A DNA stretch of 64,000 bases, from assembly GCA_973895155.1 (NCBI GenBank), contig OZ316896.1, forward strand, positions 6,624,166-6,688,165, given 5' to 3'. How positions within the stretch are numbered: the stretch's first letter is position 1; the number at the start of each line of letters is the position of its first letter. The translations under genes and the position numbers were made by a program. Under the pieces are notes generated by a model, which was not told where the DNA came from, did no database searches, and saw only the letters and a program-made list of their open reading frames with translations. Positions 1 to 64,000 of this stretch are shown in pieces. The stretch is from Marsupella aquatica (Eukaryota > Plantae > Marchantiophyta).

Positions 1-850
1 TTGTGGAGGCTGATTGGAGGTTGAACTCATGACTCTTTTGGTGTGCCTAGGGTGATCATAGTGGTGTGTAACAGCATACTTCAGGCTAGGTGGAAGTATG
101 GTTTACAGGAGACATTCAAGCTTCGAGGCGGACATCAAGTGGCAGAGTATTTTTTGTATGGCTCTCATCATGTGACCCAGGTAGGTTTGTAGCATTGCAT
201 GTTTTGTTTAATAATTACACTTTGTATGGATTTTATTAGTTGTGAAGTGGCCTAATGTCCTTTCAATTCAATAGTTGAGCCCCCCTCTTCACCCTTTCTT
301 GAGATGAACATTTTACTCTTGGTTGCTAGACAAACTTGGGAGAGTTTACGAATTATTTTATAATCAATAGCAAGCTCAACTTGTTGACAACACTTGAAAT
401 ACAGGTTTGCCTTCTTTCTCTTATCTCCTTCTGGTCCAGAAGTGTGATTGCTAATATATTTTGTGATAAACCTATTTCAAACATTTGTTCAATTCCAAGA
501 TTTCACTTTAGTCCATTGGTTTGTGATAATTGTTTCTAGATAAAAGAAAGTGAAAAGTTCTAATTTGCAACATCTGATATTCAGATCTAAACTTAGTGAA
601 CTATTTGACCTGAAAATTGGAGTTTCATATTTTACTTGTAAATACTTTTTCAAATCTTGACAACTGAAAAGATGTAAATATTGATACTCTATCTAAGGAA
701 CTTTACTACAAAGAAAGGCATAAGAAGACTTTAGATTGAGAGTTATTTCCTTTTGAAATTTCTTTTCCATATAGAAATAGCAAAAGCAAGATCAACATTT
801 GATACTACTCTTAACATAACATTGTCTTTACGTTAAAAATTAAGAAGATC

Positions 851-1048
851 ACAAGTTAAGGCATCTTGGTGCCCACATCCGGAAGGTTGGTGTACTGTTT
901 GACCCCAATTGTAACTTTAAAATTAATAAGGTTACAAGTTAAGGCATTCTGGTGCACACATCCGCAAGGGTCTGTGTACTGTTTGACCCCAATTATAACT
1001 TTGAATTTGATAAGGTTATGAGTTAAGATATTAAGGTGCACACATCCT
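851..1048. repeat. Tandem repeat, ~85-bp unit, ~2.3 copies
   Basis: The unit acaagttaaggcat..ggtgc.cacatcc...tgtactgtttgaccccaatt.taacttt recurs at ~851 and ~934, and partially at ~1020. Confidence 0.8.
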
Positions 1049-1176
1049 TAAGTAGGCTTAGCGTTATTGGGATTGGATTAAGACAAAATTGTCATATCAA
1101 TATATTTTTAACTCACAATTTGGAGCTAAGTTTGAGGTCCAACTTTAATACTAGATTTCCTCAGCTTTTCTCTATC

Positions 1177-1704
1177 CGGGGTACACAACATCATCAGTTA
1201 TCTCAAAAATTTTAGAATCTCAGCTGAGGAGTTGAGATGGGGCCTTCGAACTTCTGCTCAACTCAGCTGGGCAGCCGAGGTTGATTCAATCTTGGCTGAC
1301 CTCGCCAAGATGGGCGTACGGACCGAAAAAAATCCAAAAAAAAAACACCAAAAAATTTCCAAATTTTTTTTTTCCCCATCTCAGCTGGCCTTGCCAAGAT
1401 GGGACGTACGGACCGAAAAAAATGTGGAAAAAAAAACCCAAAAATTTGAAAAAAAAATTTTGAAAAAAATTCAATTTTTTTTCCCATCTCGGCTGGGCTC
1501 GCTGAGATAGGTGTCCGTACGGTATGGACGCCTCATGGCGAAAAAAAATTTCCTTCAAATTTTCAAGAAAAATTCAAGAATTTTTTTCCTTCATTTTTTT
1601 CCTTTTTCTCATCGCAACTTGGCGGCCTCTCTGAGATGAGGTGACAGCTGATATCAGGTACACTAATGAAAGTGACTGATAACTGATGAGATTACTTATC
1701 TCCC
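1177..1704. mobile_element. Putative non-autonomous DNA transposon (MITE-like)
   Basis: Inverted repeat TCATCAGTTATC (1191-1202) / GATAACTGATGA (1678-1689). Internal repeats gccaagatggg(a)cgtacggaccgaaaaaaat occur twice, with A/T tracts. TCTATC is directly repeated on both flanks. The ORFs here are low-complexity artefacts. Confidence 0.45.
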
Positions 1705-4185
1705 TCTATCTGGTAGAGAATGTTTAGCCCATTTGGTTGAGTAGAACAAAAATGATTTTTTTTAGAGATCCATGTTGATTTTGGCTTGAACTTAGTTGAC
1801 CCACATTACTGGCCCATATTTAATAATTACTCTTTCCCAGTTTTTGAGTGACAACTAGCATAGATTTGACATGCGTTATACTTCTCACACACATTACTAT
1901 TCTTGCATGGGCTTCCATTCTTGCACACATGGCAATTTTTACACAAGAGACTTTATTGTGCATCAACCCACGTTGCATAACTCTCATCATTGATCAACAA
2001 ACATCAATAGTTAAGACTAGCTTGTTATCTTATTTTATTACCCAAAGTACTATCCAAGTTTTTGTTTAAATTTGGCATCAAAGAATGTGTATCATTCTTG
2101 CAAATGAACACAACATTTTCTTCACAGTTGCCACACGAGTGTCTTGAATGGTCACACCAGTGATATGACACGTTGCACAATCTCCACCTTTGATAAGTAA
2201 AATCCAACGGATAAGAATGAATGGATGACATGGAATTTCTCTGAATTTATAAATTTGCAAGAGTCTCTAACTGGACCCATAAAGACTGCACACTCACAGC
2301 CTAGTCATCCAGACATTCACCATGCCAGTTTGTTCAAGCTCGAAGGTCCTCCACCATTCCAAACAAATCAGCCGAGCCTCACCCTTCCTCGAGTTTTCTG
2401 TTCTCCATAGTAGTTTGTTCGTCTCTAGCATGCCCAAGCTCTTTGACTTCCACCGTTCCCCTCAATTCACCTGAGAACCTCCTGATGCCACCATCGGCCT
2501 CCGCTCTCTGATCTCCCTTGCCTCACACAAAAATACTCAAACACACAACACAATGCCCACGCAATGAAAAACAACTTCCCCCAACACACGACTCCACGCG
2601 CGCATGATCAATTCAATAATGCCCCTTGTGGACCGTGATTGTTCAAAGCTCTCCATGTGTCGCTCCCACAAAATTTCACCCTAAACCCCATTCAAATTTG
2701 GTTAACTCCTACTTTCATTTATTCTTCTTTTCTCTTTAGCTCAAAACTCAATCTTCACTTAAACCCTTTTCCCCTCTACCAGAGTTAAGCCAATTCTCCA
2801 AAAGTTGTTTCAAGGCAAGTTGCCCCAAATCAGCAGAGCTCACTCCACTCATAAGCTTATTTTCCCGATGACACCATTGTTCCTCCACCCCCCTCTGGTT
2901 GTTCCTTTGCCCCCTTTTCTCCCCGCTTCTCTCCGGTTGAAGTCTTTGGACCCCCTTGATTGCCCCCTGACCTTCCCTCCTGTCCAGTTGGTGTCCTTCC
3001 TGGAGGCCCTCTTTGTTGTGCCCTGGTGGATCCTCCTGTTTTGCCCCCTTCTGTCAATTCCTCATGAGCCCTTTTGCCATGCCTTTCCACTACCCTGTGA
3101 GCTACCCTCAAATACTGACCCTCCAGAGGCTGCCCCTTTCTTTGGCTTCATCCACCCTATCCCAACCCCTCCTGTTGTTTCCCCTTTTAGGATCGCCATG
3201 TCTCTTCTTCCCCCTTGTCTTAGAAACATCTTTTGGTCCCCCTCCCTCTAGATGGACACCCCTTGCACTTCCCCCTCCTTATCCCTCCATCATCCCCCAG
3301 TCTTTTGACTCAACCACCCTCTCCCTTCTATTTCTGTAGATGAAGTGCCTCAATTGGTTGCGATTGGGCCAATGTGGTGCTCAAGCCTGGGCCCTTTGGA
3401 CTCATTGTCTGTCAAGGGTCCAGGCAGCTCCATCCAAGCCCTGTCGATTCTCATGCATTAAGCATTTGCTCTCACTGCATGAACTAAACTTCATTGCACT
3501 TAGGCCCAAGAGGAGTTTTTGCTCAAACCCTCAAAACAAACAATCCTTCAGGGGGTCACAATCCTTCAGGGGGTCTGGGGGGGGTCCACCCTGAGCCCGG
3601 CCTTTGTTGTGACCCAACTAGCTCATAACACCAGTTCAAGTCCCTTATGCACAACCCTAGCTCGAGATTGCCTTTGCTAGAGTAAGGCTTCCTTGCTCTC
3701 AAGTCTTTCCCATACTTAATGCCTTCGAGATGGCCATCCTAGTGCTTGGACCATAGACAAACTCGACGTTGGAGTAAGCAATGCTGGAGCTAAGTGGTGG
3801 AGTAATCAAGTTTTGAAACGTTTGGTCTCTTGCTTCATTGTGGATCTCCACCCCATTTTCTTTGACTACATCATGGACGTTGAGGCTAGATTTTTCTCCT
3901 TTCAGGTTCAGCTTTGTTATGCCCCAATCTCTACTGCCTGAGGCTGTTCAGGCCATTGTTCCAAATTTTGTGGAGGTGATTTTAGACAGTCCAAATTGTG
4001 TTAGTAGATGATTTCTCACCGCATGCATAGACAAATCCTTTCTAGCTTGCTCATTGATGCAGCTTTGGACTTGGTTTGGGTTTGTCTACATTCCAGTGCG
4101 GAAGTTGGTTCTGGAGCTTGGCTTTTGGCCAGTCCTTGGTGGGCACCCTTTTGTTTGTGCTCCTTCATCTTTACCACGTCTTTGA

Positions 4186-4275
4186 GATCAGATCAGATCA
4201 GATCAGATCAGATCAGATCAGATCAGATCAGATCAGATCAAATCAAATCAAATCAAATCAAATCAAATCAAATCA
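4186..4275. repeat. Compound pentanucleotide microsatellite (GATCA)11(AATCA)7, probably an expanded LINE 3' tail
   Basis: Read directly. It abuts a LINE 3' end whose paralogue at 29601 has only (ATCAA)3. Confidence 0.9.
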
Positions 4276-4915
4276 AATAAAAAATTCAATCAAATTCTAA
4301 GCTTCAAAACAACCCAAAGAGTGAAGGGAGCTGTCAGTGGCAAGATGTGAGCTCATGTGAGGACCTTTGCTTCCTCATCGTGTGACCAAACTAAAGGGCC
4401 TAGAGAGTCTCTAAAACTTCAATAGCCTTATCTCTCTTGCTACCAATCGCCATGATATATAGTGCCCAAGCTGCCTTGGAGGTAGTGTAAACAAAGCATA
4501 TAAATTTTGAGCTAATATATGTGTACTACTCTCACCTCATGGTACACTCTATAAGCTATGAACACATGGTATTAATTCTCAATACTAAGACTATCACATA
4601 GTTTACAAGTCCTCTGCTGTCTCTCAATACCACTCCACCTCTTCTACTGCCAAATGATGAGAACTCAGTCTATCTCTAGCTATGATTTTTTCTTAATTGC
4701 AAAGAGATAGGAGCACTAAGTACCCTTGCTCTTCATACAACTGCATTGGAGTCACATCCCTCAAGTAGTGTTGTAGCCTAGGACTAGGATCTGCCCACAA
4801 CTTCTTGATGGCTTGAGCTTGCAATGCCTTTCTTAGTGCCTTTGGAGGCCCTTACCGTTTATCATTTAGTAATCCCCATGCTTCTGCCCACCTAATCACA
4901 TCAGCATATCAACAG
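4276..4915 (-). mobile_element. Degenerate 3' fragment of a non-L1 LINE (RTE/L2-like)
   Basis: The minus strand gives RLSSHHLAVE..., then a degenerate CxxC...E..H motif typical of the RT C-terminal domain of these LINEs. The 3' UTR (gtgaggacct...cttcctcat...accaaac.aaagg.cctagagagtctctaaaa) is shared with 29601-29765. Confidence 0.6.
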
Positions 4916-5459
4916 GAACCTGTACCATGAATGTTTTGAAGTTTTGAGCCCACATTTTAGCGAAAGGTAACACTTGATCGGGTTCCTTACAACAACTAAA
5001 TGCAGTCACTTCTCCACCAAATATACATAAACCATCGAGTGGGTCCAACCATACACTGGCTGCTGATACGAAACACACTCGAAATGTTACTTATCTTAAA
5101 AATATCATCGGAATTGGAACTGTATTCTATAATATCGCTAGGCGCTAACAAAAAACAAACCAAGATTTCTAGCCCATTGCAATAAACTTATTGCAAAAAT
5201 ACCTACAAGTGTAAGAGTTTAGATGAGAAGAATTCCATTCCCAGAATGTTAAGAAACGGAAATTTTGGTTTCAAACACAAGTACTTTAAAGAATCCATCC
5301 GGCCCATGAAATGAAAGAGATTCACTCAGAACGGGACAAACTTATGCTAGCGTCGGGCGCTAGCCATATATATTAACCAAATGTGATCGTTGAAAAGAAA
5401 TGAAACATTGCAATGCGACAAATGAGGTTGGAGCCGTTCAACGTTACTAAATCTCTAGT

Positions 5460-8400
5460 CTATAAGTTTAGAGAATTCTGCCTAGCTAGAATGAGCCTCA
5501 CCTCACCTACAGTCAAAATTGGCTGACTAGCCAAAGTTGAATCCACGACATCTAGTTTGAGGACGTTGGTATAAACCCAATATAGATGCTTGCAAGGCAT
5601 GAAAGGCCGTCCATGAGAATGGCGACGATAGAAGTCCTCACAAGAACAGCAGGGGAAAATACAAATCTGCACCCAGTAAGTGTTTGTCGTACGAAGTTTC
5701 TCTTGGGTCTGGATCTGAAATTGTTTGCCCCAAGAGTTTCCGATTGAAACATCAAACTGTTGAATAAGTGTCATCAGCTCGTTGTTTGCAGATTCAATTC
5801 TTTTGTTGTGTCCTTGTGAAAGATTTGAACGTGGGACTGTATTTTTACCATTCCTACTCTGAAGGCAGATATTTGGCTCCAGGAGATTGATTTTCTCAGG
5901 GAAAACATTCACATTGATTCGCAAGTCAAATGGAGATGGAGGAGCCTGACGTCCGGCCTCTGGATTGATCGCAATCCCTTGCTGAGATAGGAATTGGACC
6001 TCAGCTTCCGAAAGATTTGTGCCCTTCAAAACGGGCAGGGTATGAGGAAACGGGGGAAGATTCACCACATTACGACGGGGCCGACTCTTATGGCATGCAT
6101 TATTGGGACAGAACCAAATCATCTCAGGATGTGGTTCTCCCCTGAACATGCGGTGTCCTTTGACAACAATGCCAACTACACCATCCGTTGACGGGTAACC
6201 AACCTTTTTCAGACAATTTCGACACTCATCTCGCTCCGATTTACCACCAAGAGATCCATTACATTGAGGCCCTGCACCATGTTTCGTCACTCTTTGCAGG
6301 TGCCAAGCACCTGGTCGCACATCTGTCTCCAACACAGATGAGTCATGGACAACCCTTTGGAGGTTCGGAGGTGCACTTTGCGGTGCTACAGAAGACCTTG
6401 TCACCCTCCTCCACGGTGGAGTACTCCACTGACAGCCTTCTTCGATTTCGCTTTCCGATAGATCCACAACGCCAATGTTATCGTGAACAGGTCCCTCTAC
6501 ATTCAGGGAGAATTCGATCTTGTTTAAGTTTTTCCTCTTCATGCCTCGAGTATTGGGTGATGTTACAAGAATAGTGTCATGCCGATGGGAGTCTTGTGCC
6601 GAGATGTTCCCAGAGGCCTGACCTTTCCTCTTCACAGACTTTGTTGTAACATCCCCATTGAGTGGACCACTCCTTTCCAGGTCGAATTCAGCCGCACCGG
6701 AAAGAAGCATATTGGAAGCATCTTGGAAAAGTTTTGAAGAACCTGCCTGGTCCGCCGAACGGAATGCCAATTCCCAAATTGTAGGTCCGGTTCCTCGGTG
6801 AAGACCTCTCTTATACGCCGTATATGCTGCAACTTGTGAGACACCCCTGTTTTGGTCCATCTCACATGCTTCGAATAGGCCAGCCTTTTTCTTAGTTTGC
6901 CAAGCCTTCATTATGGAATGCGCCGCCTCTGAAGTAGTACAGTTAGGAATCATAGCGCTTTCCTCCACGCTTTTGTTCTGCATCCACCATAGGAGCAGAG
7001 TTTAGGAAATATGACTTAGCCACATGTACATAAAATCAATGACAGCGCCTGGCGCTAGCAACATTCAAACTATATTTTTGCAAAATTTAAGAAACAAGTG
7101 GTCCATTAATACTAGCACCGGGCGCTAGTATCAAAAACAAGATAATGATGAACGAAACCTACGAGACCACACTAACTGAAAATAATGGTAGCGCCAAGCG
7201 CTAGTATGAGTTTGAGTGGTTACTGGATGTTGAAACTCACCAAACAAATGAAATTTCCCCATTGACGCCATCGGACCACCCACCACGCCAACCAACCTTG
7301 GAGCATTCGAAGCTTCCCTGGAACACAATTCCTAGATCTCCACCATACATCGATATCCCTTGAAATTCTGTACGCTCCAAGAAATGTGGACGCGTTCCTT
7401 AAAGAGTCCCACATCTTCCGATGCTCATCTCGTTTTTCTTCCAATACACCTTCAATCGAGTGATGATGAAACGATTGATAGAAGTGAAACGCATCCGATC
7501 GCTCCTTTTCTGGGTTAGGATGTCCTCCGAAAAATACATTCTGAACAGCATTCCACCCAGCTTGGGCATTGTCAGCCATGAATCCATGGATTACAACATT
7601 ATCCAACCCATTTTCATGGCAAACCTCAATCATCAATTTCCAGGCTTTCTCTAGAGACTCTGAATCTTCTGCTTTCAACTCACATGTGAAAATTGTGCAA
7701 AGAGCACGATAATTGTGATCATAAACATGTGCACTAAAATTTATCCAATCTTTTGTCATCCTCCTCATCACATCAAAACTGACCCATGCCCCTTCCAATG
7801 GACCTCCAGGCTGCATTTGGCGCAACAAATCAACTCCAGATCCGTGCCCTTTTACAGTCATTTTGAAAATATGTGGCCTATCCTCTTTACAGCCTTGACC
7901 TGGGAGCATGTAACATTGTAGAAAGGGAAAGATTATGCATTTCTGCATTTCAACAAGAAACTCCAACTCACCTTTGCCTTTTTGGTCTTGCCGAACGCTT
8001 CGAAAAAGAGATGCAAACTTTTGAGGGGTCGAAACTACCATTAACGACTCCCAAATTTCTCTTTCCTCCAATTCACCAATGTCATTGTTGGACACACAAA
8101 GAGCCTTCCTTAAAGATCCAGTTATAGCGTTCTTCAGACCCGATGGTGTGGCACACGGCGTAGCTTCATGTTGTTTCTTTATGAAGTTGTGAGCAATCTT
8201 TTCAGCACCACGAGAAAAAACTTTTCGACTGGGATGAGCATGAGTTCCGACATGCACAGCAAGACAGGACATATGCTTACAAGTATCCGCATCTAGAAGT
8301 AGTTGAGGGTACATATAAAAAAGCATTGCAGGACATGCTTCAGTACAAAAGGGTAATCGTTGGCAATAGTGACAAACTACGCCACCCTCGTCAATCATCT

Positions 8401-9259
8401 TTCCTACGGTATGTGGCCCCGCGAGTTTGGGTGTCCCATCCCAAGCTTTACAATTTCTTCGTTTCTTCCGCAAAAGATAATCACACTTCTGATTCTGACA
8501 TTCTAGTGCTCCTGTACACGTCACTTTACCAAATTCCCAGAACTTTTTCGGTTGTACATTCGCAGAGGTTGGAAATATTCGTGTCCAGAAGTAGCAGTCT
8601 TTCGGCCGATCCATGTCACGGAGTCTTGAACCTTTTGAAAGAAGACCTTCTGCGGGAGGCAATTCAAATACAACGTTTCCATTGTATTTGCTTGGGAGGC
8701 AATTCACCTGCTCATGCCTGAAATCACATGTTTGGATGAATCGCGATAGTTCACTATGGCCAGTTGATTTGAGAATAGCATCCATCACGCTTTGATGATA
8801 GACAATACCTCCCGCAACACCCCCCACAATGTGTGTCTCCGCAACACCCCCTGCAACGTGTGTCTCGGAAGGAAACTGACCTTCCATCTTGACCGAAGTT
8901 CCCGGATTGGGCAATTTTTGCGAATGAATGGCAACATCCTCCTCATCACTATCGGAAAGGTGAATGACGGGAACCGGATGAATTTCATTCGTAACGGAAT
9001 TATCTCAAAGATTGATATAGTATCTCTTCCCAACGTTCAGTTGCCAAAATCTGACTCCATCGTCGATATCAAACAATGCGTCACCAGCCTCATCTCCAGA
9101 AGCATCAACAGGTTTGATGGAAAGAATGTCATTGATGCCAATGTCAAATCTTCCACAAAGATAGTTCTCACTAACCTGTTTGTACGTATCGGAAGAACCT
9201 AAAGGAATGCGTACAATCTCTCCAGTTCCAGAACGCAGAAGCACAACTGAATTAGACAT
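5460..9259 (-). pseudogene. MULE-type DDE transposase with N-terminal Cys/His (GCM/WRKY-like) region and C-terminal SWIM zinc finger; join(9259..7241,6977..5460), one premature stop
   Basis: Catalytic motifs VSFDVM, FMADNAQA, DAFH (C/DxxH) and TTSEAAH. SWIM motif CSCEDF..CKH. A phase-0 GT-AG intron (7240-6978) joins the two long ORFs. ORF 9005..9286 is in frame with 7220..8914 across a single TGA at 9007-9005. Confidence 0.85.
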
Positions 9260-10159
9260 TGCGGAACAATAATCCCGAATTGACAAACAGAGAAAATGAG
9301 AGAATAGGAGAACATAACCCGACTTAAGTTAAGTGAATTTGTAACAAACTCCAGAAGATTATCGTTTGTGAATGACAAAACTGGTACTAGTCGTAAAATG
9401 TAGAAACATAAATATCGTTTGTCGTTTTGCCAACATCACTACGTACTGGTAACATCAATAATATAGTTTGAGAAACACGGTCAGATATTTACTAGCGCCC
9501 GACGCTACCATAAATATGTCACGGAATTAAAACCCAAAACCAAACTTCATATGCTAGCGCCAGGTGCTATCATTAATCCACATCCAATTAATGGTGCAAA
9601 ACTCTATTAATTTTATTGGAATAACATCAATGTCAAAATACATTGAGTTTGTTTTATATAATTGTTGTTTGTAGGAAATATACACGTATAAAATATAGTT
9701 AGCGCCGGGCGCTGACATAATTTCATGGCTAACATCAGTGTTAATGATGTTATTCTGGTGGTTTTTGAATGCTAGCGCCTGGCGCTAGTATCGAAAGGAA
9801 TGACTTGTATTATCCCAACGGTTATATCTAACGGTAAAGTGCATGAACGTACTCATTGTTTCACGCTTTTTGCAGTTGACTTCCTTAACAATAGCCTACG
9901 GATCATCACTCCTGCCTTACCCCACTTAAAAAGAGGCGTTACATGATATACTCATTCTAAACAGTATCGGCCACTTGTCCTTGTCATGATTGGTGAGTGA
10001 CATCCTTTCCTTCCGCATCGATCTACCTCCCATGATGTCAACCGCCCAAGTTTTAAAGGTTTCCTGGTTGTTCTTTTTGTACGGTAATCTGTTCAGAGCG
10101 TGAGAATAGACACTGGCTCTGTGTTGTACAAGCACCTTTGCAAACTTTGGGGCTCCACG

Positions 10160-13100
10160 ATGCAACCTTCAAGCGCTCCAAGCTCTCCAAGAGGGTATAC
10201 CACGGTTCCGGAGGGAGATCAGGGTCATTGCGAGAGTACACAATCTTCATTCTCTGGGGCATTCTATTCGCGTCATGTTACAAGATCAAGCGGAGCGATT
10301 CCTTCGTCGAACACAACACTCCCGAGCCAGAAGCCAAGAAGGGGCAGAATGGAGACTGATGGCATGACCGATTACGCTTTGGGAGAGGGCAACGAGGTAG
10401 GACTTGGAATGAATGAAGTCATCTCCAAACACATTATGTCGTTTGGGAAAGATTTCCGGGGTAATGAGAAGGAACCTCCACGGATTCCGCTTTGTCGCCT
10501 GGTCCACATGGAGGTTGTTCGGACGTTACAGAAGGAGAGTGCATCAATTGAGAAATTGAAAGACTCATTCCGAAGTAGTGGATACAATCCCAGGATAGGA
10601 ATGCGGTTTTTTGTACAACCGACCGATTCGGATGGTGTGGAGAAAATCTGCACTGAAGAGATCAGGGGGAGTTGGGATCCAATTTGGGTTGCTGAGAACG
10701 AGAAGTTTGAGCTGGAGTGCGAGGCAGATCCTGCCTTTATGATCTTGAAAGACAAAATGTTCTCAGTGTTCGACGGGAATCATCGACTTTACTCGTGGAC
10801 GATGGTCACTAAGGAAAATCTTGACAACGTCAAGTATCATCCCAGAGTTCTCTGCACAATTTTCAAGGGTGACAAAGCTTCACAAATTCAGATTGAGGCG
10901 GCTATGCACACTGTGAACCAGTACGTTTTTTTGCCCTAGCTTGTAATTAACGATTTCCGCAATACTTGTTGATTACATAAATATAGTGTTTATGGAGTGT
11001 TTATAAAATAATACAGTGTTTATAGGATAATTGAGTGTTTAAGTTAAGCTAGCGCCCGACGCTAATAATTGAAAACCTGACCTATTGCAGGTTAGGGCAG
11101 GCCGTTGTTGAACCGTCGTGGATCCTTGACGCAGACAGAATCCGAAGGATTCTTTCTCACGATCTAGAGCACTACAAGTCTATCATTGACAGCGCCAATT
11201 ATGCAAAGTTTGAGTATATCAAACAGAAGACTCGAAAACATTCTTGGTACACAAGAAAAATGCCTCTAGAAGCTCTAGTCTGTATTTTATGCGAAAACAA
11301 AATCAAAGCTTACACTAACCAGTTCAAGATGGACATGGCACTGGCAGCAAGTCAAGGCAATCCTTGGTCGGCTGATGACATCACAAAGCGGCAATCGCTC
11401 ATGTTGAAAGAATCTACTAAAGATTGGTCCACAAAAACGTCCAAAATCACTCCTCTTCTTAGTCCTGAGTTTGAAGATTTTCTAGGTACCTGTGCAGAGA
11501 TGTATGTTTTGACAGAGAAAAACAAGCGAGAGAAAAAACCAGATTCGGTTGTTTGCACTATGGACCGTGCCAGACTCTTCACTGCAGTTTCGGCGCTTGA
11601 TCCAAAATTGAGGTGTACATTGCTCGTTGCTCACTGTACTCCAGAGTTGAGAAAACAATTCTTCCACCCTTCGAGTGTGAACGATGATCCAGTGAAGCAA
11701 TGGTGCCACACATGGCAAACATGGAATACCGTCGAGGGAATTGCAATTGGGATGCTACACTCGGCAATTTCCGCAACGATTGAAATGCTACCGGTTGATA
11801 GGCTTGCCCAGTCAGGGTGTGACTCGGTAGAAAATCTGATTGAAGTAATTTCAAGTGAATTCCGAAGGTATGGGGATCTTGTGAAGGCAAAGTTCTTCAA
11901 CACCTTGTGGCCATCAAAATACCCTGATAAAGAGGTATATACCGAGAAAAATCAGAAGAGGGCCAAGAGGTATTTGTATCGTTTCTACATTTGGATGGAA
12001 ATTCATTCCCCGGATGCTCTTTGGTCGTATCCAGCCGCATTTCACAAGTGGATTATTGTAAAGGAGGGAGATCTTGTTTGTGACTTATACTCGATGTATC
12101 CTGCCGAGGGTAAACTACCCCCAAGGGAAATGTCCGATTGGGAAAGAATTCACTGCCCATGGTACCTTGACACAGACAAGTGGGATTCACCCTTTGATGA
12201 AGTGGAGAAGGATTGGTTTCTGAAACTTGCAAAGTCGTAGATCCTTCCCAACATTGTTTCTGAGATGAGGCAAGGTCTCCTTAGCGACATCGATAAATCT
12301 TCTACGGAGTTACAGACAATCTGTGAGACAGTAGTTGTCCATGTAGATAGGAGCCGCAAGCCACGAGGGAAAGTTAAAATAGACACTACAGTGCCAAGTG
12401 CCTCCACGCGATCCGGAAAGAAACGTAAGTTTTCAATCTTTTATCAAATGTTTGCTAGCGCCTGGCGCTGCCATTCTTGTGATTCAATCTTCATCAGTGT
12501 TTGCTTGAAGGCCCTAATCCCACATTCTTTGCAATATGTCCATAGGTCAAAAGAAGTCAGATGTAGATGGCACAGATGATACGAAGGTTACTCCAGAAGC
12601 TTCAGAAGCAAATACTGGCGCTTTGCCAGATCCACTTACACCAGTTAATTCTGGGAAATCGATTGTCCCAGTCGATGCGACGAGTACAAAAAAGAAAAGC
12701 AGAAGGACTCGAGATGCTGGACAATCAGAACGGGATTCTCAAGCTGCCACTGGGCTCCAACGTGATGTTGGGGATTTTAAAGCCAAGTTGTCTCGTCATT
12801 GTTTCGTTGAGACCAGTGTCAGTGAACTTGTGGACAGTGTGTTTAATAAGGAGGAGAAGCCAGAATGGGTAAATGATGCCGAAAAGTGGGGGAAAGACCT
12901 GATCAAATCTGGATGCCGGCTGAAAGGAGTGGTGAGGGGTGGGAAGCAAAGACCTTTTGGTGTTGACGCTGGTTTTATTTACTTGCCAACTGGACTAAAA
13001 CCGACTTTGCTTGACAGAAAGGTCCCTAAATGGAACGTCCCCGACTGTACCCTAGCCCGATCCTTTTTCCGGGCAATGGATCCTTTTTTGTCGGATGATA

Positions 13101-14025
13101 GAATTATTGCGATACTCCATACGGGGGAGTATGATCAAATTTCGCAGGTCATCTCCGCTTGTCAAGAGTCCAAGAAATTCCAGTGTCATGGAGATTCCCC
13201 ATGACGACATTGGGAACTAATTACGTGTCCAGGAGATATTGTTCTGGATTGGGCTGTAGGTTCGGGGAGTACATTTGTTGCAGGTGATAATTGTGGTCGT
13301 TTTGTAATTGGACTCGAGAATAGGAAGGAGTTTGTGGAAACCGCTTCTAAGGTATTTCTGGATCTTCTTACTCCAAAAGAGTCTGAGCCCAAAGCCCCTC
13401 CAAAGTCTTCAATTTCAAAACAAAAGAGAGACAAACTGAAGTCTGTTTTAAATTTTGATTCTGAAGATGAGGATGAGACAAAAGAGGGGGAAGAAGAGGA
13501 GGATCCTAACATTCCCAAAGTGTCCCTTACCGGAGAAGATCCAGGATCTAATGGAGGGAGTGACAGCGGAGACTCTTCTGAGTAAGAAGCTTCCGAGTAA
13601 GCTCTTAAGCAAACCCTTTTTGGGGGTTTTTTAGTAGATTACCTTATTCTCTCTTAGATTTCTCGTTGTTTTTTTCGTTTTTTAAAATATTCTTGGTGTT
13701 GACATAAACCCCTAAACTTCTCGTCCTCAGGTCAGACTGGAATCTTCGCCGGCATTTCAAACTCAGAAGGAAAGTAGCTAGGCGATATATTAAAACTCCC
13801 GAGAAACCATTTGTACTACCTTCCTATGCTGAGAATATTGCTAGACGAGCTGATAGTGTGCGGATCCTCCATTGGGAGCATAAAGGTTTGAGATTAAGGA
13901 GAGGGTCTGATAGAAAATTTATTCGTAGTCGATATGTTGATGATATGGCCGAGAACGAATTTTTAGACATGGAGGCAGAATCCACCGACAGGTCCGAGTC
14001 AAGTGAATCAGAATTCTCAGATTGA
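10160..14025 (+). pseudogene. ParB/Srx-like domain + beta-class N4C/N6A DNA methyltransferase-like fusion; join(10160..10920,11091..12424,12546..13581,13731..14025), two in-frame stops
   Basis: ParB-like: IPLCRLVHMEVVR...IEKLKDSFRSSGYNP...FSVFDGNHRLYSW. MTase motif X-I-II-like: ELITCPGDIVLDWAVGSGSTFVAGDNCGRFVIGLE (~13214-13320, missed by the ORF track). A degenerate motif IV-like VDAGFIYLPTG lies upstream. All three GT-AG introns preserve frame. Stops are TAG at 12238 and TGA at 13202. The start codon is uncertain. Confidence 0.75.
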
Positions 14026-14699
14026 TTTCCCTCGGACGGGTATTTTGGGATTTATATACACTGAAGTTATACTAGCGCCGGGCGCTACTGTTATGTAACC
14101 TGTAAAAATCGTTTATTCAAATGTATTCGATACATTGGATACTTTTTTGGTGTATCTTTATTCTATTATGTTCTCTATATTCGAATGTTTTTATGGTAGC
14201 GCCTGGTGCTACCATAATTTAATGTCCATGATCATATACCCGCATATTTTTCAATTTGGTTTTGTCCATTTTCAGGGTAGGTTTACTTCCTAAGACTGGA
14301 CATTCCGATTGGTCGAAAACAATTGACCTGCAACTCCGTTTATTTTGTGTCTATTTCTCAATTGAATTATGCTAGCGCCTGGCGCTAGCAAAACATATTT
14401 CGGAAACATTGTCCGTTAAGTGTTTTCCACATGTCAGCGACAACTATTTTGTTTGTTCCTTCTGTTATTAACGTAAACATTTTAATACTCTAATATTAGC
14501 GTCGGGCGCTACTATAACTGTATGACGGTCAAGGCTATCTTACAATGATTCTCCCGTACGCTCTGGATGACGTCATTGGAAGTTTCAAGGTAATATTTTG
14601 TCCCGTTCTAAGTTCGTTCGGCCTGTCGCGACTCGCATGTGAGCTGATACCGGATTTTTCTCATACAAACGGTCACTTCACGTCACAACGGGACTTTGC

Positions 14700-15521
14700 A
14701 TGCAAGAAACATTTCGGGATTCCAATAATGGTTTTGGTCGACCATTTTTGAATGGAGACGATGGTAAACATCGCAACTATCATGTGAGATGGGAGTGACC
14801 GTTCCATGTTGAACGGGTAGTTTGGGGACTTTGAGGGTGCAACGTCCAACCCCTCCCTCATTTCGGTGGGCGTATCCAGGTCGAATGGATTTGCTTATAA
14901 TACTTGGGAGATTAAATCCCGACTGCCTTGTTTCGCTACTGCTTTATTGGTTTCTGTTTCCACTTTCGATAATCTTCGAGCTCTTTCGCTGACCGGGGTC
15001 GTATTGACAACTATATCTTTGAATCTGCCTAGAGGTGTCTTACCATGAATTACCCGAGGAGAATCTCCGTGGCCTCTTTTCAGAGACACACAACAATCAT
15101 TTCAGAGGAGGGCTCGGTTCCAGAAACTGAGCAGCCTGAATGGTCGGAGACAACTGCTTTCTACAACCATTTTAGTCTCCCCCAAGACGAAGCCATTAGT
15201 CCTGGTGACAATCTGATCCCATGGCTGAGGGATTCTCCGCCTAGGAGATTTGCAGAGCGGTTTACGATTCACTGACCACCTCCTCCTTACAGTCCAACTC
15301 GGGAGGATGAGATGAGGAAACAGGAAGAACTTGGCCGTGTTGATTTCCAGAACACGACCATTCCTGGCGTGTTTCCCCAAACCGGTGATGAGCGAGTTCC
15401 GTCGATGGCGTTCGTGAGGAACCGTGAGCACGGTTTCGTTCCAGATAGAGCCCGATCTAATGCTGGAGTGAACGATAAATGTGGCTCATCGACCAATGAG
15501 CGAACTAGCGCCGGGCGCTAG
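14700..15521 (+). pseudogene. Possible decayed third ORF of the MULE element, unknown function
   Basis: ATG 14700 and ORFs 15045..15275 and 15312..15521 share one frame, interrupted by several stops. No recognisable motif. Confidence 0.25.
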
Positions 15522-15990
15522 TGTTGGTCGATAAGACTATGGTGCCCATTGCGCTCAAGTTTTTCCAAATGTGATGAAGACTTCGTCGGGACTCGACCGG
15601 AATTTAGAAATCTTGTCGTTAGAGTAGCCATTTTGGTTATCGATTGTGTGGAGTTCGGTGAAGTGCCTACCACTAGTTTACTGTTTGGCCATTTTAAGCG
15701 AGAGGCATCGGAGCCGCGTTTCTTTTTGAAACTTTCATACCTTTCGTTTACGGTGTGGTTATGCGGATCACTTTTATCTTTTGTAAGCGCCTGGCGCTAC
15801 CATCTTACTTAAAAAAATTGTATCGCAAGACTTTGTGGCTTTGGGGTGGCGTTCAATTATGCGAATTGGTTGGAGTCTGTTCTTTTGGATGTATAACCCT
15901 AAATGTTGGTCCGATGGTCCCTGTGGTTTCGTCATATTTATCACGTCGGCCTCCGTCTGACTGAGCGGTATAACTAGCGCCCGACGCTAG

Positions 15991-16341
15991 TATCTGCACA
16001 AGTCCATAGCCAAAGTCAACCCGTGCCGATACGAGACCGAGCAAGCTTACAAGAGAGCCATTCGCTTAGCCGGCCGTAATCACTATAACGACAACTTTGA
16101 CCTCCCATTTCAGAGTGAGCTTTGCCAAGTCGACAAAATCAGCGAGTACTTCTTTGTCGACGAGAAGTACGTTGGGTTCCAGGAAGCGCTTCTTTGGCTT
16201 CCAGACAAGGTTTACCATCTCCCGGGCACGATAGACTTGCAGGCGCATCACTACAACCATATCCCCGCCCAGGTTCAAGCCTCCATAGAGTCAGTTTGGC
16301 CCTGCCCGAACAAGCAAAACTCCTATCTTAACATCACTTGA
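15991..16341 (+). pseudogene. 5'-truncated open frame (YLHKSIAKVNPCRYETEQAYK...SYLNIT*), probably an LTR-retrotransposon accessory ORF
   Basis: About 116 stop-free codons with no start codon. It begins directly after the last palindrome and ends just before ORF 16367. Confidence 0.4.
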
Positions 16342-16366
16342 CTTCCCCAGGGACTTCCTGAATCTA

Positions 16367-18522
16367 ATGGCGCCTCCCCCAGCTGCCACTGGCGCCCACC
16401 CATCCGTGTCCGCGCCAACACCGCCCCAGCCTCAGCCAAGCCGATCTCCACCACCGATTGCACCACCTCTCCGAGTGCGATCCGTGGTAAATGCGGTGAA
16501 TATTAGCTTTGAAGACAAGGAGGCTCACCCTCCTCTGAACGGACGGCCGCGGGGTATGACTCAGCAGGCGCCAAGCAACCCGGTGCCACTCCAGCCAGCC
16601 CGAGGGGATAACACGGTGACTCTAGCGGCCCCGGCACCAATACTCACGGCAGTACCACTACCGCCGCCCGACCGGGAGGATGGGGAGATGTCCCCCTCTT
16701 CTAGTCACCCCGGGAATCAGTCTCGAGGTAGAAAGAGAAAGGAACCCGTAGCTATATCTGGGTTGCCTTTAGCCATGGTTGCAGTGGCCAAGCTGACCAT
16801 GCATCGCATGGGGGATAACGTTCACAAGAACATCCTCCACCCCAAGCATGCATGCTACCTAAAGACCCAAGGGTTTGAGCACCTCGCCTCTCTCCCTTGG
16901 AATGGAAGCAGGTACTACGGGCAGGATATGACGGAGTTCATTCAGAACTTTGACGAGGCCCGTCAACAAACCAGCGCACACGGGAGAGTGATGTGTCTCA
17001 ATGAGGCACGTTTGAAGATGATTTTTGGCCTACTCGAGGGGATAAACCGGGTAGAGTCTCGGGCTCCTAGGGGCAAGGGAGCTAAATACCAGTCCTCTAG
17101 CTTCCCGACCGAGGGAGCAGTGGACAACGGATTCTTGATGAGGACGTGCGTCATCCCGGGGGTAGCAGAACGCCTGGAGTTCCAGCGGTATGCCCTTCAC
17201 ATGATGGAACCACGAGGTGAAATATCCGCCGCCCAGGTCATACAAGTAGAGAACTTTTGGCCTAGGAGGTGGGCGTCCTTCTTCATCAAGAAGTTCCACG
17301 AGGAGATGGAGCGAAGAAGGAAGACCTTATACCTTGGCGGAAAGGCGTACTTTGCGAGCCACATCAAGATCATCATCGAGTGGTACGTCCGTTTTGACCG
17401 CCGAAGCCTTCCCTGTAGCAACGAGACGGAATTGACTCCGTCAAAGTGGGTGTTCCTGGCTTAGGAGAGGCGACCGCAGCCCAAGGCCCAAAACCTGGTT
17501 GTCGCAAGACCTGCTTCCCCGACCCCGCCACCAACGGCTACCGCCCGGCCAAGCGTACCCATGGACGCAGTTATCGCGACCTTGGAAGCAATCAACCAGG
17601 TCAACGCAATCAAAGCCGGGCCGACTGAGGCCAGACCCGAACCCGATACTACGGTGGCCAAGGAAATCCTGCCACCCCCACGGCTGTGCAGGAGAACCGA
17701 CCAGTGGAACCAGCCCCTTTGACAGACTTACCTCAAGGGCTGGATGTTTCCACTCCTACTCCCGCGCGGGCTGGGGTCTGCCTGTGCCCAAATCTAGATG
17801 GGCATAGTCTGGACCACCCAGAACTCTTTGCGCCGGGCACATTTTTGAATGGGTTGTTGGGAGATTTCTCTCAAAAAATCGCACGGGATACCGGGGAATA
17901 CATGGCACAAAAGGTGGCCTACTTCTTCAACCAGGAGTTGGTTGCAGCTATAAAGGCAGGACGTGCGCAAGCTGAGATGGCGCAGAGAATAGAGCGGTAC
18001 CGGGTTGAGTTTGTCTACCTGAAGGACGAAGTGGCAGCCCTAGAGATTGAACTCCAGCAACTGCAACCTCAGGTAACGGCCACGGAGGATCAGGTTGTCA
18101 AGGTCAGGGCCCGGGCAGCCTTAGCAGAGCAGGCCAGGCTCGGAAAGGACTTCGAGATCGCATGGCTCCGAACCAAGATTGACGGTTTGAAGGGACAAGC
18201 CGTCATTTGGCAGAAAGATCTAGAGGAAGTTGACTCTTGGTCTCAGCGGAACGCAGCCGAGATAGACACCCTGAAGACGGAGGTGGCGTGGCTTCAAGGA
18301 GAAGCCACGAAGCAGGCCCAATTGGTGGACAAGCTGATGAGCGACGTCCAGCAATTGGAGGAGACATGCCAGGAGGCCGCAAAGGAGACGGACACAATGA
18401 AGCGTGAGAACAAATCTCTGCTGGACCAGGTCCAGCTACTCAAGCAGGATGCCGACAGGCTCAAGAGGCAACAGGATAGTCGCTCCTACTCAGGCGGCTC
18501 TGGCAATCGTGCCAGGCATTAG
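16367..18522 (+). pseudogene. Accessory ORF of a Ty3/gypsy-type element: Pro-rich N-terminus, plant-mobile/Athila-ORF-like domain, coiled-coil C-terminus
   Basis: MTEFIQNFDEARQQTSAHGRVMCLNEARLKMIFGL resembles the EFYxN...G..i....i...lgl pattern of such ORFs. The frame continues past TAG 17462, then shifts near 17686 into a heptad-rich ORF. It lies upstream of a PPT and LTR. Confidence 0.6.
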
Positions 18523-19437
18523 CGGCGGAGTAGGATTAAAATAGAGTTAGGAGTAGCTAAATCGGGCTATAGGAACAAGCGCCTGCCCTAGTTAAAGCGG
18601 TGCTGCCATACTGTCCAGCCTACGTAGATTAGAATCTTCTAATAAGAAAAGTCATTTTCTGGCCTGACAACCAGCTTAGTTAGGATCTTAGTTAGTGAAT
18701 ATTTGGGCTTGAGGCCACTCCGGTCCTTGGCCCTTAGTATTTAGTGTACCCCTCGATAGAGGCAGGGGGTTTTTAGTCTCAAAGTTGGACATCCGTAGTA
18801 TGTGCAGGGAGTCCCAACCTCTGTGAGTGAAAGAGTACCAAGGGGAGGGGGTAGGACTAAGCTTTCTGGGCGAGTGCGGAGCCGGGCTCCGTTGTAGTGT
18901 ACACCCTCGGCCTTGGACCTGTTCATTCAAGAGCTTTCAGGTCAACTAAGTGTACGTGTATGTCCCCTATATAGTAAAATCCTTTCCCATTATTTCTTTT
19001 GTGTAAATCAAGATTGTATGCTTGTGCGTGTGCATATGTGTGAATCTCGTGTATGGATGCCAACGCTTGGCCAAACTCACTACCCGAGCCGTGCACGGGG
19101 TGCAACTTGCGGGTAAGTGGTTGCGAGCACGAGTTGAATGACCATATCATCAAATCTGGATTGAAGGCGGACAACACAAAGGCTTAGAAGCCCGTCAGCC
19201 GGGGTCGATCCCGCTATCAACTAAGGTACGTTTCGGCGGCGGAACACAAACCATACCTAGGAGGTGTCCGTAAGTAACAGTAGACGCACTTAGCGGTAGT
19301 TTACGTGAGTTAGGTGCATTCCGTGCTTTCCTCCCTGCCCAAACCCTCATATTTACAAAGGATGTGCCTGTCTAAGCCGAAGCCCGGGTTAAGGCCTAGG
19401 TTGACAACGTGACACATGGCGGAAGGAGAAGGGCCGT

Positions 19438-20077
19438 TGTAGGATGTGGACAGGGCAAGTGGCACTTTGTTGGCTTATATAGCTTAGATAGTATTAGGGG
19501 TCCAGATCCATCAGGTTTTTGGCTTAGTCAGGTTGAAATTTATTTTAGATTAATAAACAAGAATATCACGGTGGAAGGTCGTGATTGAGTGGTTAGGATT
19601 TCCGCGGTTCTTTGAGGTTACGCTGCAAGGATAAAAACCTGGGCAGCGTGGCTGGGAGGGGCTTTTTCTTAGTCAAGGCTTTAGTGTAAATCTGTATTGT
19701 TGTGAACACAGGAAGCTCTCGGCTAAATCTAGACCGCGGGGTATCAGTAAACCACAAGTTCCCATGGATTTCTGTGCAATTGTTTGAATTGAGTTGGCCT
19801 TGTTGCCTAGTTTGCAGACTCTTGCCAACCAAGGAGTTGTGTTGTGATATCCGCTGCTTGATCGATTTAAGTCAGATAAGGTGAAACTGTTGAGCAAAGT
19901 ACGATGACATTGTCTTGATTGGAGACTGCCAAATCAAACTCTGAGAGAAAAGTGAGGTATTGAGAGTGTTAGTCGGTTAAAGTGTGGGTTGAGTCAGTCT
20001 GAAAAAGACCTTCAGCCGGCTTAAGAAATTAAGCCGTAGAGATACATTCCGGGGGCAGAATACAAATATACCCGACA
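19438..20077 (+). mobile_element. Putative 3' LTR of the gypsy-type element
   Basis: Purine tract GGAAGGAGAAGGG (19421-19433) precedes TGTAGGAT. The end ...ACCCGACA gives TG...CA termini with imperfect inverted ends. No second copy is present to confirm. Confidence 0.55.
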
Positions 20078-21056
20078 AAGTCAAGGAGAAATTAGGTGTC
20101 TCTGCAATGCACGATTCACAAGCCTAGTGACAGAATCGGTCCAACAAGTGTGGATCAAAGGATAGGCCACGTTTCCAAGCAGGATAGTTGCCAAACTGCT
20201 AGAAGCCGGACATAAATCAGTGGTTTATGATCGGTTGCTGGTAGTTCTTGGGGTTAGAGGTGCAGGGAAACGTACCATAGTTCCTGATCAGAGGTGGGCT
20301 GATCTGGTCTTTCCTTGGGCAGGTGTTTGTGCCTATGGCGGCGATGGGGTGGTTGCCAATCCTACTGGTTCGTGGGAGCCATGTTGTGGTTGTTGCCCAT
20401 GTCCCTGGGCATGCTGCAGCCCGGCTCATGGAGAAGGCCAATGCAACCCATTTTCCTGAGGATCTTTTCTACCCTTTTTCTCTCAAGATCTTTGGGCCCT
20501 CCCACCCTATCTTTGACCAATTTCTACGGGCTTGTGGAATCTTTTGTTTAGAACAGAGGCCGTGCCCCCAGTTTTAGTCCTTGTGGCCTTCTTTAGGCTT
20601 CTGGTATCCATTGCTCTTCAATGTGCCCAGGCTTTCACCATTCTTTGTATGATTGAGACTGTAGGTTACTTTCATTTATTCTAGACAAATCCTTCTATGT
20701 GACCCTCCTATGCGGTTCACTCCGAGCTCTACCATGCTTTTCAGCTAACTAGGGTTTTTACCCTTTCCGTTGTAGGCTTTGTTTTCTCTTGGGTTAGTTC
20801 AGGGTTCTTGGACTTGTGGGGTCTCTCTAGCCTGCTTGCAGTCTCCCTCTCATGCTTCCCCCCTTTTATTGGGTCTTTTGCATGTCCCTATCTCCCGGTT
20901 TGGCCTCTTGTTCTCTGGCATTGTGATATACATTTCCCTCCCGTCCTTCAGGCAAACTTTTGTGCCTTTTGAGGTTCTCCTCCTGTAAAGTAATTAAGCT
21001 GCCCTTCTTCCAAAATGGAAAATTTGTGGGGATCACCAAAACAATAATTAAAACTA

Positions 21057-21882
21057 CTGTCTTCCCCCGAACACAGCGCCCAGGCCGCTGTGTTTGAATA
21101 TGGTCAAAACAGGGACTTTAGGCAAAAAAGACATTTTCACTCAAACACAGCGCCATATTAACACATCGCCCGGGCGCTGTGTTCAAAATTGATTTTGTGT
21201 TTGAAAATGTGCACAAGTGACTATAGGAGAAAGGTAATTGGGTTGCAACTACAATACGTTACTTAAAATCGTCCGACACATCCGCACTTTCAACTTACAA
21301 AATCCATAGTCCTTTGAGAAATGTAAGCTAATTTCAAACTCCTTCATTCTCAAAGAAGTGTGTTGTTTCCCAATTGTTAAGCAGCAAACCGGAAGTATTG
21401 ATATATACTTCTGCTGTGTGAACTTTCAACGGACTTTCACATCAACCTCTGATTGACGCCACGTTGTCTTGTAAAAAAAACCCATAGTGCCTATGTGCAT
21501 AATTAGGTCTGATGACTCACTTTCTCTATTTCCAATTTTCCATTGCCCTCAAGATCAAGGCACTCTAATAGAAACAAAGCAGTCTCGCGAACATTGCAAG
21601 CTGCATGAAGAAAGATTGAATAATAGAAACAAGCAAATTGGCCACATTAAACCAAACAACTGTGAAAAGTGGACGAATATGTTATACTAAGTGATTACCT
21701 TTCAAGCAGATTACCTTAAATTTGAACACAACGCCACATTTTGAACACAACACCACAAGTCCAAAAAATGAAAACATTGACTTCAAACTCAAACACAACG
21801 CCTTGGGCACTATATTCAAATAGAGCACCCCTTGGCTCACTATTGGAATATAGTGCCCGGGCCTTGTGTTGGGGGAAGAGGG
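21057..21882. mobile_element. Tc1/mariner(pogo)-type MITE with TA target duplication
   Basis: Imperfect TIRs CTGTCTTCCCCCGAACACAGCGCCCAGG / CCCGGGCCTTGTGTTGGGGGAAGAGGG, flanked by TA at 21055-56 and 21883-84. Subterminal AACACA(G/A)CGCC repeats. Confidence 0.75.
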
Positions 21883-23303
21883 TAGCACAAAAAGTCTAGA
21901 GTGGCAAATTCTAGATTTGATCCAAAAGTTATTTAGTGATTGCCTCAAGTTGCTTGACCCTACTTTTTTCTCAAGTTGCTTTACCCTACTTTTGTCCAAG
22001 TTGCTTGATCCTATTGCAAAATCTATAATTGCTCCAAAAGTATATATTGCTTAGGCGTCACTTTTGCTTGAATTTACTATGGTCCAAAAGTTATTTAGTG
22101 GTTGCCTCAAGTTGCTTGATCCGTCTTGATCCTATTTTCTTGTCCCTCCTACAAGAGACGGGTGGCATGGGATATCCAGGTTTTATTTTCTTTTATTCTT
22201 AACACGGAAAGGGAAACCACTCCAAGTTGCTTGACATGGAAGTAATAATGTTCGTGAAATCTTGTCACGAAGCATAGTAGACCGGTGATCATCGTCTTTG
22301 TCCTTGTCAAACAGACACTCTCTATAGTCTGAAAGACAAAAGTGTCCTACTCTTGCACCTTCTCTCTGTTTTTCATACTTTAAATAAAAAATATCTTTCG
22401 AAGTAAAAGCGAAGTGTTCTACTCTGAACTACTAGGTGTGAGTCACCAGCTTTTGGGCTGGTTTTAGACAGTGGAGTCTTCTTGCTAGGGATTGGTCCTT
22501 TACGGAACCAGTCCGATAATTGTGGCTTTTTCCGAGCCTTTCTTGTCTATGCGGTTTAAAGAATTCTTGGGTTATACACTTTAAAGATTCCTTGCACGTC
22601 CAAAAGAAGCTGTACCGACAGACAAAGATAGGATAAAATTTGACCTGATTCGACGAGAAGTTGCGCACTGCAATCGCGATTGGGCTCAACTGTGAGTTCA
22701 ATGAAGAACAAGAAAAGCGAAAAGAAAAGCCAGACAATGGTCGGAGAGAGACGTAGGGGGCGTAGGGGTCCGGGTCTCTGGTCTTCGATTGAAGAGACTG
22801 ATCGATCAGAACAGGGCAAGAATTCTCGTATCAGTTTCTCAATTTCTCCTAGCGCAAATTGGTGGCAGTCCTGGGGTCAATTTGGGTACATTTAAGCCGG
22901 CGTGTTATGTTGAATGTAGGCGGAGCAACCACTGAAGGCTAAGTAGGTGGGTTTAGATCATCTGATTTAGCTCTCCTGTACTCTAACGGCGGTGCCGGGT
23001 CGTGCGCTCTTCATACCTGTAGGTGTCGCAGTTCTTTGGGCTGAATGTAAAGCAAGAGTTGTTTAGTGCAGCTGCGATGCCCGTTCCGAGCTATGCGTGT
23101 TTTGAATAGATTGGCGGGAACTGACTGACATTCTACCAGAAAGCGGAGAATCAGAAGAACAGGGATGTTTGACTGCGGCGCAACTCATCTTTCACTTGTA
23201 GCTTGAGGAAGGAAGACGTAGGAGAGACAGGGTTGACCTCAAAGGCGGGCGGTTGGAATTGAACGAGGAATTGAAGTGTGTAGGAAGGCAAAATATTCGA
23301 ACC

Positions 23304-25066
23304 ATGGCTTCCTTAATGACAAGAGCAGCTGCGAATTCAGCTACCGCTTCATGGAAAGCTTGCTGTGAGCTCAATTTGGCGTCAAGATGGAGAGCTACTC
23401 CAGTACTTCCTTTGAGAATGGCGAGGAGTAGAAGAGTGGGAGGCGAAATGAGGAGAACGGTTGCTATCCGAGCTTCCAGTTCCGGTACAGCCGACGAAAA
23501 CATGATTCCAGGGTCTGGACCATCCGGCGCAGGTGATGGTTAAATTCTTCTCTTCCTCTTTCGCTTTTTCCTGTGTAGACGATGTCACTCGTTTCTTCTG
23601 TGCAGGGATTGAGTATATCTGCCCGACGATTCACGTTATCCATCCTCCCTTGATAAGCGCTCGGGTGATCTCCAAAAGAGTCCGTGGGACGGTGACTACC
23701 TGTCTTCATTTGTGCGTGACTAGGACAACGAGTAACACAAGTCCAACTGGACCCCGGAATTTGTTATTCTCCTGAATTCCGAGGTTATAGGCCCTTTTGT
23801 TCTGTTTGCGGCTGGAAAGGTCCCCTCGTAGTCTCCATCCATATTCGTCCTTCTGACTCTCTTTCCTCGTATTCCCTGGGAGGTAGCACTTTGTCCATCC
23901 TGTTAGATTCTTTAGCTTCGTCTTTTCGGAACTTCCTTGGCGTTGTGCGTTTAGTCAGAGATACCCTTTTGATTGACCATTGGGCTCTTACATTGACAAA
24001 TAAGCATAGTAGGTCTCTTATTGTAGGGTTAATATTCAAATCTTCTCTCCGGTCTGCTGTCTCCTATATTTACTTTCTGCTCCTCTGTTGGAATCGCGGG
24101 CTCTCGGAAGTGTCATTGACACTCGAGCTGCGCGTTGCTTCAGGAGTTCAAGACTACTACACTCCTCTGTCCTCGCGGTTCCGTGTTACTGTACGAGACC
24201 ATTATGTATCTTCCCATCTGTTAAGTCGTCCATTGCCTCCCTTACGCCAGCGTTTCCGTGTAACTGTAAGCGACCATTAATCCGTTAAATCGTCCATGGC
24301 CTCCCTTATTAGGCCGGCAGACAGCGCAGCCGCAAAACAAGTGCATTTGCCGGCATTGAAACTAGCATTGATGGTGTTGTTGGCATCTTTTTGTACCCAA
24401 CGAAGCACTGCTTCCTTGTTGTCGTGCTTTTCTGCGTGAAAGCTAATTAGACACCCAGCCCGTCGGTTGTTTGCTGCTTTTGTCGTCCACCTGAAACTGC
24501 TTAGGGATGAAATGGTTGAGGCCTTCTTTTTATTAAGCTACTGGGGCCTCGCCTGCCATGTTGTTTTTCCTGGGAGTAAATTGTGAGTGGCCCTCGAGCT
24601 GATTTTGCGTGTCTATAATATGAAATATCGGCGGGTAAAGTATCTCAAACGATTCTGAGAGCCCATGTGATGTATACTCACAAGAACTGGTTTGGAACGT
24701 GGGCATGGAACACGCGCAGGTGGTTACAAAAGCTGTGTGGATGCCAACATGATGGTGCTGAGGCGGCGCGTCGAGGGCATGCGTGTGAAAGAGACGTTGA
24801 TCCAGATGCCAGATGAGTGGATGGAATGGGAGAAGTCATGCTATAGCACCTACCGTGCAGACGTGAACATTTTGGTTGCTAGTCTGCAGAGCATGCTGCT
24901 GTGCATGCGCCCTAGTGTGGTCCTCTTCATGATATCGTTCCTGCTCGCCGCCACTCCCGTAGCTATTTTTCTCTTCTTCTCGACCTTGGGCTCTCAGCTG
25001 TACACCATGAACATTGCCGTCCTCAATTTTCTAGCCCCTTGCTCAGCCAATCCACCGCCTATGTAA
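23304..25066 (+). CDS. Small plant protein with transit-peptide-like N-terminus and C-terminal hydrophobic segment (Arabidopsis At2g01300-like family, from memory); join(23304..23532,24720..25066)
   Basis: Conserved-looking VDANMMVLRRRVE...PDEWMEWEK..Y...V..LQSMLLCMRPS. Ala/Ser/Arg-rich N-terminus. A phase-1 GT-AG intron (23533-24719) preserves frame. Confidence 0.75.
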
Positions 25067-26219
25067 CAATTTCCTCTAGTACGCTCGACATAGAAGATCC
25101 CGAAGCTGACTTGAGGAGCCTGGGAACACTAAATTATCCCATTGCATCTTTCTCTGTTGCATTGAGTGCTTGAGACAGCTGCGTTAGGGTGGTGGTGTGC
25201 ACAGAAGTAGTATTGCACTGACAGGGACCTTGGCGCTCTCATCGTTTCTCAAGTACTCATTCCTTTGGCCCTGTTTTTCATCAATTAGCAAATCCAGGGA
25301 CATCAATTATAGATAACCAGGCACTCTGGACTCTGGATAGAGAGTGTTTGGTACTTATTATTATTAGCAATTATTTTGAAGATGCTATAATGGTGAATAT
25401 ACCTTCGTGTATTTTTATTTTAATGTAACTTATCCTTTGTACCATATATATTTTTATTCATTTAGGAACCACTTTAATTTTTGGTATCTTACATAATAAT
25501 GAACTCATTTTGGCAACACTCTTAATTTTTATTATATATCTGGAAGATTAATCAATTATTTTAATTTCTATCACTTTATGATCAAAATAATGGTTTATGG
25601 TAAAAATAATAGTTCACTTTCACTCATGGTTTTATTTACTAATTTTATGGTTTTTATTGAATTGAGAATCATTAATAAGATACATTAATTAACAAGTGTA
25701 CTTATCCTACCAAGTTCCCTAGTGTGACTCCCTAGTGTGATTTATTTTACTAAGTTTATATTTTTATTTAATTGAGTGTCATTAATAAAACATATTGAAT
25801 GAATAAGTGCACACAAAATAGCATTTGACTATATTTTTCCTTGGTCACTCATTAGGTTAGGTTTGTGTCATGTAACTTTATTTTACTTTTCATTGGTCTT
25901 TTTCATGTAATCTATTTATATTATTTTACTTACATTTAATATGTATTTTAGTTTTATTTTCATATTTTATTTATTTATATATCACTACAAGACAAAATAT
26001 CAAACATGTGTAGGATGAGCATGCTATAATAGTTTAAACATGAAATGTACTTTATGATTATGAAATGTATTTCAATATTTAACAAATCAGGTGCCCTCAA
26101 CTAGTAATATGACTAGTGGGCAAGTTGAACCTGTTTTAGTCAAAATATCAAATGTACTTCATGATTTAGAAAACCATATTACATCAATCAATAATATATA
26201 ACTAACTACGTTCCCTACC

Positions 26220-26327
26220 AATGTGTGGTCACAATAGACTTTATTAGCTTAAATATAAATTTTTGCTTACCAAAGAATGTGTGGTCACAATAGACTTTAT
26301 TAGCTTAAATATAAATTTTTGCTTATG
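26220..26327. repeat. Tandem duplication, ~56-bp unit x2
   Basis: aatgtgtggtcacaatagactttattagcttaaatataaatttttgctta is repeated. Confidence 0.85.
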
Positions 26328-26771
26328 GTAAATTTAAAATGATATGTCTACTATGAAATTTGTAGTCACCTTTTCTCTATGGATTATGTTGAAATTTACA
26401 CAACATGTACTTTTAGTGGAAACTGAACTCTAGGATAAAAATATAGAATATGGGGATCTAGAGTGAGAATTTAAAAAGGAACTGTAGCAAGGACAACTTC
26501 TAGCAAATTATAATTGTTGCAAAAAAAAACTAAGACACATTGCCTAAACTTAATGAACTGGAATTGTACCAATGCATAGAGTAGATAATGAAGCATCTTC
26601 TAGGAAAATTTTAGGTCAGATGATCTATTTGGAAATTAAAAACAGTCAAGTTCGTAGGGTAGTTTCTTGAAAAATCAAAGATGATCTAGAGAACACTTAT
26701 AGATGGAATAAACAGTCAAGATATACAATCTGAACCATACATGTGGGGTTTGAACTAACATATGGTATTTA

Positions 26772-27116
26772 TGTTGAGCATAGACGACAATCGCAACGAC
26801 AAGCCCATGAACCATCCAACACACAAGAGTAGACACAGAGAGATACATGGTTCACCTCCACATGAGGCTACGTCCACGGGAACACACATGAGCTTTACTG
26901 CACCCTAGGCCGACCGGCCATACCAAGCATCCACAGCGCAAGCTCTCTCTATCTCTCAACTAGATCCGTAACAATGAGCCTGAGTTCTCTCTCTCCAAGC
27001 AAACACCGCTTGGTCATAGAGTGTGCACAACATGACTAACCTAACCAAGTCTGCGACTAAGGTTAGCCTTAACTATGGTACAGTCATAACTCTAGACCTA
27101 AGAGTAAATCCTAACA
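26772..27116 (-). mobile_element. Solo LTR of the Ty1/copia family at 59821
   Basis: TG...CA ends, a perfect 5-bp TSD ATTTA (26767-71, 27117-21), and high similarity to 59821-60030. Confidence 0.92.
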
Positions 27117-29600
27117 ATTTAGACCATATAAATAACATTCTCTTTATTTTGACACTACCGTTTGGGGCATGCTTTCAGGTCTCAATGAACCAAAATACAC
27201 TTCATAATTAAATTGTGTACCCCTTATTTATGTACGCTTCAATGCTTGTGATGAAGCTAGTACATGTTCTCATGTTGTTCTTACTTTTAAATTTCAAAAT
27301 AATACATACATTGTCACTGTTTCCACCAAATGCTTGGAACATTCTATTTCAAGGTTTCACAAGTATTTTGTTGCTCCCGTGACAAGTTTTGATACTTGTA
27401 TTCTCCACAAGCCAGGAGGGCACCATAGTAGTATAAGTTGTTGGAAGTGATTTTTAATTAACAAAATACTGCCAAAATCTCCCCTTCCCCAGCTCCTAGC
27501 AAAATGCTACAAAGAAGAATATATTAGGGGAAGAAATATCAAGCAAAATTTGCCAAATTCTGTGTAACTTACATGCAGTTGGATTTGTCATATAGACTAA
27601 TGAGATCAGATGTTGATCATTAATGCCATTGGTGTGCACTTCTTAAACTGACTGTTTAAAGTACCCCTCTGCACAGAAAACAGAATGAACTGGATTTTTT
27701 CACATATCACCATAGCACGTGATACTAAAGTGAGGACCCGCACAAAACCAAATACATGCAATTCTATACCAAGTGGGTACTCTTGAAGATCAAATCCCAT
27801 CACGCTACCCTGGTCCAGGTTACTTTGGCAAAGCAAGTGTTTAATGAATTGCTACACCCACTCCAGTTGTGAACACCATGTTAAATCAAACGTGAGGAAT
27901 CCAAAAAAAAATCTAAGGCATCGAAACTGCAAAAAGAGGAAAATTTGTCAAAAATGCAAAGCCTGAATCTAGAGTATGATGCCAGAATTGTCCTTTGCAT
28001 TTGGCTATCAGCTTCAATAGAAGCAATTACAAAGCGGGTGAGAATGGTGATAACTTTGGAATCTACCTTGTAGCAAGACACTTAACCATGGTTGAGTGCT
28101 ATTTAACCAAGCTTAGGTTAGAGGCAAAACTATACAAGGAAGTGACCCCAGCCGCTGTAAAGCTTTATGTTTGCTTATACTTTTGATGACTTGCCTTCAC
28201 GTCTCTGCGCTCCTAACCTGTAATACTTACCCTGTCACACCAATATGAGTGACTGTTATCAGAGTATGTCATGTTGTATGAGTTTAAGGTTCTCATATGT
28301 GTGCTATATGAGCTGATAGGGTTCAGTTTACATTTGAAGGGATAGTTATCCCTTGTGGTGGCTCAAAGGCCTCATCTTTCGATGTTGCGCCTTTGAGCAC
28401 AAGCTTTGGCAGCTATGGTGTGGCTGACCAGATTCGTGTGTATAAACATGGATTCCTTGAGTGCAAGGTACGTGTGGCTCGACATATGTGTGTGATCGGA
28501 TCCGGCGTGATCAAGTGTGTGTTGTTAGCATCGACTGTTGTTTGATTTTTGTGAAGATTTTTGTGAGTTTTGGACATGTGTGGATATGAGTTCCAATTGT
28601 ATCTCATTCTCTTATGTGTGTTTGAATGTGCCAATATTTGGATTGTGACACGCAATGTATGTTGTTTAGCGATGTGTATGTGCACGACAGCCCCCCACAT
28701 ACATACACATGAATCTTCTTAGCCTTATTCACGACACTCTTGCTTGTATTTACTGTTGAAAGTAACGGGCAATACAAGTTAAATTGCATTCCCATGCACA
28801 TTTGAACTAATCAAGTGCCAAGTGCGATACTTGCACTTAGCATAAGAGTTTGAATTTCTCAGTCAAATTGTTGAGCTTGAGACAATCATAAACGGAAGAA
28901 GCAAATAGAACTTTGATACTTGTATTGAAAGTCCCTTTGAGAAGTCCCTTGAGTCTAAAGTAAGGTAGAGAATTATTGTGAGTGCTACCTAACTTTTCTT
29001 CTACTTGATTTTTTCTGGTCAAGTCTCGAATATGGTTGACAACTGTTTACTGAGTCATAAGGTTTGTTGCTCAGAAATTGGCGTATTGGTGAGGAAATTC
29101 ACCAATTACAACATGAATCAATCTTGGAGGGTTGTTTGGGATGGTTTTGCAATTGTTAGGTATGGCAACGACACGTCCAATGACTAGAAATGAAGAAATT
29201 GTTACTTAGTGAGTTTTAGTTGTATGGGACTCTCATTGAACATGAGGTCCTTCCTTTAGGGCTGGTGGGTATATGTTACTACAAATCCATAGCTCCCCAA
29301 GATCAAAATGGCTGGATACCTTCAACTTTGTGGGAATACTCAAGGCGTTCTAGATCACACCAAAGTCATGTTGATTGCTTGCCTCCATGACCTAAATTCT
29401 TGTTGCACTATATGCTTGGCGGATGAGAACTTTGATATCAGTGTTGGAATGGAGAATACTGTCATATGGCATATTAGTCTTGTCAAATTTGGGAAAGGCA
29501 TCCCTAAGTCAACATGTCCCAAGGTTAGGTAGTTTTGGTAGGAATTAGATATGAACGTTAAGCTTTGGTATTTATTGTTTGTTCCTTTTTTGGTAGCAAT

Positions 29601-30400
29601 ATCAAATCAAATCAAATTCTCAGCTCCAAAACGATCCAAAGAGTCAAGCAAGCTGTGACAATCAATGCCAAATACAAAGCATAGATAACAAGTTGTAAGC
29701 TAGTGTGAGGACCTCAACTTCCTCATTGAGTAACCAAACCAAAGGACCTAGAGAGTCTCTAAAAACCCTCATGGTGTGGTATGATATGGTAATGTATTAT
29801 GAGCTCCAGGACCATAATAGTCCAAAGGAGATGCAACAAAAAAGAAAGTACAATACAAAGAAATGAGCAATCAAAAGAAATTGCTCAATAGTGGATCAAT
29901 AGTCCTCCATCAAACTACGCGCCTAAAGAGTCCTCAAATATATTCCAGACCTTGTCTCTGTTGTCTATCAATTGCTAAGATAAATCTACCCAGTTGCTGA
30001 GGGGGGCAGACTAAATAATGCATACACATCTTTCACCAAGATCTAACTAAGATGCAATTCTTACACCCTCATAAACCTTGCAAGCAATATGAAAACAAGA
30101 TAGTCATTCTCTATACTAGAGCTATCACAGAGTTGACAAACCCTATTTTCCTCTCAATACCTGTCCATCTCCCTTGTTCTACTTCAAGATGGTTTGGAAC
30201 TAAGTCTATATAGCAAGCAATCATATGTCTAAGTTGTACTGAAATACTACTAGACATGTACTCTTGCAGCCGTGGGCTAGGATCATGCTAGAGTTTGTGC
30301 ACAGCCCTCTCTTCAAGTACTTGTGTTTATCACAAGGCAAGGCAATAGCACCATTGATTGTCTTCTTGCATTAGCTACCTTTGCTCTCGGCCTTTGCTAG
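29601..30400 (-). mobile_element. Second degenerate 3' fragment of the RTE/L2-like LINE family
   Basis: (ATCAA)3 tail and 3' UTR homologous to 4276-4415. The segment 30100-30210 is homologous to 4570-4675. Confidence 0.6.
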
Positions 30401-30685
30401 TAAAATCAGTGACTAGGATATTACCCTCACAACCAGATTCCCCTCATTCACCACTTTTGTTTTATCTCAACCTGGCACTCACAATCCCAGCCAAAGCTCA
30501 TAAAGAGTCCCTACCTCAGCCTATATTTTAGATCCTGATAGAGAAATCATATTCAAGACCAACTTTGAATATCTCTTAGCCTCCATACCTCTAATGACCA
30601 GATAGAGCTTTGACAAGTGATAGTAGAGGCAGCATTGCATACTTTCTCCACCCAACCTGGCTCCTAGGAAGCAAAGCTGAAGGCA

Positions 30686-31100
30686 TGGTTTGATGAGGAA
30701 TATGCTAGAGCAAGGGTGCAAGCTAGATCACATTCAAAGGAGAAGCGACTACTTGCATTCACCATGTACAAGAACTTCATGAAACATAAGAAAAGTGGCT
30801 TCATGAAGGGACATCAACAATCATTTTGTGAAGACTAAGTTCATCCAACATCCTAAAAGTTTTTGGCGGAGAATGCACTCAGGCAAGACTACTCCCTCTC
30901 TGGATCACAAGGCCTTAGTAAACTATGTCATATCCTTGTACTTCTTTCCTAATGCAACTTGCATGGCTTTGCCTCATGGGGACACCATTGATTTTATAGA
31001 GAAGTAGGTGATCCAAGGTTGTCCTCTCTCACCAATTCTCTTTGGCATCTTCATTGATAAGCTACACAATATTTTGGAGGAGCATGGTGGAGTTGGTACT
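30686..31100 (+). mobile_element. LINE ORF2/RT fragment
   Basis: WFDEE motif at ~30686 and RT motif IQGCPLSPILFGIFIDKL at ~31011. Confidence 0.65.
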
Positions 31101-33541
31101 AGTGGTGGACCAAGCCCCCCAACGCCCTCTTTAAACCCAATACTCTTTCCCAGGTACCTTTGGTGCCCAAACGCCTTCACGGAACTCCACAAGCAAGCAA
31201 CACGATGCCTCTATCACCTCCAGCGATAAACTCCCTTACAAAGCGGTTGCACTTGCTTTGTAACGCAACCATTTCTCAATGGTCCCTACTATCTACACAA
31301 GCAACCAACCCCATTGGTAAGTAATCATCATGATCTTGGATTCCAACACCATTTCTTGCCTCAAGCTCAATAGTCATTAGTAAATAGGTCAGCGGATAAA
31401 ATCTTTCAGAGCAGCATTGTCGTGATAATTTAATTATTCAAGATGGAATCACTTTTACTTTAAGTTATTACTAAGTATATAGGTTAGGTTTATATTTCAT
31501 TACGGGATAACTAAATAGTTTGACTATTACTCGCTTTATGTGCATGCAAGAGAAGCAACGATGCAAATCATAAGATGCATGCATAAATTGTTTTAGATGC
31601 AGGCGTAAATTATTTTATTTGCATGTAATAGTTATTTTATGTTCATGCAAGGTGAGAAAATATTGAAGCCACAAGGTGCATGCACAATTTATTTTAGACT
31701 CATTTAAATCATTTTATTTGTATGCATTAGTTGTTTTATGCGCATGCAAAATGAGCAAATACACAAGCCACAAGGTTCATGCATGCACAAATTATTTTAG
31801 ATGCATGCATTATTTGTTTTGATTCCAATAGTACTAGCACACATTCTTACATTGGATGTGTATCACTTGGTTTTTATCTAAGCGTTTAGGCGTAATTTAT
31901 GTCCTCTTGGATTCAATATAAATAAAGTGGTTAGGAACACTCTCTTCTCAATTCTCACATTTTGATAATTCTTTGGTCAAAGTAATCTTCTTTTCATATC
32001 TCATCTTTTTCTTCAATTTTTTGCCTTATGTACATAGTAGTGGGGCGTCATTTGGCCCGGATAACAAAGAAAAGAATGATGAATTTATAGATGGGACCTT
32101 AGGGAACAAGGTCTCTTTGGAAACTTAGAGGTGGGGCATCATTTGGCCCAGATAGCAAAAAAACAAAAGAACCATCATGAATTCAGGAGAGAGAGAGATA
32201 TATCTTTAATCTTCCCCTTCATAACCCATTTTTTATTAGAGTCCATTTTTTGGACAAGCCATCCATGAGGTAATATTTAACCTATCACTATGAAGCTTAA
32301 TTTGTAGCTGTTTTATGGGTTCTAACAAGCCAATTATAGTATACCCAGTAATATCTTATTGAGAGGAGTGGGAGTGCATTATCTTTGTTTTCTATTAAAA
32401 TCATGGATCTGAATAGCAATCCAAATGATATTCCTGTTTTATTTTTTTTTGAAGATAAGGATTATATGTCGTAGAAAATTTAATTTTTGAGAGGTGTTGG
32501 TCAGCAAGCATGATAAAATAGAGTTTAATAGTATATGAATTTCAACAGAACGTTTCTTAATACCCACTACCCTTGTTACTAGAGTTATCATTTTGGTTTT
32601 AGTATAGAACTTATGGGCATGTAAGGTTGACTTCATAAGAGCAAACATGCTCTTACCACAAAACACGATCACCCGGACATAAATAACAATCATACTGAGA
32701 AATCGATGGATTTTGAAGTTAGCTTGTGCATGTCTAACTTTTGGTTGATAAAGAGAGATATGATTTTGGAACTATGAGTCCTTAATTTGTCAGTATATCA
32801 TTAGTCAAGAAGAAAGATTTGCAATCATGAGGACTTTGCTGAGCTGAACTGAAAAAGCGCACAGGCGGCGCCGGGCTGTGTATACACTTAACGTGTGGGC
32901 TGTGTATACACTTAACGAGTGATAGGAAGGGATCCGGATTGGAATGCGGAGATTCGAGCTGTGCTGCCCAGAAGGATGGCATAAGCGTTTAGATAGGCGG
33001 TGACAAGTGATAGTTGATTTGACCCAGGTATCTTGGCTGGGGGTTATCGCGGCTATAGCAAGATTTAGGTTGTGCCAGTAAGGTCACAACGCAACAGTGG
33101 ACTCTGCCGCTTCAAGGCGGTGGATGAGGGGACACTTTCTTGCTGAGGTTGGTCCCCGTGGAGCGCATTTGGTGGGGTATAAGGGTGACATTGGCACAGG
33201 GCCGCTGCACCAGGAGGATGCTATACCACGTCTTTTTCGGGAGTCAAAACGGGAGGAATGTTCTGGTGGATTCTGACTCTAGAAGATAGGTGGGCATTTG
33301 CGCTGTACTGTGGGATTCTTCACTAGGATCTCAGAGGAGCACTATTGCGGTGTCACTCTGAAATCGTGGTGGAGCAGCTCATCGTGACTCTAGAGATCAT
33401 ATGTATGTAAGTGATTGGGAGATGCGGGGATTCTGATTGGGAGCCGCTCTGAAGTGGGAGAAGGTACGTCCGATTTGTTTTCTTACCTTTGGCTTGGTTG
33501 CATTGTTGTTACCTTGCGACTGTGGAAGCAGGGAAGATACT

Positions 33542-35614
33542 ATGGCAACAATGGATTACTACGGAAAGGTGGAACCCTTGGTGCGGGATAGAGGGGTGAG
33601 AGGCGGACGCATTCCTACGACCGGTAGGGAGAGGGGTGAGTTCGGGAGGCAGCTTGAGAGGGGGCCCGCGGAGCTTCAATATGGTGGCACTGGCGAGGCA
33701 GAGGACCCTGGAAGAAAGGAGCATTTAGGGGACAAAAACGGGGGGTTGCGGGAGCGATTCTCGGCTCAAGATGCCAGGCGAGATTCGGAGGTGAGCCGGG
33801 GTTTACTGCCGGTCAGAGGTGGCAGTAGCTTGGCTATCGGGATTAGAAGCATTGTAGACTCACAAGCGCGTCTGGACTGGGGGGATCTGATGGAGCTGGA
33901 AAGTGAGATGCCTGGAGGTGATCCTATAGTAGGGGGGCATATATGGCTGGACTCAGAAAATGCGCTGAGAAATGTGGGCCGACGAGAGTCTGCACTGGGG
34001 GAGCTGAGGATTCCTGTTGAGGAGGAGGCTTCTGAGGAATGTGTGCGAATTCTACAAAATATTGGGATTCGATCTAAAGGGAATCTTGATAAGAAGCTTT
34101 TCACAACTCTCGATTGGACTATGGCGGAAGCTGCTCTCAACGTGAGACAACTGTATAATTGTGCACTTATGTGCTTCTTCACGGACAGGCCACCTCTGCT
34201 ACAGGTGTTTCGAGAGTGGGTGGAGGAGGTGATGACTAGCCAAGGTAATTGGCCGGTCCTCTAGATTAAATTTGTGGGGAAGGGGTTTTATATGATTGTC
34301 TTTGAGCATCCGGATCATCGGGACATGGCGCTAAACTCTGCCCCATGGTTTATGGATCGGAGATTTGTATACACGTTCCCATGGGACCCCTCTTTTGACA
34401 TTAAAAATGAGACATTCACTAAACTGCCGGTATGGATAGAGCTTCCTTTTCGGGATCTTGCATTGGAGGGATGCAGGAGGCAGATTGCTTGCTCACTGGG
34501 CCCTCTGCTTTACTACATCCAGGGAGATCAGTTTAGCTCCTTCCCCCATGATAGAGCGTGCATTCTCTGGGACACGGATCGGGAGGTCCCTACTAGTGTT
34601 AGAATTCGAATTAGGGATGATATCGTGATATGGCAACCAGTGACATTTTGCAACATTCCATATCACTATTATAAATGTAATAAGAAGGGTCACCTGGCAC
34701 GTAATTGCGGAGAATCAGGGGCATATGAGCCGCCTGTGATGGTTGAAGCAGAGATTCCAGATGAGAAGGATGATGAACGCCATTCAGAAGCAGATGCGGA
34801 AGAGGCTCAACGGGCTTTGGATAACGCCAAGGCCAGGGCGGAATTCAGGGAGGCCAGGGCATTGCAGGTGGAAAACCAGCAAAGGAAGGCTGTGGAGGTA
34901 GATATGGAGCAGATCGAGAGGATGGTCTTTGAGAGTAGCAGGCACAAAAACCGGGTTGAGGGTTCGGGCTTAATGACAGGTGAGCCTGTTCATCTGAATG
35001 CGGGGATGCCCTTGGCAGTGGTGGCTAGAAATGAGTTGGCTCCGGTGGAGGTGGTTCTCCCATTGGCGTGCAGGAGCGAGTATGGAAGGAAGGAGACTGT
35101 GCTGGATGCCAAGGCTTTGATTTTTGAGCCGCCCCCTTTTCCTGCGGAGCAAGGGAACTCTAGACTGCTACAGGCCTCTGACTTTAATCGGGGGGACTCT
35201 GGCAAAGAAGCTTTCTCGTATCATGGTGATTCGGACGCAGAGATGTCTGAATATGAGACTTACATTTCAAACAGTAAACTCAAGTCCAGAGCACGGAAGC
35301 AGGAGCTGAGAACTCCTCCCACTGTTACCAAAGACAAACTGAAAGGTGATTCCAAGAAACAACGTTCCCTAAGCTTCTCACGAGGATGCTTGTCTGATGC
35401 AGGTGTTGGTGACAGGTCCTCACGGGGACACAAAGGGCTGGCACGTACCGAGCGATCCGATGGAGAGGAGATAGGTAAGGTTGTGGGAGAGGGGTCCTCT
35501 GGTGTAAACAGGGGTGGTAATCGGCTTAAGTTGATACCTTTTGCTGCGGTCTCAGGCAACCTGAGAATTAGCTCGGATGTGGAGATGTCTCCCGGGGGAC
35601 GAGCTCGAATTTAA
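33542..35614 (+). pseudogene. L1 ORF1 (DUF4283-like + zinc knuckle), one premature stop
   Basis: VGKGFYMIVF, APWFMD, LPVWIELP and degenerate knuckle YYKCNKKGHLARNC. TAG at 34262 lies between in-frame ORFs. Confidence 0.85.
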
Positions 35615-35670
35615 CTCAACTCGGAGGCAGAGATGGAGGCCGCTGCTTCGGTGATTCAAATTTAGGCTAG

Positions 35671-38600
35671 ATGGCGAATTGCTGTTGTTGGCGTCGTGGA
35701 ATGTGTGTGGTTTATGTGAGACAAATCGTAAACATGTAGTAAAGAATTGGGTGCAGTCATTACGGGCCCCTGTCAGCATCCTGGCTCTGCAAGAAGTTAA
35801 AGCTGAACAATTCCGCCTGGATTTGGCTTTGAGGGCTATCCTCCCTATGTATCAATTCTTCTCGTCGGCTCCTGATGAGGGAAGAGGAGGCACAGCTCTG
35901 CTAGTTCACCCGGAGCTGAAGGTAGTGGCATCGGGACTGTTAAAATTGGGGCGGGCGGTGTGGATTATCCTGGAGATTGATGGAGAAAGGACGGGAGTAG
36001 TATCAATTTACGCACCTAATTCAGCACGACAAAGGGCCGTGCTGTGGTATGACCTCAAGGTGGGGCTCCCAGCGGAGAATTGGATTCTCTGTGGGGACTT
36101 CAACATGACTGAGTTGCAACAGGACTCAACTGGTGGCTCATCTCTTATCGGTGGCCGGGAGGCGGAGTTCTGGAGATTTCTTAAAGTTCGGTTTGACATG
36201 GAAGATGTGTACACACTAAGAGGTGGTGCTGTGGGAGCTAAGTTCACATGGAGAAGGAACCGGAATGGAGTTTGGTCGCAGTCCAGACTGGACCGTTTTT
36301 ATATTAGCGGCAAAGGCTGGTGGCTAGGCGAAATTATGGAGTTGCGACATGAGGGGGGTTCTGCATTATTGGATCATGACCCGATTATGCTGTGGGTTCG
36401 GCTGCAAGGAAATTGTACTGATGGGGAGAGAGGTAAAGCAAAGTTTTCAAGGCAAATCCGGCTTTACTTAGGAGGCAGGCCGACGTGGAGCTGCTCGAGT
36501 TGGCCTGGAAGGAGGGGAGGAGAGGATTCATGGATCCTCACCTTCGGTTTGCCAAGGCAAGTATGCAACTAAGAAGTACTTATAAGGCGCTGCAGGCACG
36601 ACCAAAGGAGGCAGAGGAAGAACTGGAGTTCTTAAGGGCAAAATTGCGCGCTCTTAAAAATGCCATTTTGGACTCACAGACTGAGACAGACATTCTGGAT
36701 TACGTGTTAATGGAGGATACTTTGCATTCGACAGAATTTGAAGTGGCGAATAGAGGCCGTAGACTTGCAAGAGTTAAATGGCTGGGAGAAGGAGAGGAAT
36801 CTTCTAAATTCTTTTTTGCCACTATCAGAGCAAAGCAAGCTTGGGAAGCAATGAAGTTGCTGATAAGAGATGATGGAACAGAGATTACAGAACCACGGAT
36901 TATATTGAAGGAAGTACAGCGGATGTGCTCGGCTCTCTACTCTCCTCCTGAAATGACCTGGGACGAGGGAGTGGTGCAAAGGAGGGAACGGTCAAGGATT
37001 CTGCAGAACACGAGGTTTGCACTTTCGAATGGGGCAATGAGGAGAATGGATGCTTTGCCCACAACTAAGGAAGTGAAAGATGTATTATGGATGCTCCCTT
37101 GCGACAAATCACCTGGGCCGGACGGGATGACTGCAGAGGTGTACCGTGCTTGTTGGGACTTTATTGGAGAAGATCTGGTAGAGATGATTCAAGCATTCTG
37201 GCTTACTGGGGAGCTGGACAGGGGGATCAAGGAGGGGATCATCAAGCTGATTCCGAAAAAACCTGATAAACGACTCCTTAAAGACTGGCGACCGCTCACG
37301 ATGCTCAACACGGTATACAAGATCATTGCCAAGATCTTGGCTTTGCGGCTGAAGCCTCTATTGAACCAGATGATCAGCCCGCAGCAGACTGGTTTTATCC
37401 CAGGTCGTCATATCCTGGAGAACATTTCACTAGCATGGTTGGCGTGCGATTGGGTGCAGAAGCAGAAGGCTGAATCACTTTTTCTAAAGCTGGACTTTGA
37501 AAAGGCGTTTGATCGAGTTAACCATGAGTATATATGGGAGACTATGCACGTATTGGGCATAAGCAGTCATTTCATTAAGCTTGTACAAGCTCTTCTTTCG
37601 CAAGCTTCATCGAGGGTTCTGGTGAATGGTTATTGCTCTGGGCCGATTGAATTGCTAAGGGGTGTGCATCAAGGCTGTCCTCTATCGCCACTGCTTTTTG
37701 TCATTTCAACCCAACCATTAATGGACTTCCTAGATGCGGAGTTGGCTGCGGGTAGGATGAGTGGTATTGCAATTTCAGAAACATTGACTATCTGTTATCG
37801 TCTGTTTGCGGATGATGTGGGTATGTTTATTCCTGCCTCAGAGCAGGCTTTCAAGGAGGCCACGGTGGCGTTGGCGTGCTATGAGACGGCCTCTGGAGCC
37901 CGGTTGAACCTGCGTATATCTGTGGTGATCCCGCTGGCTCTTAATGTCACGGAGGCTGCTGGAAGTTGGATGTCACATTTGCCAGAGAGGGGAGATACAA
38001 AAGTACCTTGGGGCCCCCATTGGTGTGGGTTTGAGGATGGAGCAACTTCACAAATTCTGTCTGGATAAAGTGAGTGGTCGGCTAGCATCTTGGACTAACA
38101 AGCTACTCTCATTTACAGGGAGGACCTTATTAGTAAAACATGTGTTGCAAGCAATCCCAATTTATCACGTCATGCATTTCAAAGCTTCAGCCGAGTTGGC
38201 AATGAAACTGAGTGCTCTCAGTCGCAACTTCTTGTGGGGTTATAATCCTGCTGGAGGGAGGAAAATTCCGTTGGTTGCTTGGGCAAAGATGTCTCTGCCA
38301 AAGGTCGAAGGTGGCCTGGGCTTTAAAGACTTTAAGAGCCACTCAGATGCTCTTTTGTCACAGTGGTTTATTAAAGCTCTGAATTCCCCTGATCTGGAAT
38401 GTAGCAATGCGTGCTGCAAACCTCTCCTTAATGGGCTGGTTGAATTACAAAGTCATACGCAGGAATCAGTATTCGCTCAAGGATAAGCTTTTGCTGTGTT
38501 CTCCCCGCACCGGAGGTGGTCTTTCATATACCGCTGGTCTGTGGAAGGCCTGGGAGCAGGTGAGAGCACATCTCTCGTTCGAACCTGGGATGTGGGGTAT

Positions 38601-39588
38601 TCCAGGGCGCTGGAGCATTCAGGATACCCTGAGATGCATTACAGAGTTTAACTCGCTGCCAAACAAGGATATATTAGGGATCACTGCCATTTGTGGCAGG
38701 CTGGGCTTGAGAAGTATTAGGGATGGATGGTGTACGGAGAGTGTTGGTTGGAAGGAGATGCCCTTGCGGTGGCATCAAATGAGGGGTTTCTCTGAGGAGC
38801 AACGCGGTTTGACTAAGGCATTTTTGGCGAAGATCTAGGCGTCTGGCTCTTGTACCCTGAACCTGGACCCTGGGGCTCGGAGGTGGAGATGGGCTGATAA
38901 GGTTGGGCCCCTGAAGAACTTTGATATTGCAAATTGCAGGGTGTATGAGTTTCTTAGACCATCTGTGTCATTCTATGAGCGTCTGAACTGTATCTGGTCA
39001 TCGAATGGGACTGAGATGGAGTGGAATAAGAGATGGAGTCAGCTGTGGAGGTCCGATCTCTCTTGCAGGGCCAAGACCTTCATATGGAGGGTGATTGTTG
39101 GGGGTCTGTTCACGGGTGAGAGGGCTCTTAGAATTAAAGCTAGTAACGGCGAATGCAAGTATTGCAGTGGGCTGCTGGAGTCGATGCCACATCTGTTTGT
39201 TCAATGCAAGTTTGCTATCAGGTGCTGGCAGATGTATAGGGATGTGCTTGAGACTCTGCGGGTGCCTTTCGGTGTTGGTCTATTGCCCCTGTTGGATGAT
39301 TCCTTGGGGAAGGAAGTTACTCATTTTGTGAAGCTGTTTATGCTTTACCAAATGTTGTGGATGATTTGGAGGGCCCGTAATGATCATATGTTCCAGGCCG
39401 GTGCTGGTAGGAAATTTGATTTTGGTTTGGTGCTCACTGAGACAGCAGATCACTTGTTTGCTGTGGGCTGCCATTTTCCGCTTGGCAGGCGTCATGCCCG
39501 GGTGAGCCGGGCCCGCGAATGGCTTGCTTTTCATCGTCAGGATTGGTTTTGGGCTGGTCGGCTTCGCTTTGGTGGTGGCGTGGTGTGA
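35671..39588 (+). pseudogene. L1 ORF2 (APE endonuclease, reverse transcriptase, zf-RVT), frameshifted
   Basis: SWNVCGL, LQE, GDFN, SRLDRF, DHDP; KSPGPDG, WRPLTMLN, LDFEKAFD, QGCPLSP, LFADD; CKYC..ESMPHLFVQC. Confidence 0.92.
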
Positions 39589-39822
39589 TGTCTTTTGGCG
39601 TGGTAGTGTCATTGTTAGTTGCTCATTAGTTTTCTTGGGCTCCCAGGGGCCCTGTTGGGGGTGTGGGGCTGCTGGGGTGTGTTGGCCCCGGACTGTTGCC
39701 CCTGCTATGTTGTTAGGTTCTGGCTGCATTGGCCTTTGTTGTCCCCCCCTATCCGTGGGGTTTCACGGTATTAAAATTTATAAAAAATCCATTCCAAGGA
39801 AAGATTTGCAATCATGGGGACT

Positions 39823-42800
39823 GAGATGAATCCAACTGACATAGAAAGATTTTCATCTTTGGTTGTTGCATACAAGTTACATAGAATGAAGGAGAAGGAG
39901 ATGGAGGAGAACAAGAAGAAAGAGTTGCTTGGAAGAACCACAAAGTATTTATACTCGATTCTTACTAATCAAGGAGAGTTTGATGGGCGGAATGCGACAA
40001 GGTATCTCAAGAGATACTGGATAGAGGCTACAATTTGCAAGATTGATGTTGAGGTAGTAGTCAAGGAGTTTGCATCTTTGGTGGAACTTGAACTCAAGGA
40101 AATTATTGTTTTCTTGACAAAGAGAGCTATTGGAGAAAAGACATTAAATTTTTTTGAGCTGAGAATGAAAGAAGAATTTCAGCTTAAAGATTCAAATAGG
40201 ATCACCCAAGCATCTTTCCTTGATTGGGTGACTGACAGAAGTAAGAAATTGGGACCTCAAAATTGATGAGGGAGTTTGTCAAGAAGTTCAATCAACTTCT
40301 TGAAATTGGCTTTGAAGTTATCAAGGTGCAGAAGGCTACTCTACTTATTCGAGCTGCTGATGAGAAGCTTCACGATGAGTTGGAGCTTGCTCTTGAATTA
40401 ACGAACCCAAGTCGTGGGACTAATCAGCCAACGTCAGAAGCATGAAAGGAAGAAACTGAGTCATGAAGGTGTTTTGGATACAATAGCACCTGTGACTTCT
40501 ATAAGGAGAGTGGAGAAGGTGGAGTCAACGACCGGTAGGGGTGAGAAGAGTGTGGACAACATGGATGAGTTGTCTGAACTCATGAAGAATCTTACCATTC
40601 TTCCCACCCAAGCTTTGGAACAAGTTGGAGGCAACACATCAAGACCACCATCGAAAGGTAGCAGAGGAGCAGAAAGTTCTATCATAGGGCCAAGAAGTTG
40701 GAATTGCATCTGGTGCGGTAGCAAGGAGCACTTTAGAAGAGTGTGTGGAGCAGTCTGTTGCTCTAAAGAAAAGAATGGCTAAGTTTATTTCAGAGCATGA
40801 TGGCATAAGAAAACTTTCAATCATGATTTGGGTGAGCTTATTCCAGTCAATGCCAACAAAGGTGGCATGAAGGTTCTAGTGGAGAAAAGAATGGTTGAAC
40901 ATCATAACTCAACCATTGCTGTAGCTTATGGGGACAAGGGTGAGCATGAAGCAGATGTATACACTTTGTTTGGGGGTCCTTCTTCAATAGGATCCTCAAA
41001 GACAGAGAAGAAAAGGCTGACAGAGTGTAAGAAAAAAATCAGGATGGAATGATCTTGTTTTGATCTCTGTTTTTACTGTAGAGGTAGGATCTCTATGGGA
41101 TTCTATGGTGGAGGAGAAGAGGAAGTTTGTGGAGCCTTTGGAAGAGCGTGCAAAAGGAAAACAGAAAGTGGATTCTGGACCTTCTACTCCAAGACCATCA
41201 TCTGATGTGCCAATGAGGAGTGTTCAATTTGAAGACAGAGTAGGCACAACAAAAGAGTCTACTTCAATCCCTTCAAAAGAGTTGGAAGTAGTAAAAAAGG
41301 AGAAAGTAGAGAAGAATGGACCTGGTTGGGTACTTGGAAGGGATGTTGAGCAACATATAGAGTATGACCAAGTGGTTGAAAAGTTTTGGAAAGCCACAGT
41401 GAGTGGAGTCACCAATGAGGAGTTTTTTGCTTGCATGAACTCCAAAGCTCAAGATGCTTTACTTGCAAAGGTGAAGCGCGAAAAACATTTATTAGAAAGG
41501 ATCTCATGCGCTGGGAGCAAAGTTTTTTTTCTGATATTGGAGAGGATGGATAATGTTTATTTTCAGCAGCCAATAAAGAGTGTGAAGTGTATCAAGTGAA
41601 TGTAGAGAAGATTCCTAGCTGGACCACAGATGCCAGGGTCTTCAAAGGTGGAGATTCCTAGACCACAGATGTCAGGGTCTTCAAAGGAAGAAATCCTTGG
41701 ACCACAGATGCAAGGTCTTCAAAGGAAGAGATCCTTGGATCACAGATGTAGAATCTTTGAAGGAGATAGTTTCTGAACCAGAGATGTCAAAAGCTAAACT
41801 ATTGGACTTGGAGAGATGGGAGTCATCAAAGGGAGGAATGCTAGAGTTTGGCAAGTCACAAAAAGTGGCAAAAATCATTCAAGAGAAGGTACTCAAGGCT
41901 TCACAAAGTGTGTGGGTCATGTGTGCCTCTACCATGAAGAATCTTGAATTGGGAGATGATCCAAGGAGTCAATCTTGGAACCATTTTGGACAAGAACTTG
42001 CTCAGTGGTGGAAGTAGAGCTTGTGAGGATAAGGGCAAAGCCTGAGCATTGATTGACATTAGATCAGAGGTAAATCTAATGTCAAAAAGTATTTATGATC
42101 TTGGGTCTGTAAACTCAATCAATTGTTCAAAGAATACACTTTGGTGAGGATGCCCAGGATTCCAATGAAGGTTGGCAATATGATTGAGCCAACTAACATC
42201 TTTGTGCATGATAGTTTACCCTATGATTTGATTTTAGGGCAACCTTACATTACTCAAGATCGGTTGAAGTACAAGGTCATACCAGATGGCACTCATATGG
42301 CAAAGGTGAGGAGTCGAGATGATTTGCGGGTTATCCAATTTCTTGTAGTGAAGCCTGGACATTGGAGGAATTGAAAGGAGTTGAGAGGACCTGAATCCAA
42401 AGATGAAAATGAGGATTTCCGAAAGGCATGTCGTTAAGCAATGCGGGGAGGCGGGATGTCATCTCTAATGACCCGTTGGAGACATGGAGTGTAAATAGTT
42501 TCTTGGCAAGCTTATTTGAAGGTGAAAGCTTGCATTGTCGTATTTCTTATGTGAAGGTGTGTGAATCTACTAGAAAATTCAAAAAGAGGGTTGCAAGGAT
42601 TGAGAGAAGTATGCAAAAGCACAGATTGCTAAAGGTAAATGAGGAGATTGATGGCCTTCTAGATGAAGGAGTGGAATTTTTTCTTCAAGAAATAATCAAG
42701 TGTTTTTCAAAGGGAAAAGCTCATGTGGAAATCAATGATGAGTTGTATGGTGAATTATCTCAATTTGTTGAGGTCAACACCAAGTATAAAATAATGGACA

Positions 42801-42976
42801 AGAAAGTCAGACCAATAGCAACTCCTTTGCCTTTAGATAATAAGGAGATTCTGGAGAAGACAAAGAATGAGACCAGTCTTAGAGATCGGACTAAGATTGG
42901 CCATAAGTTCACACAGAAGACATTAGAGACATTTAATCAACTAAGGATTGGTGATGATGGGCTGTTGAATTTTTGA
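39823..42976 (+). mobile_element. Degenerate Ty3/gypsy gag-protease region, truncated before RT
   Basis: FDGRNATRYLKRY, knuckle CIWCGSKEHFRRVC, protease-like ALIDIRSEVNLMS (~42046) and YDLILGQPY, then TKYKIMDKKVRPIATPLP. Many stops and frameshifts. Confidence 0.75.
41610..41748. repeat. ~39-bp tandem repeat, about 4 copies, inside the gypsy remnant
   Basis: gaccacagatg.(c)agggtcttcaaagg..gagat.cct is repeated. Confidence 0.8.
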
Positions 42977-43583
42977 AATATTCTAAGAATATTCTAATTT
43001 TACAGGGGTTAAATTTTTTCTTAAATTTTATGGGGTCCGAGACCCCCTAGAGGTTGAGACACTACTCTCAAACACTCAAATACATCATGCTTAGAGCAGT
43101 AGTTCAAGGACCCCTTGGTTATGTAAGTTTGATATTATTCAACAACTAAGTTGAAACACATGAAGAATTGCTTAGTGGAATAAGCTTGAATATGGAGATA
43201 AGACAACAAACTGAGTAGATTATTCATGGAAGAAGTGTATGCACAACATTCCCTTGATACTGCTATGTCCATAGAGTCCATGCAAAATGCTATAAAAGCC
43301 AAAGTGTTTCTTAATTACATTTATTTGGTATTCTTTTATTCATAGTAGTCAAATGTTTTTTTTATGTTCCCTTGGTGTTCCTTTTCCATAGTAATCAAAT
43401 GATTTCTTACGTTACCTTGGTAAATGTTATAGTAATTGAAGAGTTACTTTCTATCCATGGTTATTCCAAATACTATTAATTAAATAGAAAACTCATACAG
43501 TCAATTGGAAAACATTCATATATTAATCACAACTCATCCAAAGGTTTTTTTTTTACCCCTTTTCACCCTTTTCACCCATTTCT

Positions 43584-43853
43584 TTTGTTTATTTGAAATG
43601 TTATTTTTCAATTTTAAGGTCTAATTATTATTTTTTGACCTGTTTCAAACATACATAATCTTGGTTGTGATTTTTACATAACTTATCATCCTTGTTTGTG
43701 ATCAATAGTGCTGATGTGGTTTGTTTATTTGAAATGTTATTTTTCAATTTTAAGGTCTAATTAATGTTATTGACCTGTTTCAAACATACATAATCTTGGT
43801 TATGCTTTTTACATAACTAATCATCCTTGTTTGTGATCAATAGTGCTCATGTG
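43584..43853. repeat. Tandem duplication, ~136-bp unit x2
   Basis: tttgtttatttgaaatgttatttttcaattttaaggtctaatt...gatcaatagtgct.atgtgg occurs twice. Confidence 0.85.
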
Positions 43854-44551
43854 GTTACACATGCTTCCAGAGATTTTGGAAATAAATTCCCATAGGGTCC
43901 GTAATGAATATCATGTTTTCATTGCTTGCAAATTATACTAAATTATAAAAATGACATCTAAGGAAGGAATTGGATTAGGACTGAAAACTGCGAGAGCTGA
44001 AAGCGCTGACGACTTGTGGATGAGTGCTCACCCTTTTTTCTTTTTTGGGCGTCTGGTGCGTTGGCTTAAGAGGAACTTTGGACTATTGTGTTGCTTCCGT
44101 TTCGGAAGCGGTTTATGAGCAGATTAAGCTTTGCATTGCTAATTTTCCTCGTCTGAGTGGGGAGTTATGTGTTCCTGATCAAGACTAGGGCTTGCGACTA
44201 TTTCTCTTTCTCCAGATCACTGTGATTTGAGGTGTACACGAACTGAGGGAATTACAACAATTCTCACCTCATTCCGCGGCATTGATATTGGATTACACCT
44301 GAAGTTTGCTGCATTAGCACCTGATTCCTGGCATCTTCACTGTGCTATCTTGCTTGGAGCTACTAAGGTCCCGTCCCTGGATTAGCAATCTGGGACTCGA
44401 TTCTGTTCATCAAGATTACAGGAAACTGATTTGTGTGTACGTACGATTGTTCTCAAGCGGTCTTCCCTGGCTTCTCGGTGAGTTACTTCCTTGTCCCGTC
44501 TGTTTAAAGTTTACTATTTTACTTACATTTCGATTATGGCTGACATGAATC

Positions 44552-46720
44552 ATGGACACGGTGCTTATTGACCCCACTCGGATTCCCGGTTTGCTGCCTC
44601 CCAATGAGATGCGGAAGGAGGTGCTGGTTACTAGGCTAACCCTGCATCCCCGAGAAGGATGTCTACCTCTGCGAGAAGTAACTGGGCCGGAGCAAGCACC
44701 TCTGGGGTTAGGTCTTCTGAACATTTCACAGGACAGGATGTTTGGGCTGTGCGCGAGTCTCTGGCGAAGGCCCTGATCGAGCCTTCTGTCTAGGCGCCTG
44801 AGCAAGTGAACTTTGCAACTAACATGCAGAGTTGGTTTGGATTATAACCCTCTAGAGATAATGTAGATGGATTCTCCGCTGGGATGAGGTTACGCATCGC
44901 GAGGAGTTGGAGATGGATGCTTTGGAGAATAAGAATCCGACCCCCTTTAAGGAGCATTACAACGATGATATTGGTGAGCGCACGGAGGTAGACACCCTGA
45001 TGTTGGACCGCCCTGATGGTGGTGCTTTCACCCTGCCGGTCGAAAGGACTCAAGCTGGAATGCGTATCCCTTCTGAATCAGAGCATAAGATTGCGGATGC
45101 TAACCGTTTGGCCAAAGCCGAGGCCTGTATCCCGCTTCTTTGTCGTATTGCTGATCTTTTAGTCCAAGATTGGCCTTCTAAGCTGCACGCGACCATTGAG
45201 TGGTCTCTTGAAGAGGCTGCGGATACTGTCACTGAGCTCTTCAATTGCACAATGATGTGCTACTTCACTGACAAGACTCCCATGCTGCCTACCTTTAAGT
45301 TTTGGGTTAACAAAACCTTTGTGGAAGAAATGCATTGGCCGGTTACTCAGGTGAAATTTGTGGGTAAGAATTTCTATCTGGTAAGCTTTAGAAACCCTGA
45401 ACATCGGGATTTTGCCTTAGCTGGTGCTCCTTGGTTTCTTGAGCGGATATTTGTCTTCACTTTCCCACGGGACCCCTCGTTTGATATTCACAGTGAATCT
45501 TACACGTTGCTCCCGGTCTGGATCGAAATACCCTTTTGTGCATTGGTTCTAGAACCCTGTAGGAGGAAGCTGGGTGCTTCTCTTGGTGACATTCTTCACT
45601 ACATTCAGGGTGACAAATTAAGTTCCTACCCCCATGACAGAGCTTGCGTGTTGTGGGACACACAACGGGAGGTACCTATGAGTGTTGAAGTTTTGATTAA
45701 AGCAGGACTTTCCATTTGGCAACCACTGATTTTCAAGAATATTCCCTTTCACTGCTTCCGCTGTGGTAAGAAAGGACATCTAGCCCGTGGATGTCAAGAA
45801 TTTGATGAGATCACAAACGCAGCTGAAATCCACTTGGCTGATGTTGCCCCTGCTCCTTCTGCTACGAAAATGCCCCTGAGCATGCGGCCCCTGAATTGGT
45901 TCAGCCCTCAACTGCCCTCACACCACTTTGTACTACCTTGCCTGCTCCAACACCTATTCTGGTTAACTTGCCCGTCTCGAATACTCTTACTACTACATAC
46001 TCGGTGCCGTCCACTAGTGCTCCACCTGAAGAACTACTGTTTGGATGCTCTCTGATTCCAACCAGTGCTGAAACAATGGTTACAGCGAGAGAGTTTGGTG
46101 ATTCTATTTTCAGCGTGGACGAGCAGGATGCCGCTGAACTTGTGATTGCGAACAATGAACTTATCCCCGTGGTGATTCAAGAATTGCAAACTGTCTCTCC
46201 ACCCTTGGTCCCTCTAAATTCAGATTCTATCTCCCTTGACATCCACGTCCCTACTGAACCAATTGAGCAACAACCTGAGATTTTTGCTCGCACCACTAGA
46301 GCGAGCGAATCCGAGGAGATGGCTGAGGCTGATGAAGAAAGATCAGCTTCCGATCTACCATCGGATATGGAATTGTCCGAATACAAAGGCATAATCTCCC
46401 GCACTACGGTGAAGAAGGATCATGCTCGGAAATTGGCTAAGCATTCCCCCATGGAAGAAAAAAAAATTAAAAAGAAAGCAAGAATCCAGCGATCTTTACA
46501 TTTTTCTTCTAGTGATAAATTGCAGGACGCTAATGGTTGGACGACGCCTGAGAGGCGGCATTTGCGTGACCCCAAGAAGAGAACCGGGGACTCACCTATG
46601 GAGCACAATAATCAACTTTCTACCTTGGCTTTTCAATCTCCTCTGCAGACGGAAAGTCCGCTGATGGGCCCTGTTGCTACGGCCCTGGTGGCTGCTGGCT
46701 CCCTCCTTCCCATTGAATGA
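44552..46720 (+). pseudogene. L1 ORF1 (DUF4283-like + CCHC knuckle), frameshifted
   Basis: VGKNFYLVSF, GAPWFLE, LPVWIEIP, CFRCGKKGHLARGC. Confidence 0.85.
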
Positions 46721-46789
46721 GGGGGCCCACACTGTGTAGTGTTCCGCTGGACTACTAAGTGGCATGGATTGATGCTTGCAACTTAATTA

Positions 46790-49700
46790 ATGGGGACGCT
46801 ACACTTGGCCTCTTGGAACGTGTGTGGCCTTTGCAATCCTGACCGTAAGAACGTGGTGTTCCAATGGGTGTCTTCTCTCCATCCCTCTTTAGATTTACTA
46901 GCTCTACAAGAGATCAAAGTGGATGGATTTTGGTTGGACTGTGCTCTGCGCACTATCCTGCCTTCTTTTCAATATTTTTACTTGCCTCCTAATGATGGAA
47001 GGGGTGGTTCCGCTATTCTAGTGAATCCTGTCCTTAAAGTGACTGCGTCGGGTTTTTTAGATAAGGGTAGAGCGATCTGGGTGCTGATTGAGCATTGCGA
47101 TGTAAGCTTTGGCCTCCTCTACTTGTATGCCCCTAACACCCCAGGTGAAAGACTCATTCTCTAGGATGATCTGCTGAACCTGCTACCACAAGGGAGATGG
47201 ATCTTCTGCGGGGACTTCAACATGACTGAATGCCGCAGCAACTTGACTGGGTTGTCACCTCTAATTGAAGGCAGGGAATTGGAGTTTTGGCACTTTCTGA
47301 AAACTCGTTTTGATCTCCAAGATGCTATCACCATCTTGGGTCAGGTTTCTGGCGCCCTTTTTACTTGGAGAAGAATCCGGAATGGTCGGATGATCCAATC
47401 GAGGCTGGATTGCTTCTATCTTAGCAAAAAGGGACAATGGATGGAGGAGATCACTGGACTAAAACATGATGGCACATCTGCCCTTTCTGATCATGACTCG
47501 GTGCTGATGTCCTTTTGCTTGAATTCAGGTCTTTCTTCTTTGTCCGTTCTAAAGCGGGCTACTTATTTTAAAGCCAACCCTGTTGTACTGCTGAAATTGG
47601 AGAATCTAGAATGATTGGCTGCTGCCTGGAAAGGCCCTCCTGAGGCGTTTCTTACAGATCCTCATAGGAGATTTGCTGCTGCCTATCAGAGGTTTCGACA
47701 CTGTTACATGGAAACTCAAGCACTGCCTAGGCCTCGAGAAGAAGAGTTGGCCTTTATGAAAGAGAAACTACGTCTTTTAAAAACTGCTATCTTAGATGGC
47801 GATTCTTTGGAATGTATCCAGGATTTTTCCTTCACCGACAATTGTGTCAGGGTGCTTGAACTTGAAGAGGCTCAACATAATAGAAGGCTGTCTCAAATTA
47901 AGTGGCTGGGACAAGGTGATGAGCCATCCAAGTTTTACTTCTCTATTGTAAAGGCTAAACGCTTGAGAGAAAGAATGGAATACTTGCTAACGGAGGATAG
48001 CATTGAGATCCGGGAGGAAGATCTTATCCTTGCTAAAGTGCAATGTTTTTGCGAGGAATTGTATGCTCCAATGGAACGGAATGTTGTTGCATATCATAAA
48101 ATGAGGGAGGTTTGCATGAGACTTTGTGCAAACACACACTTTTCCCCTTTTGTGGCTGAAAATCGGGCGCTGGATGCGCTTCCTTCCATGCGGGAACTTC
48201 ATGACACTTTGTTGTTGTTGCCTTGTGATAAGGCTCCTGGGGTTGATGGAATGACTGCAGAGGTTTTGAGAGCCTGTTGGGATTTCCTGAAAGATGATCT
48301 TTACGCTATGATCTGTGAATTCTGGCAAACTGGGCTTTTTTCCTTTGGTCTTAAGGACGGGGTGATTTGCTTTATTCCTAAAAAGACGGACAAGCGTCGA
48401 TTGAGAGACTGGAGACCACTTACCATGCTGACTATTACCTATAAATTAATTGCCAAGTTACTGGCTTGTAGGTTAAAGAAATTGCTACCCCGAATGATCA
48501 GCCCTCAATAGACTGGATTTATCCCTGGTCGGCACATTCTAGAGAACATTTTGATTGCATGGTTGATGAATGATTGGCTTCATTTCACTGGTACTCCAAC
48601 ACTATTCTTGATGCTGGACTTAGAAGGCTTTTGATCGGGTGGACCATTCCTACATCTGGGAAACAATGCATCTCCTTGGGCTGAGCTCTCACTTCATTTT
48701 CTAGTTTGAGCACTTATCAGCGGTGCCTGTTCAAAAGTTCTGATCAACGGCCTTTGGACTGGGGACATTAACATATCTCGTGGTGTTCGATAGGGTTGCC
48801 CTCTGTCCCCTTTGGTTTTTGCCCTATCAACACAGCCTCCGATGGACTTCTGCCACATTGAAATTGCTGCTAGCAGATTACAGGGAATCCAACTCTCTGC
48901 TTTGTTGAGTCCCTGTCTCTGATTCTTTGTAGATGATCTTGGTTTATTTATCCCTGCTACCAAAGAGGCTTTCCATCAGGCTAGAAATGCTATCAATTTC
49001 TACAAAGAAGCTACCGGTGCCAAGTTGAATCTGGAAAAATCTACTGTGATCCCTATTGCCCTGGAGGTTATCCCTGCCTGGCTTCAAGGCATTGGTTGTA
49101 AAATTAGTGCCCCTGGAGTCTGTGGTGCAACGCTACTTAGGAGCTCCTTTTGGCACTGACCTTTTTGAGGCTCAATTACATTGCTTCTGTCTTGATAGTA
49201 TTGGTTCTCACCTAGCTTCTTGGTCGTCTCATTTTCTTTCCTTTACAGGCCGTGTTCTGTTAGTTAAACATGTGCTTCAGGCTATTCCAGTGTACCACAT
49301 GATGTTTCTAAGATCACCTCTTATTCTGACCAGAAAATTGATAGTATTGAATCGGGTTTTTTTGTGGGGCTCTAATCCGCTTGGTGGGAAGAGGACTCCT
49401 TTGGTGGCCTGGGAGAAGATTGCCAGGCCTAAGTTGGATGGGGGACTTGGTATCAAGGACTTTCAAAGTCACTCTGATGCTCTACTGAGCAAGTGGTTTA
49501 CTGGTGCTCTCGACTGTCATGAATCGGAGTGGGCTAGGATCTTTGCAGAGAATCTCAGGCTCACCAGATGGCTCAACTATAAGACGGTGCGACGCTATGC
49601 TTACTCAATGACAGACAAACTGTTACTTAGATGTACTCCCCGGACCTTTGGCAATCTCAGTTACACTGGACAACTCTGGAAGACTTGGGGGACAGTATGG

Positions 49701-50735
49701 GATAATTTGATATTCTGCGCGGGTGGGAGCTTCATCCCTGGAAGGTGGAGTGTGGCTGACACTCTCCGTTGCATGCGGGGATTCTTTGACTTATCTGACC
49801 ATCTGCTAGCTGAGACAATCAAGACTTTCGGTTGCTTGGGGATCCGTCAAATCTGTGATTTCTGGTCAGTGGCTGAGGTGGGGTGGATCCCTTTGACCAA
49901 CAGGATTGAACGCCTGAGGAATCTGTCGGCAGAAGGACGTATTGCCTGCCTTTCATTCATCGATGCCATCAAGAGCACTGTCTATAGTGGCTGCACTATT
50001 GAGACCCGGGCTACAGAGTGGAGATGGACCGACCAGAACCTGAAGCTGAGGCACTTCTGACTTCCTAACCTTCGTGCATATGAGATGATTCGGCCTAAGG
50101 GATCGGATTATGACAGGTTGAACCGAATCTGGGGTAAGACTTACTCTGAATCAGAATGGAGCGACTTATGGAAAACGTTGTGGTCATCTGACCTTTCAAC
50201 TCATGCAAAAATCTTTCTCTGGCGTATCCCAGCTCAAGGGCTCTTCTCTGGCTCTAGAGCCGTGAGAATTGGGAAATCTTCTGGCTGCTGTTCTCTCTGC
50301 CGTGGAATCTTGGAAACTATTCCTCATATATTTGCGATTTGTAGACATGCTGCCAGATGCTGGCCCCTTGTTCATAGATGGATGAACGGTCTCCTTTGCA
50401 AGCAGGAGCTGGACCTGGTGGGACTGTTACTGTCTACTAGGAGAAGAACTCCTCTATTTACACTTCGCTTTTGTGCTCTCTATCAAGTGTTGTGGAATCT
50501 CTGGCTGGCAAGAAATATTCAGACATTTGATTTGACACGGAAGAGAAGCTTTAACCAAGTTCTGGTTATCTCTGAGACGCTTGACCATCTCACTGCGGTT
50601 GCTGCTGCTTCTGGCCCTTCACGGAGGCTACTCCGTCTTTCTGGTGCTAAAGAACTCCTGGTACACAAACGTCATAGGATTATGAGGATTAGAATTGTAG
50701 GTGTTGAGTCACATAGTGATGAGGTATTGGTTTAG
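46790..50735 (+). pseudogene. L1 ORF2 (endonuclease-RT-zf-RVT), multiple stops and frameshifts
   Basis: SWNVCGL, GDFN, SDHD, KAPGVDG, WRPLTML, GCPLSP, FVDD, CSLC..ETIPHIFAIC. Confidence 0.92.
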
Positions 50736-52460
50736 TTGGGAGTGATCCATGCTGGACTTCTCTCTCACTGGTGCTGCTGACCGGTACGTATATATTGGGT
50801 GTTGTGTGCTCTCCTGATATGTCTCGGGTGAGGCACTTGTTTTTGCTACGCTCCTGTTTGCCTTGGACTTGTGGCATTTGGTGGGGTCGAGATTCTTCCT
50901 TGTTCCTGCTGACCTCTCTTTGTTTTTACGCCCTTTGTGGCTCTTTTGCCTTTTGGCCTGCGGGGTCCCCCCATCCGTGGGGTTCACGCGGAATAAATGA
51001 ATAAATAAAAATAAAAATAGGACATCTAAGATTTTGGGGAAAAATTTATATAGATAATATATAGATTTAGTCCTAGAAGGTACCTATGTGTGTAGAGAGA
51101 GAGATAAGTGTATGTCAAAACACCCATTCAAGGCCCCAATCAAGGTAGGGCTAATATATGATCCATACGAACCATAGGCTCCACAGTGTAAGGGTAATAT
51201 TGGGCGATACGCAGACATACACCCTGATCATTCAAGGCATTATATTCACATACAGAGTTAAACCTGATCACAAATGCAACTGGAGCGTTGGTTGGTCCAA
51301 TGATGTCACACATGCTATTTGTCTACAGTGTTCATCTGACATGTTCAGTTGCCTACATGACAAAAGTAGAGTCCATTTTTGTTGGTGCAGAATCATTTAA
51401 CTATTGTTTATTGAGTTGATACGGCATGTAAGTAATACTTTACATATCCATGACAAGACAAAGCATTGGGTCCACACATCCTTATTGACTTCTCATTTAA
51501 ATAGTTTTGTATGTTGTGAGTTCCCTGAATAGCGGATTGGAGTCCTTATCATACCACAACAGAAGTTTCTGTTAGTCATTAGTACAGTAGCGCTACTTTA
51601 ATCTATGCTATATTTCTCAGAGCACATTTACATGGCTTAGATGTAAAATCAATGCGGTACATCAGCACTGTGATTCAAACAGCATGAAGTAGACCATTAT
51701 CCAGGGTAAAAGTATGGTTGAAATCGGGCCATACTACATCCTCAAAGTCGTCATTCAGCCCCCATCCTTGAGGTGAATCATGTGCTTCAACACTGATTCC
51801 AGTTACATGTTTCTGCTGCCATTAGCCGCGGCGGCAAAGGGGAGACATGCATTTATCCTGGGCTAGCATTGATCCAGACTAAAGCTAAGCATATAATGAG
51901 TTGAGAAATGGAATCATTGGTGAAGAGCACATACCTGTGGAGCCCGTGCCATAGTGCTCTGTTCTGTGACTGTTGGTGTAGTAGAAGGAGCGGTGTCACC
52001 CTCTCACTGAGCTTTGTGTGTGTTCTCTGACTGATTTTGTGCGGTCCCGCCACAGCACTTGACAGAAAGCAGTGTCCCACGAAGTCGAGCAGCATGTGAA
52101 GGGGGAATATATTGCCAGACTATGGAGAGGTTGGTAGCATAATGAGATCAAGAACCAGAGCAGAAGCGGGAGAATAGTGGAGGCAAAAGATCCTCTAGTA
52201 GAGACAGAGTGTACAGGTGTGGAGCACAGCATATAGGCTGGTACTAGGGAGACTAAAAAAGCGCTGCTTTTTAGGGTAGCCGTCAGAATGGTGGCTGTTT
52301 GTTAGGTTATGTTGTTGTATACAATAGCTCATTCAATACAGTATATGTGTTGTATATCTGGGGTATTACGTATACCATGTATTATATATATTAAAACACA
52401 ATATATGAATATCATATTCTTTTCTAACATCCTTTCACCTATGTCCGGTCTATACGAGAC

Positions 52461-52463
<3 letters not shown>

Positions 52464-52505
<42 letters not shown>
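52464..52505. repeat. (GA)n microsatellite
   Basis: Read directly. Confidence 0.95.
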
Positions 52506-52509
<4 letters not shown>

Positions 52510-53036
52510 TTTACTGATCCTAGAAAGATACCTCTTGTAAATCCAACCTCTAACTTGTGTCACAAGCATTGTTTAGTCTGCCTTCTCACAAAGATCTATC
52601 TTAGCAATTCACAAGCATTGTTCAGTCTGCCTTCTCAACAAAGATCTATCATAGCAATTGATAGAGAACCAAGAAAAGGTTTGGAACATCATTGATGACT
52701 CTTTAGGTCTTCCTTTGCTAAACAACTATTTATGTTAACAATGGATAGAGAACCAAGAAAATGTCCGGAGGATCATTGAGTATTCTTTTAGGTATTTATC
52801 TTAGCAATTGATAGAGAACCAAGAAAATGTCACCGACGTCATTGAGTATTCTTTAGGTCTTTGTTTTGATAAAGTGTACATTGGTACCATATTGAACAAT
52901 TTCTTTTGATTACTCTTTTTTTGGCATTTCATATTTTTTCAATCCCATCTGCTTTTGCTTTCATTGTCCCAGAGCTTACCATTACTACTGAGCAACATTG
53001 CACCCTTTTTCTTATTTCCATTTTTATGGTCCACGA

Positions 53037-54030
53037 CTAAATAGCAGCATTGTACCGTTTGTTTATGGTTCATTACCCAAAGCAGTATCATTTAAGATGC
53101 AGTATCATTTAAGGTGCAGGAGCTTATCATGCATTATTCAGCAAGATTAAATAGCAGCATTGTACCGTTTGTTTATGGTTCATTACCATTGAGCAGTATC
53201 ATTTAAGATGCAGTATCATTTAAGGTGCAGGAGCTTATCATGCATTATTCAGCAAGATTATGCAGTATGGTGAATGCAAGTAGTCTTCTCCCCTGAATGC
53301 AAGTAGTCTTCTCTCCTGAACGTAATAATACTGAATAACACCGCACCTTAAATATTATTTAGCAAGATTACATTCAGGGGAGAAGATTACTTGCATTCAC
53401 CATGTACAAGAATTTTCTCTACCCAAGAAGAATCATTTCATGAAGAGACATAAACAATCACTTTGTGAAGAGTCTTTTCTCCTGAACGTACAAGTAGTCT
53501 TCTCTCTTGAATGCAAATAGTTTTCTCTCCTGAACATAATAATGTTGAATAACACCAAGTATTCTTTTCCCCTAATGCAATTAATTTTCTCTCCTGAACG
53601 TAATAAAATGCTGAATAACACCAAGTAGTTTTCTCCCCTGAATGCAAGTAATTTTCTCTCCTGAACGTAATAATGCTGAATAACACCAAGTAGTCTTCTC
53701 CCCTGAATGCAAGTAGTCTTCTCTCCTGAACATAATAATGCTGAATAACACCACACTTTAAATGATATTTAGCAAGACACTTTAAATGTTATTTAGCAAG
53801 ATTAATAATGCTGAATAACACCGCACTTTAAATGTTATTTAGCAAGATTAATAATGCTGAATAACACCGCACTTTAAATGTTATTTAGCAAGATTACATT
53901 CAGGGGAGAAGACTACTTGTATTCACCATGTACAAGAATTTTCTCTACCCAAGAAGAATCATTTCATGAAGAGACATAAACAATCACTTTGTGAAGAGTT
54001 CATCCTACATCTTACAAGTTTTTGGCAGAG
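53037..54030. repeat. Complex tandem and inverted repeat array, partly built from LINE sequence
   Basis: A ~110-bp unit occurs twice (53037-53260). It is followed by many gcaagtagtcttctc(c/t)cctgaa and taataatgctgaataacacc units, plus two reverse-orientation copies (cattcaggggagaaga.tacttg.attcaccatgtacaag) matching 30730-30870. Confidence 0.8.
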
Positions 54031-54879
54031 GATGTGATACGCAGCGACTTGGTAAACTACGCCAGACAGATTCTTGGATAGTAGAAGCCGTGGAAATTTT
54101 GGTGATGGTGCATGTAACAACAAAATTGGGTTACACCTACTTTGTCATCACATAAGACTTTGTAATGGAAGAAGTAGCAAATACAAATATATTTACTCCA
54201 ATGACTCTTCGTCTGATGCTCATCCCACGACCATACTGCTTGGTCAGCTGATTAATGTAACCATTGCTATAGGAGATCTCATCCTCAAATCCACTTCAGT
54301 AAGGTCCCATTGAACAAAAATGCCACAGAAAGCAGTGGCAAGAATAATTGCAACCTTTTCCAGAGCTCCATGACATTCTCTGTGAGCCATATCAATCTTA
54401 AAATGTGAAGACATGTGATGATATCAAATCAGGTGCAGGCTCGCCCTTGCCTACAGAACAGGCTAAAGCTAATTGTGGTAGTGTGAGGTAGCTACACTGC
54501 CAGTAAATGAAACAATCACTTTATGGGGTACTATGACCCACAACCTTCCTCTATAGTAATCTGACTTTGAAGTGACATAAATACTGAAGTTTCCTGCGGA
54601 ACCCAAGATACTGGATAAGAACGACTGGAAACTGCAGGCCAACTCGCTAAATGTGCAGCTACTGCAATGGACAAAAATGATACGTCGGCACGTCAGACCT
54701 CAGACGCAATGTCTTGTGCGATGAACCCTCGTTGAAGGAGGGGAGCTCCAAAAAGCGCACTGGAGTTAAAAGGAACAACTACAGACTAGTGTATTCATGC
54801 AAACACGGGGAGATTCCTCTTTGCCACAATTTATACAAGATGCACCGGTTAGAGTACAAACAAAAGGAGGGCGAGAGAA

Positions 54880-57800
54880 CTACAAAGAAGGCTTCTCCAT
54901 CCACCGAAGTCTGCACCCACGAGCTTCACTTATTTGCCTCATCTCTGGAGGTATCTGTGTTCGCAAAGCAGTCAACAACTTCACCTTCTTTAAGCTCCCA
55001 CAGTTGAAAACAGCTTCTTGTATACCCTCTGCCGTGACCTTGATGAGGTGTAACAACTTCATGTTTTGCATGCAGCTTAGCCTGGCAATGGCCAAGAGGC
55101 CGACATCTGTAATCGGGCAGCAAGATAGATTCACCTGGACATGGCAACCTCAAGTTAACACAACATACTTTGTGAAACCCCAAAAAATGAAGCTGCAGTT
55201 CAACAAAGCTACATATACAGGGAACATACAAGCGTAGAGATGAAGCACAGCACACTACCAAAATAGGCCAAGAATAAGAAGTTATAGCACATTTCACAAT
55301 TAAACGCACCGTACCTGTCTTAAATTTCGACATCCTGCAGCTATAGCTGACAATCCTGAATCATCAATAGCAGTACAGCTTTTGACATCGAGCTCCACCA
55401 AGCGTCTACACCCAGCACCGACATATGATAAACCCAATGAAGTTACTAGTTGACATGCCCTTATTTCTAAATGCGTCAGGTGTCGCAGTTGGGATATAGA
55501 GAGCAAGCCGGCGTCAGTGATTCTTGAGCAGTACGACAGGTTTAGAACTCTCAAACGGGGACAACCGTGGGCAACTGCTGCAGCAGAAGAATCGCCTATT
55601 GCAGTAGACCTGTCACCGATGCAACGAACAAGCGATTCAGGCCAGCAGTCAAAGGTTTCTGTAAAGCAGTAGAGGAGGCGTTTAGATTCCTCCAGAGATG
55701 GGTCAATGTAACGAATCCTGTAAGCTTCATTCTTTGATGACTCAAAATGAAGTTGGTACAATAATCCCCAACTGGGATAGACTCCTCTCTACCAAGCAAA
55801 CACACCTGTAAAGGTCTATTTCTCGTAGGTTGGAGCAACTGGCAGCGATGTAAGCAATACCCTGGTCTGAAATATTTAGACAGATTCCCAACTTTAATGT
55901 CCTTAACGCTGTGCATCTAGAGAGCCACTTCAAACCTGCACGAACGACGTAAAGGAGAACAGGTCGATCAGTCCGGCTCAGTAAGTTCAAAAGAACATTG
56001 CAATTAGGTACAATACAAACACGAAGCATTCGGTGAGATCGAGGACAGCATGAATCCAAGTCTAAGACAACAACGTATCGAGAAGCGAATCTAAGGCAAC
56101 AACGTCAACTCCCATTCCGAACGATTACCTTCATCATCAAGGTGAGATCGAGGACAGCATGAATCCAAGTCTAAGAAAACAACGTATCGAGAAGAGAATC
56201 TAAGACAACAACGTCAACTCCCATTCCGAACGCTTACCTTCATCATCAATGCTTCTACAATCCGTAAGGTCCAAAGCTTCCAAACGTGTGCATCCACTTC
56301 CTAAGTAGGAAAGTCCCAAGTGCGTAATCAGCCCACAAGATTCCATCTTAAGACTAAGAAGCCCTCGGCACGATTTTGCAATCGAGGTCAATGTTAAGTC
56401 TGTCAGCTCTCGACAACAGGTTAGATCAATTTCATCCAAACCGCGGCATCCCTCCACAACTGCCTGAATTCGCTCATCTGTGACTCCAGAGCACTTACTG
56501 ACGCTAAATACTTTGAGCGACTTGCAACCTTTGCCAATAAATGCTAGTTCGGTGCCTTCAATGTGACACCCATCCAGCCTGATGACCTGCAGGGAGTCGA
56601 ACTTCTCCAGACTAGCGAGTAAGCCATTTGTAATCTGTGAGACAAACATAATTTGACACAAGTCTAGTCAAATTACTCCACAACCAGATCCAAGTAGTGG
56701 AAACAGGTACATTAAGGCAGAGCCATGAGACTGACAATCACTCCAAGTTAAACATCAACTCCTCGACAACCATTGTCGTGGCTTGGAAGCAAAGCACGCA
56801 TTGCCGTGAATTACTTCGGAAAACATAAGTCTTACCGGTAAGCAATACGAGAGAGTAAGCTGCTGCAGGGATACCCGGCCACTTGCCAAAGCTCGAATGC
56901 CCTGCCCACTTACATTGTGGCATCGAGCTACATCGAGCACCTATAGTGATTTAAACGACTCGCAAGGTTAGCACCCTTGTAACCCAACTAGCCACAAGGT
57001 GGTTGAGTCCTAGTCATGAGGAGGATCGACATCATGAAGACAAGAACACCAACAAAGTTCAGTAAGCATCTCAGAGAGACTCCGCAGATACAGAAGTCGC
57101 CTATGACACACCTCTCTCAAGGGTTCGGAGTGACCGAAGGTATGAGAAGTCAAAGAACGTACTCCGAAATAGATGAACAACTAGGGAAGGAAATGACAGC
57201 CCTCAAGGAAACACACAGATTTCATTCCATTGTTTCCACGGAAGAAATAAGAAAGGTCACTCACGTACAATACAGGCAAAGTACACAGAGCAGAAAGTAC
57301 TCTTACCCGCAAGGAGGCCCGGCATTTCTTCAGACATTCTAGGCAAGCATCATCGACGCTGTTACATGCCACCAGAAGAAGATTCTTCAGAGATTCAAGT
57401 TCGGTTATGGATTCGAGGCCTTTCGCCGTAACCTGTAGATATTCAGAATTGGACAGATCTCATCAGCACTCAAACTCCATATCTCTTACAGAGACATCAC
57501 CTAGCTCCCTCTCCGCGCTGGAAGCTATCAAAAGATATTCATCGCCAAAGCTATCACTTTCCGGACTTCGAGTTTTGTTTAGGACAAATCGACATGGAAC
57601 TCAGATCTGATGAAGGACTAGCATGCCAGATCAATCGTAGAGAGGAAACGAGACCCTCATACCTCCGTGTAAGACAAGTCCACAGTTTCGAGCTGCGTGC
57701 AATTCATCGAGAGTAAAGAGATACCCATATCAGTGACTCCTAGACACCATCTCAAGCTCAGATGGCGGAGGGCTTTGCAGCCAGCAGCAATGGCTCCCAA

Positions 57801-58298
57801 ACCGGCGTCGGTAATATTCCGACAATTCTCTAGCTTGAGAACCTCCAGATTCTTCAACAGTGCGGCGGCCACTATCCCATTATCCGTGATATAGGAACAG
57901 TAACTTAGATCCAACTCTCGCAACGAAGGGCACTTGCTCAAAAGCCTCACTAGACCGACGTCAGAGAACTGGCTGATCTTCGCTAGACTAATACTCGTCA
58001 GACGATGACCTGCAACGTTCCCGACTAAGTCAAGGGCATCGTCGCTGACCTCCAAGCAAGATGACAAGTCTATACTCTCCACTTCCGTATATCGACGCAA
58101 GATCTCTTCTAGAGCGTCCACACGCAGAAGCTTCACAGATTTTCTTGACCTAGCTTCCATCTGTAGAAAACGTCTGCATACTAGGCACCACGCCTGTCGG
58201 TCCGCTATGTCGTGAATTTTATCCAGAATATTGAGCAAAAGGTTCTCATCCAGCAGCCCGAACCCCCGATCGTCTATAGCTAGTCTCCGCTTGCTCAT
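54880..58298 (-). CDS. F-box/LRR-repeat protein, FBL3 (At5g01720/RAE1)-like, ~647 aa; exons 58298-57663, 57432-57307, 56940-56836, 56634-56238, 55935-55806, 55609-55315, 55134-54880
   Basis: N-terminal F-box (LDENLLLNILDKI...WCLVCRRF) and many Cys-containing LRRs (LxxLxLxxCxxITDxG). All six introns are GT-AG and phase-consistent, giving 1944 nt with no internal stop seen. Confidence 0.92.
56032..56249. repeat. 109-bp tandem duplication spanning the exon 4 splice donor of the F-box gene
   Basis: 56032-56140 and 56141-56249 are near-identical. Confidence 0.9.
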
Positions 58299-59820
58299 AG
58301 TGAGAGGCCACAGCTGTTCCAACCCAGGCTCGGACAAACTAAAAGTTCGAAAGACAGAGAACGAGAGCCACCGGAACAGCAGACGCCGAACAGAACTCCA
58401 ATCTAAGTGGATACAGCAGTGAACATGTGCCAAAATTCTTTCTAGGCCTTCGGCAAACCGGGAAGGAGCCGCTCGCAATTGCCGACCATCAGAACCTATG
58501 TCAGCAAGGGGCAAGGACCGGCGGAAATCTCTTCGCGCACTGAAGCCTACTTACTACATAGACACTGCGATGGAGAGAGATCCTTTACACGAAAAGCTTC
58601 CACTCTGGCAAGCAAGAAATGTACCACCAACATGGAACCACACAGAGCGATGAAGAAATGGAGAAATCAGATTGGGAGGGACGATGGCAGAGAACTTTCA
58701 CAAGTAACAAAAGTGTTCTTCCACTACAGCATTACAATACCTCCGGTTACAGCGATCCACTCAATCTTCACGCGTTCAATAATTGAGCAGGTCAATACCT
58801 CGGAGGCCAACTACCAGCACGAAGAGAGCCGCCTTCGTACATCCAATGGTAGTCAATTGGCTGCCGCTCTTTTGCTCACAATGAGCCGCGAGCGATTCGG
58901 CTCTCGGTGGAGTGCATCCACCGTCGTCATAGAGGTTCGGCTCGCTGGGTTGCATCCACCGTCCTCAGCTTCTTGACTCACTTTCCAGTTCCCACCGTTC
59001 ACATCCTTCCCCCCTCGCATCCTTCCCCCCTCACATCCTTTCCCCCTCGCAGTGGCGTTGTGGTAAAAGGTTTCTCCACTCGGCCCTTCCCGAGTACCGC
59101 CTTCCTTATTTGATTCCGATAGAAGCTCAAAAATGGTCTCGTTTAGTGGACTCAAGGATCATGGACTTCTGGACGGTTGGCGACAGCAGCCTCCTCGGCC
59201 TCGTGTGTGTCTCCCTGCGGGTCTGTGTCTGCCTGAGTGCCACTAGTCTCACCCAAACAAACCGGGTGTTTGTAGACTTTGTCGAGTTTGCGCTTTCTAA
59301 CTATTGAACCAGACCAAGTACGGTAGTACCTCTCGTATCCATTTCGTAAATACTTAGGCCAGGTTCCATGGGCTGGGATTGGGGAGTGCACATGTATATC
59401 AGCATGTCTGAGTATATATTTTAAACTGCCCAAAAAACAAGGGGTGCCCAACCGGGAGACACTATCCGTCAGGCAAAAGACCCAATCAAGGGGGACAACC
59501 AAAGGGCCAAGAAAGGCCCGGAAACAAAGAAACAAAAGAGCAACCAAAGACCTAAAAGCTAGAAGCCCAAGCAAAGTGAAGAGTTTGGTAAAGCTCCAAA
59601 GTAAACTGTATAGGAGGGTCAAGTGAATCCTACTAGAGGCCCTCATACCAACAGCCTCACCCCTACAAAAAATAGTGAACATTTGTGCCCGCTGAAGTGC
59701 AACAGACACCCTTGTCTAGAAAATGCCATGATGACAGACATTGGGGGATAAGACCTCCGCTCGCCGTACTGAATTGTACAAGAACATAGGAAACGGTCAA
59801 AGGATGGGTGTGGCCCCCCA

Positions 59821-60163
59821 TGTTGAGCATAGACGACATTCGCAACGGCAAGCCCATGAACCATCCAACGCACAATAGTCGACACAGAGAGATACGTGGT
59901 TCACCTCCACATGAGGCTATGTCCACGGGAACACAAGAGCTTTATTGCACTCTAGGCCGACCGGCCATACCAAGCATCCACAGCACAAGCTCTCCCTATT
60001 TCTCAACTAGCTCCGTAACAATGAGCCTAAGTTCCACAGGGTCTGGCATCAGCCCTGGCTATATACACAACAGCACAACCGCTAATATTAGCTAAGTCCT
60101 AACCAAAGTTAGACTAACTGTAGTTAGCTCATGAGTCAACAAGACTAAGAGCAATACCTAACA
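59821..60163 (-). mobile_element. 3' LTR of the Ty1/copia element
   Basis: TG...CA ends, adjacent PPT (AAGGGGGAGTT on the minus strand, 60174-60164), and a match to the solo LTR at 26772. Confidence 0.9.
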
Positions 60164-60385
60164 AACTCCCCCTTGACTCTTGTCATGGGGACTGGACTAA
60201 ATGCTACCATATGGAATCCTCAGCGGGAAGTTCTAGACAATCACCAAACCAGGTCTCCCCCTAAAAACCACAAGGGTTAACTAAGGGTTAACTAGAACTA
60301 AGCCGTAGCCAAACTAGAATGAGTAATCCATATACAAATAGTCACACATTGCTAAATAACTCTACTTGCATTACAACTGTAAAAC

Positions 60386-63300
60386 CTACAAAGTAGCACG
60401 GTGTCTTGAGAAACTCTCCAAATGAATCACTTTGGTAAAAGCATTAGCGGGATTGAACTTTCCATCAATCTTGACTAGCTCAAAAGTTTTATCAGACACT
60501 GCTTGCCTGATAAAATGGTACATGATATCAATGTGCTTCACCCTACTATCCATCACCTGGTTAGCAGCCAAGTGAAGAGCACTTTGACTATCACAGTTTA
60601 GAGTCATTTTGCCATGCTCTAAACCATCTCCGTGATCAAGCTATCCAACCAAATTGCTTCCTTTTGCTGCTTCTACTACTGCAACATACTCTGCTTCTAT
60701 AGTAGACTGAGATATACACTTCTGCAAGGTAGATTTCCAACTGATACATCCTCCTCCAAGAGTAAATACAAACCCAGTTGTAGACCTCCTTGTGTCCAAA
60801 CAGTCTCCATAGTCAGAATCTACATAGCCAACTAACGTTCTATCTGATCTGGCATCAAATAGTAATCCATAGTCCTGTGTTCCCTTCAGATACCTGAGAA
60901 TCCACTTCACAGCTTCCCAATGTACCTTTCCTGGATTTGACATGAATCTACTAACCTTGCCCATCGCTAGGGCCAAGTCAGACCTAGTACAAGTCATCAA
61001 ATACATCAGACTACCTACTGCCTTCTCGTAAGGAATCTTAGTCATCAGACCTTTCTCCACAGCATCCGTAGGAGAGAAAGTCGATAATAACTTGAAATGT
61101 GAAGCTAAAAAAATACTCACTGGCTTACAGTTTTCCATGTTGAATCGTGCAAGTACTTTCCTCGCATACTGGCCTTGACTCAAGCACAACTGTCCAGTTT
61201 TAGAGTTCCTAAAAATCTCCATCCCTACAATCCTCTTGGCCTTACCAAGATCCTTCATCCTAAATTCAACACTCAATTTTGCCTTGAGACTGTCAACCTT
61301 AGATTGATCTTTAGCCATAATCAGCATGTCATCCACATAGATCACCAAGATGATGAAACCAAACATATCATTATTGACTGATTTTGTATACACACAAGGA
61401 TCATATACCATCCTTGTAAATCCTTGAGCAAGCATGAAATCATCAAACCGCTTGTTCCACTGTTTAGGAGATTGCTTCAATCCATACAAGGACTTGAGCA
61501 ATCTGCAAACTAAGTTCTCTTGTCCCTTCTTCATAAAGCCTAGTGGCTATCTCATGAAGATCAACTCTTCCAAGTTGCCATAGAGAAAAGCAGTAACAAC
61601 ATCCATGTGATCCATCACCAGACCAAAAAACACAATAAGCTGACACAAGATCTGAATAGTGGAATACTTAGCCACCGGTAAAAAGACCTCATTGTAGTCC
61701 ACTCCTTTCTCCTGAGTGAACCCCTTGGCAACAAGCCTTGCCTTGTAGATCTTATCTCCACCCTCTAAAGGACTGTCCTTCAACTTGTAAATCCACTTGC
61801 TGTCCATCACTTGCTGACCGCTTGGAAGCTCCACCAACTCCCATGTCTTGTTGGCACTCAAAGATTGCAACTCCCTCTGCATTGCTGCATTCCACTCATG
61901 CTTCTGTTCTGAAGCACAAGCCTCATTGTACGAAGAAGGCTCTCCTTCTTCCAAGATCAAAGCCATATCATCTTCATCAGGTGCAATGTCAATATCATCT
62001 AGCTTAGATGAGTCTGCCCATTGACCATACCTGGTAGGAGCTCTAGTAGAACGATTGGAAGTTCTTCTAGTAGATGACTCATGCTGATCTGCTGCTGCTG
62101 CTGGCTGAATTTGAGGCACCCCAGCAACAATCTGCTCCTCTTGTTCCATCACAAGAACTAGCTCCAAGCCCGGAGCTTCTCCATCTCTCCTGTCATGAAC
62201 AACATCATGACTAATCTCCCCCTCAACCCGGTCTGGGATGGGAGATTTCCCCTTGTCAGTATGGGAGTCCTGAGAACTCTCCCCCTCCTTTGATGATCTG
62301 GATTCATTAAAGGACACATCTCTACTGACAATTAACTTACAGGTTACTGGATCCCATAACCTATAACCCTTCACACCTTTCTGATAGCCAAGGAAAATGC
62401 ACTTCTTTGACTTGGACTCCAGCTTGGATCGAAGTTGGGAAGGTGTAAGCACATAAGCATCACATCCAAAAATCCTCAGATGTGAGTAATCTGCTAGACG
62501 TTCGTACCTCATTTCAAATGGCATCTTGAATCCAATAGAACTGGATGGAGGAAATTTTACCAAATAAGCTGTAGTGTTGACAGCTTCAGCCCAAAACTCA
62601 TGTGGTAAGCATGATTGACTCAACATACTCCTCGAGCGGTCCAATAGTGTTCGGTTGAGTCTCTCATAAATACCATTTTGCTGAGGAGTATAACTTGTTG
62701 TGAGATGGCGGGTAATCCCCTACTCCTTACAATATGTTCCAAATTCTCGAGAACTATATTCACCGCCGTTATCCGATCGAAGATATCTCACCTTGTTACT
62801 AGTTTGATTCTCAACTTGGGCTTTCCACTCCTTAAAAGTGGCAAAAACATCAGACTTATTGTGTAGAAAGTATATCCATACATACCTTGAGTAATCGTCT
62901 ATGAACGTGACATAGTATAACCATCCAGAATGTGAGGGAGTAGGGGCTGGACCCCACACATCACTATATACATACTCAAGTACCTCCTTGCTAGTGTGAG
63001 TTCCAACTCCGAAGGGTTTCCTGTGCTGCTTCCCTAGCACACAGTGCTCACAAAGCTCTAACTTACAAGATTGCAAATTAGAAAGTTTTTCTGAAGAATA
63101 ACCAAACCTTTTTCACTCATGTGGCCCAAACGGAAGTGCCACAGCCGGACCGTCTCCTCATGAGATAAGGTTACATTAGCTTCATCACAAACTACACTGC
63201 CCTCCAAAACGTATAGATTGCTATGTCTCTTTCCCTTCAATACAACTTTAGTACCAACTGAAACCTTAAGAACACCATTAGCAGAACTCCATTGATGGCC

Positions 63301-64000
63301 ATTTGCTTCTAAAACTCAAAGTGAAATGAGATTTTTCATCATGCTGAGAATATGTCTCACATTCCTTAACGTTCTTATAGCACCATCAAACATCTGAAAT
63401 CTTACAGATTCAAGTCCAACAACTTGACATGGGATTCCATTTCCCATCAACACTGACCCGTTGGAAACCATGTAAGAACTGAAAAAATATCTCCTAGAGC
63501 AAATGTGAAAAGTACATGCACTATCTAGAATTCAGTCATCACTACCTGGACTTGACACTACATTGAGAGCATAACCTTGGCATCACAATATATCATCATC
63601 ATCGAGTAAATCTACCTCATGCGAGCTCGATGCCGCATTAGCAGATGCAGTAGGGACCTTTACTCAATAATCCCTTTTCATGTGGCCAGGCTTGCCACAA
63701 TTCCAACATGCAAGAGGCTTCCTCTCTTGCGATTTCCCTCTGGATTTAGATCTCCCACGTGATGTAGATCTAAACCTGTTCTGTCCATTCGTGCGCTGCG
63801 CTGCTCTCCCACGGTTCACGTTCAGCGCAGTGCCAAAAGAAGATGCTATCTGTGATTGACCTAGCTTCTTTTGAGCATCATCAGACAGTAAAGAGCTCAC
63901 CACCTCATTATATGAAATGGACTTCAGATCTCTGTACAAGAGCACCTGTTTCAAGCCCTGATATGACGGCGGTAAGGAGCTTAGCAGAAGTAAGGCCTTA
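60386..64000 (-). pseudogene. Ty1/copia gag-pol (knuckle, protease, integrase, RT, RNase H), degenerate; runs off the window
   Basis: CWNCGKPGH, ILDSACTFHIC, LWHFRLGHMSE, SDVWGP/FIDDYSR/SDNGGEY, YKARLVAKGFTQ, LYGLKQS, YVDDML, CDSQSA..KHID, in copia domain order. Confidence 0.95.

Follow-up and report, generated by a model that had tools for sequence, protein, structure and literature searches.

The 64-kb window (the whole stretch of DNA analysed) contains a copy of a Mutator-type DNA transposon, belonging to a multicopy family, in which a reverse-strand transposase gene and a divergently oriented accessory gene are accompanied by 18 copies of a palindromic site (Table 1). The first-pass annotation had placed this element at 5133..15991; the element is real, but its true start lies about 220 bp further left, where contig comparison sets the boundary at 4911-4913: the unique X1 contig stops at 4940, the match to X5 contig 17 begins at 4911, and X3 contig 12 matches 4548-4912 and then diverges. 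The right end of the element, needed to read the terminal inverted repeats and 8-10-bp target duplication typical of Mutator elements, was not found within the window, and the 64 kb contain no inverted copy of its left end.

Table 1. Features of the transposon copy (window coordinates).
Feature	Position	Strand	Remarks
Mutator-type transposon copy	4913..15994		left boundary 4911-4913; right end lost ~15994
Palindromes 1-2	5130-5150, 5345-5365		downstream of transposase
Transposase exon 2	5460..6977	-	catalytic Glu (TTSEAAH); C-terminal SWIM-like CxC...CxH finger
Palindromes 3-5	7040, 7110, 7186 (7040..7206)		transposase intron
Transposase exon 1	7241..9259	-	N-terminal Cys/His region; first two catalytic Asp; D-x-x-H; in-frame TGA 9005-9007
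Divergent spacer	9260..10159		4 palindromes; X5 contig 20 copy spans 9272-10203
Palindromes 6-9	9490, 9552, 9697, 9770 (9490..9790)		spacer
Accessory exon 1 (start uncertain)	10160..10920	+	low-complexity N-terminus; ParB/Srx-like domain; DGNHR (GxxR) 10772-10786
Palindrome 10	11047..11067		accessory gene intron 1
Accessory exon 2	11091..12424	+	conserved middle region, no known family; TAG 12238-12240; 27% identity to Riccia P0001, E 4e-24
Palindrome 11	12453..12473		accessory gene intron 2
Accessory exon 3	12546..13581	+	beta-class amino-MTase-like; YLPT at motif IV 12980-12991; motif I DWAVGSG 13247-13267
Accessory exon 4	13731..14025	+	LPSYAEN motif as in Riccia P0069; acidic tail; weak, pairwise E 0.003
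Palindromes 12-18	14070, 14194, 14370, 14494, 15503, 15782, 15972 (14070..15992)		downstream of accessory gene

The transposase gene starts with an ATG at 9259 and is interrupted by an intron at 7240-6978, in agreement with the spliced reverse-strand MULE gene originally proposed. Over its two exons it is 32% and 25% identical to protein P0004, with which its FD, MADN, DAFH and TTSE motifs align; these we take to be the MULE DDE motifs, including the C/D-x-x-H signature. The top Atlas match (0.95) is to a cluster with 61% PF10551, and the best named matches belong to the same family or clan in 10 of 10 cases; Pfam gave no MULE match for the transposase itself, and P0004 has a weak match to IS256 (E 0.009). 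The predicted protein has the IS256-related DDE arrangement with C/D-x-x-H of Mutator/MULE transposases. As for its description as a DDE/SWIM enzyme, the DDE part stands through the alignment with P0004, but the SWIM part is less secure: the CxC...CxH pattern occurs in both proteins, and the Pfam SWIM profile matches P0004 weakly (E 0.17) and the window's own transposase not at all.

The accessory gene was correctly recognized as a spliced forward-strand fusion of a ParB/Srx-like and an amino-methyltransferase (MTase)-like part, with GT-AG junctions in frame, and its model is now extended by a fourth exon; the protein encoded here amounts to about 1140 aa plus a lost segment. Pfam N6_N4_Mtase matches the MTase-like part with an E of 1e-7, at positions 176-220, covering the C-terminal, motif-I portion only. 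The ParB label is likely, and is the weakest part of the assignment, being founded on Atlas features (similarity of 0.94-0.95 to a ParB/Sulfiredoxin-named cluster and to a cluster with 11% ParB_N), a weak match to PHROG 1033 (ParB-like; E 0.07) and one motif, the GxxR P-motif that reads DGNHR in both the window's protein and Riccia P0001. Pfam and PDB sequence searches with this domain returned no match, and its AlphaFold model has a pLDDT of 32. There is no HTH family match in accessory exon 2, and no ParA-like ORF was noticed.

The ATG-to-ATG distance (9259-10160) corresponds to the spacer of about 900 bp first reported, and this region, common to both genes, likely acts as a bidirectional promoter. 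Among the contigs listed none covers both reading frames, as would be expected if the two genes were unrelated insertions that became adjacent by chance; this is nonetheless highly improbable, considering that the same motif runs throughout both genes, that X5 contig 20, another copy with 99 differences in 930 bp, crosses the spacer, that the X5 contigs tiling the two genes do not differ much in depth (73-109), and that the stretch is found in three organisms. The initial description of a single element comprising transposase, fusion gene and palindromes is thereby upheld, and the element is multicopy. The copy in the window is broken, as had been suspected from its stops, which are present in transposase exon 1, accessory exon 2 and at 13202-13204; the last is not a point mutation but lies in a deletion/inversion junction, where accessory exon 3 has lost about 86 aa of the methylase domain and retains a short inverted remnant at ~13193-13213. 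The right end of the element is also lost.

A search with AGCGCCNGGCGCT, allowing up to 2 mismatches, finds 18 copies in the 64 kb, all within 5134-15988 and none in the window outside the element, compared to a mean of 0.09 and a maximum of 1 when 5101-16000 was put through 200 approximate dinucleotide shuffles. The consensus reads TRNYAGCG-N5-CGCTRNYA, an interrupted palindrome of 21 bp whose 5-bp core is free. None of the 18 copies falls within the five exons modelled at the outset (6737 of 11082 bp; chance ~5e-8), the later-found exon 4 or the first 215 bp of the element, and their flanks show no relation to one another, with 29% identity on average and 48% for the best pair. The 18-copy palindrome said to tie the two genes together is thus confined to the non-coding DNA of the element. 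Its suggested likeness to parS, which is 16 bp long, is loose: the site is interrupted, extends over 21 bp and has a free core.

Similar sites are found in L001, a single 1241-bp contig with an MTase exon that shares 33% identity with P0005. Its intron equivalent to accessory intron 2 contains two AGCG-TTTTT-CGCT sites, which score 17.7 and 17.3 against a half-site matrix derived from the window only (next best, -3.6); in a control, 0/500 shuffles reached these scores at any gap of 3-7. L001 and the window are alike in half-sites and 5-bp spacing and differ in the core; because L001 is one short contig with no transposase within, its site is tied to neither protein. A symmetric dimer would be expected to select just such a pattern, in which half-sites and spacing are fixed and the core is free. 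It is improbable that the palindromes are instead RNA or cruciform hairpins, or host transcription-factor sites, kept for expression or splicing: a slight excess in complementarity of the arms of a site (47/72 vs 41.2 expected, P 0.04) and the good folding of several sites (z -3.9 to -8.0) are in line with such a role, but the half-site consensus is kept at many sites despite mismatched arms, positions -12 to -9 show no excess pairing, and L001 conserves sequence and exact spacing, beyond what pairing calls for. Moreover, all 16 exact AGCG-N5-CGCT matches in the window lie within the element, so that the host DNA on either side makes no use of the site.

The model of the Calypogeia homolog P0010 (pLDDT 78) matches beta-class MTases (CcrM, E 6e-11), with a Z of 17.7 and an rmsd of 3.7 over 199 aligned, and in the alignment motif IV precedes motif I, which is the permuted Rossmann order of this class. 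The SAM-binding motif I is recognizable in the window as DWAVGSG, with the Phe of D-x-F-x-G-x-G substituted, and is followed by IGLE with the acidic residue expected after the next strand. The canonical motif IV, D/N/S-P-P-Y/F/W, is present in 0/29 aligned family members covering this region: its first position is occupied by A/Y/F/D/S/C, mostly hydrophobic, its fourth is never Y/F/W, and where a phage sequence has DPPF the aligned members have DPPT, DLPS and, in the window, YLPT. Replacement of the S and Y of the catalytic motif abolished the activity of N4CMT (PMC8885841), and DIRS1 retrotransposon MTase domains are called likely inactive in the available part of PMC4738411. Judging from its sequence, the methylase domain is probably not a methyl writer, with fold and SAM motif persisting, and the "load-and-modify" activity once envisaged is unsupported, since not one of the 29 members retains motif IV in its catalytic form. 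In four Riccia homologs the Asp is kept (DPPT, DLPS twice and DMPS) and the P-x-W-N that follows motif IV is conserved, so that unusual catalysis is possible, with the Trp standing in for the aromatic residue. Fold and SAM motif are intact, 4mC writers occur in Marchantia and rotifers, and the N4 methylases M.BglI, M.SfiI and M.MwoI recognise interrupted palindromes; even so, given the uniform loss of the canonical motif and the YLPT of the window's own clade, it is quite improbable that the fusion methylates DNA (4mC/6mA) from a non-canonical active site and so places a protective mark on the palindromes or their surroundings.

With the sites masked, the CpG observed/expected ratio of the element's non-coding DNA is 0.98 (95% CI 0.82-1.15), declining from 1.08 in the 100 bp next to a site to ~0.7 beyond 250 bp. 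The ratio is 0.25-0.36 in the flanks, 0.23-0.59 in two LINEs and a Copia, 0.70-0.73 in the adjacent high-copy repeat, 0.70 in the element exons and 0.92 in a host exon; CpG is undepleted near the sites, yet coding state and age are confounding factors here. Together with the half-sites kept in a distant relative, it lends support to the VANC-like purpose initially suggested.

Our preferred reading, held tentatively and with not quite even confidence, is that the accessory protein, with its likely ParB/Srx-type and its motif-less methylase-like parts, binds the 18 palindromes as a dimer and shields the element from host methylation, without writing a mark. It would read AGCG-N5-CGCT, probably through the methylase-like fold, to which the GxxR-bearing domain may add nucleotide-dependent loading, oligomerising or spreading; occupancy of the sites would spare CpGs and the shared promoter from methylation, in the way VANC acts on VANDAL. 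CTP as the nucleotide is not assured, since ParB-fold specificity is not predictable from sequence according to the available text of bioRxiv 10.1101/2025.10.10.680097. A bolder version, which we regard as doubtful, is that liverwort-lineage Mutators have a bacterial-derived, nucleotide-gated ParB clamp, loaded by a dead methylase at their own AGCG-N5-CGCT operators, that spreads over kilobases and bars host CG methylation in a parS-like manner, having evolved independently of VANC.

The palindromes could also be internal sites bound by the transposase, for self-activation or synapsis, with the accessory gene acting otherwise. In favour are the N-terminal Cys/His-rich region and SWIM-like finger of the transposase, the position of 5/18 sites within its gene or immediately downstream, and the example of AtMu1, where the transposase by itself, with no accessory gene, binds the element that encodes it and brings about hypomethylation (available text of bioRxiv 10.64898/2026.08.24.746577). 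AtMu1 binding as described there, however, peaks at the TIRs, whereas the sites here extend over 11 kb, with none in the first 215 bp, and algal ParB genes, in the accounts available, change transposase superfamily yet retain adjacent inverted repeats. Such repeats beside ParB accessory genes, in the company of unrelated transposases, suggest that it is the accessory protein that reads the site; binding by the transposase is unlikely, while deserving serious consideration.

Two 2025 papers propose, in the parts available, that algal transposons bind and modify themselves by means of ParB-type accessory genes, with the target site left undefined there; in the present element a conserved operator with sharp limits is joined by a candidate for its reader, making this idea directly testable, and the disarmed look of the methylase shifts it towards protection from binding rather than from writing. 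If true, land-plant Mutator elements would have, in addition to VANC, a second self-recognition system of independent construction, and a ParB-type nucleotide switch might be at work on eukaryotic chromatin.

In comparison with known systems, the accessory protein resembles beta-class amino-MTases (CcrM, M1.HpyAVI, M.PvuII, rotifer N4CMT and Marchantia DN4MT1) in fold, IV-before-I order and SAM motif, but their catalytic D/S-P-P-Y is replaced. It shares the GxxR P-motif (GNHR) with bacterial ParB, and differs from ParB/parS systems in that neither HTH nor ParA partner was found and the site geometry is not that of 16-bp parS. Fusions of ParB to N6/N4 methylases are common in phages and bacteria, as stated in the accessible portion of bioRxiv 10.1101/2025.10.10.680097.

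What is new here is the occurrence of the family in liverworts. Similar gene pairs have, in the texts available, already been described in algal transposons, contrary to the original impression of an undescribed architecture. In Ectocarpus, Sola1-1_Ec32 has a ParB-like + N4/N6 MTase fusion of ~1100 aa on the strand opposite to the transposase, for which its authors propose the same self-binding and self-modification; the available text of PMC12477816 contains no target site or catalytic-motif analysis, and the comparison, by described architecture, is between a Sola1 in a brown alga and a Mutator in a land plant. The giant red-algal Plavaka DNA transposons have a ParB-like gene by inverted repeats and an N6-methylase gene (PAG2/PAG3), with PAG homologs in Chondrus Mutator elements (available text of bioRxiv 10.1101/2025.02.11.637652); unlike here, these are separate genes, one joining ParB to a 2OG oxygenase and the other the methylase to SET, and the repeats form tandem arrays by PAG3, whereas the palindromes are dispersed and also lie in introns. 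Algal ParB accessory genes occur, in these accounts, with Plavaka, Sola, Mutator and Zisupton transposases; none of the 30 proteins looked up bears an algal name.

Pfam scans of the element's proteins show no similarity to VANC. The parallel with Arabidopsis VANDAL/VANC is one of organization: as reported in the available text of PMC5735166, these too are Mutator-type elements with an accessory gene and a short motif enriched in intron, intergenic and terminal non-coding DNA, and VANC21 occupies the same compartments as the 18 sites here. VANC motifs are 8-9-bp non-palindromic, family-specific words multiplied by tandem repeats, as described there, whereas the liverwort site, an interrupted palindrome of 21 bp, has unrelated flanks and conserved half-sites.

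Searching the window for AGCGCCNGGCGCT with up to two mismatches returns 18 copies, all between 5134 and 15988 and within the element, against an expectation of 0.09 in shuffles of the region; the palindrome cluster claimed by the first-pass annotation is thus real. None of the 18 sites falls in a modelled exon (chance ~5e-8). When the 36 half-sites are counted column by column, the full site grows to 21 bp, which reads T-R-N-Y-A-G-C-G, five bases and the mirror image, and the flanks of the window sites are not tandem copies. Nine sites have a central C/G, and five of them (5349, 9494, 11051, 14498 and 15976) share a CCCGA/TCGGG core at a constant position, which is a site subtype rather than scattered decay. 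A single exact AGCG-N5-CGCT within exon 2 (11387-11399), with another core and without the outer half-site bases, is probably a chance occurrence.

Features of the window, with the distribution of the palindromic sites
Feature	Position	Strand	Palindromes	Remarks
Downstream of transposase			2	
Transposase gene	ATG 9259 to 5460	-		one TGA at 9005-9007
Transposase intron	7240-6978	-	3	the only intron; GT-AG
Spacer			4	
Accessory gene, exon 1	10160-10920	+		four exons, ~1140 codons; start uncertain
Accessory gene, intron 1		+	1	
Accessory gene, exon 2	11091-12424	+		
Accessory gene, intron 2		+	1	
Accessory gene, exon 3	12546-13581	+		
Accessory gene, exon 4	13731-14025	+		
Downstream of accessory gene			7	
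Repeat abutting truncated right end of element	15995-20264			high depth
Decayed LINE	33437-39588			ordinary context
Decayed LINE	44862-50735			ordinary context
Plant F-box/LRR host gene	55300-58550			ordinary context
Copia-type RT fragment	60641-62719			ordinary context

The same site recurs in a distant relative. A metagenome scan for related loci gave one, L001, a 1241-bp contig whose methylase-like exon carries the motif CYLPTG and is 33% identical to the homologous protein P0005. Upstream of its splice acceptor, which corresponds in position (read from the sequence) and phase to intron 2 of the window gene, lie two AGCG-TTTTT-CGCT sites; a half-site matrix built from the window only scores them 17.7 and 17.3, the next best being -3.6, and 0 of 500 shuffles equal these scores with any gap of 3-7 allowed. 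Because L001 keeps AGCG-N5-CGCT around a TTTTT core, half-sites and spacing are conserved and the core is free. This conservation, seen at one locus, would be compatible with more than one binder. Among viral contigs there was one marginal match (L002, E 8e-4), with no related loci for the ParB-like and transposase queries, and the scan of prokaryotic genomes returned none.

The transposase is collinear with P0004, a homologous protein of 1050 aa, and contains FD, MADN, DAFH and TTSE motifs and a terminal CxC...CxH. A Pfam scan of it gave no MULE match; its top Atlas match (0.95) is a cluster in which 61% of members are MULE, and the similarity of P0004 to IS256 is weak. It is accepted as Mutator-type, and the spliced minus-strand MULE gene of the first reading is borne out by the Atlas match, the GT-AG intron and the weak IS256 similarity of P0004.

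Exon 1 of the divergent accessory gene shares 42% identity with Riccia sorocarpa R1sor_010531, which also spans the first half of exon 2. Its DGNHR is a GxxR motif, and its Atlas features resemble ParB/Sulfiredoxin clusters. Since sequence searches of Pfam and PDB gave no match, the PHROG match reached only E 0.07 and the fold predicted from two sequences has a pLDDT of 32, this domain is described as likely ParB-like. Of the proposed ParB/Srx and amino-methyltransferase fusion, the methyltransferase-like fold, the GxxR motif and the Atlas resemblance stood, and a ParB match in Pfam or PDB did not materialize. The full-length fusion search gave one Riccia match with the ParB exon as query; with the methyltransferase alignment as query it gave no match of 931-2655 aa, which is weak evidence. 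Seven of 30 Atlas matches for the ParB-like domain (10352-10918) are fungal clusters with DUF3723, which 31% of members carry in the best of them. DUF3723, a family occurring in Starship elements, may be ParB-like; a literature search for it together with ParB found no paper. The last exon encodes LPSYAEN and an acidic tail, both common to Riccia P0069.

Searching with exon 3 at E 0.001 or better retrieved 80 proteins among 1.84 billion representatives; of 30 proteins looked up by organism (29 from the 80), those with a name are representatives from Calypogeia fissa (three) and Riccia sorocarpa (four), so that a bryophyte host is probable. The predicted model of a complete Calypogeia domain (P0010, pLDDT 78) matches beta-class amino-methyltransferases, with CcrM at E 6e-11, and reaches Z 17.7 with an rmsd of 3.7 over 199 residues. 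The window exon was aligned with 33 of the 80 matches, the omitted 47 being for the most part canonical enzymes of bacterial type or short fragments. As an hhalign comparison with six canonical domains found motif I and did not place motif IV, the register of the latter was taken from the phage-enzyme alignment, where DPPF of a Gordonia phage enzyme aligns with DPPT of Riccia P0020, and from the joint alignment, where it stands opposite DLPS, ALPT, FLPN and the YLPT of the window. Motif IV is covered by 29 of 34 rows (four lack it; the misaligned row P0023 was dropped), and in none is it canonical D/N/S-P-P-Y/F/W: position 1 is A in 8, Y in 7, F and D in 4 each, and S and C in 3 each, and no row has Y, F or W at position 4. 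Exchange of these two residues is reported to abolish activity of rotifer N4CMT (PMC8885841), and the Marchantia 4mC writer retains TSPPY (bioRxiv 10.1101/2021.02.12.428880). Asp is kept in four Riccia proteins, and a P-x-W-N is conserved downstream of the motif. In a tree of the 29 rows and four outgroup domains, the family stands apart from the outgroups and the four Asp-retaining rows group together; its base is unresolved and its branches are long, so that no direction of motif loss can be read.

This copy of the element is dead. A stop at 13202 lies where homologs have ~86 further residues, and the reverse strand nearby reads NVVMG (HVVMG in P0005, the closest homolog); because of both observations, the junction is interpreted as a deletion that left behind a short remnant in inverted orientation. 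With two point stops also present in the element genes, this substantiates the earlier call of inactivity. The stretch is present in six public runs (four studies, three organisms), four of which were compared over 1500-21499. Three runs agree on the left boundary (4911-4913). Unique flanking contigs of run X1 have a depth of 15-20, and the depth summed across the element is 196-1128 per bin, which is not a copy number. Eight listed contigs of run X5 (depth 73-109) together cover the transposase, the spacer, the accessory gene and 15025-15605. One of them runs across the spacer, from 13 bp ahead of the transposase ATG to within the accessory frame, and shows 99 differences in 930 bp; among the matches listed, no contig spans both reading frames. 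The element is one multicopy unit.

At ~15995 it passes into a different repeat, GC-richer and deeper, and the window holds no mirror of the left end, so that TIR and TSD are unreadable. A CAGGAAC-like word near 20280 was rejected as right terminus, since X3 contig 12 is not listed with a match there for its second part. A decayed third gene may lie in the final ~1.5 kb (14500-15990), where the element DNA is rich in CpG and holds several open frames of 70-130 codons that belong to no confirmed family; a Pfam Meth_synt_2 match at 15276-15518 (E 9e-4, below cut-off) was taken as chance, PDB and NCBIfam giving no confirmation. An Rfam scan of 4500-22500 gave no match. The abutting repeat, a probable retroelement remnant, has two long ORFs, at 16289-17464 (no Pfam match) and 17629-18522 (coiled-coil matches only). 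Similar palindromes, in which arms of the ACACAGCG type enclose a CC(C/A)GG-rich core of 6-7 bp, occur in a separate repeat of raised depth (21063-21192 and 21790-21865); this repeat may belong to a related or a non-autonomous family whose spacing differs. An AGATC/AAATC microsatellite occupies 4165-4290, and a 69% copy of the neighbouring 4276-4416 lies at 29598-29764.

Once the sites are masked, the CpG observed/expected ratio stands at 0.98 for the element's non-coding sequence and at 0.70 for its exons; with growing distance from a site it runs 1.08, 0.85, 0.67 and 0.71. Values elsewhere are 0.25-0.36 in the flanks, 0.59 and 0.49 in the two LINEs, 0.23 in Copia and 0.70-0.73 in the adjacent repeat. 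The pattern agrees with local protection from CG methylation; it could also reflect element youth or ordinary promoter hypomethylation.

We tentatively favor, at just short of an even chance, a model in which the accessory protein would dock on the palindromes in dimeric form, with its methylase-like fold as the probable contact, its GxxR domain would act as a nucleotide switch, and the bound protein would shield the element much as VANC (defined in PMC5735166) does. Various NTPs are bound by orphan ParB folds, according to bioRxiv 10.1101/2025.10.10.680097. Binding of the palindromes by the transposase instead is unlikely, even with transposase-only self-activation on record (bioRxiv 10.64898/2026.08.24.746577). 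That the palindromes are hairpins or host-factor sites is improbable: within the window, arm complementarity exceeds random pairing only slightly (47/72 versus 41.2, P 0.04), and the half-sites and spacing kept in L001 speak less for a hairpin than for duplex DNA bound by a protein dimer.

Judged from its sequence family, the accessory methylase is probably disarmed, with the four Riccia Asp and the P-x-W-N as caveats, and the active writer proposed at first finds no support, the catalytic motif being replaced in all 29 covering rows. Because motif I is kept, SAM binding may persist. An active non-canonical methylase, which those caveats would suit, is improbable, and chance adjacency of the two genes is very remote.

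The feature is real, and its gene pairing, of which the first-pass annotation knew no description, and the self-targeting hypothesis are already in print for algae: according to PMC12477816, Ectocarpus Sola1-1 carries a 1104-aa ParB and N4/N6-methyltransferase gene opposite its transposase, for which self-binding and self-modification are proposed, with green- and red-algal cases cited. Two further sources describe ParB genes adjoining inverted-repeat arrays, with homologs in Chondrus Mutator elements (bioRxiv 10.1101/2025.02.11.637652), and list ParB-linked eukaryotic methylases, the DIRS1 methylase domains being likely inactive (PMC4738411). The open-access literature searched held neither a land-plant report of such an element nor a defined site, and the catalytic loss went unremarked there. 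Three things appear to be new beside these algal systems: the element is a Mutator in a land plant, its operator is defined and conserved, and the catalytic motif is lost throughout the family. They make the self-targeting hypothesis testable.

Follow-up and report, generated by a model that had tools for sequence, protein, structure and literature searches.

Why does a gene inside a plant transposable element carry the signature of a ParB/Sulfiredoxin (Srx) domain, and what might its product do for the element? The question arises from a window of 64,000 nucleotides of the liverwort Marsupella aquatica, which is the whole stretch of DNA analysed and to which all coordinates below refer. The residues of the ParB/Srx pattern quoted in the original prediction were found in a plus-strand open reading frame and are conserved across the family. 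This frame overlaps the first exon of a three-exon gene (10151-13585, plus strand), the spans of which are given by splice sites and the joined model of which comprises 1047 codons. The features of the gene are:

10088-10939, plus strand, open reading frame (from the list of open reading frames) with the quoted residues
10151..10920, plus strand, exon 1: ParB/Srx-like domain (about 10409-10920), preceded by a low-complexity N-terminus; start codon inferred
10484..10920, plus strand, ParB/Srx core: IPL..VR38, L50-F54-G58-Y59, insertion of ~43 aa (about 10622-10750), DGNHR (10772-10786), N170 (10916-10918)
10921..11090, plus strand, intron 1: GTACGT...TTGCAG, phase 2; palindrome at 11050
11091..12424, plus strand, exon 2: last part of the predicted dimer segment, and all-helical middle region; premature TAG at 12238-12240
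12425..12545, plus strand, intron 2: GTAAGT...CATAG; palindrome at 12456
12546..13585, plus strand, exon 3: beta-class N4C/N6A methyltransferase-like domain between a disordered linker and an acidic tail

The core starts at 10484 with the I of IPLCRL, and the donor GTACGT follows directly after 10920. Within exon 3, the motif IV position (YLPTG) lies at 12980 and motif I (DWAVGSG) at 13247. The spliced model aligned over nearly its full length with KAL3677308.1 (P0153) of Riccia sorocarpa (27% over 922 columns, E 2e-66; a second aligned piece, E 6e-10). A GT donor was present at the intron 1 position in all four related metagenome loci (L001-L004, 1.2-1.8 kb), and the exact end of exon 1 coincides with the C-terminal end of many homologues, indicating that this gene structure is a feature of the family.

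The signature had been described as intact-looking, which holds for the motif but not for the gene copy that contains it. Two in-frame stops (12238-12240 and 13202-13204) interrupt the gene, and a collinear comparison with P0153 revealed that its last domain lacks about 75 codons near 13180. The copy of the ParB-methyltransferase-like gene studied here is dead. Other copies, represented by contigs of all four sequencing runs, carry a C at position 12238, so the stop at 12238-12240 is particular to this copy. Truncation is also seen in many annotated relatives of the gene.

Conservation of the exon 1 domain was analysed in an alignment (A1) of 94 rows, consisting of the query and 93 of the 150 matches listed, chosen by coverage and short length. 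Two proteins among these 150 matches, P0042 and P0131, are unrelated repeat proteins and were excluded from all alignments. Counted over rows with a letter at the respective position, the conserved residues are R38 (77/87), G58 (73/91), Y59 (88/91), D122 (76/93), G123 (87/93), N124 (92/93), H125 (87/93), R126 (79/92) and N170 (65/78). Judged by this alignment, the conserved residues coincide with the pocket of ParB. The Box I helix and its glycine-containing loop are present, with L50, F54, G58 and Y59 aligned to ieeLa..I...Gv..P, as is the Box II GxxR motif with its nucleotide-binding arginine, for which G123 and R126 align to GERR. From the EN pair of Box III, the asparagine is kept as N170 and the acid is absent, the preceding position being occupied by I, L, V or M. 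The insertion in front of the GxHR motif, estimated at roughly 50 aa in the original prediction, spans about 43 aa (positions 72-114, bounds set by hand).

Comparisons with sequence libraries returned faint signals. None of the 94 A1 members matched a ParB family in Pfam (the cut-offs of ParB_N and TIGR00180 were not reached), and neither the ParB exon, exon 2 nor the two transposase exons matched a useful Pfam family. Weak library matches were obtained for DGQHR in four of the 94 members (best E 0.001) and for the ParB-like family phrog_1033, likewise in four (best E 0.0027). With the hand-set positions 72-114 removed, the A1 profile aligned over 62 columns to a profile of nine plasmid ParBs, with a score of 23.5 compared to 14.7 or less in 30 column shuffles and a probability of 18%; here, VR falls on QPR and DGNHR on GERR, and G58 is matched to the glycine of Box I (G..P). 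A PDB search with the A1 profile yielded nothing relevant. The sole PDB sequence match, galectin-8 (E 0.018), was dismissed as chance.

The predicted structure gives a more uniform picture. An AlphaFold model of the ParB/Srx-like domain reached a pLDDT of 96 and a pTM of 0.90. When it was compared with 48,161 chains, 13 reached Z≥2, and 12 of these are of the ParB/Srx type. Six are recognisable by title, namely KorB (Z 7.2, rmsd 3.0, 95 residues aligned), PadC (6.7), Arabidopsis Srx (6.5), pNOB8 ParB, human Srx and Spo0J; the remaining six (SerK, Atu1540, SbnI, SspE, BrxU and a Dnd complex) we take to share the ParB/Srx fold. The best value, 7.2 for KorB, lies below the caution line of 8 of the comparison tool. 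The top 21 rows listed by Foldseek were all ParB, Noc, KorB, PadC or Srx, and a viral structure library gave a similar result; no match at E≤0.001 was found for the domain in either. Atlas features placed it at 0.95-0.96 to clusters, one of which is automatically named ParB/Sulfiredoxin. The fold had been anticipated in the original prediction, and in this check by AlphaFold and Foldseek nearly all structural matches were ParB/Srx proteins, each with a modest score. Because all scores agree, though none is strong singly, we regard a ParB/Srx fold of the modelled exon 1 domain as very likely.

The following ~450 aa had been assigned to no recognised family in the original prediction and had been suggested as a possible DNA-recognition part. 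The middle region remained unmatched here too, but the downstream part exceeds the stated length and has a methyltransferase-like domain at its end. A full-length model of the Riccia relative P0173, based on a 73-row alignment (mean pLDDT 70, pTM 0.39), shows a ParB domain followed by ~400 residues that are entirely helical; a disordered linker connects these to a methyltransferase-like domain at the C-terminus. For the middle region, we obtained no Pfam match, only uninformative Atlas clusters (exon 2, with recognition below threshold), and neither a clear structural match nor an identifiable DNA-binding fold in the P0173 model; the suggested role in DNA recognition thus found no confirmation. 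From the domain to the full model, the alignment with KorB grew from 95 to 136 residues, with Z rising from 7.2 to 7.5 and the rmsd from 3.0 to 4.3.

The C-terminal domain of P0173 matched M.MboIIA with Z 16.1 (rmsd 3.0, 188 residues aligned) and M1.HpyAVI with a Foldseek E of 1e-6; Z values to 11 beta-class entries ranged from 13 to 16, and that to the bdelloid N4CMT structure was 13.7. In agreement, exon 3 of Marsupella matched Pfam PF01555 above the cut-off (E=1.1e-7), and a profile search matched CcrM to the domain (E=0.0018). The third domain is thus predicted to adopt the fold of a beta-class N4C/N6A methyltransferase in the permuted order, with motif IV before motif I. The SAM-binding motif I is kept as DWAVGSG in Marsupella and DFAGGWG in Riccia. 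Motif IV reads D-x-P-[TS] in place of DPPY: in the 23 rows with letters at this position, a narrow sample in which 18 sequences stem from one species, Riccia, the pattern [DNS]PP[YFW] does not occur, the first position is D or N in 22, the third is P in all 23, and the aromatic position is occupied by T or S in 21 and by F in one fern protein (DVPF). Phage methylases matched the domain weakly (E 0.004-0.06), over the region of motif I.

Where does this protein family occur? A search of 1.84 billion representatives identified homologues in 239 clusters (50% identity) at E≤0.001, 83 at 1e-10 and nine at 1e-30. Among the 20 family matches that were looked up, nine were from Riccia sorocarpa and ten from Adiantum, and all 29 matches of a search with P0153 were Riccia proteins; no algal members were found among the named matches. 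A word-based search for homologues among longer proteins returned none, though relatives exist, and its blanks carry little weight. A close relative was detected neither among 75 candidates from viral contigs nor in GTDB genomes (0 of 250) or annotated phages; these searches used one short peptide pattern or tblastn, and their low sensitivity could let distant relatives escape. A single-sequence profile comparison with two phage proteins gave a probability below 2%. A horizontal origin is compatible with the predicted folds, but these searches point to no donor, as they yielded no close relative among prokaryotes or viruses.

The gene lies within a repeated element, in which it is arranged divergently to a transposase gene (about 9259 to 5460, minus strand). 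The features of the element are:

4913..16000, no strand, repeated element, 11 kb or longer; left end near 4913, 16000 being the last palindrome and a lower bound
7241..9259, minus strand, large exon of the transposase: Cys/His cluster, SFD, MAD, D/CxxH; start position uncertain
5460..7001, minus strand, last exon of the transposase: TSEA; C-terminal CxCxDxxxxxxxxxxxCKH; splice acceptor non-canonical in the Marsupella copy
5133..15989, no strand, 18 dispersed 15-bp palindromes TAGCGCCNRRCGCTA, starting at 5133, 5348, 7043, 7113, 7189, 9493, 9555, 9700, 9773, 11050, 12456, 14073, 14197, 14373, 14497, 15506, 15785 and 15975

An in-frame stop interrupts the transposase at 9005-9007. In a 31-row alignment with 30 homologues, the Cys/His cluster, SFD/MFD, FMAD and C/DxxH are kept. 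We take the Cys/His cluster to be GCM-like, the aspartates of SFD and MAD to be the first two catalytic-type residues, the glutamate of TSEA to be a putative catalytic residue and the C-terminal motif to be of the SWIM type. On these grounds the transposase is presumably Mutator-like, a class that includes the VANDAL elements. Neither a MULE nor a SWIM match was obtained for its exons in Pfam. Contigs from four runs of two studies covered both genes far more deeply than the left flank, depth not being equal to copy number; in runs X3 and X4 they diverge from the window at 4912, as expected for an empty site, while in X1 and X2 they continue. A right end, a terminal inverted repeat and a target-site duplication were looked for, and none was found.

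For the palindrome TAGCGCCNRRCGCTA, we counted 36 strand matches compared to 0.39 expected, and none elsewhere in the 64 kb. All 18 sites lie outside the exons of both genes, although exons make up 61% of the element's length; with uniform placement, the chance of this would be 4e-8. One site falls in each of the two introns of the ParB gene, and three fall in the transposase intron. The transposon setting assumed in the original prediction is supported by the divergent transposase, the 18 palindromes and the repeated nature of the element. Where sites deviate from the palindrome consensus at CG/CC positions, the changes are C>T or G>A, a sequence pattern that suggests methylation of the sites at some time and counts against the reading favoured below. 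The element has a CpG observed/expected ratio of 0.82, compared with 0.75 for a host-gene region and 0.23-0.59 for the left flank and other repeats; we set this aside as evidence of protection because the age of the element explains it equally well. The transposase's own Cys/His domain could be the reader of the palindromes, an observation that likewise counts against this reading.

We next consider the pocket of the ParB/Srx-like domain. Nucleotide binding is plausible because the arginine of the Box II-type GxxR is kept. In a survey of purified ParB-fold proteins, 11 of 28 bound NTP and 17 bound none, and specificity was described as unpredictable (PMC12704722). Dimerisation was modelled with two copies of residues 90-450 of P0173 together with ATP and Mg, run without the alignment of P0173. 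The homodimer passed, with a score of 0.52 compared to 0.05 for the best control, agreement between runs on at least 62% of contacts and a partner pLDDT of at least 57. The pass mark is reached by 21 of 30 solved homodimers, none of 23 single chains and one of seven eukaryotic cases without a solved relative, and the ligands ATP and Mg fall outside this calibration; the homodimer may have passed because it resembles ParB dimers with known structures. In the predicted interface, residues 256-269 of one copy pack against 126-152 and 212 of the other. R126, H212 and 256-269 of P0173 match R38, H125 and N170 in the Marsupella copy, which are pocket residues. The model thus predicts a homodimer across the nucleotide pocket for the ParB region of this relative.

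Which known systems does this arrangement resemble? The pairing of a ParB-like and an N4C/N6A methyltransferase domain has been described in Ectocarpus, where an accessory protein of 1104 aa on the element Sola1-1_Ec32 was proposed to serve self-marking (PMC12477816). As described there, both domain types are likewise found in one protein that is cargo of a DNA transposon and encoded opposite to the transposase, and the lengths are similar (1047 aa for the deleted Marsupella copy, 1100-1240 for its relatives). Compared by domain architecture, the Marsupella system differs in that it resides in a land plant, has a presumably Mutator-like instead of a Sola carrier, shows an altered motif IV and contains 18 dispersed palindromes. 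The Plavaka accessory genes PAG2 and PAG3 of red algae (Bostrychia) are reported to encode a ParB fused to a 2OG oxygenase and a separate SET-domain methylase (bioRxiv 2025.02.11.637652). They share with the liverwort element a ParB on a eukaryotic DNA transposon, adjoining inverted repeats and a methylase in the cassette. Their repeats form tandem arrays, whereas in Marsupella the repeats are dispersed and ParB and methyltransferase are parts of one protein.

The closest functional analogue is VANC of the Arabidopsis VANDAL elements, which recognises short motifs located in the introns and between the genes of its element and relieves silencing (PMC5735166). Both systems combine an accessory gene with short intronic and intergenic motifs on a plant DNA transposon. 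Unlike the palindromes of Marsupella, the VANC motifs are given as 8-9 bp long, non-palindromic and tandem; VANC is likened there neither to ParB nor to a methyltransferase, and its activity has been shown, whereas we infer that of the liverwort protein.

Likeness to prokaryotic systems is found at the level of single modules. With bacterial ParB/KorB CTPases and parS, as portrayed in PMC12704722, the protein shares the fold, the GxxR arginine, the predicted pocket dimer and 15-bp palindromes of parS size. In contrast to them, it has an insertion of 43 aa, lacks the Box III acid and is encoded by a spliced eukaryotic gene; an HTH and a C-terminal dimerisation domain could not be recognised, and no linked ParA gene was found among the ORFs scanned in the element. 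ParB-methylase loci of phages, and ParB-HTH fusions in chlorophytes, have been described (PMC4738411). The phage fusions of ParB with an N6_N4 methyltransferase share the pair of domains and their order (PMC4738411, PMC12704722), but not the helical region of 400 aa between them, and no close phage relative was found; they are a plausible ultimate source. A bacterial-type beta-class methyltransferase fold in a eukaryote is also known from DN4MT1 of Marchantia and bdelloid N4CMT. Unlike the present gene, DN4MT1 is a host gene with TSPPY, and its description mentions no ParB (bioRxiv 2021.02.12.428880). Our literature search in main texts found no report of ParB plus methyltransferase as transposon cargo in a land plant.

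Based on these comparisons, we tentatively favour, at slightly less than even chances, the view that the predicted ParB/Srx-like domain belongs to a broken accessory gene of a Mutator-like element, the intact product of which would dimerise, bind the element's own palindromes and counter silencing. Such a self-targeting factor is favoured because the layout resembles that of VANC and VANDAL and because the twofold symmetry of the palindrome suits a dimer; self-marking has also been put forward for the algal elements (PMC12477816, bioRxiv 2025.02.11.637652). The dimer of ParB domains would be gated by a nucleotide (ATP or CTP, which is not predictable), the palindrome would be read by the helical middle region, and the methyltransferase-like domain, having lost the aromatic residue of DPPY, might be no ordinary methylase but a module with little or no catalytic activity, serving to hold DNA or to block cytosine methylation by the host. 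A more far-reaching version, which we consider unlikely, is a working switch of the ParB/parS type: the protein would load at the palindromes, and a nucleotide-gated dimer would slide and spread the methyltransferase-like module.

The palindromes could alternatively be bound by the transposase; the ParB-methyltransferase-like protein would then not read them and would assist in transposition or in choosing targets. This would fit the transposase's GCM-like Cys/His domain and the position of five of the 18 palindromes beside or inside the transposase gene; moreover, internal sites could serve the transposase since no terminal inverted repeat was found. The sites are, however, scattered along 11 kb, occur in both introns of the accessory gene and are not concentrated at the one mapped end, and in red algal Plavaka, which is described with an unrelated transposase, inverted repeats also adjoin the ParB genes (bioRxiv 2025.02.11.637652). 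We rate this explanation as rather unlikely. Doubtful, too, is an active N4-cytosine/N6-adenine methyltransferase with a non-standard motif IV that would place a bacterial-type mark on its own element, with ParB as the switch. The whole beta-class fold and motif I are kept, as are the first (D/N, 22/23) and third (P, 23/23) positions of motif IV, writers of 4mC are reported from Marchantia (bioRxiv 2021.02.12.428880), and a phage ParB is described as activating a DNA-modifying enzyme without need for its NTP residues (PMC13229309). Against activity stands motif IV itself, with no [DNS]PP[YFW] in 23 rows and T or S at the aromatic position in 21, 18 of the 23 being from one species.

Two further explanations assign less to the ParB domain or to the gene as a whole. 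If nucleotide use had been lost, the domain could be a constitutive module for dimerisation or scaffolding. The missing Box III acid, the 43-aa insertion that adjoins the pocket, the 17 of 28 ParB-fold proteins that bound no NTP in vitro (PMC12704722) and the scaffold role suggested for a phage dioxygenase activator (PMC13229309) are in line with this idea, which nevertheless appears improbable to us, given that R38, G123, N124, H125, R126 and N170 are among the best-kept positions in liverwort, fern and other members. That the gene is a captured passenger without any role for the element is very improbable: the Marsupella copy and many annotated relatives are truncated, as one would expect of a passenger, but the 239 clusters, the intron position kept in four of four loci and the conserved pocket residues speak for long selection, and a similar architecture is reported on an algal element (PMC12477816).

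The pairing of ParB and methyltransferase is itself already known from an algal transposon. The Marsupella element is a land-plant variant of this algal-type cargo, characterised by a presumably Mutator-like carrier, an altered catalytic motif, a large ParB insertion and dispersed palindromes of parS size. Few transposons have been shown to bind and change their own chromatin, and the red-alga preprint, in its statement on this point, names only VANDAL (bioRxiv 2025.02.11.637652). The present locus brings together a candidate for the protein, a 15-bp candidate for its site and the carrier transposase, and the family is represented by numerous copies in ferns and in a liverwort with a sequenced genome; the self-marking proposed for algal ParB cargo can thus be put to a direct test in land plants. 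Provided that the ParB switch operates as it does in bacteria, a short motif could mark the whole 11-kb element. Should the sliding-clamp version of the favoured reading be true, a ParB clamp would serve the epigenetic self-protection of an element in the nucleus of a eukaryote.

The left end of the element (window 4912-4990) carries a short hairpin, ACAGG-AA-CCTGT, together with an AGGAACC/GGTTCCT inverted pair whose halves are spaced by about 60 bases. In contig pieces from two sequencing runs (X3 and X4), the left flank passes into other sequence at position 4912, as an empty site would. Within the element and in the sequence around it, the following features were recorded:

4185-4279: microsatellite, (AGATC)n passing into (AAATC)n
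13708-14025, plus strand: open frame of 105 codons within the element, 3′ of the accessory gene, with a splice acceptor at 13730
16289-18522, plus strand: two long GC-rich ORFs of 391 and 297 aa, in a repeat of far greater depth located after the element

The 105-codon frame is a possible third gene or exon of the element. Family searches gave no match for this frame or for either of the two GC-rich ORFs, the second of which (297 aa) is of coiled-coil type.

Judged by their motifs, 33437-39588 and 44862-50735 (both plus strand) are probably two decayed LINE-like elements with pieces of ORF1, endonuclease and reverse transcriptase. On the same basis, 60641-62719 (minus strand) is presumably a remnant of a Copia-type integrase and reverse transcriptase, and 57657-58550 (minus strand) an exon of an F-box/LRR-like host gene.

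The alignment of the transposase family (A4) comprises 30 homologues, one of them from Calypogeia fissa, and a Pfam search of this family returned zero matches. It may represent an undescribed Mutator-like clade. Among the relatives of the accessory protein, P0121 (Adiantum capillus-veneris KAI5065344.1) has an annotated C-terminal NIF phosphatase domain (E 2.4e-12), which could reflect either a real fusion or a merged gene model.

Palindromes of other types were also found. An imperfect family, AACACAGCGC...GCGCTGTGTT, occupies 21069-21188 and 21784-21817 and probably marks the termini of a small non-autonomous element. At 1289-1511, three copies of a spaced palindrome of the type ATCTCGGC-n7-GCCGAGAT differ from the 15-bp palindrome of the element; a search of this site for coding remnants of the ParB-methyltransferase-like family found none. 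Because a motif resembling ATCTCGGC-n7-GCCGAGAT occurs twice in the intron 3′ of the ParB exon in the related metagenome locus L002, there is a hint that each subfamily of the ParB-methyltransferase-like gene has its own palindrome.

Follow-up and report, generated by a model that had tools for sequence, protein, structure and literature searches.

Accessory genes with ParB and methylase domains are already known from algal transposons, and they are given here as the cited passages of the sources describe them (PMC12477816; bioRxiv 2025.02.11.637652). In Ectocarpus, the accessory gene of Sola1-1_Ec32 encodes ParB-like and N4C/N6A methyltransferase domains in about 1,100 aa, and the proposal is that its product binds the element carrying the gene and modifies that element, an active methylase being predicted, while the passages on it give neither a catalytic motif nor palindromes (PMC12477816). 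In red algae, Plavaka, Mutator and Zisupton elements carry PAG2 with PF01555 and the ParB-like PAG3 beside inverted-repeat arrays, and according to the same source no transposon system other than VANDAL/VANC is known that binds its own sequence and modifies it (bioRxiv 2025.02.11.637652). In that system, VANC21 binds the non-coding regions of its own VANDAL21 (introns, intergenic regions and ends) and lowers methylation (PMC5735166). Residues 1 and 4 of methylase motif IV are described as carrying out the chemistry, and inactive subunits with an eroded motif IV have been described, namely MTA9 (NALW) and METTL14 (EPPL) (PMC7544214), in addition to the inactive methylase domain of DIRS1 retrotransposons (PMC7544214, PMC4738411). 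In the rotifer enzyme, the change of SPPY to APPA abolishes activity (PMC8885841), and both rotifer N4CMT and Marchantia MpDN4MT1a/b are active host enzymes with SPPY (bioRxiv 2021.02.12.428880, PMC8885841). It has also been reported that a Mutator transposase alone can activate cognate copies (bioRxiv 2026.08.24.746577).

The window studied here, that is, the whole 64-kb stretch of liverwort DNA that was analysed, contains a methyltransferase-like stretch that we are inclined to read, with somewhat more confidence than doubt, as the broken end of an accessory gene carried by a transposon, whose intact product would be non-catalytic, methyltransferase-shaped and able to bind the DNA of its element, likely by recognising the palindrome repeated in that element. 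The literature search found no liverwort case and no family-wide loss of catalytic motifs for ParB-methylase accessory genes.

The methyltransferase-fold domain

The reading frame from 12536 contains FIYLPTG, and after the TGA at 13202-13204 the same frame continues with PGDIVLDWAVGSGSTF and GLENRKEFVETA, DWAVGSG lying inside this post-stop half; the + strand ORF list has no entry over 13205-13333. The original prediction had placed a SAM-binding half just past this TGA, outside the ORF list, and the HMM search bears it out: the post-TGA piece matches Pfam PF01555 (N6_N4_Mtase) over profile positions 176-220 of 221, with an E of 1.1e-7 and 32.5 bits (cut-off 26.7), and 13214-13348 matches a PHROG DNA methyltransferase (E 8e-9), while the pre-stop ORF matched no Pfam family at E<=1. 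The predicted beta-class order also holds, since YLPT (motif IV, 12980) precedes DWAVGSG (motif X-I, 13247), and the order IV - TRD - X/I is also that in which CcrM and the family profile align. Motif IV does not read (D/N/S)PP(Y/F/W), and the Phe position of motif I is Ala (D-W-A-V-G-S-G against D-P-F-x-G-x-G).

That YLPT stands at the DPPY/SPPY position, as had been proposed, is supported in two ways. In the multiple alignment, D-P-P of four bacterial DPPF domains falls on x-L-P of the family, a register obtained from the trimmed alignment with the mis-trimmed P0063 left out; a global profile alignment to bacterial domains gave no motif IV register, probably because of a family-specific insert. 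In the predicted model of P0006, an intact Calypogeia relative, F52/N55 would fall on Asp31/Tyr34 of CcrM (numbering from PMC6787082) if 12 residues run ungapped, the structural alignment beginning at model residue 43 and chain residue 22. At E<0.06 the family profile matches only beta-class structures, including CcrM over profile positions 128-312, and the P0006 model (pLDDT 85.8) matches CcrM with a Foldseek E of 8e-13 and a Z of 18.0, at 3.3 rmsd over 194 residues. The intact domain is predicted from this model to have a permuted Rossmann fold like that of CcrM, and the window copy is without about 79 of its residues.

The original prediction missed that the TGA is not a stop inside a contiguous domain. 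The scar region holds 18 residues in the window versus 94-101 in all nine intact relatives measured, in which the two halves are not contiguous; the TGA therefore marks an internal deletion of 76-83 residues, and an intron was probably lost along with these codons. Given that the halves share a frame across the TGA, it might be thought that the stop is read through or spliced out to yield a contiguous domain, or that YLPT and WAVGSG are private to this copy, but we find this barely credible: at least six other rows have YLPT, the consensus of the family is DWxxGxG, and the stop at 12238 comes before all of the domain. Read-through or a tiny intron was rejected because the product would still be 76-83 residues short, and the 27-nt scar is much shorter than the introns of the gene (121-170 nt).

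The accessory gene and its ParB-like front

The domain lies at the end of a multi-exon accessory gene (Table 1), whose spliced frame of 1078 codons, plus the 79 or so that were lost, would give a protein of about 1,150 residues when whole. In annotated relatives, the end of exon 2 is joined to the methyltransferase domain (P0087 residues 1-110 match 12130-12435, E 6e-8), exon 3 is 65% identical to P0001 over 211 aa and is also matched by tblastn with Calypogeia and Riccia proteins, and the GT-AG intron at 13582-13730 keeps the frame. The splice phases and the terminal exon are common to the window and Calypogeia, and of the 13 rows in alignment A1, 10 match PF01555 at E<=0.1. The original prediction had missed this setting, a multi-exon accessory gene in a Mutator-like transposon, in a layout already reported in algae in the passages of PMC12477816.

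Table 1. Coordinates of the features in the window
Feature	Coordinates	Strand	Basis
Transposase exon 2, CxC...CKH finger	5460..6977	-	GT-AG intron 7240-6978
Mutator-like (MULE) transposase exon 1, head-to-head with accessory gene	7241..9004	-	Atlas
Accessory exon 1, start uncertain, ParB/Srx-like region, DGNHR at 10772-10786	10349..10920	+	Weak assignment
Accessory exon 2, middle region, no known family	11091..12424	+	P0087 match; no Pfam match
Premature TAG in exon 2, upstream of entire methyltransferase domain	12238..12240	+	Splice model and run contigs
Accessory exon 3: low-complexity linker, broken methyltransferase-fold domain, acidic tail	12546..13581	+	GT-AG splice model keeps frame
Motif IV position, YLPT instead of (D/N/S)PP(Y/F/W)	12980..12991	+	Alignments and structural register
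Deletion scar with TGA 13202-13204; 76-83 codons gone	13187..13213	+	Alignment A1 and residue counts
SAM-binding half: motif X end, motif I DWAVGSG (13247-13267), motif II Glu (13316-13318)	13214..13348	+	Pfam PF01555, PHROG
Last accessory exon, conserved LPxYAE stretch	13731..14025	+	P0087 residues 520-602 match 13738-13977, E 1e-15
18 copies of 15-bp palindrome TAGCGCCNGGCGCTA	5133..15989	.	<=2 mismatches; introns, between genes, both flanks

The ParB/Srx identity of exon 1 is a weak assignment from sequence. Besides the DGNHR motif, there is a weak PHROG ParB-like match (E 0.071), and the Atlas rows (scores 0.92-0.94) have ParB_N in 11% of their members and DUF3723 in 31%, the ParB_N cluster ranking 22 of 30. 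Exon 1 had no match in Pfam and no homologs among longer proteins, in phages or in plasmids, and its single-sequence model was unusable (pLDDT 34); its PDB sequence matches were galectin-8 at E>=0.02, which we judged to be chance.

This copy is dead, because the stop at 12238 truncates the gene ahead of the methyltransferase domain; in all four runs, the position carries a sense codon in 76-100% of contig depth. Among 29 exonic differences between copies, which come from a biased subset (40 listed of 831), 17 change the residue and 12 are synonymous. The window copy is a relic, and it would depend on intact copies in trans.

These signs of damage also bear on whether the accessory gene is functionless cargo decaying in all lineages. 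Many database relatives are fragments, with P0005 and P0028 also missing internal parts, and the window copy is broken next to an open transposase frame, to which the residue-altering differences just given, biased as that subset is, may be added. However, the structural and SAM-side columns are 85-100% conserved among relatives mostly 20-60% identical, the family folds confidently in the P0006 model, and splice phases and terminal exon are kept, making the cargo explanation very improbable in our judgement.

Catalytic motifs across the family

The search matched 83 proteins, from which 16 bacterial-type proteins and three short family fragments (P0045, P0047, P0054) were left out and to which three cluster members were added, giving 67 rows, about 40 of which cover any one motif. 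D/SPPY is found in none of the 40 aligned relatives, a result which favours the pseudo-enzyme branch of the original prediction, and the motif IV aromatic is likewise absent (0/40), with D or S at position 1 in 11/40 and D in 8/40. The eight rows that keep the Asp all come from Riccia sorocarpa (DLPS, DMPS, DMPT, DPPT). In the 59 rows left without them, position 1 is A, F, Y or C (11, 8, 8 and 3 of 33 filled) and lies at the 38th percentile of column conservation, while the 90th-97th percentile is where the motif I Asp (30/33), its two Gly (31/33 and 30/34) and the Glu of motif II (29/34) are found; across all aligned relatives the counts are 37/40, 37/39 and 36/40, with Glu or Asp at motif II in 38/40.

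The odd motifs are family-wide and are not decay of the window copy, as the aligned sequences indicate. Dead enzyme and decay, offered as alternatives in the original prediction, are thus both true at different levels, the former for the family and the latter for this broken copy with its stop and deletion. The replaced Phe of motif I, also pointed out there, is real, the position being T, A or S in the family with an aromatic one residue earlier in 35/39, but it is weak evidence, because the bacterial-type matches P0065, P0066 and P0075 are likewise without it (DPCAGSG, DPTAGSG). The motif III Asp position is Ser in 17/25 and the HPTQKP-type motif X is altered; together with the Phe loss, this makes SAM binding doubtful.

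A 99/97 branch sets off the Asp-less side of the tree, where the window sequence and P0001 form a group (100/97). The Asp-keeping rows branch first in rooted trees with weak or unresolved support, so that a stepwise loss of the motif would be tentative.

It has to be weighed here whether the intact protein is instead enzymatically active and SAM-dependent, with an acceptor site rewired for another substrate (a protein amine, RNA or another base) or with other residues doing the catalysis. The columns of the SAM-side residues rank with the best conserved, there are near-invariant positions peculiar to the family (including, in P0002 numbering, His123, Pro187, a PxWNxW stretch, Phe336 and Arg378), and the eight Riccia proteins might be active. 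We nevertheless consider it unlikely, given that, in the part of the tree that includes the window, residue 1 of motif IV is free to be A, F, Y or C, unlike a catalytic position, that the stacking aromatic is missing in 40/40, and that eroded motifs are the mark of the inactive MTA9 and METTL14 in the passages on them. With the full catalytic motif missing in every relative examined and the fold kept, binding rather than methylating is the likely role.

Transposase, palindromes and a possible mechanism

The accessory gene lies within a DNA transposon, on the strand opposite its transposase. The best Atlas matches of the transposase are MULE PF10551 clusters (0.92-0.94), all 10 of the best named sharing family or clan, while Pfam gave no MULE or SWIM match; its spliced frame of 1093 codons has no internal stop, an N-terminal Cys/His region is present, the finger of exon 2 is one that we take to be SWIM-like, and candidate D, D, E positions were chosen by eye.

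The 18 palindromes compare with 0.07 expected and none elsewhere in the 64 kb, and none of them falls in a modelled exon, though exons make up 60% of the span (p about 7e-8); they are known from one element copy. With the window protein as query, no related DNA loci were found in metagenome or viral contigs, and loci L001-L003 from the motif search were rejected as chance matches in bacterial sequence, one of them in the wrong frame.

It is improbable, in our view, though not negligibly so, that the palindromes are sites of the Mutator transposase, with a dead accessory protein working by protein contact or non-specific DNA binding. The open transposase frame with its Cys/His region would fit, and transposases can be sequence-specific regulators, according to bioRxiv 2026.08.24.746577; no terminal inverted repeat was found at the element beyond the palindromes, so internal motifs may serve synapsis. 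The palindromes, however, are spread over the introns of the two genes and the stretch separating the genes rather than confined to the neighbourhood of the ends, and this placement agrees with the VANC21 sites on VANDAL21 and the repeats beside PAG3, as their sources describe them.

If the accessory protein itself binds the palindromes, as we favour, a prokaryotic or phage ParB-methylase fusion would have been captured by a DNA transposon and would have lost its target-base pocket, retaining the fold and probably a SAM/SAH pocket. Like other beta-class enzymes, the protein would probably be a dimer; it would dock on the palindromes and may help to keep the element expressed or mobile, in the way that VANC21 serves VANDAL21. 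Among viral fold matches, a phage ParB/Srx-labelled protein is one of the lowest in rmsd (rank 18, rmsd 4.1). A more elaborate version, which we hold to be doubtful, is that a ParB-type clamp loads at parS-like palindromes in non-coding DNA and spreads a dead SAM-sensing methylase fold, keeping host cytosine methylation off the transposon; this would be anti-silencing of the VANC kind, put together from prokaryotic parts and eroded stepwise from DPPY through DPPT/DLPS to YLPT. CpG at codon boundaries is at 0.67 of expectation in the element versus 0.33 in the window's LINE frames (p 2e-4) and 0.10 in its LTR frames (p 2e-7), but this signal is not specific to the element, whose age is uncontrolled, the unrelated ORFs at 16367-18519 having 0.69 (p 0.92 against the element).

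Comparison with known systems

The family resembles CcrM, M.BceJIV, MboIIA and M1.HpyAVI in motif order, in its predicted fold (Z 16-18) and at the residues of motifs I and II, but differs in being without (D/N/S)PP(Y/F/W), in the replaced motif I Phe and in having only 13-18% identity to them; in contrast with such bacterial beta-class enzymes, the window gene has introns and sits in a eukaryotic transposon. In fold, the MT-A70 clade lies further off (Z 9-12). METTL14, MTA9 and DIRS1 resemble the family, by their sources, in an eroded motif IV on a retained fold, with DIRS1 as precedent for a dead methylase in a mobile element; no active partner subunit was found in this element. MpDN4MT1a/b and N4CMT are, like it, bacterial-origin beta-class methylases in eukaryotes, a liverwort being one of the hosts, but are not described in the cited passages as transposon cargo, the likeness being one of description.

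Sola1-1_Ec32 resembles the locus in having a DNA-transposon gene opposite the transposase strand, of similar length and with a methylase domain, to which the putative ParB-like front would add a similar domain pairing, but it belongs to a brown alga and the Sola superfamily, as against a liverwort and a Mutator-like element, the two being likened by layout and not by sequence; no algal proteins were recognised among the relatives whose names were looked up. PAG2 and PAG3 are also transposon accessory genes with a PF01555 or ParB-like domain, but the sources describe methylase plus SET and ParB plus 2OG oxygenase in separate genes, whereas in the window the methylase domain and the putative ParB-like region are in one gene, and the PAG3 repeats are tandem arrays, whereas the window palindromes are dispersed. 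Published work, in the passages cited, assumes that the algal ParB-methylase accessory proteins methylate their own element, while the liverwort family points to binding and not writing. This idea is directly testable, because a defined candidate site, one 15-bp palindrome in 18 copies, is available, and full-length domains, some keeping the catalytic Asp and others lacking it, come from Riccia and Calypogeia. VANDAL21 of Arabidopsis is presumably a Mutator-like transposon too, and VANC21 likewise comes from a transposon accessory gene with non-coding target sites like the window palindromes; the likeness is again one of description, the VANC21 targets lying in tandem repeats and anti-silencing being demonstrated there and only inferred here. 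If true, a second, unrelated transposon system that binds its own sequence would be notable beside it.

The Flagged Domain Lies in a Broken Copy

The flagged methyltransferase-fold domain in exon 3 of the accessory gene is real and was correctly spotted, and it sits in a dead copy. A single plus-strand frame reads FIYLPTG, with YLPT in frame at the motif IV position (12980-12991) as the original prediction had it, and then meets a TGA at 13202-13204, followed by PGDIVLDWAVGSG and GLENRKEFVETA. The SAM-binding half does lie past this stop and was missed by the ORF track, the ORF list being empty at 13205-13333 in the YLPT-bearing frame. In an HMM search, the post-stop piece matched Pfam N6_N4_Mtase above the cut-off of 26.7 bits (E 1.1e-7, 32.5 bits, profile positions 176-220), and the pre-stop ORF alone matched no Pfam family.

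Of 1.84 billion representative proteins searched, 83 matched: 67 plant-type family members and 16 bacterial-type methylases that match the SAM half. Names were looked up for 20 proteins, half of them (10/20) nameless or only generically named from the representative's source, and every family member with a name belongs to Calypogeia fissa or Riccia sorocarpa, both liverworts. From the strand after motif VI to the PGD before motif I, all nine intact relatives measured have 94-101 residues and the window copy has 18; therefore, 76-83 codons are gone from the latter, and 13187-13213 is the scar. A 'QV' shared within the missing part is the start or end point of many database fragments, which suggests that an intron was lost together with the deletion. 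Two sequencing contigs are consistent with longer copies: one departs from the window sequence beyond 13187, the other ahead of 13238.

Once spliced, the accessory gene has four exons and 1078 codons with just two internal stops, TAG 12238 and this TGA, and the four-exon model is supported by the Calypogeia relative P0087, which matches exon 2, both methylase-domain halves, and exon 4. The TAG is private to the window copy or to a few copies, because a sense codon predominates there among the contigs of all four DNA runs (213/213, 562/740, 4196/4346, and 1502/1548 contig depth units). Per run, 435-1687 contigs lay on the 4.3 kb with identities of 80-100%, which we take to reflect a family of many copies split into diverged subfamilies, depth not being equal to copy number. 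In exon 1, a DGNHR motif is accompanied by weak matches to ParB (PHROG E 0.071, and Atlas); homolog searches including phages and plasmids, a PDB sequence search, and a single-sequence model (pLDDT 34) did not confirm a ParB identity.

A Beta-Class Fold with an Altered Motif IV

The intact domain is predicted to have a CcrM-like fold. The family profile hit beta-class structures alone at E<0.06, and the AlphaFold2 model of the intact relative P0006, built from a 67-row alignment (pLDDT 85.8), matched CcrM with a Foldseek E of 8e-13 (Z 18.0, rmsd 3.3, 194 residues), the other best matches being M.BceJIV, MboIIA, and M1.HpyAVI, whereas METTL3/14 and MTA1/9 reached a Z of only 9-12. The UniRef name 'Trimethylguanosine synthase' on four Riccia sorocarpa members (P0051, P0063, P0067, and P0085) looks mis-annotated, given these beta-class fold matches.

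In beta-class motif IV, (D/N/S)PP(Y/F/W), the first residue takes the target-amine proton and base stacking falls to the last (PMC7544214); the CcrM motif has Asp31, Pro32, and Tyr34 (PMC6787082). In the alignment of 40 relatives, 39 have Pro at position 3 and none has Y, F, or W at position 4; at position 1, eight have Asp, three have Ser, and the others have A, Y, F, C, or R. The eight Asp-keeping rows are all from Riccia sorocarpa, and a 99/97 branch, in a tree leaving out the long row P0056, parts them from the other 29 rows, including the window. Without these eight, conservation of position 1 falls at the 38th percentile, not above the average column, and the motif I Asp, both Gly, and the motif II Glu stand at the 90th-97th. 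Judged from the alignment, the odd motifs are a family trait, because the relatives share the motif IV loss while the SAM-side columns stay conserved. The decay that had been proposed beside a non-canonical enzyme thus holds for the window copy, which is itself dead, and not for the motifs, which are family-wide rather than copy-private. The motif I Phe is replaced throughout the family, and likewise in some bacterial-type matches; motifs III and X are altered too. With these changes, SAM binding by the family domain is plausible at most.

A prokaryotic or phage origin of the domain fits a tree splitting the family from 12 bacterial-type rows (99/91, on 77 columns only) and a phage ParB/Srx-labelled protein among the fold matches; neither tree nor fold matches identified a donor.

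The Element and Its Palindromes

The transposase frame lies head-to-head with the accessory gene on the opposite strand, with two exons, 1093 codons, and no internal stop. In the Atlas it comes closest to MULE clusters (0.92-0.94), and a Pfam search did not recognise it. A search of the element for terminal inverted repeats found none. The frame (5460-9004, minus strand) is open in a copy whose accessory gene is broken twice over. A CpG-rich plus-strand frame at 15045-15790 (about 250 codons, two stops), within the palindrome-marked span, is possibly a decayed third gene, with only a sub-threshold Pfam match to Meth_synt_2 (E 0.001).

Other features of the window, and the accessory-gene introns
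Feature	Coordinates	Strand	Remarks
Accessory-gene introns	10921-11090, 12425-12545, 13582-13730	+	All GT-AG
AGATC/AAATC pentamer tandem array	4180-4280		Adjoins element's left side
Two intact ORFs	16367-18522	+	365 aa without family; 278 aa coiled coil; high CpG, palindrome-free; probably another element, which may interrupt the right end of this one
Two decayed LINE-type retrotransposons	33437-39588, 44862-50735	+	ORF1, endonuclease, reverse transcriptase; named by eye
Gypsy-like and Copia-like fragments	39784-42976 (+), 60641-62719 (-)		By eye; strong CpG depletion
Host F-box/leucine-rich-repeat gene exons	55300-58550	-	By eye; host CpG control

The window contains 18 copies of the palindrome TAGCGCCNGGCGCTA, against 0.07 expected, all of them within 5133-15989. 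Nine lie in the flanks and four in the stretch between the two genes; the transposase intron holds three, and two of the accessory-gene introns hold one apiece. The exons, which occupy 60% of this span, hold none (p about 7e-8). The consensus reaches about 23 bp with A/T-rich arms (5127-15995), and 11 of 15 deviations from it are C-to-T or G-to-A, the pattern expected of methyl-cytosine decay.

Proposed Mechanism

Starting from the architecture, breakage, motif states, and palindromes, all observed directly, catalysis has very probably been lost in the family, since changing SPPY to APPA kills a rotifer enzyme (PMC8885841). The accessory protein may reasonably be proposed to bind DNA at the palindromes; a serious alternative is that the transposase reads them, in favour of which bioRxiv 2026.08.24.746577 can be cited. 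A putatively palindrome-binding accessory protein might, more tentatively, help keep the element active, by analogy with VANC21, whose binding targets in VANDAL21 are non-coding (introns, intergenic stretches, and ends) and which lowers methylation (PMC5735166). Codon-boundary CpG in the element is 79 against 118.5 expected (0.67), compared with 0.33 in LINE frames and 0.10 in LTR frames, and is near the host-gene value (0.71); youth or local context may explain this level, because the unrelated ORFs at 16367-18519 also give 0.69.

Comparison with Known Systems

This kind of gene is already known, because a ParB-methylase-type transposon accessory gene is in print for Ectocarpus (PMC12477816), and the Bostrychia preprint (bioRxiv 2025.02.11.637652) describes PAG2, with PF01555 and SET, and the ParB-like PAG3, which adjoins inverted-repeat arrays. 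The literature searched, with most subscription papers outside its scope, yielded no transposon-borne case from liverworts or bryophytes. Marchantia DN4MT1, with a TSPPY motif, is an active host enzyme (bioRxiv 2021.02.12.428880), and DIRS1 gives a precedent for inactive methylase domains in mobile elements (PMC4738411). Judged by its motifs, the family domain does not appear to qualify as a catalytically active beta-class methylase, and the putative role of the accessory protein is to work like a ParB-methylase-type transposon accessory protein.
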